The position numbers and the translations under genes are program-made. From Bugula neritina (lineage: Eukaryota > Animalia > Bryozoa), in the NCBI GenBank assembly GCA_964035545.1, contig OZ037765.1, positions 27,713,504 through 27,777,503 on the forward strand: a stretch of DNA of 64,000 nt, read 5' to 3'. Each line of letters begins with the position of its first letter. Positions within the stretch are counted from its first letter, which is position 1. Positions 1 through 64,000 of the stretch are shown piece by piece. A model generated the notes under the pieces. The model saw nothing but the letters and a program-made list of their open reading frames with translations, had not been told where the DNA came from and did no database searches.

Positions 1-257
1 AGTAAGATCAACGTTGGTGGCGAAATGATTTCTGAACTTCGCGGAAACAAAGGAAACGCTAAAATGAAACCGTACTGAGAAGGCAAGTCTATAAAAATAG
101 TTCTTCTTTAAAGCTAAACTTTAGTACACAATTTTTATGCAATATATGCATTTTTAAATAATTTTAAATTTAATTTTAAATTAAATAAATTTTATTTCAA
201 TATAAATTACTAATAAAAATAAATCTTAATAAGTTATAGCGCTAGAAAACCCGCACT

Positions 258-283
258 TTTTCCGTAGCAACCGGGCTAGCAAC
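258..283. promoter_or_regulatory. Candidate RFX X-box pair
   Basis: TTTTCCGTAGCAAC (258-271) is a near match to GTYNCY-AT-RGNAAC, with a second TAGCAAC half-site ending at 283. They lie ~130-150 bp upstream of the ATG of a ciliary gene. Confidence 0.45.
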
Positions 284-408
284 CAAGTGCTCTAAGATAT
301 ACTATTTTGATGTTCACGCAGCTACACATGTTGTAGTGTTTGTCCACTACAGCAAATATTTTAGTAACAGAAACGTTTGATAGTCATATTATTTTAACTT
401 GAATTATC

Positions 409-3400
409 ATGACTACAATAGCATTAGGAGGAGGCCCGGATCTTCACCAAAGAAGAGAGTTTGCTGGATTAAGGGATGGCACTCATGTACCTGGGTATGA
501 TGTAAAAAGTGCTAACATTTCTATTCTTAGGTTTTACCAAAAGCGCAGTATTATTAAACCAAGTGAACACATGCTACTTTAAAAATGCTACTTTGCGAAT
601 CGTAACAACTGATAATAAATAACAATATAAAAACCATCTAGCATGCCCTATTATCATTACCATGTAGGCCTACAGTATGATACATTTTGATTTAGCTGTT
701 TTCTTCTATAGGTATTTGTCATAGCAAGCACAGATTTTTATGTTGCAAATTTCTTATTTTATCATGTTGAAGTTTGCTTATCTACTCAATAATCTATAGT
801 AGCAACATGTTTCAAAACTTGAAACTATGCTCAAATTACAACTAAAACCATGTGATACTTTAAATATAAACCCTCAGTAGCAATTGCCTTACCTTGGAGT
901 TTGTAAAATAGAGTGCTAATACCCTGTATCCAAATGTTGCTGTTAAAAAATCATGTATCACTTTAACGCCTTTAAGTATACAATAATTTGACTTTGAAAG
1001 TTTTTAATTTATCTACTAAAGTCAAACTTGTTCTTTAATTTGTTACTAAACATTCCAATTCAAGCAGTTACTTGAAAAATAATAAATGCAAACCTCATGG
1101 TATTTAAAAAATAATTCTGAAAATAAAATCTACAATCAATTCTATAAAAAGACTAAATGTAGGGCTGAATAATTTCTTCAAAAACACATTACCTGTTTTG
1201 ATGTGTAAAAAATCCGTATTGAATGTGAAAGCTTCTAGTTTGTTACTCAACCAATAACTGCAAATTTTGTTTTTAGTATGTGAGCTTATTGGCATTTCTT
1301 TCTTGCTATTAATGAATATGTGTACACTTTTTATATAGTACTGCATGGGCCTAAAATTGTCAGTTATTCAAAGCTTTTTCAGTACCATTTGGTGTTCTTA
1401 CATGTTAGATATCGTGGATACTGCCCACAAATTAAATACCGAGTTGGAAAGACATATGGAACTGACACTCACCAATTATCAGAGAAAACTGACCATGTTC
1501 ATCCCTTACCACCGGTAGGCCCTTCTAACCCCAAGCCTGTGCTGTCAAACAAGCTGCCTGCTGCAACTGGAGACAATAAATACACTGAGCAGATGGTGCC
1601 TGGCTACACTGGTAACTAGAGCAGTACTTGCAATGGCTTTATTTTCTATTTTATACTCTTACTTTTACTTATACATATGTGTGTTCGTGTGTGGGTGTGT
1701 ATAAACATGTATATATTTATATATGTATAAATATACCGAGACAATAGCCATACAAGATATAGTAAATTATTTTAGTTTTGACAAAATCAGACAAGTAAGG
1801 AAATTAATGTTGTATAAATAAAAGTTTTTAAGTTTGATGATAAGTTAGCTTCATTACTCTTATGTCTAGTTAAGGCATGAGTGGCTGATAGTAAACAGTT
1901 GTATTATTAAATATTCTACTCTTGAAATTATTATTTGATAGGATACTTGTATGAAAACTGAAAGCATACGTTTATATTAATTATTTCCTAGTAGAGAACT
2001 CAAAAGAAACAAATCTGATAAATCTTGTTTAAATTTACAATGAAGATATTAAATTTGAAAAACTGATTTCTAAAAGATCCTACAACAACAGCTAGATGTT
2101 GCAAGTCATTGATAAACACATTGCTATGTCTGTGAAACAAATATTTATTAAGAGCTCATTGGAATACTGCAGGGAGTCTGGGGTTTCAAGAGATTTTATA
2201 AGTACAGTGAAATGACTAGCTTCTGGTTATTGAATAGCTCTTACTAGTAACAGAGTTGCCTCCATTTGTTAGCAACATAAATTTTGGATTTTTCTTCTCC
2301 TATTAATGCACAATAATAGCACATAACATAGTTATAAAGTATTCTTCCATTTATATAACATATGTAATTATATGTTAGGTAAATAGATAATGCATTGTTG
2401 TCAATCAAACTAAAATTCAAAATAAAATTTTAATGCTAAAAAAGTAATAAGCAATGAATCTATTTATAATATTATTGCAAAATTATAAGATGATATGTGA
2501 ATAATAGGTTTGTTATTATTAAAGGCTACATTCCAAGATCTCCTTTCAAGTTTGGGAACACGTACAAGGAAGACTGTGACTTCAACATTGATCAGCATAT
2601 GAGCATGTACAAGTACCATGATTACAAGATTAAGGAGTTACAGAACCACGTCCGTACAGCCCCACAGTTACAAGCCATAGAAGCTGATCCTCATGTTAAG
2701 AATGTTCTAGATAAATACAGGGACACTCATCCAATCCGTCCTATTCTCTTAGGTGAAAAATAATTATTAATCAAAAGTGTTATCAACATATGTTTGGTTA
2801 TCATTTTATAGTTTGCTTTAGCTTTTCTTGCAAGCAATTGGACATAAGTTGACCAACAAATCATAAAATAAGGAGAAAATATTGCCAATCGAAATTTTGA
2901 ACAAATATTTTTCTATAACTTATAAAAAAAACACTGTCTGTTTTGTTTATGCAGCTGAGAAAAGGTTACCCACTGAGCCACCAATGCCTGGGTACAAAGG
3001 TTTTATTCCACGAATAAATGTGACTGAAAAAGGGCTTGGAGCAAGGTTGGTGTCGATTTTTTTAGACTTTAAGTGAAAGGTACATACATACGCGCATGCA
3101 CACACACATATACATATATACTTACAGTACATATTATTTGTTTAAACTATTTTTCATTATTTCCATGGGGTGATAAAAAGTTCTTAGCAATATTTAAAGA
3201 TGTTCAAATATTATGTTATTTTGATTTTTTATATTCCAAATTTTTTTTATGTCTTTTTAGATACCACACAGCCACTAAAGAAGGACTTGAAGCATTTGCT
3301 CACGAGAATGCTGCTCATTGGACAGCCATGTCAGCTAAAGTGGACCTCACGCGGTAATATTAATAGTTTCATATGTAGTGTATACCTGTATGCTGTGCTA

Positions 3401-4161
3401 TAAGTGTACATTGTTATAATACTACATGCAAAACATGACTAGTTTTGAGTATGGTTTCCATATATGCTCAATGGTCTAGAACTAAGTTTTGAATAATTAT
3501 AATAAATGTATTTTTTACACATTATAAAATTTTGGCTCATTTTTTTGCTAATAATTTAGATTTATAGTTAATGGTGTTTTATTTTATAAAAATTAAAAAA
3601 ACTAAATATTATGTATTGACATGATATATAGTTATATGTAGTATTGATGATATTCTATGCAGGCGCAGAAACTTAGTATGATTTGTAGAATGTTATATAC
3701 AATTAATTTTACTGTACATTTTACTATGCAGCTTGGTGTGTTGAAATTTTAAACATTATCTCAATTGTGGTCTGTGAAACGCGGTGATTACAAGTTATAG
3801 TAAATGTTATATTTAAATTACAGTAATTATGATGGCATTAAAGCACCTAGCTATAGTAGAAGAGTGTATTTGAACGATGGAATGATTCCCAAGTATACTG
3901 GGTACCTGCCACGTGAGTATTATTTATTAAAAACTTATTTTAAAAAATATGAATAGAGTACAAGCTATAGTTTTAGATTGAAGTTATATCGGCTGATGTT
4001 GCTCATGGGTTCTTATTTTTTCTGTAGAACGAAGATTTGCTTTCGGCAACACTTACGGAGACACATCGAGATCTTTGAGTGTTTGCAAACATAAAGATGA
4101 ATGTTTCGGTGATTTTATGAGGTCCAAGACGATGCCAGTCATGCAGAGTTCAAAATTTTAA
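409..4161 (+). CDS. SPMIP5: Ciliary/sperm microtubule inner protein, SPMIP5 (C10orf82)/FAM166-type PGY-repeat protein; 7 exons: 409-494, 1409-1611, 2525-2752, 2955-3045, 3261-3353, 3824-3912, 4028-4161
   Basis: GT-AG exons join in frame from MTTIALGGGP to MQSSKF*. Repeats PGYRGYCPQ, PGYTGYIPR, PGYKGFIPR and PKYTGYLP. The block TAPQLQAI...EPPMPGYKGFIPRINVTEKGLGARY resembles recalled C10orf82 (TAPKLKPV...[25 protein letters not shown]). Confidence 0.8.
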
Positions 4162-5355
4162 GTTCATTTGACCAAAAGCTAGTGCATAATTAAGATTAGG
4201 TATATTTGTTACTTTCTGTTAGGTAGATGAAAGCCCCTACCCTAGATAATAACTTTTGATAGAGTTTTGTACTAATTCCTTAATTCTATATTTTTAAGTA
4301 TAGAATCTATATTTTTGTCATAGAAAAGCTACAGCCTTGTCTTAAGCTATAATTAAATCAAGAACTCTTTGTTCTTTGGTAGTTTTAAGCTGTAGTTATA
4401 AGAAAATAATTACGTTCAAGGTTTTTATGCAATGACGTTTTGTACTATTCTAGTTTCAATTGATTAGCAGTATGCATGGCGATGCAGCAAGTTGATTTAC
4501 TTGCCAATATGCTCTTTGCTACCCTGTGTAAGGTCTTTGATATTTAAAGAAACTTTTCCAGTGCGTATACTGTAAGAGATTTATATGTCATACAAAACAT
4601 TTATTTTATGTATAGTTATAGTTGCCACTGTGTATTTTCCTAGATACAACTTGTAACTTTATATATCAACCAGTTGCTCATTTGCCCTCACTTTTTGTGC
4701 CTTGCTAAAAATTTAACCTCTTTTTACTATAATATGCAAGTGGTTTGTTCTAATGCCAGCTTTTTCACAGATATTCTTGTAGCTCTTTTATCTTGTTGCT
4801 GTGTTGCTAAAGATTTTGTTACAGGAACTATCGAAATTGTCTAATAAAATATGTACTAATAATCAAATTAGATAATATATTATACAATTGGTTAACACAC
4901 AAAATAATTGCAGGGAAATATATTATGAAGCTGCATGAGCTAAAAAATTGCATCAACATGTACCTAAAAGCACAGTATAGTTAATACTATTCTGTACAAT
5001 GTAGAGCAATAACAGTTTAATATCAAGATTTTTCACATCAGCTCAATTCTTGAGTCTTTTCACTGTTTATAATGTACAAGAAATTGATTTTTTTCCAAGC
5101 AATGTCAGATTTCTTATTACTTAAGAAGCTTAAAGTCATTTGACACCAGATTGGCTAATGTGCTAGGTATATTATAATGAAGCTTAACTTTTCAAGAAAT
5201 AAATAACAGCATGTACGTGAAACCCTTGGGAACCTTCATTCCATAAATTTATATATCATGATATTATAGAAATCAATAAAATTGTCTTCTTATTATTAAT
5301 TAATGTTGGAGCTAGCTATAGCTACAAGTTATTGCAAATAGTCTGATGCTTGGTG

Positions 5356-6757
5356 ATGGAGGGTTTAGAACTTCTGGCTTCAGTTCTTGTAGGCATTTTA
5401 GCAGGAGCTATGCTTACGGCTTTATGGTTCTACAAAACCTCAGCACAAACCACAGATTCTGTGTGTCATGAGTCATCGACTGAAGAATGTAAGGAGCAGT
5501 ACCATGCTGATATCACTAACACTTGTAAAGAGGAGGATGACAGGGTGAACAGGTATGCATTATAGTGCAGTATTTTCTACTTGTAAAGCTTGTATATCAT
5601 ATATAAATAAAATAACCTATTAATAATATTTTTTACTATTTCACCATTCCAAGCAGTGAACCCAAATCTAGCCTTACCACAAAAGAGAAGTTCTATCTGT
5701 TTTTGGAAAAAGGCTTTTGTGAAGAGCTAGAAAGTGGAGTTGAAAGTTCAGTTTTAAAATCAAAGAGAGACATTCTGCAGAATAGCCCACTTGGTAACGG
5801 ACATCAGACAATAAAATATATAATATAATGTATACTTTTTATGATATTAATTAATGAAATACATAAACAAATCTCATATTTGTTTTTAGTTATTATTTGG
5901 GATTTGTTAGTAACAGCTTTGTTCTTTTAGGATCAGAGTTATAGGATTTAGTGTCTCAAATGTGAGTTTTGGTAAAATTGTACATATGCTGTGCTACAAA
6001 TTCTAGCCTGACTTCATGCCCTGCAGAAATAAGTAGTTCATGTGTCTATTTTGTTGCTATTAACTTTACTATTTATTACATTTTGTTTTAATTATGCAAT
6101 TACTGTAGTTATATCACATGTTACAGAAAATGTCAGCCAGCTGTTTTGTCCATTTGGGGGTAAAGAGAGTGCAGGTGTATGGTCTGATGGTGATGACACT
6201 GCTGTTGAAACAGAAACACCTACCTTAGGAGAACATGGAATACAAAATAGTAAGCTGCGCTCTTTGGAGGGCAACACTAGATATGCAAACGATTCTACCC
6301 AAAATACCAGTGAAGAGTGTCCATACAAATTTGCGTTTGAGAATGGTGCAGATTCTGAAGACGAGGCTGATATACCGTCAAATCATAGAAGGACAGGCCG
6401 GTGCCCACTCGATAGACATGATGAGCCAGGCAAGTTCAGTTCAGCCAAATTAAGCTGGGAAAAATGTATGTTGCTATGATTCAATTAGTTTTTATTTTTT
6501 GAGAGACAAATAAACTTACTGTGATTTAAGTTTTTACCAATAATTTCTTTTATAAATTGTATATTGTAACTATACTAGACAATGTACAGAAGCAAAGGAA
6601 TATTCCATTGGCTGCTATTCATGAGCAACTGTCGGCAGATGAGCTTCAAGAAGAAATTAGAGTGAGGAAAGAACAGATGGCAGCATTTGCTAAATTATTA
6701 GCAGCCCAAGAAGATGACTGCAACACTATTCAGCCACAACTGAAGCTCTATATGTAG
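5356..6757 (+). CDS. MXRA7: MXRA7-like single-pass membrane protein; 4 exons: 5356-5552, 5654-5793, 6127-6465, 6579-6757
   Basis: N-terminal hydrophobic segment LLASVLVGILAGAMLTALWFY, acidic disordered middle, and C-terminal LSADELQEEIRVRKEQMAAFAKLL...QLKLYM resembling the MXRA7 helical tail. Splice phases are consistent. Confidence 0.7.
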
Positions 6758-7884
6758 GCTATTCATGGTACCACCTCCAACCTTCTACCATTTAAACTAC
6801 AATACTTAGACTATAGATATCTCTCTGTCAGAATTAAAGATGAGATATAATAGTCTTTGATTGTAGAGCTGTTTGGTTTATATGAACTTCATTATTGAAC
6901 TAAGGTTTACAAATAAAGCATCTGCTTTTATATTAATTTGATACATAATCTAGAAAATTCCATTGCATTGCACATGAATCATGTAAAATTGACACTATTC
7001 CATAGACAATGACTGAATATGTACACAAGTATAGGTTGCCCATCTTTCCAAGTGTTGTAAGTATAGGCTAATACCAAAAGAGTATGTTATGAATAATAAT
7101 TTCTAGAGTAGAACTTGTGGCTGCAGTGTTAAACACAGTGTATAGTATTCATCCATTTCTTTGATCTGTATTACTTTTGTAGCTTTAATAGATTAGTTAA
7201 AATAATATTTTACTGTAGAATTCAATTTATGGCTTGCACTCTGTGGGCCAATTTTAGATAGTTTTACCCAGCTTGAGTATTTCTATTGGGAACAAACAAT
7301 TGACAGCAAAACACATTGCAGTTTACATTTTGTATATCTGTATTAATTTTTGCTTATAATAAGACAGTTTTATCAACTAGAGTCTAGACAATAAAATAAT
7401 TATGTACAAATTCCTTAGAAGGATGAGGTAGAGATAGGAGTAGTAAAAATTTCACAAAGGATTATTTAGTACGACTAAATATCTACTAAAGCCTTACCAT
7501 AATATATCATAATAAAAGTAATACCTATTATTAAAATATACCACCAGTTTCTATGAACAACTACATAAAATACAGTAAAGTAATATATATTTGAGACAAA
7601 GTTTAGATTATAAGTAAGCTAGCTGCTGCTTAACCAACCATTCCTCAGACCATTGGCTCAAGTTAGATATTACACTTGAAGTAATACTATTATATAATCA
7701 CAATGATAGAGCAACAGCCAAAAACATAAAAAACTACAGGAATCGTAGATAAACCTCATTATGGGAGGCCTTATGACTAATGTATGGTCACCGGTAAAAT
7801 ATCATCATGCAATTGAGACAATAGTGCTAACAACTAAACATATAATATTATATATGGGGTAAGGTTGAAAGTTAGCTGTGAAGT

Positions 7885-8990
7885 TTACATCTTATTTCGT
7901 TGTTGGGTCAAGACAGTAATTTTATACTCTAGACTTTTATTAAAACTCCTAATTTTTCTGTTTTCATGTTCCAAGAAGTCAACACGCATGTTAATTTTCT
8001 CCTCCTTCTGTCTACGAAGGTCACGTGATTTTTTTGCTGATTCGTTGTTTTTACGGCGCTTTTCTCTGTATTTAGCAAATTCCTCACCAGAAGGTTCACC
8101 TTTCAATGTACACGTAGCTCTTTTTCTTTGAGACTTACTTTCAGTGTAGCAACTTTCAGCATAGCAACTTTCAGGTGAAGGGCTTTCAGTTTTCATCTCA
8201 GGAATTATGTTTTCTTGTTGATAAAGAGCGGGATTGTTTGAACTAGTTAGAGCCTCTAACTGTTGGGTGTAAGTATTTTTCAGCTCTTTGTAGATCTGTG
8301 TTCTTTGATCATATTGTGAAGATGAGTTGTAATTCTGGCAAGAATATAAAACACAACAATATAATAAAATATAAGTTTAAAATGCCAAGTAAATGCTACT
8401 TTTTGTAAAAAGCACCCTTGGGGGTCAAATTATATTAAATCATTAAAGTGCTCAAACAAAATATTGGCGGTTGTTACATAACATATACTATAAACTGTCA
8501 AGCTTAGCTATAGCTATTAAACTACCAACAATAGATCATGCTAAAATTACATTCCAGTATGTAACCTTTGTATTTAGTTAAATACTAAATACTAAAGTTT
8601 GGTAGCTTCAATGCTACAAAAGCATTTATGGCAAGTTGCATGCAATCTTGTTATTTAATCTTTTTTAACTGGCAGAATACTACACATGATTAGTAATCAT
8701 GTGCAGTATTCTGCCAGTTGATGGCACCAAAAACACCAGGCAAGTGATATTTAGGAAGACAACTCTCAAAACAGAGGTTGAAATAGGTAGCTCCTGGTAT
8801 AGATTACCTCATAATAAGTGATGGGATAATGGCCATCAAATCCATTGGACAATGGTGTCACTGCTGCGAGCACAGCAGAGCTGTTCATAGCGGAAGCTGC
8901 AAGGAGAGAGTCATGATCAGTCACCAGGTCTCCCAGCTCGGCTTTTCTAGCCTCTTCCAGCATTTTATTAGAAGTCTCATTAGCAGCCAT
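7885..8990 (-). CDS. PAR/NFIL3/Giant-like bZIP transcription factor, 210 aa; exons 8990-8808 and 8334-7885
   Basis: Basic region KYREKRRKNNESAKKSRDLRRQKE followed by zipper RVDFLEHENRKIRSFNKSLEYKITVL. A phase-0 GT-AG intron joins the two ORF-track fragments in frame. Confidence 0.85.
8667..8719. repeat. 53-nt near-perfect palindrome in the bZIP intron
   Basis: AACTGGCAGAATACTACACATGATTA-G-TAATCATGTGCAGTATTCTGCCAGTT; 26-bp arms with one mismatch. Confidence 0.9.
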
Positions 8991-9989
8991 CAGGCGCAGG
9001 GTGCAGATGCCTCAACTTAAATGTATAACCAATCATTGTATAATAAAGTTTTGAGTTCAGCTTTACAAAGTTGTGACATTTTATTCTTGTGTGAATTTGA
9101 GTGCATGTCAAGTGTTCTAAACTTTAAAAAATTAGTAGCTTGACTTTGTACATAGGTCTACTACATATTCATCCAAGAAAATTTTTGGTGAAAATCCATT
9201 TAAACAGTAACATTACTAGTAAGCAGAGGCACAAAATTTATCATCCCTTAACAGTCGACATTTCTAACAGACACTGACAGGTAGTGGATATGATAAACTG
9301 ATACAGATGATATTGAACAGTGCAATAATTATATTAGCATGATTATATAGTAGCTTTTCCTCCATTGAAAATTTCACAAAAAACTTGATAATTAAGACAT
9401 CCATTGTAAATTTACCATGTTTTACATTTGTTAAACATATAAAATTAAATACACCTTCCATCATGAGCATTATTAATTGGATATCTGGAGAATGACATTT
9501 TATAGCAGCTAGACTAATTTGTAATTTTAGCTACTACTTTTACTTCGAGTTCATAAACGAACCTTAGACCTGTTGAACATTTTTTATCCATTTAATATGT
9601 TGAAGACCGATAGTTACCAAGAAACAAAATCAGCTCAGTCGATCAATTTATTTAAAATATTATTATAACATTTATATACCACCAATAGCTGTAGCTGAAG
9701 GTTAAATTTAAAATATGTACGTTTTACCTACTACTACTACTAGTACTACTGGCTAAAATGTCGACTTACCTAACCAGCAACCTGGAGCTGTAGAGATTGA
9801 AAACTTACTTTCTAGATAGAATCTAGTGTTAATAGAACAATATTTTAGTATATAAAGAAGTTAAGTGGTATAACTATCTGTGTGAGATGAAGAGAGTGGT
9901 GTACTACCAAATGCCGTCTGGCTAGCACGGTGGCCACCGACAAGATTGAACAGACGAAATCAATAGAAAAGGGTCATAGCACCCTTAGC

Positions 9990-10077
9990 ATTACGTAATA
10001 CCTCCGCCAACTATTACATAACTAATAAAGGGCTGTGTTAATAACCATTCACACAGCATTCTGAACTATTATGTAAC
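9990..10077. promoter_or_regulatory. Cluster of three D-box (PAR/NFIL3 bZIP) consensus sites RTTAYGTAAY
   Basis: ATTACGTAAT 9990-9999, ATTACATAAC 10013-10022 and ATTATGTAAC 10068-10077, upstream of the minus-strand bZIP gene. Minus-strand GTAAGT donors near 9769 and 9808 suggest a non-coding first exon. Confidence 0.6.
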
Positions 10078-10237
10078 ATCTGTCTGGACTATTATTGGAG
10101 ATAATAACAGACTTAGTAAGCACATACAAACAAAACAACAAAGTACTATAATTATAAGAAAGCTGACAAAGCTTTATTTATTAAAGAGCCCAGTTTTTAT
10201 TATAAATAGTTCATAACAAAAGCCAACTAGTTTATTT

Positions 10238-13200
10238 TTAAAAGTCAATATTAGAATTAGCAACAGATGGGTTGGAGGTTGAGTTCAAATCTTGGCCAGC
10301 AGTAATTCCAGTCCTCCCAGATACGACTGAGTTTAAAGCACCATTTCTGGTGCCAGTTTTTGTCTTGCTCTTACAAGAACAGTTTGTACATGAACCAGAT
10401 TCCGGGCTATTGCTAACTCCTTCAGTACGATAATTCTTGGGGGTCTTCCCTATACCCAGTTTAGGCAAGCCTTTGTTTAATCCTTCCAGAAGAATGCAAG
10501 CTTTACACAGCTTATTGCTAGAAATATAGCCACATCTCTCACAGTGGGTCTGCACCGGCATCTTTGTCTCCTCCTTGATGCACATCACCTGAAAAGAGGT
10601 AGAATTGTGTACAACGGTTAGAATAGTTTTAATCACTAAATACAATAAATAATTACCATTTAGGAGCAATAGTGGAGAAATTGAGATAGCCTAAGCTCTT
10701 TGATTTTATTAGTAATATTTGTTTTGGTTGAGATTCTTGCTAGAACATAATTTCTTGCGCTACATTTATAATCTAGAACACAGGCTGTTCTTAATTTCTC
10801 CCTTACTGCACCCACCTTATAATTATAGAACACAACGGCTATTCAACAGTTAATTAAAAGTTCTAAAATTACATTCTTTCACTTAAAGCTCAACCCTAAG
10901 TGAGAAAAAGCATTTGGTGCAAATATATTATAAAATGTAGACCATTATGGTGAAAGACTAAGATTTAGTCTTGAAGCTTAACAAAACCTAAAAATTTACA
11001 TAAACTGTGAGCTTCAAAAAGTTTAGCATAATTTTTAATAATAATAAGCAGTCATATTTGCTAGAAATCTGGGTGTCTGAAAGTGTGAAGCCCTACATGG
11101 CCTCAAAAGAAGAGACTCCACACTTTTCTGCCTGAATACTAATTGTAGTAAGAATCAAGAGTGTGGTTTTACTTGAGGTATTACAGCCAGTGTGCATTGC
11201 TCATAAAAAAATTTCAAAAATATGTTTTTGCAAAGAGAAATTTAAAATATAAATGGATAAATTTTGCTCATGCACATTCAAGCAAAGCAGTCTTGAATAA
11301 TTATAACTAAATACTGTATATGCAAGTGTAGAGTATAGTGAGCTATACTAAGTAACTAAACAAAGGTACCTCTCCACTGTGTATGATGTCTAGAATAGAG
11401 CTGGGTCTAACTTGCTCCAGGTCCTTGATATAAGCTCTGGCGTAACCTCGGTAGGCATTGGGAGAGTATATGCATTCAGTAGAGAAGTAGTCCAAATTCT
11501 GCAGAGACAAACACAGCACCTCAGGCTACGTGGCAGAGAAGCACTCAAGTCATGTGACTTCGGACTACAGTTATGTGACTTGAAACTATTGTAACCTTTT
11601 CATCAGAAGTTTCCACAACACCAGTAGTATATTGCTTCACAAAACTTATGTATGGTTACTCTTCACCCAAAAATGCCAACAACCACTAGTAAGTAATCTA
11701 AGAATGAATTATCTCTGGCAGATTAATTCCTAATAAATAAGTATATATCACAATTTAAAAACTATTTATCCATTTATACTTATGAGAAAAATTTATCACA
11801 GTTAATTTACAACGCATGTACAATATAAATTTTAGTGTACTTTCCATAGAGCCTTTGATAATCTTAGTACATAATTATTATAACATTATGCAAATAACCA
11901 AAGTGTAAGCAACTCCACACATTAACTAATATAACTGTTTTACAATGAAGTCAGTGTAACGGGATGCTTTTGTCTAAGAGCAGTGCGGCCACACACAGCT
12001 AGTGCCACAGCTATATCTATTATCACGTAAAGAAACTAAAGACTTCAAAGCTTTTGGCTTGTTTTACCATTACTTTCAGCTTCAAGTATTCACGAAAAAG
12101 CTGAGTGCAGCAAGCTAAGGATAAATCAACTAGCTTTCTTAACATGCATAGAGATAACGGATAAGAAAGGAAGACATAACTACATGTATAGACTATTATA
12201 AATTCTGCCACCAATTGTAAGTTTAATATAAATTGTAATTTGTGACATCTTTCAACTCAATCTTATGATCACCCTCAGTAGTTAGTTTACTGTATAGTGT
12301 ACATACTTATTTACTAATAGATGTCTAACTTTCATCTGATGTTAAATAATTATGATTTCTAGCATAATTTTCTATTATTTCATTCTCAATGTTGAAACCT
12401 TTACAGGGTACAATCTTTCATCAAAAGAAAATCGTTGCCAATAAACACCACTCGGCCAGTACAGTCAGATTATACTTGAATTTCAGCTCAAATTTTCATG
12501 TTGCAAAGCAGATACGTGTGGTAGACTGTCATTGATTTGTGATAGAAATGGCTTGCTTTATTCCTCATTAAATACCCACTGCCAATATAGTACACTAATC
12601 CGTCATTATAGACTGTAGTTGATGGGCCACACAATGATACGCACAGAGAATAGCAGAAGTAACCATGATGAAGGTGGCTACTTGCCTAGATGGTTCACTG
12701 ACCATGATCAATGCAATTAAGTCAACAACCTGTGACTATGTGTGGCATACAGTGTATATATTATATGCTCTACATTCACTACTGCTAGTGTCTATATATT
12801 CTCTGCATTTACTACTGTTAGTGTCTATGTATTATCTACAGTCACTACTGTTAGTGTCTATATATTCTCTACATTCACTACTGTTAGTGTCTATATATTC
12901 TCTACATTAACTACTAGTAGTGTCTATATATTCTCTACATTCACTACTGTTAGTGTCTATATATTCTCTACATTCACTACTGTTAGTGTCTATATATTCT
13001 CTACATTCACTACTGTTAATGTCTATATATTATATATATTCACTACTGTTAGTGTCTATATATTCTCTACATTCACTACTGGTAATGTCTATATATTATA
13101 TATATTCACTACTGTTAGTGTCTATATATTCTCTACATTCACTACTGTTAGTGTCTATATATTCTCTACATTCACTACTGCTAGTGTCTATATAGCAATA

Positions 13201-16200
13201 AGTAAAATGAAGGAATGGATAAATTAAAAAAAATACAAAGAGGCTTTAAATGTTTAGTTTAGTTTTGAATTTTTCTCAGCTATTCAATCAAAGTTGAATG
13301 TGAAACTGAATACAGTTCATATACAGACACATTCACGGGCTTTCCATGTACCGATCTCAGATCGATCTCGCTGAGATCGATCTGAGAAATGTGCTCAGAT
13401 CGATCGTTTTTCCATGAGAGTGTCAGATCGATCTCGCGAAGTTGCCTCCTCTTAAGTGAAGGATACTTTAAAAGTATAATTTGTTCACCTATTTGAGTGA
13501 TTAAAGCTACTACTGTTGAAAACAAGATGGTCGTAGTCTAAAATTTAATCCCAGCGATAAACTATACGTAGCAAAGCTTTCAGTGTATAGTAATTTGGCC
13601 AATTTAAAATAATTAATTTTAATTTTTTAGTTTGACAGCTTATATAAAATTAATGGCTGTCTTGCAGATTATTAATAAACTTACAGGACTGTTAGGCTTA
13701 AAATTACAAAGAAAATAGCTAATGAAACTAAGTTTTAATAGCCATTTAAACTCAATTTAAATTCTTCCATTTTTTTACCTTCTACTGCATATAATTGAGT
13801 TTTCTTAATCATTGTACTGAAAGTCAAAGTTTTGGTATCTGAAAAGGTGGCTATCATAATTATTTAATACTTTGCTTAGTAATTATCAATAAGTTATCAT
13901 TTTTATTAGCAGACAACATTGTAGCGCGCAGTCTTTTTCTACTTCTCAGATCGATCTGGCGTCTTTCCATGGTCTTATTGACATGAGATCGATCTGAGTT
14001 CGAGCTCCACAGACCGACCAGCTCAGATCGACGGAGAACGATCTTTGGCGTCTTTCCATGGATCGATCTCGCTAAGATCGATCTGAGATCGGTACATGGA
14101 AAGCCGGTGATTATTATTTAATTTAAATCAGAAGACCACCACCTGTGGTTTGGTAGTCAGGAAGGATCTTGAAGCAGTAATAATTACACATTACTTAATA
14201 TTACAGCAGCTTCTGTGCCAACTTTCCGCTATAAAACTCATGCAAGTGTATAGTCACTATCTCTGTAAGAAATCCCGGAAGGTTACTGACACAGGAGCTC
14301 TTCCTAACATTACCAATGGCCTTTACTAGAGTTTGAACCCATGACTCCATGCTTACTAAGCCATGCACTCTAACCCTTAGACCTCAGCTGCTCCCTGTGC
14401 TAACACTCTACTACACCAATAGATAGATCAATCATACTGAAGCACAGTTACTGCTTTGTATTTTTTTTTTTAGAAAATTCCTTTAAATTCTCAAACCACA
14501 CAAAATGAGCAAATGACAATAAGCTAGCCTATATCCCAGTGAATAAAATTATGAGTCTTTACCTTGAAGTATGCATACATCACGATCTCTTTCTCATAAG
14601 TATATTTGAGAGGTTTACACCTGGGGATGCCATCATCATCACTGCATGTTGTTATTGCAGTACACCTTCGTAACCTAGCAATATCACCTCTTAGAATGTT
14701 CATTATAACAGTTTCTGCGATATCATCCGCATTATGACCTACAAGTACAAATATATAATTTAATTTTAATAATCAACGCTACTTTAGTTCTCAATGAGGT
14801 ATGTACAATAAATTGAAACGGCTTTCAAATAAAAAAAGGCAAAATCAAAATAAAACAAGTTATGGCTAAGCGTGGCCTTAGCAGCTAGAACATGATGTGG
14901 TTCGGATTTGTCTAGTGCAGTACATGTCAACAATAAATGAACTCTTAGTTCTGGGATTTAAAATACAGCCAATTAGATTGGGTTGGCATTATCAATGGAA
15001 ATATAGTCACTGAGGAACCATAGTAGCACCAAGACACAAATACAGTAAATACCCCTCCATGTGAATAGCTTAGAACAGATGTTGTCTCACCTCTAAACTT
15101 AGACCAATGAAGATGAGAAATATTACTTTCAAACAAAAAGTTAAAGCTAAATATATAACATCAGAAGCAAAACAGTGCTGTCAGCACAGTTACTAGCATA
15201 TTTATATATTAAGAATGCTTCTACAGCTCTAAGAGTAATCAGAAGAGTAACCTTTACTAAACTAGAATTTATCAAACAATAACTGAAAAACAGGCCTAAT
15301 ATATATTAACACATGTCAGTGTATGCTGTGTGTATAGCAGCTGGCTCAGCCCACAACAGAGTACTGTGGCCTAGGCCTATGCCTATGGCAGAAACTAATG
15401 TTACTATTGAAGCACAGATAATATATAATTATCACTATTTACCAAGAAGATGGTCACTTTATTATGTTAAAATGCTTCATATGATAATTTTTATAGTGAT
15501 TCAACTTTTAACCTGATTATATTTTATTTAAAACATTACCAGTGCATATTTTATCAGCTTTGATAAGATTTGCTCCCCTGTCCAGGGCCTGTCTTCGAAA
15601 TACGCCACAAAACGTACAGTTGTTTTTCATTCCAATCTGTCTGACTATTGAATCCATAGACCAGTTGTAGAGCTCCTGGTATGAAACTATTTTCAAAGGA
15701 AGTGAATACTGTTCCTAAAGTAAAGTGTTTATCAGAACTTTTAATTCCAGTTGCACCAGACCAATATTTTAGCACACAGTTTTTACAGGTTGAAGTTTTG
15801 GCAAAAAATGACCTAGAACGAAAAGAAAATGATAATACATCAGATTGGCAAAAAAAATCAATGCTTTTACTTGAGAGCACAAATTCACACGCATTAGCTC
15901 TGGAATTTATAAAAAAAATTCCAACAACAACTAGATTATGTGAAGTTAGTTTCCTCTACTACAACTAGATACAAATAATCTAGGGCTACTGATTTTAATA
16001 TCAATGACTATAAAGACATACAAATACTGTATGCTAGTTTTTTCTATGTTTCTTTGGGTATAAGAATGCTATCTATTTGCATTAAATTTAGTTTATGCAA
16101 GAACTTATAAAGTAAAATAAGTTTATCTAACTTTGCACATATTCTATATGCTAAGCATAGTTTTGTACCTTATTTCTTTTAACTGTTTCCAAGCTATCAT

Positions 16201-16583
16201 CTCTGTAACCTGTAATGCCCTCGTCAACAGATAGGAGAACTAGATTCAACCCATAGCTGTACTTTTCATTTAATAATTTCATAATATATGCCAGCACAGT
16301 ACTATCTTTACCACCTGTGAATTAAGGAGCATAATGCCAGTGTGAATGGCATATGTGTTGAAAAGTTCAAAAATTAAAATTTCTATTTAATACCATCTGT
16401 AACATACTTACCACTAGCTCCAATAGCTACCGTTTCACCAGAAGAAAAAAGATTTCCACTTATAATAGTTTGATGAATTTCCTCCTCAAACATATAGAAG
16501 AAGCAATTTTTGCACAGCTTGGAACCATTCTTAGGGCGCTTGAGTATTGCTTTTTCAGGGCATAGGTCACAAAATAGTGGCAT
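10238..16583 (-). CDS. CTU1: Cytoplasmic tRNA 2-thiolation protein 1; 6 exons: 16583-16412, 16314-16169, 15714-15540, 14738-14563, 11498-11370, 10588-10238
   Basis: Motifs CDLC...CKNCF, PP-loop [67 protein letters not shown] and [16 protein letters not shown]. All introns are GT-AG and in frame. Confidence 0.97.
10680..10812 (+). repeat. Old dispersed repeat, similar to 47430-47552
   Basis: Shared blocks TAGCCTAAG.TCTTT, TTTGGTTGAG, ATCTAGAACACAGG, AATTTCTC and ACTGCACC in the same order in CTU1 and NRAMP introns. Confidence 0.55.
12750..13193. repeat. 33-bp minisatellite, ~13 copies, in a CTU1 intron
   Basis: Unit TCTATATATTCTCTACATTCACTACTGTTAGTG with a few shorter variants. Confidence 0.95.
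13334..14109. mobile_element. Non-autonomous TIR element (MITE), possibly CACTA/CMC-like, 776 bp
   Basis: TIR CAC(G/C)GGCTTTCCATGTACCGATCTCAGATCGATCT at both ends, ATT on both flanks (3-bp TSD), and many subterminal AGATCGATCT palindromes. Confidence 0.8.
14232..14396 (-). mobile_element. tRNA-derived SINE, internally deleted copy
   Basis: Reverse complement begins AGGGAGCAGCTGAGGTCTAAGGGTTAGAG...GGGTTCAAACTC; homologous to 43032-43250 and 54930-55145. Confidence 0.75.
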
Positions 16584-18484
16584 GATGTTTCAATGTCAAC
16601 TTTACATTGACAGTCCCCTGTTCAAAATAAAATTTAACATTTTTTATTTTGCAACACCAAAGTCAACTGTATACATGTGAACAAATGATCTTTTATTAGC
16701 CTTGCAAACAAATAGTGCTTGTATAACATATAGACAAAATTAAGTATGACCAAAAGATTAATTGATCAAAAACGATTATAATCGACCCAATGAGAATTAT
16801 TGAATTGTGGTTGCCTTGGGTTGAATAATGAATATACGACTCTCAAGCTGTATTTGACTTGCAGGTAAGATATCTCTGCAGATTCAATACTGCATCAATG
16901 TACTAAGTAGCTGTGATTTAAGCAATGTTTAAAGTTTAAACTATCCAAACCTAGATAATAATAATTTAAATTATATAACAATTCTGAATAAATAAACATC
17001 ACTGTTTTTATTACTATTAGTATTAGTGTTACTGTTGCCTACTAGTAGTAATACTATAGTCTATAGGTATTACTATCACTATCAGTAATTACTAAGTATA
17101 ATTAATCATTGCTAGAAAGTAAAAAGATTTACTATCTCAATAAATATATTTATGGCTATAATTATAATAAATTAAACTATGATACTATGTCTATTAGTTA
17201 CTAGTATTATTATTAGTATCAAAATACTATTAGTATTACTATTACTCTTACTTTTAGTTTTACAAATACTGTTGTCTGTTAGTGTTACTGTTACATTTAC
17301 TTTTACTTTCACTATAACTATAAGCATAAGCCTAAGGATAATATTAATTATTTATGATAATGATCATCATTATAATTATAATAATAAATAATATTAACAA
17401 TGTGAATGATAATCATAATCACAATTGATTTACTATAACTAAAAGATTAAGTATAAATATTAATAACTATAATTAATAATATCAATATGATATTGTAATT
17501 CTGATATTCAAAATTCGTTAAACTTAAAGTTAACGATTAATCACTTTGACTTAGAGTTATTGTTACTATTACACTTACTGCTAGTGTTACACTTACTCGC
17601 TTACAGTTAGTATTACTGCAGTAGACTAACAGTAACTGCAAGCGTAACTCTAAGACTTGGAGTTACTGCTAAAGCTAGTGTGAGTGTCTGAGCTAGTTTC
17701 AATTTGAATAATTATAAATTCAAATTGAATTTAATTTATTCAAACTAATTCTAAAAAAAGTAGATTTTGAACATTAAATAGCTATGGTCATTGTAAGTAA
17801 ATCCTTTTAGCTCTTACAGTTAAATAAAGCTTACTGCTGAAGTAACAAATACTTTATTTCTACTTTCATTTATTTTTAATGACGCAACATGAACACAATT
17901 CATTTTGTCCATGACACCATTAATAGGTGTGCGAAATGGGCTCGCTCTGAATTACATAAAATGCTTAGTCTCTAAGAAAAGCTGCTTGCGATACATTTAC
18001 ATATGGGCGCATATTTTATTAATCTATTACTTTTAAATTATTATGGAAAATTATCAAATAAAAAACAAACATTAATAATTGACAGACTTATTAAAAATCT
18101 CAAAATATAGAGAGCGTAACTACAGAGGAAATTGTCTGCGTCGAGCAGACAGTTCTATTTGTTATGTGCATGCAAGCAGTAACCCCAAAAGACAGTACAC
18201 ACAATACTAATCTTTTCTTAGTGATGAGAACTTGTAATTTAAATTGGCACTTTTTCTTGTGGTGTGTAGTGCCAATACAAGTTTGTCATAGTAGAAGAGC
18301 TTTTGACTATTTCTCTGGCTGCAAATAACTCAGCAAAACATAGACATTTGTAAAGATGCTGTCGAATTACAAAAGGCCGTTTCTTGGCATCAAGAATCTA
18401 AAAGGCTCTCCACTAATCAGCTGATCAGACAATTTGCATCTTATTTTAAGCATGCAATAAATGCATAGCTATCTCATTTATCGT

Positions 18485-19709
18485 GATTCAAACACTTATA
18501 AAATATTTCCACATAACTTAAATTATTTTACAAAAAAATGCTAAAGTTAGAGAGCACAATTACAAAATTATTAAAAATAACTAAGAAAAATAGTAAAACT
18601 GTTGCTATTTGTAAAACTATTGGACAATGTCTGCAGCCAAAGAAAACAAAAATACTCACACCTTTACATATATCAACTGTTGCGTTAGCATCTTATCTTA
18701 TCACTTATCTGCTATAACCAAACATCGACACATTTACTTATAAAACATTCAATATGCACTCATTTTGCATGAAATTTATAGAAAATAATATTGGCAAGCT
18801 TGTCAATTAACTGCTAAAATTTTCATATAACAAACCGATATCAAACTTAAAAATGTAATTCAAAATATTGAATTAAAAAAGTTTTATTGTTGCATTCAGA
18901 AAAAAATATGTGTAACTTATGCCACACTATACAAAGCTCAATAAAAAATAACAACACAAAATGATCCTCCATGTACATACCAAGATATTTAATTTATTTC
19001 TACAGTAAGACAAACGAAGTGTTGTACTCACTGCATTTGAATCAAAAACAGCATCAGTAGTGAAAGTTGCATTTTCACATAGATCATACTGCAACAATAA
19101 AAGGAAAAATTCTTTAGAATTAAATAAAATTTGATAGTTTTAATTAAAAAGTATGCTCTTCATGCATGCAGTTTTTCATCAGATATATTATCATAGTTTC
19201 TCTTATTTTGCCCACTGACACAGTTTTACCACAATGACTTATTATGCATGCTTCTAAATTTCATAATCAATCCTAACACAAGGAAAGCTTGTTAAAAAAT
19301 TAACTAAGGTATTTAATAAGCATGCTTTGTTATATTATAAAAAAAAATGTATGCAAGGAAAAGCAACATAAAGAAAGACGAAGAATGTTGAATATAAGGT
19401 GCTGAAGAATCAACACACATGTCAAAGTGTGTAACAAGCACAATATTTGGAATGTTTGCACATCCGAGGATATTGCACTTGGGTCATGACAGATCAGCAT
19501 AAATACTGATGAGTAGAACTGATACCAGGACACTCACTCTGGTCTTTCTGCTCACAGCCTGTCAGTCACGTAGGCACAAAGAGTTGAAGATAGTTTTGTA
19601 TGCATAATGTATGATTTGGTATTTGAGATAAACTGAACGCACATGACTAATGCTTGTTGTTTACCATTAGGGCCCAGCAACCCCAATAGAATTTCGGCTT
19701 ATCAATTTA
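18485..19709 (-). pseudogene. Orphan duplicate of NRAMP exons 8-9 and flanking introns (matches ~44815-46495)
   Basis: YDLCENATFTTDAVFDSNA versus YGLCENATFPTDGVFNPN, and ANATVDICKG versus ASATVDIHKG. Intron sequence is colinear. The exon-9 acceptor region is deleted and no other NRAMP exons are seen nearby. Confidence 0.85.
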
Positions 19710-20170
19710 CTTACATTAACTCAGTGTGGTATATTTAAGAGTGTTGCCATTAGCAAATCTTACGGAATCATATGGGCGCCATTATGCCGAGATTGGTACC
19801 GCGAGTTTATATGAGTTATAAAGGAAAAATTTTGCCACTTTTGTTATTTTATTTTTTTTCTATTTTATGTGTACATTTTTTTTAATTTTTTTTATTGGTA
19901 AAGTTTTTAAACACATTTTTAATGCACATAAAATTAAAAGAAAAATTAAAACTCAATCGTGCACATAAATACAAAGCTATAAAGTTAAAGCTTCGCTGTG
20001 ATTTTAATGTGAATATGAATTGAATAATGCTTGCAATAACCATTATACACAAAATACGTTACAGTTGCTATAAATGTAAGACTAGTTAATTGGATGCAAA
20101 TAGGCACGGTAATACTACTTAATTTATGCAATTTTTGAATTTTGTAGTAAATATTTGGCATGTATATATA

Positions 20171-20262
<92 letters not shown>

Positions 20263-20876
20263 TATAATATTATTATATGTATATATATATATATATATTA
20301 TTTATAATATCATTATATATATAATGTATATAATTTAATATATAATATAATAATATATTATATATGATATTATTATATATATAATATAATACATAATATA
20401 ATAATATATTATATATATTATATATGATATTATTATATATATAATATATATATATAATATAATATATATTATAATATTATAATATATATATATATATATA
20501 TATTATATATGATATTATTATATATATAATATATTAATGTATAATATATTATTATAATATATATATATATTGTGGTGGCTCGTGGAGCTACCAGCAACAC
20601 AATACGCAAGGTTGCGTATTGACCCGGAACAATGTATTAGCCAATTAGCTAGGCTGTTTTATAAGTAATAGTAGCCGCTTCGCGCTACTAGCTCAGTTGA
20701 GGATAGTGCTGTAAACTAAATAGACGTGCGTATCATTACTGTTGTACATTGGATTTTTATTATGTATTCTTGTATTAAATATAACGATATCTACTCGACT
20801 TAACTGGTGAAGTTTCTCTAGTGTTAAATAGACTCTCTTGGTGGCACATCAACCCTAAATCTGAAAACTATAACAG

Positions 20877-20894
20877 TGGTGGCAGCGGTGGGAT
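20877..20894 (+). promoter_or_regulatory. Primer binding site complementary to the tRNA-Leu 3' end (also at 32830-32847)
   Basis: TGGTGGCAGCGGTGGGAT, one base after the LTR end. Confidence 0.85.
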
Positions 20895-20908
20895 AGTGTA
20901 TATCAAAG

Positions 20909-21775
20909 ATGGAGACTGAAAACGCTAGAATGCAACCACCCCCAGTAGAAGGTGAGCGTAGAAATGCTGTTAATCCTGTGAATTATGAAGGAGAAGAAGC
21001 TTATAGACATTGCTTGAAAGCTCCCACCTTTACTGGGTCGGAAGATGTCGAACAATTTATACAAGAATTTAGAGAGGTAATGGAAGTTGCTCAATGGCCG
21101 CATAGAGTGGCCCTCATTCAATTGCGGAGAGCGGTGACGGAGCAAGCCAAGCCGTACGGAGTGGGAACGGACGTAGACGGCATACTGGCTGCGCTGCGGG
21201 CCCGTTTTGGCACCTCCGTCATAGACGCTAGGACCAAGCTGGAGAGATTGTGCCGCACCCCGCGGACCTCGCTGCAAGAACATGCCGCGACGGTGAAGAA
21301 GCTGGCGCAGATTGCATATAGCGATCTGCCCGCACAACACCAAGAGCGTTACACTTATGACGCCTTTGTCCAGTCCCTAAACGACCTGGGCCTAGACCAT
21401 CACCTACGAGCTAAAGGGATAACCAGAATAGAGGATGCCCTGAAGGCTGGAGAAGCTTACCTGTTGGCTACCCAAATGCATCGAGCACAACGGAACCCAC
21501 CAGTAGTTGGAGTCAGCGCTGCTCGGGCTACGACAGGCTCCGAAGCCCTCCCGCTAGAAGCCGAAGTGGACCGTATGGTAGAGATGCTGGGACAATTGGT
21601 GACCATTCTGGCCGGTGCTGGCCCCGGCCAGGCCTTGCGGATGCCCCCAACACCTGTGGGGCAAGGCTGGAGTAGCGCTGATCAGGACCAGGGACAGAAA
21701 GGACGACCCCAATACCAGGGGGCGTTAAACTGTCACGGCCCGCGGACACTCTCCCTCCCCGCGGGCCGCAACTAA
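20909..21775 (+). CDS. gag: Gag (copy 1)
   Basis: Capsid-like LKAPTFTGSEDVEQFIQEF...W; first ORF after the PBS. No intact CCHC knuckle. Confidence 0.9.
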   Translation: METENARMQPPPVEGERRNAVNPVNYEGEEAYRHCLKAPTFTGSEDVEQFIQEFREVMEVAQWPHRVALIQLRRAVTEQAKPYGVGTDVDGILAALRARFGTSVIDARTKLERLCRTPRTSLQEHAATVKKLAQIAYSDLPAQHQERYTYDAFVQSLNDLGLDHHLRAKGITRIEDALKAGEAYLLATQMHRAQRNPPVVGVSAARATTGSEALPLEAEVDRMVEMLGQLVTILAGAGPGQALRMPPTPVGQGWSSADQDQGQKGRPQYQGALNCHGPRTLSLPAGRN

Positions 21776-24700
21776 AGGAGTATGGTGGAACACGCCGTCG
21801 TCTGTCCGTACGGACACGGCGGAACATTCTACCCGAGTGGCAGGTACCACGCAGGACTAGTAGGCCCGCACAACGGCCCAGTACCTTTTCCCTGCCACTC
21901 GCTAACCGGTTTCACCGGTTACCTCGGGAAGAGGAGCCCGCCACTGAAATGGAGCCAGAAGGCCCAGTGGAGAGGCCCAAACCCCGCCGGCACCAACCTC
22001 GCCGCCGGAAGCCCCGTAAACCACGGGTAAAACCCCCGCCGTCCTGTCAAACCAGGACAGCACATGCGGGGGGGGTGAAAGTACAACCACATGGAGAGAG
22101 CTATTTCCTACCCGGAAAGGTGGCCGGCAATGCCGTCACTTTCCTGCTCGACTCCGGTTGTACTACCAACCTTCTCAGTCGTAGAATCTTTGAGGCACTG
22201 CCCCGCCGGGACAGGGATAGAGTACGACCGTATACTGGAGAACATGGCACCCTGGCAGACGGGTCATGTATCCCCTTTTATGGTATTATCGAGCTCCCTG
22301 GGCGTGTCCGAGATCAGGCTGTACAGGAGACCTTCATCATAGGTCAATTGGAGGAAGATGCTATCCTCGGAATGCCCTTCTTGAAGCAACACCAGTGCCG
22401 AATAGATTTCAGTAAATCGGTGGTGCTGATGGGCGGGCGAGAACTCGCCTGTGTGGATAAGTTTGGGCGTCCTCTGGTGGGCGGTGTTCAGGTAGTTCGA
22501 AACTGCACCGTACCCGGACGCTCCAGAGCTACTATCCACTGCCGAGTGAACAGCAACCGGATAGCCAGGCTCGGGGTCGTTGAAAGCGCGCACGAAAAGA
22601 TCCAACTCGCCAGTAGTTTAAACCGACTAACTGAGCGAGGGGAGGTCTTAGTGCAGTGCGTCAACCCCTTTACCGAGCCCATTGAGCTCCCAGCTGGGTC
22701 AATGCTGGGCCGGTTCCATTCCGTCCAGGAGGAGGACGTGGGCCCGTCGCTGGGTGACGCGACGGAGGCACCCCCTCGACACCCTATTCAGGGACGAGGG
22801 GCAGTCCCAACACATCTCCGGGAGTTATACGAAACAGCCAATGGCGGCTGCGCGAGTAACAGAGAGCGCCAAGCTATGGCCAAGTTACTACGCGACTACG
22901 GTGATGTGTTCAGCAGCGGAGAGCATGACGTGGGACTGACTGGAGTTGTCAGACACGAAATACCGCTGACTGCAGGGACAGTCCCTGTCCGGCAGCCCAC
23001 GCGCAGGCTGGGGCCGGAGAAAGAGAAGGAGGTTAGCCGACAAGTACGGGATCTTCTGGACCGGGGACTGATAGAGCCCGCCCATAGTGCGTGGAGCTCG
23101 CCAGTCGTACTGGTCCGGAAGAAAGACGGCAGTTGGCGGTTCTGTGTGGACTACCGCAAACTCAATAGCGTAACCATACAGGACGCCTACCCTCTACCTC
23201 GTATTGACGAGTCATTGGACGCCCTAGCCGGCAGCAAGTACTTCAGTACGTTAGACTTGCTAAGCGGCTATTGGCAAGTTCCTCTGAGTCCCGACGCCCA
23301 GGAAAAAGCGGCGTTTATCACACGGGACGGGTTGTGGAAGTGGAAGGTGCTGCCCTTCGGGTTAACCTCCGCCCCAGCCACCTTCCAGAGGCTGATGGAA
23401 CAAGTCCTTAGCGGACTCCATTGGAAGACACTGCTGGTCTACCTCGATGATGTCATCGTAATCTCTCCAGACTTCGAGACACATGTCAGTCGTCTGCAGG
23501 AGGTTTTCGAGAAACTCCGAGGTGCCGGTCTTAAGCTCAAACCTTCCAAGTGCGCTCTATTGCAGCCGGAGGTCAAGTACCTGGGGCACGTTGTCGGTCG
23601 AAACGGCGTGGCAACGGATCCCGAAAAGGTGCGGGCAGTAGAAGACTGGGTCACCCCCCAAGACTTGACCGGACTCCGGGCTTTCTTGGGGCTGGTAGGG
23701 TATTACAGGCAATACATACCAGACTTTGCGGGCATAGCCCAGCCGTTAAACCGGCTTACCGCAAAGGGAGTGACGTGGCAGTGGACTCCAGTCGAACAAG
23801 AAGCGTTCGACCGCCTCAAGGGCTGCCTACTAACGGCGCCCATCTTGGCCTACCCAGACCCCACTCTGGAGTACATCCTAGACACGGACGCCAGTGACCA
23901 GAATGTTGGCGCTGTGTTGTCACAAGTGCAGGAAGGCCGAGAGGTAGTAGTAGCCTACTACAGCAAGTCTCTCTCTCCCGCTGAACGAAATTACTGCACT
24001 ACCCGCAAGGAGCTGCTGGCAGTAATCAAGTCAGTGAAACACTTCAGACCATACCTATATGGCAGGAAGTTCCGGCTGCGTACGGATCATGCCTCGCTGA
24101 TCTGGTTGTGCAGGAGAGCAGAGCCCTCTAGTCAGGTCGCCCGGTGGCTCGAAATCCTAGCTGAATTCTCATACCGGATCGAACATCGACCGGGCAAGAG
24201 ACACAGCAATGCGGATGGGTTGAGTCGCCGACCTGACGGAGGTTGCAAACAGTGTCTCAACATCGAGAGGAGGGATGGAGGTCCCCCACGATGCGAGTTG
24301 GAGACGCTGGCTCATCACGGAGCATCATTTGACTGGGATCAAGGTCAACTCAGGCAAAGAGTTGATGAGTCCCCGGAGGATGTACAAAACCTCCGCGCCA
24401 ACCCTGTACTGGCCGGTAATGTTCGAGAGCTGAAGAAGCTCCAAGAAGAGCTGCCTGGAGTCGTGGCAGACATATACCGGGCCAAAAGGGAAGGGCGACG
24501 ACCCAGCGAGGAACGCATACGACAGGGATGCGCCGAGTTCCGGCTATACTGTCAGCGTTGGGACTCGCTGCGGATCGGGCAGGATGGGTTGCTAACCATC
24601 TCTCTAGCTGCCAGCGGCAGACACCCGGAAAGGAAGAGGGTAGTCTGCCCCACAGCCATCCGCCGTGAGTTGATTTGGGATACTCACAAGCAGGCCCACG

Positions 24701-26346
24701 CAGGGGTCAAGCGAGTGATATCCAAATTACGACTCCGGTGGTATTGGCCGCAGATGGAGCGTGACGTCCGGCTCAGAGTCAAACAGTGTGAGATCTGCCA
24801 GGCCAGTAAGCATAGCCGCCCCCCTGGTGAAGCAGGACGGCGGAGGCTATATGCTGGTAGGCCCTGGCAAGTAGTCGCTGTAGACCTGGTCGGACCCATG
24901 CCCCTGACCCCCAGAGGCAATAATTGGATCCTAGTACTAACCGACCACTTTACTAGGTGGGCGGATGCTCTGGCTATTCCAGATGCATCAGCCCCGACAG
25001 TGGCCAGGGCGCTAGACCAACATGTATTCTGTTATTTTGGGCTCCCCGAACAGATACACTCTGATCAAGGCGCTCAATTCCAGTCTCAACTGATGAGCGA
25101 CCTTTGCCGCCTCTGGGGAGTAAATCAGAGCAGGACCACCCCCTACCACCCTCAAGGTAACGGGGTGGTGGAGCGCAACAACCGGATGCTAGGTGATGCA
25201 CTCCGGAGTCTCCTCCTTGGACGAGGTCAAGAGGAATGGGATACGGTATTGCCGCAAGTCATGCGTGCATACCGTAGCACCCCACACACCAGTACTGGTG
25301 AGACCCCAAACCTCTTGATGCTCGGGAGAGAGACTCGTGTCCCTGACCATCTCACCTATCACGTTCCAGAGCAAGATAACTCAGTCCACGAGTATGCCAG
25401 TGAACTAGTGGAACGGATGAAGGCCGCACACGATATACTGCGCCAACAGCAGTGGAAGGTGCGGCACGAAGATTCCGATGAAACACCTCTCTATCAAAGG
25501 GGAGATAAGGTGTGGATGGTCAATTACCGTAGGCGCCGCGGACAGGCTGATAAGCTGAAGCCTAAGTTCGTAGGCCCCTACGTGGTCGTCGAGGCTATGC
25601 CCAATCATACGTACAAGATTGAGCGCTCAGGACAGGTGTCTATCCAGAATGAGTCTCGCTTGAAACCGTATTGGGCTAGCCCTGACGGAGTGGGAGAAGC
25701 CCCCCCGTTGTTAGAGCCCAGGAGGCAGACAACGACGCGCGGGCGACGGCGGCATGGACCTGAATACGAAGTGGTCATACCGCGGGAGGAAAACTTGGTG
25801 AGAGAGGAGCGGCAGCTTTTGTCAACAGAAGCGTGTCCGCCACCGCCAAGTCTAATTCCATCACTTCCAGAAACCGAGCCGGTTCCGGAAGTGCAAACCC
25901 CCACGGAGGGAGGGGCTCCATCCGGAGAACAAGAAGAGGTGACCACTAACGGTGAAGTAGAGACGCCATTAGAGGCCCCTACTAATGAACCGGCAAGCGT
26001 GTCACCCCCCCTAGAAAGGGGACCGCGTACGAGGAAACCCCCACCGTATTTGAAAGACTTCATATGTGACTGCATTAGAAGCGGCGCACATGAAAGTCTA
26101 GAGGAAAACCGTACGATATGTTGGAGTTGTGAACCCCACGCAAATATCAACTTTTGCGAGGGCGGAATAGTGGGAGGAATTAATGCGCGTAAAGCAAATA
26201 GTTCCGACCTCGTGTCTCAGAAACGATGCTCAGCCTTTTCTTATGCTGACATCGCCCAAGGCAGACGTATCTCACAACCAGCTCCAACCTTACCAAGAAC
26301 GTTGAGTATGGACATTAATACCGAGTTCCCAGGTAAGCCAGTATAA
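21724..26346 (+). CDS. pol: Pol polyprotein (protease, RT, RNase H, integrase), probably entered by -1 frameshift at 21724-21730; first in-frame Met at 21949
   Basis: LLDSGCT protease, YLDD RT, DTDAS...TDH RNase H, HHCC and D-D-E integrase (VDL, SDQG, VER), GPY motif. The frame is open upstream across the gag stop. Confidence 0.95.
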   Translation, partial: VKLSRPADTLPPRGPQLKEYGGTRRRLSVRTRRNILPEWQVPRRTSRPAQRPSTFSLPLANRFHRLPREEEPATEMEPEGPVERPKPRRHQPRRRKPRKPRVKPPPSCQTRTAHAGGVKVQPHGESYFLPGKVAGNAVTFLLDSGCTTNLLSRRIFEALPRRDRDRVRPYTGEHGTLADGSCIPFYGIIELPGRVRDQAVQETFIIGQLEEDAILGMPFLKQHQCRIDFSKSVVLMGGRELACVDKFGRPLVGGVQVVRNCTVPGRSRATIHCRVNSNRIARLGVVESAHEKIQLASSLNRLTERGEVLVQCVNPFTEPIELPAGSMLGRFHSVQEEDVGPSLGDATEAPPRHPIQGRGAVPTHLRELYETANGGCASNRERQAMAKLLRDYGDVFSSGEHDVGLTGVVRHEIPLTAGTVPVRQPTRRLGPEKEKEVSRQVRDLLDRGLIEPAHSAWSSPVVLVRKKDGSWRFCVDYRKLNSVTIQDAYPLPRIDESLDALAGSKYFSTLDLLSGYWQVPLSPDAQEKAAFITRDGLWKWKVLPFGLTSAPATFQRLMEQVLSGLHWKTLLVYLDDVIVISPDFETHVSRLQEVFEKLRGAGLKLKPSKCALLQPEVKYLGHVVGRNGVATDPEKVRAVEDWVTPQDLTGLRAFLGLVGYYRQYIPDFAGIAQPLNRLTAKGVTWQWTPVEQEAFDRLKGCLLTAPILAYPDPTLEYILDTDASDQNVGAVLSQVQEGREVVVAYYSKSLSPAERNYCTTRKELLAVIKSVKHFRPYLYGRKFRLRTDHASLIWLCRRAEPSSQVARWLEILAEFSYRIEHRPGKRHSNADGLSRRPDGGCKQCLNIERRDGGPPRCELETLAHHGASFDWDQGQLRQRVDESPEDVQNLRANPVLAGNVRELKKLQEELPGVVADIYRAKREGRRPSEERIRQGCAEFRLYCQRWDSLRIGQDGLLTISLAASGRHPERKRVVCPTAIRRELIWDTHKQAHAGVKRVISKLRLRWYWPQMERDVRLRVKQCEICQASKHSRPPGEAGRRRLYAGRPWQVVAVDLVGPMPLTPRGNNWILVLTDHFTRWADALAIPDASAPTVARALDQHVFCYFGLPEQIHSDQGAQFQSQLMSDLCRLWGVNQSRTTPYHPQGNGVVERNNRMLGDALRSLLLGRGQEEWDTVLPQVMRAYRSTPHTSTGETPNLLMLGRETRVPDHLTYHVPEQDNSVHEYASELVERMKAAHDILRQQQWKVRHEDSDETPLYQRGDKVWMVNYRRRRGQADKLKPKFVGPYVVVEAMPNHTYKIERSGQVSIQNESRLKPYWASPDGVGEAPPLLEPRRQTTTRGRRRHGPEYEVVIPREENLVREERQLLSTEACPPPPSLIPSLPETEPVPEVQTPTEGGAPSGEQEEVTTNGEVETPLEAPTNEPASVSPPLERGPRTRKPPPYLKDFICDCIRSGAHESLEENRTICWSCEPHANINFCEGGIVGGINARKANSSDLVSQKRCSAFSYADIAQGRRISQPAPTLPRTLSMDINTEFPGKPV

Positions 26347-26363
26347 GTCTTGTATTCCTATTC

Positions 26364-27437
26364 ATGGAAACGGGCTCGATGCCAGTAGATTCTGAACTAA
26401 TTCAGCAGATTGAATCAGAATTACTGGGAACCACGTTTCATGTGAATGACGATGAAGACACTGTAATGGCCGATGGTCTGTTAGACCTGGAGCTAGACAC
26501 TGTTCTTGGTCAGTCCACACATGATTCATCAGTTCCTCGAGTGCATTCCAAAAGCAGTGACTCTCAGGCTAGCAACGGTCGACAGTCACTAGAATTAGGT
26601 TGTAAAGATCCACCGCGATCTAACACTAATTCTACTTTTGTAGACACACTCGCGCCCGTCTCTCCGGGCATGCCTTCTCTAGAGATGGCGTGGGACTCAG
26701 AGCCGGCCCCAACAACTTCTACCACCAGGCAACTGCCACCCCAGTTGGAAGCAACCTCCAACTGGATTACCCCTGCCACAGAGAGAGAGATCAGGACCCA
26801 TCAAGGAGGTGAGAGTAATCGTGAATGCAATCTCTGCCAACAGCGATTCACGACCCACCGCAGACTAAAAGTACACTTGCCGCAACACTACGTCACCACT
26901 TTCTGCCCTTGCGGAGAATATAGCTACAATCGTGATTACCTGTTGCGGCACCAACGTACTATGCAGTGTTATCAAGGGCATGTCTATGAAGTAGACGAAT
27001 CATCCTATCCTGCCTTTCTCAACGCCATCAAACCACTCATCACTGACTCAGCTCGGCTATCTCGCCTGGAGCAAGGCTTTCCTTCCCCGCGGCCCATCAT
27101 CTCTGGAGCCGCAGATAAACCTACCCAGTCTGCTAACTCTCCACCCCACAGTCCTCTACGCATGCCGCATACCTTTCCTCGTGTCGTACTACAGAGGGTA
27201 GACACAAATGCATATACACTCCCTCCTCCCCTTCCATCCTCCGAGCGGAAAAGACACAGACAGCCGACTTCCTCTCGCTCGTCCCCCTGGGCCCGCAACC
27301 TACGTGAAGTAGAAGCTAGGGCGCACGACTTGGAGCAAGAAGTGTACAGGCTGGCCCCACGAGTACAGGCTGCATCCAGTGAACTCAAATACTTACAGGA
27401 GTCTATTAAACGCATGAAGCGTGCGGCCCGCAGTTAA
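26364..27437 (+). CDS. Retrotransposon ORF3: zinc-finger / PxVxL / coiled-coil protein, not env-like
   Basis: 357 aa between the pol stop and the PPT. CNLC-x12-HLPQH, CPC-x12-HQRTMQC, PRVVLQRVD and C-terminal heptads. Same length and open in copy 2. Confidence 0.9.
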   Translation: METGSMPVDSELIQQIESELLGTTFHVNDDEDTVMADGLLDLELDTVLGQSTHDSSVPRVHSKSSDSQASNGRQSLELGCKDPPRSNTNSTFVDTLAPVSPGMPSLEMAWDSEPAPTTSTTRQLPPQLEATSNWITPATEREIRTHQGGESNRECNLCQQRFTTHRRLKVHLPQHYVTTFCPCGEYSYNRDYLLRHQRTMQCYQGHVYEVDESSYPAFLNAIKPLITDSARLSRLEQGFPSPRPIISGAADKPTQSANSPPHSPLRMPHTFPRVVLQRVDTNAYTLPPPLPSSERKRHRQPTSSRSSPWARNLREVEARAHDLEQEVYRLAPRVQAASSELKYLQESIKRMKRAARS

Positions 27438-28012
27438 CTCGAGTCTACCTACAACTCCATACTACTCATTCCCCTACCTCTCTGTGGCATTCCCTACCGT
27501 AATGGTGGCACGTACTCTACATGTAGATAGGACCTTATCTTGCTTATTACTTAGTGTGCACGTTATATATACCTGTATATTTTTTATCAGTTGTTGTTTT
27601 TTTTGTATATACTTTTATACTGTTCTCTTACCCCCCCACAACGAAGTATACGTTTTTTATACGAATTTTATTTTATCAGAAAGTGGGCTTTCTGCTGGAG
27701 GGGGCAGTGTGGTGGCTCGTGGAGCTACCAGCAACACAATACGCAAGGTTGCGTATTGACCCGGAACAATGTATTAGCCAATTAGCTAGGCTGTTTTATA
27801 AGTAATAGTAGCCGCTTCGCGCTACTAGCTCAGTTGAGGATAGTGCTGTAAACTAAATAGACGTGCGTATCATTACTGTTGTACATTGGATTTTTATTAT
27901 GTATTCTTGTATTAAATATAACGATATCTACTCGACTTAACTGGTGAAGTTTCTCTAGTGTTAAATAGACTCTCTTGGTGGCACATCAACCCTAAATCTG
28001 AAAACTATAACA

Positions 28013-28901
28013 ATATATCATATATAATATAATATATAATATAATAATATATTATATATGATATTATATATATATAATATATATATAATATAATATATAA
28101 TATAATAATATATAATATATTATTAAAATATATATATATATATTATTATAATATATATATATATTATATATAATATTATTATACTTGTATAATATATATA
28201 TATATAATATAATATAATATATAATATATAATAATATATAATATATTATTATAATATATATATATATTATAAATAATATAATATAATAATATATTTTATA
28301 TGATATTATATATATATAATATATATATAATATAATATATAATATATTATTATAATATATATATATATTATATATAATATTATTATACTTGTATAATGTA
28401 TATATAATAATATAATATATAATATATAATAATATATAATATATTATTATAATATATATATATATTTTGTAAATAATATAATATAATAATATATTTTATA
28501 TGATATTATATATATATAATATATATATAATATAATATATAATATAATAATATATTATATTATTATATTATATAATATATTATTATAATATATATATATT
28601 ATATATAATATTATTATACTTATATAATATATATAACATAACAATATATAATATAAAAATATATAATATATTATTATAATATATATATATATTTTGTAAA
28701 TAATATAATATAATAATATATTTTATATGATATTATATATATATAATATATATATAATATAATATATAATATAATAATATATTATATTATTATATTATAT
28801 AATATATTATTATAATATATATATATTATATATAATATTATTATACTTATATAATATATATATAACATAACAATATATAATATAAAAATATATAATATAT
28901 T

Positions 28902-28991
<90 letters not shown>
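28013..28991. repeat. TA-rich core of the long-TIR element: ~200-230 bp degenerate tandem units plus pure (TA)n
   Basis: Landmarks TACTT(G/A)TATA near 28182, 28387, 28617 and 28845; matches the reverse complement of the core of 48060-50209. Confidence 0.85.
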
Positions 28992-28994
<3 letters not shown>

Positions 28995-29066
28995 GGTGGC
29001 TCGTGGAGCTACCAGCAACACAATACGCAAGGTTGCGTATTGACCCGGAACAATGTATTAGCCAAT

Positions 29067-32000
29067 AGACCATGTAAAACTCAGCCAATCAGCGAAGTGT
29101 ACCAGGTCAATGTCTTACCATTGTAACTGATATAAAATTCTGCAAGTTCAATTGCAAAATGCATGCTTCTAAAAGCTAGTTGTGCAACTTTTTTTTCATG
29201 CATTATTTAATTTCATATCTTAAATTGATGACTCTTGAAATGATTTTTTAAAATGTCTAAATTAAGTGTTTATAAAACGCAAATAAAAATTGCATGTCTA
29301 GAAAAATGACCTGGTACACTTTTGCAACTTAAGGCCAATTATTACATAACTGCCAGCTTAGTAGTTATTTGTTGTTGCAGCTTGAATGGGTTATTGTTTA
29401 GCATTGGAAGCTTGCAGTAAACATCTGTGAATTTGGTACATGACTTTGATTGGCTGGTTTTTGAATGGCCCTTTAGTATATGCATCTGGATGGCTGGGTA
29501 GCGTGGACTCCGCCTACATCTAGCTAATGTACAGTAGCCAATCCACAGTAGTATTACAAAATTTCTGTTTAACAAATGAAATATTCTGGTCATTTGTTTT
29601 GTACTTTACAATAGTAAATATTCTATTCAACTAGAATTTTATTGTATGTAAGCCATGGGAACTACTAAGAGGTTAAATCAACCACCCATGCTGGTAATAT
29701 TGTTGCTCGCAGTAATAGCAAGTCCGCAGTAATAGCAAGTCCACACCGTATAAATATACACATAAGCTAGTATGTGCAGCTTATGAATGCTGAAATGACC
29801 CCATTTCTTACTTTCAACTTGAAAAAAATTGTATTACATATTCTGCCACTTCTGCACCAGGAACTTGTTTTCCTTTTAAATTTTGAAAATAGTAGTCAGT
29901 TTCTATAGCAGTCAACATCCACAACGTAAGCTTTCAAATAAACTATAAATATATGGTAGCATATTGGCTTTGAAAGCTCAGAGGGATGTTCAGCTTCTCT
30001 CTTGTTGGAAAAACTATTAGATTGTTCAGTTCTCTTGCTAAAATATCTAATGTGTTTTTGAAGGTTTTGCTTGCTAGCAATCTAGAGATATAAAAAAGGC
30101 CAGCAAGTATTTGAAACTGTAAACCTTGACGCAGCTTCATCAAAGCCAATAAAAGTTCATCTTGTCTTGTTAACTTTTTTTGGAGAATAAGAACTTTCAT
30201 CTTCGGACATATAAATCTAAATATAGAAAATAAAGAATGAAAATTAAATTATGATTCAAATTATAATGTATGTGCTAAATAAATTTTGTGCTTAGTTTGT
30301 ATTCATTCAGCAGTTTTTACCCTCTGGTAAGTAGCTTCAGTTATATTTTGCAACAACTATGAAGTTCAAGAACTGCTAGCTGAAGGCTTGACCCAATATA
30401 TCACCATCCAAACAGAATGTAATGTGTGTCAACATGTGTTACGTAATACTGTAACAGTACATGGTAAGCTACTTGTATGAATACATGCTTTGAATGAAGT
30501 TATGAGTTTAAACAAATACTGTGGACAAACAATTATTACTTCATTCTATAATTATACTATAACTAATTCAAACCCATATTATTTCTAGAATAGCATTTAA
30601 TAATGTTTGTGAATAAGTGAAACTAGTAACCAAGGTAAACCATTTTAGTTTTAAACACTGAGTTAGTTTCAGCTAAAAATTAGATTAGGAGGCCACTTTT
30701 GATAAGCTTTAAAATAACCAAGGAAAATCTAAGTCAAAACAATTTACTTTTCCTAGAGAAAGTGAGTCAATTTGTCCACAAATAAAATACTGCTGCTTGT
30801 TTAAATAAAACCCTAAACTAAATAATTCAAAGCATACAAATGTCCACTGTGGTATTTATGAATATCTTACATAAAACAACATCTTTAATAAAAAATGTAT
30901 GAATGATGTACTCACACTGCAACAAATTTAATTAAAATGACAGTTTTACTACACATCAAATTTAATCAATGTAGAAATTTTAGCATAGTGAGACTTGCAT
31001 TGTTTATTTGTAATAAACCATAGTCTATCTTTGCAATAAGAAAATCATGATTTTCACCTTGCTAAAAAATAGTATAGAGAACGTGTAGGTATTTCAGTAT
31101 AAAATTTAGTTTGCTCATCTGTAGTGGTGAAAGTTTTAAAAACTTTTACTTTTTCAATAGCTGCTTTTTGTTTAAACGCGGATCTTTTTGAGCCTTTTCT
31201 TCCAACCTTTGATTTTCGTCTATCAATAGAATGTGCAGATCTTTTTTTCTGAGTAGTTGATGATTCTGGTTACTCAGTTACTTCTGATGAAGTCTGACTA
31301 TGAGGATGGCTGTCAGATGAGTTCTGTTGCTCTATATCAGCTGACTCTGTTGATAACGTTTTCTGTTCGCTTCCTTCACATGTTTCATTAAAACCACTGT
31401 TTTTTGTTCGTCTTACATTATATGCTTTAGTGCATTGGTAACCCAAATGAAGGGTTGGAGTTGGATTTTGCTCAGTGGGCTGACCATCCTTATGATTATG
31501 ATTATGATAGTCTGCTATGCTCTCTGTAATCTACAGCCACCATTGGTGACTGATGAAATTTAGAATTTGAAGTAAAAATGTGTTATTTTTACCTGTGCCA
31601 TTTTATAGAAATCTATATCTAGCTTTTATAATATAATATTCTTGTAATTTTTCATCATAGCAAGAACTAAATTACATTGTTTCCACACTTAATATTTCAT
31701 ATACTTATAGTTTATTTGAAAGCTTACGTTGTTTATTGTGGATGCAGTTGACTGCTGCAGAAACTGACTACTATTTTCAAAATTTAAAAGGAAAACAAAT
31801 TCTTGGTGCAGAAGTGGCAGAATATGTAATACAATTTTTTTCAAATTGTAAGTAAGAAATGGGGTCATTTCAGCATTTATAAGCTGCACATAATAGCTTA
31901 TGTGTATATTTATACGGTGTGGACTTGCTATTGGTGTGGACTTGCTATTACTGCGAGCAACAATATTACCAGCATGGGTGGTTGATTTAACCTCTTAGTA

Positions 32001-32596
32001 GTTCCCATGGCTTACATACAATAAAATTCTAGTTGAATAGAATATTTACTATTGTAAAGTACAAAAAAAATGACCAGAATATTTCATTTGTTAAACAGAA
32101 ATTTTGTAATACTACTGTGGATTGGCTACTGTACATTAGCTAGATGTAGGTGGAGTTTACACTACCCAGCCATCCAGATGCATATACTAAAGAGCCATTC
32201 AAAAACCAGCCAATCAAAGTCATGTACCAAATTCACAGATGTTCACTGCAAGCTTCCAATGCTAAACAATAACCCATTCAAGCTGCAACAACAAATAACT
32301 ACTAAGCTGGCAGTTATGTAATAATTGGCCTTAAGTTGCAAAAGTGTACCAGGTCATTTCTCTAGACATGCAATTTTTATTTGCGTTTTATAAACACTTA
32401 ATTTAGACATTTTAAAAAATCATTTCAAGAGTCATCAATTTAAGATATGAAATTAAATAATGCATGAAAAAAAAGTTGCACAACGAGCTTTTAGAAGCAT
32501 GCATTTTGCAATTGAACTTGCAGAATTTTATATCAGTTACAATGGTAAGACATTGACCTGGTACACTTCGCTGATTGGCTGAGTTTTACATGGTCT
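29067..32596 (-). mobile_element. ISL2EU (PIF/Harbinger-related) derivative with ~0.89 kb inverted arms and a decayed transposase
   Basis: AGACC...GGTCT ends inserted at AATT of the LTR with a 2-bp AT TSD. Minus-strand remnants: THAP tail KDGQPTEQNPTPTLHLGY (~31490-31438) and HTH_Tnp_4-like KLTRQDELLLALMKLRQGLQFQILAGLF (ORF 30200-29943). Confidence 0.85.
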
Positions 32597-32861
32597 ATTA
32601 GCTAGGCTGTTTATGAGTAAGAGTAGCAGCTTCGCGCTACTAGCTCAGTTGAGGATAGTGCTGTAAATTAAATAGACGTGCGTATTATTACTGTTGTATA
32701 TTAGATTTTATTATGTATTCTTGTATTCAAATATAACGATATCTACTCGACTTAACTCGGTGAAGTTTCTCTAGTGATAAATAGACTCTCTTGGTGGCAC
32801 ATCGACCCTAAATCTGGAAATCATAACAGTGGTGGCAGCGGTGGGATAGTGTACATCAAAG

Positions 32862-33728
32862 ATGGAGACTGAAAATGCTAGAATGCAACCACCCCCAGTA
32901 GAAGGTGAGCGTAGAAATGATGTTAATCCTGTGAATCGTGAGGGAGAAGAAGCTTATAGATATTGCTTGAAGGCTCCCACCTTTACTGGGTCAGAGGATG
33001 TCGAACAGTTTATACTAGAATTTAGAGAGGTAATGGAGATTGCTCAATGGCCGCATAGAGTGGCCCTTATCCAATTGCGGAGAGCGTTGACGGAGCAAGC
33101 CAAGCCGTACGGAGTGGGAACGGACGTAAACGGGATACTGGCTGCGCTGCGGGCCCGTTTTGGCATCTCCACAATAGACGCTAGGACCAAGCTAGAGAGA
33201 TTGTGCCGCACACCGCGGACCTCGCTGCAAGAACATGCCGCGACGGTGAAGAAGCTGGCGCAGATTGCGTATAGCGATCTGCCAGCACAACACCAAGAGC
33301 GTTACACCTATGACGCCTTTGTCCAGTCACTAAACGACCTGGGCCTACACCATCAGCTCCGAGCAAAAGGGATAACCAGGATAGAGGATGCCCTGAAGGC
33401 TGGAGAAGCTTACCTGTTGGCTACCCAAATGCATCGAGCACAACGGAACCCACCAGTAGTTGGAGTCAGCGCTGCCAGGGCTACAACAGGCCCCGAAGCC
33501 CCCCCGCTGGAAGCCGAAGTGGACCGTATGGTAGAGATGCTGGGACAGCTGGTAACCATTCTGGCCGGCGCTGGCCCCGGTCAGGCCCTGCGGTTGCCCC
33601 CAACACCTGTGGGGCCAGGCTGGAGTAGTGCTGGTCAAGACCATGGACAGCAAGGACGACCCCAATACCAGGGGGCGTTAAACTGTCGCGGCCCGCGGAC
33701 GCTCTCCCTCCCCGCGGGCCGCAACTGA
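32862..33728 (+). CDS. gag: Gag (copy 2)
   Basis: 288 aa, colinear with copy 1 Gag. Confidence 0.9.
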   Translation: METENARMQPPPVEGERRNDVNPVNREGEEAYRYCLKAPTFTGSEDVEQFILEFREVMEIAQWPHRVALIQLRRALTEQAKPYGVGTDVNGILAALRARFGISTIDARTKLERLCRTPRTSLQEHAATVKKLAQIAYSDLPAQHQERYTYDAFVQSLNDLGLHHQLRAKGITRIEDALKAGEAYLLATQMHRAQRNPPVVGVSAARATTGPEAPPLEAEVDRMVEMLGQLVTILAGAGPGQALRLPPTPVGPGWSSAGQDHGQQGRPQYQGALNCRGPRTLSLPAGRN

Positions 33729-36700
33729 AGGAGTATGGTGGGACACGCCGTCGTCTGTCCGTACGGACACGACGGAACACTCCACCCGAGTGGCAGGTAC
33801 CACGCAGGACTAGTAGGCCCGCACAACGGCCGAGTACCTTCTCCCTGCCACTCACCAACCGGTTCCACCGGTTACCTCGGGAAGAGGAGCCCACCACTGA
33901 GATGGAGCCAGAAGGCCCAGTGGAGAGCCCCAAACCCCGCCGGCACCAACCTCGCCGCCGGAAACCCCGTAAACCACGGGTGAAACCCCCGCCGTCCTAC
34001 CAATCTAGGACAGCACATGCGGGGGGGGGGGTGAAAGTACAACCACATGGAGAGAGCTATTTCCTACCCGGAAAGGTGGCCGGCAACGCCGTCACTTTCC
34101 TGCTCGACTCCGGTTGTACTACCAACCTTCTCAGTCGTAGAGTCTTTGAGGCACTGCCCCGCCGGGACAGGGATAGAGTACGACCGTATACGGGGGAACA
34201 TGGCACCCTGGCAGACGGGTCATGTATTCCCTTTTATGGTATTATCGAGCTCCCTGGGCGTGTCCGAGACCAGGCTGTACAGGAGACCTTTGTCATAAAT
34301 CAACTGGAGGAAGATGCTATCCTCGGAATGCCCTTCTTGAAGCAACACCAGTGCCGAATAGACTTTAGCAAGTCGGTGGTGCTGATGGGCGGGCGAGAAC
34401 TCGCCTGTGTGGATAAGTTTGGGCGTCCTCTGGTGGGCGGTGTTCAGGTAGTTCGAAACTGCACCGTGCCCGGACGCTCCAGAGCTACTATCCACTGCCG
34501 AGTGAACAGCAACCGGATAGCCAGGCTCGGGGTCGTTGAAGGCGCGCACGAAAGAATCCAACTCGCCAGTAGTTTAAACCGACTAACTGAGCGAAGGGAG
34601 GTCTTAGTGCAGTGTGTCAACCCCTTTACCGAGCCCATTGAGCTCCCAGCTGGGTCAATGCTGGGCCGGTTCCACTCCGTCCAGGAAGAGGACGTGGGCC
34701 CGTCGCTGGGTGACGCGACGGAGGCACCCCCTTGACACCCTATTCAGGGACGAGGGGCAGTCCCAACACATCTCCGGGAGTTATATGAAACAGCCTGTGG
34801 CGGCTGCGCGAGCAACAAGGAACGCCAAGCTATGGCGAAGTTGCTACGCGACTACGGTGATGTGTTCAGTAGCGGAGATCATGACGTGGGGCTGACTGGA
34901 GTTGTCAGACACGAAATACTGCTGACTGCAGGGACAGTCCCTGTCCGGCAGCCCACACGCAGGCTGGGGCCGGAAAAAGAGAAGGAGGTTAGCCGACAAG
35001 TACGGGATCTTCTGGACCGCGGCCTCATAGAGCCCGCCCATAGCGCGTGGAGCTCACCGGTCGTACTGGTCCGGAAGAAAGACGGCAGTTGGCGGTTCTG
35101 TGTGGATTACCGCAAACTCAACAACGTAACCATACAGGACGCCTACCCTCTACCTCGTATTGACGAGTCATTGGACGCCCTGGCCGGCAGCAGGTACTTC
35201 AGTACGTTAGACTTGCTGAGCGGCTATTGGCAAGTCCCTCTGAGTCCCGACGCCCAGGAGAAAGCGGCGTTTATCACACGGGACGGGTTGTGGAAGTGGA
35301 AGGTGCTACCCTTCGGGTTAACCTCCGCCCCGGCCACCTTCCAGAGGCTGATGGAGCAAGTCCTTAGCGGGCTCCATTGGAAGACGCTGCTGGTCTACCT
35401 CGATGATGTCATCGTGATCTCCCCAGACTTCGAGACGCATGTCAGTCGTCTACAGGAGGTCTTTGAGAGACTCCGAGGTGCCGGTCTTAAGCTCAAACCT
35501 TCCAAGTGCGCTCTATTGCAGCCAGAGGTTAAGTACCTGGGGCACGTTGTCGGTCGAAACGGCGTGGCAACGGATCCCGAGAAGGTACGGGCAATAGAAG
35601 ACTGGGTCACCCCCCAAGACTTGACCGGACTCCGGGCTTTCTTGGGGCTGGTAGGGTATTACAGGCAATACATACCAGACTTTGCGGGCATAGCACAGCC
35701 GTTAAATCGGCTCACCGCAAAGGGAGTGACGTGGCAGTGGACACCAGTCGAACAAGGAGCATTCGACCGCCTCAAGGGCTGCCTACTAACGGCGCCCATC
35801 TTGGCCTACCCAGACCCCACTCTGGAGTACATCCTCGACACGGACGCCAGTGACCAAAATGTTGGCGCTGTGCTGTCACAAGTGCAGGAAGGCCGAGAGG
35901 TAGTAGTAGCCTACTACAGCAAGTCTCTTTCACCCGCTGAACGAAATTACTGCACTACCCGCAAGGAGCTGCTGGCAGTAATCAAGTCAGTGAAGCACTT
36001 CAGACCATACCTATATGGCAGGAAGTTCCGGCTGCGTACGGATCATGCCTCGCTGATCTGGTTGTGCAAGAGAGCAGAGCCCCCTAGTCAGGTCGCCCGG
36101 TGGCTCGAAATCCTAGCTGAATTCTCATACCGGATCGAACACCGACCGGGCAAGAGACACAGCAATGCGGATGGATTGAGTCGCCGACCTGACGGAGGTT
36201 GCAAACAGTGTCTCAACATCGAGAGGAGGGATGGAGGTCCCCCGCGATGCGAGTTGGAGACGCTGGCTCACAACGGAGCACCGTTTGACTGGGACCAGGG
36301 TCAACTCAGGCAGGGAGTTGATGAGTCCCCGGAGGGTGTACAAAACCTCCGCGCCAACCCTGTACTGGCCGGTAATGTTCGAGAGCTGAAGAAGCTCCAA
36401 GAAGAGCTGCCTGGAGTCGTGGCAGACATATATCGGGCCAAAAGGGAAGGGCGACGACCCAGCGAGGAACGCATACGACAGGGATGCGCCGAGTTCCGGC
36501 TATACTGTCAGCGTTGGGACTCGCTGCGGATCGGGCAGGATGGGTTACTAACCATCTCTCTAGCCGCCAGCGGCAGACACCCGGAGAGGAAGAGGGTAGT
36601 CTGCCCCACGGCCATCCGCCGTGAGTTGATTTGGGATACTCACAAACAGGCCCACGCAGGAGTCAAGAGAGTGATATCCAAATTACGACTCCGGTGGTAT

Positions 36701-38305
36701 TGGCCACAAATGGAGCGTGACGTCCGACTCAGAGTCAAACAGTGTGAGATCTGCCAGGCCAGTAAGCATAGCCGCCCCCCTGGTGAAGCAGGACGGCGGA
36801 GGCTATATGCTGGTAGACCCTGGCAAGTAGTCGCTGTAGACCTGGTCGGACCCATGCCCCTGACCCCCAGAGGCAATAATTGGATCCTAGTACTAACCGA
36901 CCACTTTACTAGGTGGGCGGATGCTCTGGCTATCCCAGATGCGTCAGCCCCAACAGTGGCCAGGGCACTAGACCAACATGTATTCTGTTATTTTGGGCTT
37001 CCCGAACAGATACACTCTGATCAAGGCGCTCAATTCCAGTCTCAACTGATGAGCGACCTTTGCCACCTCTGGGGAGTAAATCAGAGCCGGACCACCCCCT
37101 ACCACCCTCAAGGTAACGGGGTGGTGGAGCGCAACAACCGGATGCTAGGTGATGCGCTCCGGAGTCTCCTCCTTGGACGAGGCCAAGAGGAATGGGATAC
37201 GGTGTTGCCGCAAGTCATGCGTGCATACCGTAGCACCCCACACACCAGTACTGGTGAGACCCCAAACCTCTTGATGCTCGGGAGAGAGACTCGTGTCCCT
37301 GACCATCTCACCTACCACGTTCCAGAGCAAGACAACTCGGTTCACGAGTATGCCAGTGAACTAGTGGAACGGATGAAGGCCGCACACGATATACTGCGCG
37401 AACAGCAGTGGAAGGTGCGGCACGAAGATTCCGATGAGCCACCTCTCTACCAAACGGGAGATAAGGTGTGGATGGTCAATTACCGTAGGCGTCGCGGACA
37501 GGCTGATAAACTGAAGCCTAAGTTCGTAGGACCCTACGTGATCGTCGAGGCTATGCCCAATCATACGTACAAGATTGAGCGCTCAGGACAGGTGTCTATC
37601 CAGAATGAGTCTCGCTTGAAACCGTATTGGGCTAGCCCCGACGGAGTGGGAGAAGCCCCCCCGTTGTTGGAGCCCAGGAGGCAGACAACAACGCGCGGGC
37701 GACGGCGGCATGGACCTGAATACGAAGTGGTCATACCGCGGGAAGAAAACTTGGTGAGAGAGGAACGGCAGCTTTTGTCAACAGAAGCGTGTCCGCCACC
37801 GCCAAGTCTAATTCCATCACTTCCAGGAACCGAGCCGGTTCCAGAAGTGCAAACCCCCACGGAGGGAGGGGCTCCATCCGGAGAACAAGAAGAGGTGACC
37901 GCTAACGGTGAAGTAGAGACACCATTAGAGGCCCCTACTAACGAACCGGCGAGCGTGTCACCCCCCCTAGAAAGGGGACAGCGTACGAGGAAACCCCCAC
38001 CATATTTAAAAGACTTCGTATGTGACTGCATTAGAAGCGGCACGCATGAAAGTCTAGGGGAAAACCGTACGGTAAAATGTTGGAGTTGTGAACCCCACGC
38101 AAATATCAACTTTTGCGAGGGCGGAATAGTGGGAGGAATTAATGCGCGTAAAGCAAATAGTTCCGACCTCGTGCCTCAGAAACGATGCTCAGCCTTTTCT
38201 TATGCTGACATCGCCAAAGGCAGACGTATCTCACAACCAGCTCCAATCTTACCAAGAGCGTTGAGTATGGACATTAATACCGAGTTCCCAGGTAAGCCAG
38301 TATAA
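33677..38305 (+). pseudogene. pol: Pol (copy 2) with a premature stop between protease and RT
   Basis: TGA at 34733-34735 where copy 1 has CGA; otherwise open and colinear (ORF-track 33902-34735 and 34832-38305). Confidence 0.9.
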
Positions 38306-38322
38306 GTCTTGTATTCCTATTC

Positions 38323-39396
38323 ATGGAAACGAGCTCGATGCCAGTAAATTCTGAACTAATTCAGCAGATTGAATCAGAATTACTGGGAACCACGTTTCAT
38401 GTGAATGACGACGAGGACACTGTAATGGCCGACGGTCTATTAGACCTGGAGCTAGACACTGTTCTTGGTCAGTCCACACATGATTCATCGGTTCCTCGAG
38501 TGCATTCCAAAAGCTGTGACTCTCAGGCTAGTAACAGTCGACAGTCACTAGAATTATGTTGTAAAGATCCACCGCGATCTAACAATAATTCTACTTTTGT
38601 AGACACACTCGCGCCCGTCTCTCCGGGCATGCCTTCTCTAGAGATGGCGTGGGACCCAGAGCCGGCCCCAACAACTTCTACAACCAGGCAACTGCCACCC
38701 CAGTTGGAAGCAACCTCCAACTGGATTACCCCTGCCACAGAGAGAGAGATTAAGACTCATCAAGGAGGTGATGGTAACCGCGAATGCAACCTCTACCAGC
38801 AGCGATTTACAACCCACCGCAGGCTGAAAGTACACTTGCCGCAGCATTACATCACCACGTTCTGCCCTTGCGGAGAATATAGTTACAATCGTGATTACCT
38901 ACTGCGTCACCAACGCACTATGCAGTGTTATCAAGGACACGTCTATGAAGTAGACGAATCATCATATCCCGCATTTCTCAACGCCATCAAACCCCTCATC
39001 ACTGACCCAGCTCGGCTATCTCGCCTGGAGCAAGGCTTTCCCTCCCCGCGACCAATCATCTCTGGATCCGCAGAGAAACCTATACAGTCAACTAACTCTC
39101 CACCTCACAGTCCTCTACGCCACCCGCATACCTTCCCCCGTGTCGTACTACAGAGGGTAGACACGAAGGCGTATACACTTCCTCCTCCCCTTCCATCCGC
39201 AGAACGGAAAAGACACAGACAACAGACTTCCTCTCGTTCGTCCCCCTTGGCCCGCAACCTACGTGAAGTAAAAGCTAGGGCACACAACCTAGAGCAAGAA
39301 GTGTACAGACTGGCCCCGCGGGTGCAGGCTGCATCCAGTGAACTCAAATATCTACAGGAGTCTATTAAACGCATGAAGCGTGCGGCCCGCAGTTAA
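38323..39396 (+). CDS. Retrotransposon ORF3 (copy 2); first finger has C>Y
   Basis: 357 aa, colinear with 26364-27437; CNLY in place of CNLC. Confidence 0.88.
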   Translation: METSSMPVNSELIQQIESELLGTTFHVNDDEDTVMADGLLDLELDTVLGQSTHDSSVPRVHSKSCDSQASNSRQSLELCCKDPPRSNNNSTFVDTLAPVSPGMPSLEMAWDPEPAPTTSTTRQLPPQLEATSNWITPATEREIKTHQGGDGNRECNLYQQRFTTHRRLKVHLPQHYITTFCPCGEYSYNRDYLLRHQRTMQCYQGHVYEVDESSYPAFLNAIKPLITDPARLSRLEQGFPSPRPIISGSAEKPIQSTNSPPHSPLRHPHTFPRVVLQRVDTKAYTLPPPLPSAERKRHRQQTSSRSSPLARNLREVKARAHNLEQEVYRLAPRVQAASSELKYLQESIKRMKRAARS

Positions 39397-39966
39397 CATG
39401 AGTCTATCTCCAACTCCATACTACTCTTCCCCTACCTCTCTGTGGCATTCCCTACCGTTATGGTGGCACGTACTCTACATGTAAATAGGACCTTCTCTTA
39501 CATATTACACATTGTGCACGTTTTATATATATACCTGTATATTTTATCGGTTGTTTTTTTTTGTATATACTTTTATACTGTTCTCTCTCTCCACAACGAA
39601 GTATACGTTTTTTTTATGTGAATTATATTTTTATCAGAAAGAGGGCTTTCTGCTGGAGGGGGCAGTGTGGTGGCTCGTGGAGCTACCAGCAACACAATAC
39701 GCAAGGTTGCGTATTGACCCGGAACAATGTATTAGCCAATTAGCTAGGCTGTTTATGAGTAAGAGTAGCAGCTTCGCGCTACTAGCTCAGTTGAGGATAG
39801 TGCTGTAAATTAAATAGACGTGCGTATTATTACTGTTGTATATTAGATTTTATTATGTATTCTTGTATTCAAATATAACGATATCTACTCGACTTAACTC
39901 GGTGAAGTTTCTCTAGTGATAAATAGACTCTCTTGGTGGCACATCGACCCTAAATCTGGAAATCAT

Positions 39967-40061
<95 letters not shown>

Positions 40062-42549
40062 ATACATGCCGAATATTTACTACAAATTTCAAAAATAGCA
40101 TAAATTAAATAGTATTACCGTGCCTATTTGCATCCAATTTACTAGTCTTACATTTATAGCAACTGTAACGTATTTTGTGTAAAATGGTTATTGCAAGCAT
40201 TATTCAATTCATATTCACATTGTAATCACAGCGAAGCTTAAACTTTATAGCTTTGTATTTACGTGCACGATTAAGTTTTAATTTTTTTTTAAATTTTATA
40301 TGTATTGAAAATATGTTTAAAAACTTTACCAATAAACAAAACTAAAAAAAATAGACACATAATATAAAAAAAATAATAAAATCACAAAAGTGGCAAAATT
40401 TTTTCTTTATAACTTATATAAACTTGCGGTACCATTAGCGACATAATGATTTTTCATGGTTTAAAGTCAACACTCTTAAATATACCACACTGCATTAACT
40501 TAAGGAAGCAATGTGGGCCACAGCTTTCTTGGCCACTGTCAGCAATCAACAAATAGAAACATACAGCATCACCCAACATTTTGTACAACCAAAGGATATT
40601 TTTTCAATATCAAGATATTTTTTCTTACCAAATTTGCATTTAAGGATTTATTGAAGTTATATGGTTATTACTCTTGTATTGTGTGCTGATGCATTTGCAT
40701 TTTACTGCAAAAAGTAAAATTAAGAATTCTCACAGTTGATTTTTAATTAAAAAAAGGTATTATCTTTCACTTGCAATCTGTAAGTTTAAAAACTAAATCA
40801 AGAATTACATTAATAGTTTATTGAAAAATTATCTGGCAATAAATAATAAACCAAATGCCAAACTTGTATAATAATATTAGTGTAAAGCTGTTTAATCTTT
40901 TTAGTGTAGAAAATTAATGCAGCATATTTAAATATTAAATTTTTTTGCTAGTTATAACTTGTCTTAATTTTGGTTCCTATGGGGTTTCTGAACCATTAAG
41001 TTTGTTTGACATAGTTTTTTAACCAAATGACATAATATAATATGTGAAAGCTGGAATGAGAACTTACTATCATTAACTTAATTAGTGCATAATAATATTA
41101 AATATATTGTATGGAATGTTGTGAAATTTTGCTCTATGTTTCAAAATGTAATTTCCACCGAGTGTTGTGAAGAACTTTTTGGAACATTTCTTGTTACACT
41201 TGATCAATGAATTTTTGGTTAAAAAATATAATTTGAAACAGGCATCTAATGTTAAATGTCAAGTAATAAATTGGAGCATACAAATTTCGGAAAGAAATGC
41301 GGTAAATATTATCTGAAGTTTAGGTATTTTAATCGCTTAGTCTACACATGAAATTGTGTCAACCTAACTATTCAACAAGAAGATAAGTAATAGAGAGCAA
41401 GTAATCATTGTTATAATGTATTGGGGGAACATAATCTGTAGCTATAACAAACATAGTCAAAGTTTTAATACAAAATAACAATGAGTTACAGCAGATATGC
41501 CTAAATCAGCAAAAAGAGAAATAGTAATTTTCTATAACAAAATTTTGTTAAAAAGGTTCAATCGGAGTTTAGCAAAACATCCATTAAAAATCAATTTCAC
41601 CCTATGTTATTAAAATAGAACAATTTAAAATACATAAAAATATATCATAGCTTACATAACGATGTACTCAACATATGTCAATATTGAAAAAGATGGATGA
41701 TATCAAACTAACCTTGCAGAGAAATAAAATTAATATATTTCATTAGATTTAAAACCAGCATATAGAATTAATTGCCGAGTATTATTTTAAAATTTTCTTA
41801 ATGTTTTAAAAGGTAGAGAAGTGACTGGTTTGACTGGAAGTTTAGATATCTCAGAACAAATAAGAAATTGTAATATTCAGATGTATACAAATATAAGCTT
41901 TGTATATGTTGTCAGTATTCTTAATGCAACAAATAAAACTGAACAGATTTCTCAATATCCAGATCTCAAATACCTTGTTGAATAATACAAAACATAATTA
42001 TAAAACCAACATGCGCAGAAATAAACAAACATATATTAGATTCAATTATTTGCAAGGGTTTACATCGGTTTTATCCAGGACACCGAGAAAACACTATTTC
42101 AAGTACTACATACTGCTTGTAGTTTTGCAAGCGTAACGTAAACACATAAAATTTATGTTGATCTACAACTATACATATGTATAAATAACTGTTCGGATTA
42201 TGCAGAAACATACGAAGTATAAAAATAAGAAGAAAGCAGTCACAGAAAATAGTGATTGAGAGTGTCAGCATTCGGACTCCAAGTAGTGATTGGCAATGAA
42301 GAGTCATTTGGATAAAACGTACAACGCCTTATAAAACCACTTGGGCTGCACCCATATTTTGTTAAGTTAATGAAATAATAGTTTAGAAAACAACTAAATA
42401 AACATATCTTCTAATATAGAATGAGTATGAAAGAATCAAATATGTCTCACCAGAAAACCTAGGAGTCAAATTTTCAGTATAATTAGGTACATAGAATACA
42501 GCATACAGCTGGAACTACTGTACACCATCTCCCCTAAACCCTGGTATGA

Positions 42550-51949
<9,400 letters not shown>

Positions 51950-53967
51950 GGCTGAATCTGTAAATTCAAGCAAATCAATGTGATGTTGGCAAAATATATT
52001 ATATCCAAGTTAGAAGTCAGTTTAAAACTAAAACTTTTAGTAGTATCAAATATGTAACTATGTGTCCATTGATATTTCTGGTTGTTGAATTATATAAACA
52101 AACTTACTTTCCCTTTTTTTGCGGAGTTGAACTAAAAATAAAAATGCTGAATAGATGTAAGATATAACTTCCCTTAACTTGAGTGAATTTATTAATGTCA
52201 CTGTGCATATTGCTATGTTTATATATGTACAAATTCTGAAGATAATAGAATGAATAAGCCACGGTTTCAAATCTAATAGTGCCTGTTGTTGGTCACCCTC
52301 ACTGCCCCCATTTTTTTGACCTGATACAATGATTATAAGCGTAAGGCTAAATAACATGATAAGCATGTACAGGGAAATTATTGGTTTTACTCTCCCCTGT
52401 TATCTTTAACAAATATGATTGAACCCTGGTGGATTTTCCAATTGCTGCCAAGGTTAATATGACATGCGGCATCAAGTAGTACATGAAATAAGCAATTAAA
52501 ACATTGTGGGTCACACAGTATGAACAAATTCCAGCAGTTATAAATATTTTTTGTCACATTAATAACAATTTAAAATGATCAAAATTTGGTATCCTGTAAA
52601 TCTACTTGACTACTGGAAGTAGCACAAATTGCTTGCAACTCTGGCATATTAAAAATAACATGAATTATATCTACTGAATTGAAACTAAAAAAGATATGGG
52701 TAATTAAAAAACACCATAAGCTGAAAATTCTAAAGTTTTGTAAACATTCCAGTTCAAATCTTTGCCCAACATCAATCAGTAGGAAAAGAAAAGAGAAATT
52801 ATCAAAAAATTTTTAAAACAACCATATAGTTTGAAAACTCTTTTGGAAATGCCTATAGAAATACTGCTGAACATTGAGTCAGAGTGCATAGCGCCATGAT
52901 TATGTCAGGATGACACTCTCACTCCGGGTCTGAAGACTAAATATAGTATGCTAATTGAATCTTGGTAGATTTTACAAAAAATGTATCACATACTTTTAAC
53001 TATTACTTTGGCACCCTCAATCCGCTTCTGGTAACTAAACATAAAATAGAAATTGCCAATTGGAATATAATAATATATTTATAATAATTAATGATATTAA
53101 TAAATAAAGATGATAATTTAATTATAATATAAAATTATTTAATAAATTTAATGCAAATTTCATAAATGCAGTAACAGTTACTGTTAGTGTTACTGCAACA
53201 GTTTAATAATTATAGTAATTATGTCATCATTATAAGTATAACTAATATTATACTTGATAGTATCTAATACCAGTAATAGTAATGTTTTAGACTGAACCAT
53301 AATCTTTACATATTAATATTCACTAATCTATATCATTATCATACTCACTGTCACACACATGAGGCGCTTTACTAACGTCATATGATGGTCAAGAGCGTTT
53401 TATCTCATCAGAGGTAATATTCAATTTCATATTGATAAAATATTCATATTGATATTTTAACAATTATAATTATTATGATATATAAATTATAAATATAATC
53501 TAAATCACCGTAACCACGATGTACAACAGACACTCACACTGAGAGTGAGTGTGACACTGTGACTCATAGCCACTGCAAAAACCGAATGTGATTGTGAACA
53601 AAGAATGAGAATTAAAATGAGACTGAGAATTTTAGAGCTAAAAACTAAAAAGAAAACTCAAACTAAATGAAACTTACAAATTCAAATTCAAATTGAAATA
53701 CAAATAAAACTAAAACTGTAAAAGTACAACTAAATGATTGATTTCTAAAGTTAATACTATTAATTATAACTTAGTTTACAAATACGAACAGGGTAATAAA
53801 GATTAGACTTTCATGCACGCCGATCTAATTAAAATTATAGCCATACAGTCTGATAGTCATACAGATTAGTTAAATAATTATAATATTATTAGTTATAACT
53901 ATAAGTATAAGCGCGTATGGTGATCGTGTTAGGCTAAGAGAGTCGCTGGAAGCAGCACCCAGTTGGG

Positions 53968-54071
53968 AGTCACTGAGTGCAGTAGTTAGAGGTCTCAAAT
54001 TTAAAATCGGGAATTTGAAACTAAAATCTGAACCCCCGATTGAAGACCTCAAACTACTGCACTTAGCGACT
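53968..54071. repeat. ~104-nt imperfect hairpin upstream of NRAMP
   Basis: AGTCACTGAGTGCAGTAGTTAGAGGTCT pairs with AGACCTCAAACTACTGCACTTAGCGACT; inner AATCGGG/CCCGATT. Confidence 0.75.
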
Positions 54072-54929
54072 ACTGACTTAGTGTTGTCTTTAACAACTTT
54101 TAAAGATTAAAGCAGATCAAGTTAAATTTGTTAAGCCTAAGGTCCTACTTATGGCTCAGAGACTTAAGATCACATGGTTAACTTCATGTGATATATAAAA
54201 CTTGATATAAGTTATTACATGTATGTATATAATGTTTACATACATATGGCAACCGTTAAAAGTAAATATAATCGACAGAGGCCAACTACATGACCAGTGC
54301 TAGTTAAGTTATATAATTAAGAAATGGCTAGTGGCAAAGGATTGAACTTGAATCACTGAAAATAAAATTACATAGTCATATGTACTATGTAGTTTTTCAT
54401 TCTGAACTTTGATCGAGTGTTTTGGTTTGGGAGTTATAGGTACAGAGTGATCCTTTTAAAGGGGATAAATCCTGCGGTTATAAATTATAACCAGAAGGTA
54501 TTCTTGTGGCCATAGGTTTATAGCCTTGTAAGACCACCTGCTCATTGAAACATGACTTCTGTAAGGAAGTTGTAGTTCAATGCTTTAGCTGTTTAGCTAT
54601 ACCACTTTTTGAATAACACTTTTTGCCAAGTAGAATTTTAAATTTAAAATTCTCAAGTAAGATGACAACCACCAAATTTGATATTTAAGAAGTAAGCAAC
54701 TCCAAATTGTAAATGTGTATCCCTCAAATAATATTATTAATCATTCATGACAATGATTTAATTCAATGATAATTTATGCTTTCTAGACAAGCATTAACTA
54801 TATTATCACAGGTGTAATCTCGCACTTGTTTAAAATCTTTTTCTCTGTAAAACTCCCTGATTGTATGAGTTTTTAAATGGGAATTAAGGATTGTGCCTCC
54901 ATTGTAAGTGAGAATTAAGGACTGTACCT

Positions 54930-55145
54930 GGGGACAGCTGCGGTCTAGGGGTTAGAGCACTGGCTTAGTAAACCTGAAGCCATGGGTTCAATCCCCAGTG
55001 AAAGCCATTAGTGATTTTAAGAAGAGCATTCAATCCTAATTACTCCTGTGCCACATATGAATAAGTCCTTAGCCTTTTAAAAAAATCCTATTATGTCAGG
55101 AATTTCTTACAGGGATAGTGACTATAAACTTGCATGAGTTTTTAA
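54930..55145 (+). mobile_element. tRNA-derived SINE copy with the best-preserved head
   Basis: A-box-like GGTCTAGGGG, anticodon-like loop CTTAGTAA and B box GGTTCAATCCC (54985-54995), followed by a non-tRNA body. Confidence 0.8.
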
Positions 55146-56714
55146 GCACTGTGCCTTTTACATTGCTGCAGAATTGTTTGGGACACAGGACCTATTATGG
55201 CCAGATAAAATTTGTGAACTCTTCCCTACCAAAATTTGAATCATCAACCTATAGCATACTATAGACCAAGGTTCTAATTATTACTTTGGTATAGGGCGCT
55301 GTGGCATAACTGGAACATTTTATCAACAACTAAACTGTTATGGCAAATAATTTCAGTGAGGTTCATTTGTGGCCAAGGAAACTGCTTTTAAAGCTAGTAA
55401 AAATTTTTACTTACATTCTCTTAAAAATCTCATGCAATGCATGCTTCCCAATTGAGATTTCATCACAGTGGCAATGATAACCTAACCAATGTGTATTCAT
55501 TACTGTATTTTGCTATACCTGTGTACACATGAATGTCCTCTCAAAACACTATTTTGTTTGCAGCTAAACAATTGTTGTAAAAGATATAGACATATAAATG
55601 GCAAGTCAGTTTAACAAAAATCATAGAATTTTATTATCTAATTGGAAACTGTTCATCTACCTGTGATCAAGTCAGTTTGGTCTTCATACTTTCTGTTGGA
55701 CAAAAGATGCATGCATTTTTCAAATTCATAAATATTTTCTTAATTCCAGCTTTGAGCAGAATCCTTTGAAATACATGTATGATTGCTCCAAAACTTCACA
55801 ATAACAGCATGGCATCAGTCTTCCCCATGTGACCAGGCCAAGCCTGCAGGTGTGCAGTACACACGAACAGGTTTATTCCTTTTTCTTTTTTATATTATTT
55901 ATAAGCTTTAAACTCTATACCCCTAATGTTTTGTGCGGTTGTTTTTAGTTATTTGTATGAGCCTCCAGAAAACCCACAACTTTCTTTTCCAATGTTCACT
56001 GCATCAATATTTAAGTTCAAAACTTGTAACATTGTTGTGTTCCATCAAAAATACAACATAGAAACTGCCAGTTTATACCATGGACACTGCAAATTGAAAT
56101 TCTTGCTCTGTGTGCACAATAAATACTACACCTATTACATTAATGACAGCTTCAAGAATGTCAGGGGTTCCTAAATTATACACACTTATAAAATAATTAT
56201 GTAGTTTGATTTAAATCATTTAGTGACAATTTTTTATACATCAAAATTGCTTATTCAGTGAAAACCCCATCTATAACAAATTGCTGCTATTGCAGTACAC
56301 AATTACCAGATATTTACCAAGAACAAGGATAGTTTTATTAATTAATAATATAAATCTAAGTTTATTACAAAAAATATATAGAGTAGCTAATTTATAAAAA
56401 TGTAAGTATCAACAATAGGAGAAGATCTTATAAAATATACTATACATTGAGCAGCTACTCACACAGATTAAAAGCACAAGTATAAATAATAGATATGCAA
56501 ATTTTCTTTGGAGAAACTGTAGGATAAGCAAAGAATGTAAAATTCAGATCATAACTGACTAATGAATAATATAGACGAATAAAACATAGTACAGTGTATA
56601 AATAGAAAATAACCTGTAAATGCATTTGTCATGGATTGTTACAAATAAATTGTAAGTCATCAGATTCTGATAAAAAAGTAAAAAATTACAATAGTATAAT
56701 ACATATCAAGAAAT

Positions 56715-57448
56715 TTAGCAAAACCCAGGATTTGTATGCTCAATAATACATCTTTTTAGGAGTCGTTTTATTGTTCGGTAGGCATCTGGTGAAAGATGGC
56801 ATCCTTGAATATTGAGGTGTTGTAGGTGTTTACACCCCTTAGCAACTGCCAACACACCTTCGTCTGTTATCTCTTCACATGACTTTACACTAAGTTTCTT
56901 CAACTGAGTGCAATGGCGGGCCAACATAAACAGACCCGCATCCGTAACTTCACATTTGCCCAAATCTAGGGATCTCATTCGAGTGCAGTTCTGAGCTAGA
57001 GGCACAATCGATATATCAGATACAGCCACACACCCTCGAACATTCAAATATCTGAGTTTTCTACAGTATTTAGCAATGAATCCGACTCCAATATCAGAGA
57101 CCATGTCACACTTGGCCACGCTAAGATAACGCAGGTTGAGCTCCAGCCTCGACAGTTCTCTCAGACCCAAGTCACCCACTTTTCGACAGTCACTTACAGA
57201 GAGTTCTCGCAGCATCGTGCAACTGTTGGCTAAATACTGAATGCCAGTGTCCGTGATTCTCATACACCTTCTGAGGTAAATATACTGGAGCTGTGAGCAG
57301 TACGAAGCAATCGTCTGCATGCCCATGTTATCCAAATGAGCGCAGTCAGTAAGATCCAGCAGTCTTAGGAATATCTGCTTGTTGTGACTGCCATTAGCTT
57401 GATTGAGAGCTTCTGGGGTCAGACTGATGGAAGTAATTAGAACACAGC
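56715..57448 (-). CDS. FBXL7: F-box/LRR-repeat protein 7, last coding exon only; upstream coding exons not found in the window
   Basis: Cysteine-containing LRRs (LQYIYLRRCMRITDTG, LRYLSVAKCDMVSDIG, LRYLNVRGC) and the FBXL7-type C-terminus CIIEHTNPGFC*. AG acceptor at 57450-57449. Confidence 0.9.
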
Positions 57449-60400
57449 CTACAATTAGTAGAAGTCATTGACATTGCTCTAAAATATGAATGACAAACTA
57501 ATCTTTGTTAATGTAAAAAATAAAAAATGGTAAAGTAATCGATAAGAAATTTACTACTGCTTCACTACTACCAGAAGTCATCCCCACGCTACACTTATTG
57601 CAATTGTTTTGCTTATAGGAATTATCTTGTTAAAATGCACGGTTTTAGCCAACTCCAGTCAAAGCTCATTACATGTTGCAAGGCAAACAAACTCCAATAA
57701 GGAGACTTTTTCCCAAACCAGTCAATAAGCACTCCCTGAGAGAATACAGGAACTGGCACAACTACTGCCAGGCTACAGCATAGGTCTACCAGCTAAAGGT
57801 ATTTTATTCAGGCCTCATCAGGTAAACAGAATAAGAATTTCAAGCACTAACACGGAGCCTGACAGCACCTTCTTGCTGTGCCATCACCTGCACACACCTG
57901 TTGACTGCAATATTGTCAACAACACAGTATACAGCTGGGAGTAGAAGGAAATTAGGGTAATTAATTTATAACCATCTGTAAATATTTAAAAGGAGAATGC
58001 TATTGGTAGCTCATTAGTAGCCACTGATACTGGCAAACTAGAGTTCAAAAATCTCCTAACTGTTTTCTACAGGAACTATTTCAACAAAAAAATCGTGATA
58101 AATATTAACTGCCACGGCATCCACCGGATTGTATTTGGAATACAAACACTGCAGCGTGGCATGCATGTATATTCAAACCATTCAATCTAATCAATAAGTG
58201 TCAAACACACGGCAAGCTTGTCATTGTCCGGTGATAAGGCAACCAGTACAAACTCAGCTTTCAGTTTTATAGTTAACACAGTAATTGAATTCTTAAAGTT
58301 AGCACAGAGTGGATATTAGCTGGTGCGAGCTCTACATAAAACAATATTCTAAGTATTGTTATTCAAAGCTCAGGTAGCATTTTATCAATCATGAGTAAGC
58401 AAAACAAATAGAATCAGTTAATATTTGCTTTAAACATCGTAAGCATCCAGGTTATTTTGATAAAATCAATTACTGTTAATTAAAAGATCATACTTTTTTA
58501 GTAGCATTCACAAAATATATACAAAAAATCTCAACTCAATATACCAGAAAAAATGAATTAAAATATATGTGTTAATAGCACTGATATTGACGTGACCGTG
58601 GCACATGAAAAATCTGAAAAAAGAGTTGTCTTCTTTTTTTCTATATTAATATATAGAGCTTGTCGTGAAAATAAAGATTTTTTTAAAAAAATATTGTGAC
58701 CCTCTGGTAACTTCCTGAATTTAGAAAATTAGCTCATATATTTCTTTTCATGTGGACAACAGCTCACTTTTTTTTAAATTTATTTTGAAGCTCTTTTCGT
58801 AAAAAATAATCAAAAGTAAAAAATCCAAAATTTTTACAAATTGGTTCGGGGCTTGACGTGAAAGGCATTTGGACGAAGATGTCAAGGTCACCATTAATAA
58901 ATTTATTTCATCACAATTCACAATACTGCACGGAAAGTTAATGAAGTGAGCTGAAAATTAGGTTGCTAGCATATTGAATTTGATATACATTATATTGATT
59001 GTTGCAGTATTATTTTTGAAATTTGTTTTATCAGTTATGTTTAACTTCTTCATAGAGCTGCTGTTAGACTAAGAGTAAGACATAATATTAGCAACAATGA
59101 TAATATTAATAATAATAATAATATTTTATTATTTATATTAAATTAAAATTATTATTAAATTCACGGTGAAGTATCACTATCACTATGAGTATGAGTATCG
59201 TATAAATTAATTATGAGTATGAGTATCACTATGACATTAACTCAATCAATGATTGACTATTACTATGAATATGAATATGGCTTCTAATTCTTGTAACTTT
59301 TGACTATGACGATGCTGATACTGATAATCACTGCCAGCCCAAGTCTCATACTCATAGTGATACTATTAGTATTAATAATTAGTATTACTATTAGTACAAC
59401 TACTAGTATTACTCATAGTTCTGATAATGATGCAGATGATAGTTTTAAAAGTTCTACTTCTACTTTTATAGTAAGCTAGATTGTATATGTTGAGCTCTAC
59501 TCATTTTTTACTACTAATTTGCTAATACTAATACTAATAGTAATAGTAATACTAATAATAGTTATAGTTGTTATAATGATAGTAATACTAATAGTAATAA
59601 TAACTATTTCAATTTGATAATTTATGTTTTATAACAGCATTATCGCTTATCATTTACATTGGTTCATAATATGCTTATTTTAATTTTGCTTTGTGTGTTT
59701 TGTCATGTTGTAAATTTAAGTTCGTATGGTTATTTAATGAACTAGAGAACTAGCCAAATGTTATGTAACGGTTGCAGTAATTTACTATAAACTCAGTGAA
59801 ATTTAAAACCTAATTGATATTACTATGACATTGATTGTACAGAGGTAGCTAAAATATACATTAAATTACCAATAATTTTAATTCGCCAATACACTATGAG
59901 TAGAACAATCAAATGCAATGATAGAAAATTAATTAGTCATAGCAGCCCGTTGCTTGAGGAACATTGAGCTACAGGTCTAAAATGATGTAGTTTTGTGATC
60001 CCTTATATAACAAAATAATCTTTTCAAACTGGTTTAATACTTTTATTATAAACACGCTTATCAAAGTAACATGTTTTTGATGTATATTCTATTAAAAAAG
60101 CAATCACATCAGGTTTTCAATTTGTATGTTGTACAAAGTTTATTATGGTGACAAGTTACTAAATTATATGGTTCAGCTTTGTAAAGTAAAGCTGATAAAA
60201 TAAAAACAATTATGTGATTGTTTTACTGCTATATATTAAATTTAAATGAGTTGAATAATATCCTAGTGCAGTGAATTAGATATTTTTTTAGCTTTGGTAC
60301 ACCTGTTTGTTATAGGCTAACATTCCACCAATAGAAGAATGGTGCAAGTAGAAGAAATTTCAGGCGCAGAAAGCTAAGGAGCAGTCAGAATGCTGCCAGA

Positions 60401-63400
60401 GTTGTGAAGAGGCACTTGAAAAAGCTGAATTTCAATAATGACATGAAATTCGTAACAGATCACCCTGGTGTATTTGAACTGACATGGCCAGCAGAGTTCT
60501 CGAAGTCACATACAACAGCTATTTACATCATCATGGTTAGCTTAAATTTAATTCCTATATCAGTCTCTAATATATAGTTTGATATCTGCTGTAAATTTGC
60601 TTAAGGAGCATACACATAACCAAAACTGAGTTACACTATAGTATTTGTTCTTGAATATATTTACCAAGATAAGTAGATTTGCTAATTCATTAACAGTAAA
60701 ATTATAATGATACAACAATTTTTCTTTTAGATGATTCAATCAATAACACAAGACACTACAACATGGTTTTGCAGTTATAGAGTATTAATTTTCTGGCTCT
60801 TTCCAAATCTTCATAGAAGGCAAAGAAAACCACCGTCAGCTTGCCTTTATAACTGAGTGCAAGCTTCTTCCACCTACAGATGATGATAAACAATTTGCTG
60901 ATGTGGAACTTTCTAATTTTGTTTACAATGAAGATAGATTATAGGACATTATTCTTTATGTAAAGATTGTCAAGTTTTGTTATAATTAAGAACAGTTTTA
61001 GTTTCAATAAATCAGTTCAACATTATGGACATCATTGCACAAACATTTTAATCTTTACTACCTACAAAGGTATCTGATGGACTACTTGAAAATACAAAAC
61101 TATGCTCCAGATACACAATGAACTGACCAGCAAAGTTAAAATGAGTTGGAGATGTAGAACATAATATCTTGTTCAAGGCTTTTCCCTGCTGTTGGAACCT
61201 TCTACTTCAGAACACTGAATTGAACAAACATATGTAGATATATAAAACTTTGCAAACAATGATAATGTGAAATTAGTTGCTAAGTATTACATTGCTAATA
61301 AATACAGCATTGTGTAATGTTTTATTTAATTTTTTTTGAGCCATTTGATCTATAGGCCTGCATAGTATTTACTATATTATAACTAATAAATTGCAGACAC
61401 ATTATGTCAGACCAGTTTCCATTTAAATAGAATCGTGTAGGCTATCAAATTTGTAGAAGTAAAAAACCGAATTCTTATTGAGTAAAATACTTGCCTTTTT
61501 TTTTCATGATGCCTCTACTGCTAAAAAGAGAAGTTTTTATCAATACAGCTCCATCAATCTGTATCCTGATGAAGCTAGTAGTTTAGGAACATTTGTGGCG
61601 GGGAGTGTAGGCTGAGCTGCAGTATAGGAAGAACCCCAACATATGTAATCTATTCAGCACATTATATGTATATTTATTCAAAAAAGAATTTAGAAAACGC
61701 TTTATGAAGCATGAACAAAGTAAAAATTAATGCTGGTGAAAGTAATATTATTACACCCATTAGAATTACTAGCAGCTATAGCATTAAAATTATGTATTTT
61801 CATAAAAATGTGTCTAATTTATGCTACAAAGTTATTACTGCCAAAGGTTACAAAATTTACCAGTCACATTCATGCAGCTGGCGGAGAATAACTAACTTTC
61901 ACATGCAATAAATACAATTAGTAGCTCAATCTAAAACTAATGCGCTATTAAATGTTAGGAGTATAAGTTATAGTTATTCTAAGGAATAATTGCAAAAAAG
62001 TTACTTAGAGGAATTTAACTCTTATTATAATGTAATTATCTTCCAAGATATATTACAACATCACTACTTGGATGCATACAATGTCATATTTATATTGGCA
62101 TCAACATAATTTTCAATAATTTCCAATCTATTAACTTGAGCATTATGATTGTGATTATTTTATAAATAAGGCGATGATTAGGCACTGTTGGTATTTTGGT
62201 TCAATTTATTAATAGCTGTAACAGGCAGAGTTGTAAATATAATGGATATATCAAAATTCCAATGGGTATAGTACTCTAACACAACATTGATACTAATAAT
62301 TGTAGCCACTTACTCTTAGAGTTAGTGAATAATGATACAGTCATAACAATCTGAATTTCAATCAGAATTAGAGATAGGCTGACTGCTTTATAATATTATA
62401 GTTATGTCAAATTGAATTTATTCACTATAACTATACAATTTATGATTATAATTATAAATTAAAATAATTTAAATATTATATAATATATTGATAATTATTG
62501 GAATCATAATTATATTTATTGTTATGATCATTATGATTATAATTATTTAATATTATCTTTGTTTGTATTTAAAGTTGTTCCTTAAATTTAAAGTTGTTTA
62601 AATTTTATAAATTTATTATAATTATATTACTGTATAAGTATTGCTATTAGTATTAGTATAATTAAATTATTATAATTTATATTTTATTATTTATATTATT
62701 ATTTATTTTACTTTTTATTTTAAGACCAGCAGTTCAAATTAATACTTGTGTCGTTTGTTTTATATTATAACTTACAAGTATAACTATTAACATAATAATT
62801 TTACATTTGTTATTAGTATTACTATGAATATAAATATTTATATTAATATAAATATAGCTATTGGTATAACTTATACTTATAGTTATAACTAATATTATAA
62901 GTAATAGTTTCGAAACTGATTCTGCTCCGTAACTGATACTGTCATATGATTATGATTATCATTATGACTGATAATAGTATTAATAAATATAACCATTGAA
63001 TATTATTAATAATAGTTCACCAATAGGCGACAGTCATAGACTTAGAGTTAGAGTGAGAGTCATAGACATACTCATAGTCATAGTGATAGACTAGTGATAC
63101 TCATAGTCATACTGATACTGTGATTTAGTTTCACTGATTCAGTTACAAATTTTAAAACTTGGTTTTACGTAGACAACTACTAACCTATAATTCATCACAA
63201 AACGGTTGAAAATCATCATTTACTGCATATTTAAGAGTAATTTTCTGGTAGTGTGGTCGACATGATAATTGAAATTAAAATAGGGAAAATAATTATTTTG
63301 TGATTTACAGCAAGTTACAAACTAGCGAAATGGAATAGTCCATTTGAAAACAGTCAAATTAGTTACCTTTCTTGATGTTGCGTAGCTAACGTTAGTTATT

Positions 63401-64000
63401 AGTAGCCGCCCGAAGAGTAACATTCATGTGATTTGAACTACGAATAACGAGAATCTGTGACAAACCCGCTTCTTAATAACTTTACGCGATATAAACTCAC
63501 GCTACAATAGGGCTATTTTGCCATCCCCACGTCAGAATAGGACACGGAGGGCACGCTCGCGGGCAAGTCTGGGCAAGTCCAAGACACCTAATATGACCAC
63601 TTTTACTTACATTTTTGTAGTGTTTTCGTATAAGAAATTGGATAAAATGCTGATAAAACAGTTGAAAAGCATGCAAACTTTTGCTCAAATGTAATAAATA
63701 ACCTGGAAGCTTACCGCCTTTAAGTTATAAATGAATAAGACCTGAACAGACAATTCCGAAAATAACTCTAACTGAAAAAGCATAAAATACAGAGTATGAA
63801 GTAATTTTATAAGACCTGATTTTAGTAACATAATTTGAGTGACTGAAAGTTCTCTCTACTGCATGGAGGAGCATTACATTCGGGAATGAAAGAAAGTAGC
63901 ATCTTTGCCATTTGCTAACAATTCCAAAATATAGCCAATAGAGATAGACTATAGATCAGGATGCCTAGCCTGTTGGCATTACAGATAAGGGCTTCATGAT

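What the first reader, a model, noticed from the sequence alone, without database searches (positions are those of the whole stretch)
27177..27203. TRIM28-like HP1-binding PxVxL motif in ORF3
Seen: PRVVLQRVD lies in a proline-rich, probably disordered stretch and is unchanged in copy 2 (39136-39162) while neighbouring residues vary. Known: PxVxL binds the HP1 chromoshadow dimer, and the TRIM28/KAP1 site reads PRVSLERLD. Inference: with zinc fingers and a coiled coil, ORF3 could tether to, titrate or recruit HP1. No chromodomain is evident in this integrase, so ORF3 could substitute for one. A 5-residue motif can also occur by chance.
Basis: partly seen in the sequence, partly recalled or inferred. 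Interest (0 to 1): 0.8.

Follow-up and report, generated by a model that had tools for sequence, protein, structure and literature searches.

The report
Retrotransposon accessory protein with HP1 motif
A Ty3/gypsy jumping gene in this probably animal genome carries an extra zinc-finger protein with a short sequence, kept across its closer relatives, that likely docks onto the heterochromatin protein HP1 and would let the element engage the host's silencing machinery directly.

Summary
PRVVLQRVD is at 27177-27203, in ORF3 of a young Ty3/gypsy LTR retrotransposon, and recurs at 39136-39162. The homologue test it proposed passes in part. PxVxL is in 19 of 25 close sequences (window included; 2.2 expected) as an island in an indel-rich, predicted-disordered linker. 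It drifts to LxVxL in the next clade (strict PxVxL 0 of 17), is sporadic further out, and is lost in one sister lineage. The conserved positions (V0, L+2, basic +4, hydrophobic +5) match the published HP1 grammar. The flanks fail the strict Drosophila consensus (2 basic residues, not 3-6). Co-folding with a stand-in HP1 chromoshadow dimer gave weak support only (0.59 vs 0.03). ORF3 is under purifying selection (dN/dS 0.14) and has a folded two-finger core, a basic patch and a predicted coiled-coil helix. HP1 binding is about 60% likely. A chromodomain-substitute role is less likely, because ORF3 is a separate ORF and both copies sit in (TA)n tracts. I found no such element in print.

The parts
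27177..27203 (+). Candidate HP1 chromoshadow-binding motif PRVVLQRVD (ORF3 residues 272-280 from the ATG at 26364), copy 1
39136..39162 (+). Same motif in copy 2
26364..27437 (+). ORF3, copy 1: 357-aa accessory protein; ATG 18 nt after the last base of the pol stop, in another frame; homologues start at the equivalent Met
   Evidence: dN/dS 0.137 against copy 2
26724..27092 (+). Folded core of ORF3 (residues 121-243): one C2H2 finger, one atypical C-x-C...H...C finger, packed with extra helices
   Evidence: pLDDT >90; core alone pLDDT 94.8, pTM 0.86; Pfam zf-C2H2 below cut-off; only weak matches to tandem finger proteins, Z<=3.5
27246..27260 (+). Basic patch RKRHR, likely nuclear localisation signal (inferred); as conserved as the motif
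27285..27431 (+). C-terminal 49-residue helix, likely coiled coil
20571..20875 (+). 5' LTR of copy 1 (TG...CA, 305 nt), identical to the 3' LTR; preceded by a TA-rich tract
20877..20894 (+). Primer-binding site; tRNA-Leu-like (assignment recalled, not from a call)
20909..21775 (+). ORF1, gag by position (no Pfam match)
21682..26346 (+). pol: PR-RT-RNase H-integrase (gypsy order), no chromodomain
27697..27707 (+). Polypurine tract
27708..28012 (+). 3' LTR of copy 1, followed by a TA-rich tract
28992..39970 (+). Copy 2 of the element (internal part 95.2% identical to copy 1): 5' LTR interrupted at 29067-32596, pol broken by an in-frame stop ending the ORF at 34735, ORF3 38323-39396 with the first finger's second Cys changed, 3' LTR 39666-39970; (TA)n on both sides

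Best explanation
PRVVLQRVD is a conserved short linear motif in the predicted-disordered linker of a retrotransposon accessory protein, and it likely binds the HP1 chromoshadow dimer, which would make ORF3 an element-encoded adaptor between DNA and heterochromatin. Shown: the motif, its retention across related ORF3s at variable distance from the core, purifying selection on ORF3, and the layout (acidic N-terminus, two-finger core, motif, basic patch, long helix). Predicted: a folded core, a disordered motif, and a weak HP1 co-fold. Inferred: nuclear import by the basic patch, self-association by the helix, nucleic-acid binding by the fingers, and docking of V274 into the HP1 dimer groove with R278 as the +4 contact. 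The most likely job is on integrated copies: the fingers hold the protein on element or AT-rich DNA and the motif engages HP1 there, setting the element's chromatin state. Whether that relieves or imposes silencing is untested. I put HP1 binding at about 0.6. Given binding, I put a regulator of integrated copies at about 0.5, an integration tether at 0.3 and a free decoy at 0.2.
For: PxVxL outside the core in 19 of 25 close sequences (window included), 2.2 expected; with basic +4 and hydrophobic +5 in 17 of 25, 0.8 expected. A motif-like 8-mer in 32 of 41 homologue linkers, 18-33 residues after the core; V at 0 in 30 of 32, L at +2 in 30, R/K at +4 in 24, I/V at +5 in 28 (templates chosen after seeing the data). 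The next clade keeps the site as LxVxL, a known HP1 variant (PMC7465937, passages). A basic +4, a hydrophobic +5, conservation inside disorder and shifting positions are the marks of HP1 ligands in PMC12526061 (passages and section 19). The motif has no secondary structure in the monomer model. dN/dS: ORF3 0.137, core 0.061, coil 0.093, linker 0.241. Co-folding of residues 255-295 with a stand-in chromoshadow dimer (L002) gave weak support, 0.59 against best control 0.03; runs share at least 66% of contacts, partner pLDDT at least 52. The mark was reached by 51 of 78 solved complexes and 2 of 108 mismatches, but at 0.60 or under by only 5 of the 78 and by all 4 mismatches that passed. Like complexes are solved, so the pass may be from memory.
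Against: The strict Drosophila consensus matches only 1 of 25 close sequences and fails at this site in the window (T at -4, F at -3). Most sequences carry 2 basic residues between -4 and +4 (20 of 32; 3 in only 1), where the paper asks for 3-6, though it notes that Pro-type motifs often lack the -3/-4 basics and that non-Drosophila motifs may differ. Strict PxVxL is 0 of 17 in the middle group and 2 of 30 in the far group (2.1 expected). One lineage nested near the close clade (P0077, P0086) keeps core and helix but has no motif. Position +1 is hydrophobic in 31 of 32 and +3 is Q in 24 of 32, more than HP1 is known to need, which hints at another or an added reader. The close sequences are related copies and not independent. 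In the MAFFT register the motif window (0.59 mean modal frequency) beats the linker mean (0.42) but only ties with the basic patch. The host's own HP1 was not seen, because no genome is held.
Confidence: 0.45

Rival explanations
1. ORF3 is an integration tether, a trans-acting stand-in for the chromovirus chromodomain: it rides with the pre-integration complex and uses the motif to bring it to HP1-rich heterochromatin.
For: The integrase has no chromodomain. 4 of 180 homologues (P0072, P0154, P0178, P0179) begin with a string like this element's integrase tail in frame with the finger core, 0 expected by shuffling (pattern made after seeing them; P0072 also by BLAST, E 9e-4 in a small set). 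Precedents are Ty5 integrase-Sir4 and the chromodomain integrases (PMC8909793, passages). Both copies lie in repeat-rich DNA.
Against: ORF3 is a separate ORF in another frame. No fusion to a full pol was found among the best 150 of 210 hits of a search with no length limit, nor in two searches of longer proteins (weak negatives). The P0154 tail match alone is not significant (E 0.20), and in-frame tails may come from decayed copies. Both copies have ATAT directly on both sides inside TA tracts, and (TA)4+ runs make up 1203 of 64000 bases. Sequence preference explains the two sites without HP1.
Confidence: 0.2
2. The motif is a real binding site, but for another beta-strand-reading domain, such as a BET or YEATS-family ET domain, SUMO, or an unknown partner.
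For: Hydrophobic +1 and Q at +3 are conserved beyond HP1's known needs. The middle clade reads P-L-R-hydrophobic, which recalls the PLK(I/L)R BET-binding tail of MLV integrase (PMC4027182, passages). The strict HP1 flank rules fail.
Against: ET ligands have four hydrophobic residues interspersed with basic ones (PMC7442819, passages). That pattern is absent from the window's ORF3 and was found in 1 of 181 sequences; PL[KR][ILV][KR] in 0 of 181; no acid-flanked SUMO-type or PP1-type site at this place in the window. Basic +4 with hydrophobic +5 fits HP1 better.
Confidence: 0.22
3. The stretch is structural: a strand that pairs with the same strand of another ORF3 chain or packs on the finger core, with no host partner.
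For: A run of hydrophobic residues (0, +1, +2, +5) is conserved; a monomer model cannot show self-pairing.
Against: With a 76-sequence alignment the model leaves it unstructured at pLDDT about 54 while the core exceeds 90. Its distance from the core varies from 18 to 33 residues. A sister lineage folds the same core without it.
Confidence: 0.07
4. Chance or inherited neutral similarity: a five-residue match in a family of related copies.
For: PxVxL in 13.7% of shuffles. A degenerate pentamer is in about half of the fly proteome (PMC12526061). Copy 2 is uninformative, and far relatives show no excess of PxVxL.
Against: It persists while the flanks take indels and substitutions at about 50% overall identity, and across a 27-row clade with 100/99 support in P or L form. 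The extended form [PL]xVxLx[RK][LIV] arises in 0.07% of linker shuffles (pattern post hoc).
Confidence: 0.06

Closest known systems
HP1 chromoshadow ligands with PxVxL/LxVxL motifs (KAP1/TRIM28 HP1 box; Drosophila HP1a Access Codes)
   Same: Hydrophobic -2, V at 0, L at +2, basic +4, hydrophobic +5, in a disordered region and conserved among homologues (against PMC12526061, PMC7465937). KAP1 has R-V at 487-488 in its box (PMC6660772).
   Different: Encoded by a transposon, not the host. Only 2 basic residues, and T/F at -4/-3, fail the strict fly consensus. No RING, B-box, PHD or bromodomain, so 'TRIM28-like' holds for the motif alone.
Ty5 integrase-Sir4 tether and chromovirus chromodomain integrases
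   Same: An LTR retrotransposon product that would engage silent chromatin (PMC8909793, passages).
   Different: There the targeting part is within the integrase. Here it is in a separate ORF3, would bind HP1 rather than Sir4 or methylated H3, and comes with zinc fingers and a helix. No targeting role is shown.
MLV integrase tail binding the BET ET domain
   Same: A short motif in a disordered tail of a retroelement protein that docks a host chromatin reader (PMC4027182, passages).
   Different: The W-x7-PLK(I/L)R consensus is not met; a different reader is predicted; separate ORF.
VANC anti-silencing proteins of Arabidopsis VANDAL transposons
   Same: A transposon-encoded accessory DNA-binding protein that acts on the element's own chromatin (seen only in a meeting report, PMC12859917, passages).
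   Different: Those are plant DNA transposons; no homology was tested or seen, and no HP1 motif is mentioned in the passages read.
Ty3/gypsy elements with an additional ORF3 (env of errantiviruses; additional ORFs of bdelloid and plant elements)
   Same: Third ORF between pol and the 3' LTR.
   Different: This ORF3 matches no env family in Pfam and is a nuclear-type finger protein. The additional-ORF papers were seen only as search listings.

Membership tests
HP1 chromoshadow ligands (PxVxL/HAC) | Hydrophobic -2, V/I at 0, aliphatic +2 | tested here: met
HP1 chromoshadow ligands (PxVxL/HAC) | Basic residue at +4; hydrophobic at +5 favoured | tested here: met
   R278 and V279; R/K in 24 of 32, I/V in 28 of 32; rule from PMC12526061
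HP1 chromoshadow ligands (PxVxL/HAC) | Lies in a disordered region and is conserved among homologues | tested here: met
   pLDDT about 54, no secondary structure; 19 of 25 close sequences. Holds for the close and, as LxVxL, the middle clade only.
Drosophila HP1a Access Code, strict form | Full flank consensus and 3-6 basic residues between -4 and +4 | tested here: not met
   T at -4 and F at -3; 2 basic residues; 1 of 25 close sequences match anywhere. The paper limits the rule to Drosophila.
HP1 chromoshadow ligands (PxVxL/HAC) | Central-Val-dependent binding in the chromoshadow dimer groove | tested here: inconclusive
   Weak co-folding support, 0.59 vs 0.03, stand-in HP1, no interface given, no mutant run; the binding itself needs a bench test
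Ty3/gypsy LTR retrotransposon | TG...CA LTRs, PBS, PPT, pol order PR-RT-RH-IN | tested here: met
Chromovirus | Chromodomain at the integrase C-terminus | tested here: not met
   No Pfam chromodomain in pol at E<=0.1; very divergent chromodomains could be missed
ET-domain ligands (BET/YEATS) | Four hydrophobic residues interspersed with basic ones, or W-x7-PLK(I/L)R | tested here: not met
   against PMC7442819 and PMC4027182
TRIM28/KAP1 family | RING-B-box-coiled coil plus PHD-bromodomain | tested here: not met
   Pfam on ORF3 gives only sub-threshold C2H2
DNA-binding tandem C2H2 proteins | Tandem canonical fingers that read DNA | tested here: inconclusive
   Finger 1 canonical, finger 2 atypical; best solved-structure sequence hit SALL3 E 1.9e-5 over finger 1 only; fold matches Z<=3.5, rmsd 2.4-3.8 over 50-57 residues for the finger rows
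A named gypsy clade (Mag, CsRN1, MolGy, PolGy) | RT/RNase H phylogeny with reference elements | not tested

The most novel reading that the evidence does not exclude
A widespread, undescribed family of gypsy ORF3 proteins uses a new two-finger fold plus a mobile HP1-binding motif to hijack HP1 directly. In some lineages the module is fused to the integrase tail like a chromodomain, and in others it is a free trans-acting ORF. That would make it an animal retrotransposon-encoded HP1 adaptor, for targeting or counter-silencing, of a kind my searches did not find in print.
Probability: 0.3. Interest if true: 0.8.

Novelty: new variant of a known kind. Interest (0 to 1): 0.55.

Why it matters
HP1 is the scaffold that hosts use to silence retrotransposons. 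Known element-side contacts with silent chromatin run through the integrase (Ty5-Sir4, chromodomains). An element-encoded protein that plugs into the HP1 dimer groove would be a direct handle on how animal LTR elements live in, aim at or resist heterochromatin, and a 15-residue peptide assay can test it. Independently of HP1, the search shows a family of at least 210 sequence clusters (E<=0.001, some of them generic finger hits) whose core has no named family and no close solved fold.

Tried and rejected
Copy-2 identity as evidence: rejected. Genomic context of homologues: not obtained. The search for related loci confirmed 0 of 81 candidate stretches in metagenome contigs, 0 of 43 and 0 of 1 in viral contigs, and only 2 short bacterial chance-level matches among 50 in genome contigs; the far-clade alignment was too diverse to search with. 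So, apart from the 4 tail-bearing sequences, that the homologues are ORF3s of LTR elements is inferred. Fused forms: none among 4593 candidates of 1566-4470 aa or 7983 of 640-2000 aa; weak negatives. Expression and splicing: the four runs laid are contigs. The one RNA run covers 23 of 30 bins, including 27089-27361, at depth about 2-3 there, with no splice joint listed; this does not show transcription. No clear acceptor precedes the ORF3 ATG. Fold of the core: no Foldseek match at E<=0.001 in PDB or BFVD, no VIA-align match at Z>=5 among 48,161 chains; this does not show a new fold. ESM Atlas: nearest clusters unnamed, 0.91-0.94, some fungal; leads only. A SALL-like AT-binding role was considered and not adopted, as the match covers a generic finger. 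Earlier findings of the scan: nothing returned. The TRIM28 peptide string: 0 papers. Literature searches for such an element listed nothing that describes it; (retrotransposon + HP1 + chromoshadow + ORF3) gave 0 papers. The library lacks most subscription journals and repeat databases. Supplements were not read; those of PMC12526061 hold the mammalian motif survey and bear on the flank rules.

Full report
Setting. The window is AT-rich DNA with two copies of a Ty3/gypsy LTR retrotransposon. Copy 1 runs 20571-28012 with identical 305-nt LTRs, a primer-binding site, a gag-position ORF without a Pfam match, a pol with protease, RT, RNase H and integrase but no chromodomain, and a third ORF. Copy 2 runs 28992-39970 and is 95.2% identical inside. 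Its 5' LTR is interrupted by an element with long inverted repeats and its pol is broken by a stop. Both copies have ATAT directly on both sides within TA tracts. No genome is held. The host is probably an invertebrate animal; this is inferred from the element and from a leucine-rich-repeat exon that recalls FBXL7 (recalled, not tested).

Observation. PRVVLQRVD is at 27177-27203 and 39136-39162. Taken alone it means little. PxVxL appears in 13.7% of 20,000 shuffles of ORF3, the copies differ at 24 of 357 residues, and 185 of 349 nine-residue windows are identical. A degenerate pentamer hits about half of the fly proteome (PMC12526061, passages).

ORF3 is a real gene. Between the copies dN/dS is 0.137 overall, 0.061 in the core, 0.241 in the linker and 0.093 in the helix; pol RT-integrase is 0.066 and ORF1 0.202. 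AlphaFold2 with 76 sequences folds residues 121-243 at pLDDT above 90, leaves 244-307 without structure (motif about 54), and ends in a 49-residue helix that matches generic coiled coils. The core alone reaches pTM 0.86 and matches only generic finger pairs, Z<=3.5.

Homologues. The word search gave 38 relatives at 34-73% identity; the full scan gave 210 clusters at E<=0.001, of which 150 were listed. None has a useful name (10 proteins looked up). In the alignment the motif is an island between indel-rich flanks. For counts, 122 of 181 sequences (180 hits plus the window) had a full core, and 72 remained after dropping those with under 60 residues behind the core or long repeated-core proteins. 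With core identity of 50% or more, PxVxL occurs in 19 of 25 (window included; 2.2 expected). With 40-50%, strict PxVxL is 0 of 17 (1.9 expected) but [PLC]xVx[LIV] is 13 of 17 (6.7 expected). Below 40%, PxVxL is 2 of 30 (2.1 expected), and the form with basic +4 and hydrophobic +5 is 6 of 30 (1.1 expected), at non-equivalent places. Re-registered without gaps, 32 of the 41 linkers that passed the filter (of 180 proteins) carry the site 18-33 residues behind the core: P or L at -2 in 31, V at 0 in 30, L at +2 in 30, R/K at +4 in 24, I/V at +5 in 28 (templates post hoc). On a core tree of 60 chosen rows the P and L forms fall in one 27-row clade (100/99), within which P0077 and P0086 lack the site and several others show a degenerate one. 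Many hits look like decayed copies, and the close ones are not independent.

Fit to the HP1 grammar. PMC12526061 (abstract, passages, section 19) defines HP1a ligands by a hydrophobic -2, V/I at 0, aliphatic +2, a nearly invariant basic +4, a favoured hydrophobic +5, disorder and conservation. All of these are met. Its flank exclusions and its 3-6 basic residues are not met: the window has T at -4, F at -3 and two basic residues, and the full expression matches 1 of 25 close sequences. The paper notes that Pro-type motifs often lack the -3/-4 basics and that other animals may differ. LxVxL is a recognised variant (PMC7465937, passages). The rival ET-ligand patterns (PMC7442819, PMC4027182, passages) are not met.

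Co-folding. An HP1 with both Pfam domains (L002) served as stand-in; chromoshadow domains in that set are 61-92% identical to it. Two copies plus ORF3 residues 255-295 scored 0.59 (runs 0.59, 0.66, 0.58) against 0.03 for the best of three controls, with at least 66% shared contacts and partner pLDDT at least 52; alignments were not used and no interface was given. The tool calls this weak. The mark was reached by 51 of 78 solved complexes and 2 of 108 mismatches, but at 0.60 or under by only 5 of the 78 and by all 4 mismatches that passed. Peptides and disordered chains are untested, and like complexes are solved, so the pass shows likeness and not binding.

Mechanism. I commit to an HP1-docking short motif on a nuclear zinc-finger adaptor (binding about 0.6). 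The acidic N-terminus, fingers, basic patch and helix read like a DNA-bound chromatin regulator, so action on integrated copies is my first choice; this step is inference. The chromodomain-substitute idea is second. For it: 4 of 180 homologues have an integrase-tail-like string in frame with the core, as a chromodomain would be. Against it: no full fusion was found, and both insertions are in (TA)n, where such runs make up 1203 of 64000 bases, which sequence preference can explain. Two sites are too few to settle this.

Novelty. Element proteins that grip silent chromatin or a chromatin reader are known: Ty5-Sir4 and chromodomains (PMC8909793), MLV-BET, and VANC anti-silencing (PMC12859917). 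Passages of an annelid LTR survey (PMC8556966) and of the Troyka paper (PMC12440569) mention no such ORF. Searches found no retrotransposon ORF with an HP1-binding motif, within the limits of an open-access library. I rate it a new variant of a known kind, interest 0.55: the motif survives the homologue test in the nearer clades, but binding and role rest on prediction.

Noticed in passing
window 20571, 28012, 28992, 39970: Both retrotransposon copies sit in TA tracts with ATAT on each side (an even-length target duplication, probably 4 nt). They are separated by about 980 nt of TA-rich DNA and lie between the arms of another repeat (19735-20177 and 40034-40380): possibly a (TA)n-targeting gypsy family.
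   Followed up: partly
window 29067-32596: A 3.5-kb element with about 850-nt inverted repeats (AG...CT ends, AT duplicated) interrupts the 5' LTR of copy 2; no ORF of 120 aa or more inside. Probably a non-autonomous DNA transposon.
   Followed up: no
P0102, P0118, P0122, P0136, P0148, P0151, P0169: A second recurring short motif, roughly G-Y/F-x-I-P-K/R-K/R, in 7 of 180 homologues (0.01 expected, pattern post hoc), all distant ones, mostly lacking the HP1-type site behind the core. Possibly a different host docking motif.
   Followed up: partly
window 26472-26498 (ORF3 N-terminus): An acidic DxLLDx[DE] motif is kept in 34 of 180 homologues and an RVPYK-like motif in 28 of 180, reaching into the middle clade; the latter is degenerate in the window. 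ORF3 seems to carry several short motifs; the first could be an activation-type motif.
   Followed up: partly
P0040, P0066: Proteins with two tandem copies of the finger core; in P0040 each is followed by a motif-like string and the protein ends in a helix-like stretch. Possibly duplicated or domesticated versions.
   Followed up: no
window 26330-26339: A strong splice-donor-like CAG|GTAAG just before the pol stop in both copies; another donor-like site at 20952 in ORF1. How ORF3 is expressed (reinitiation, splicing, internal start) is open.
   Followed up: partly
window 56715-57464 (-): A 249-aa leucine-rich-repeat exon ending at a stop, resembling the C-terminus of F-box/LRR proteins (FBXL7-like; resemblance recalled).
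   Followed up: no
window 12696-13293: A tandem array of 33-nt units, 13 copies listed, overlapping an open frame at 12736-13227.
   Followed up: no
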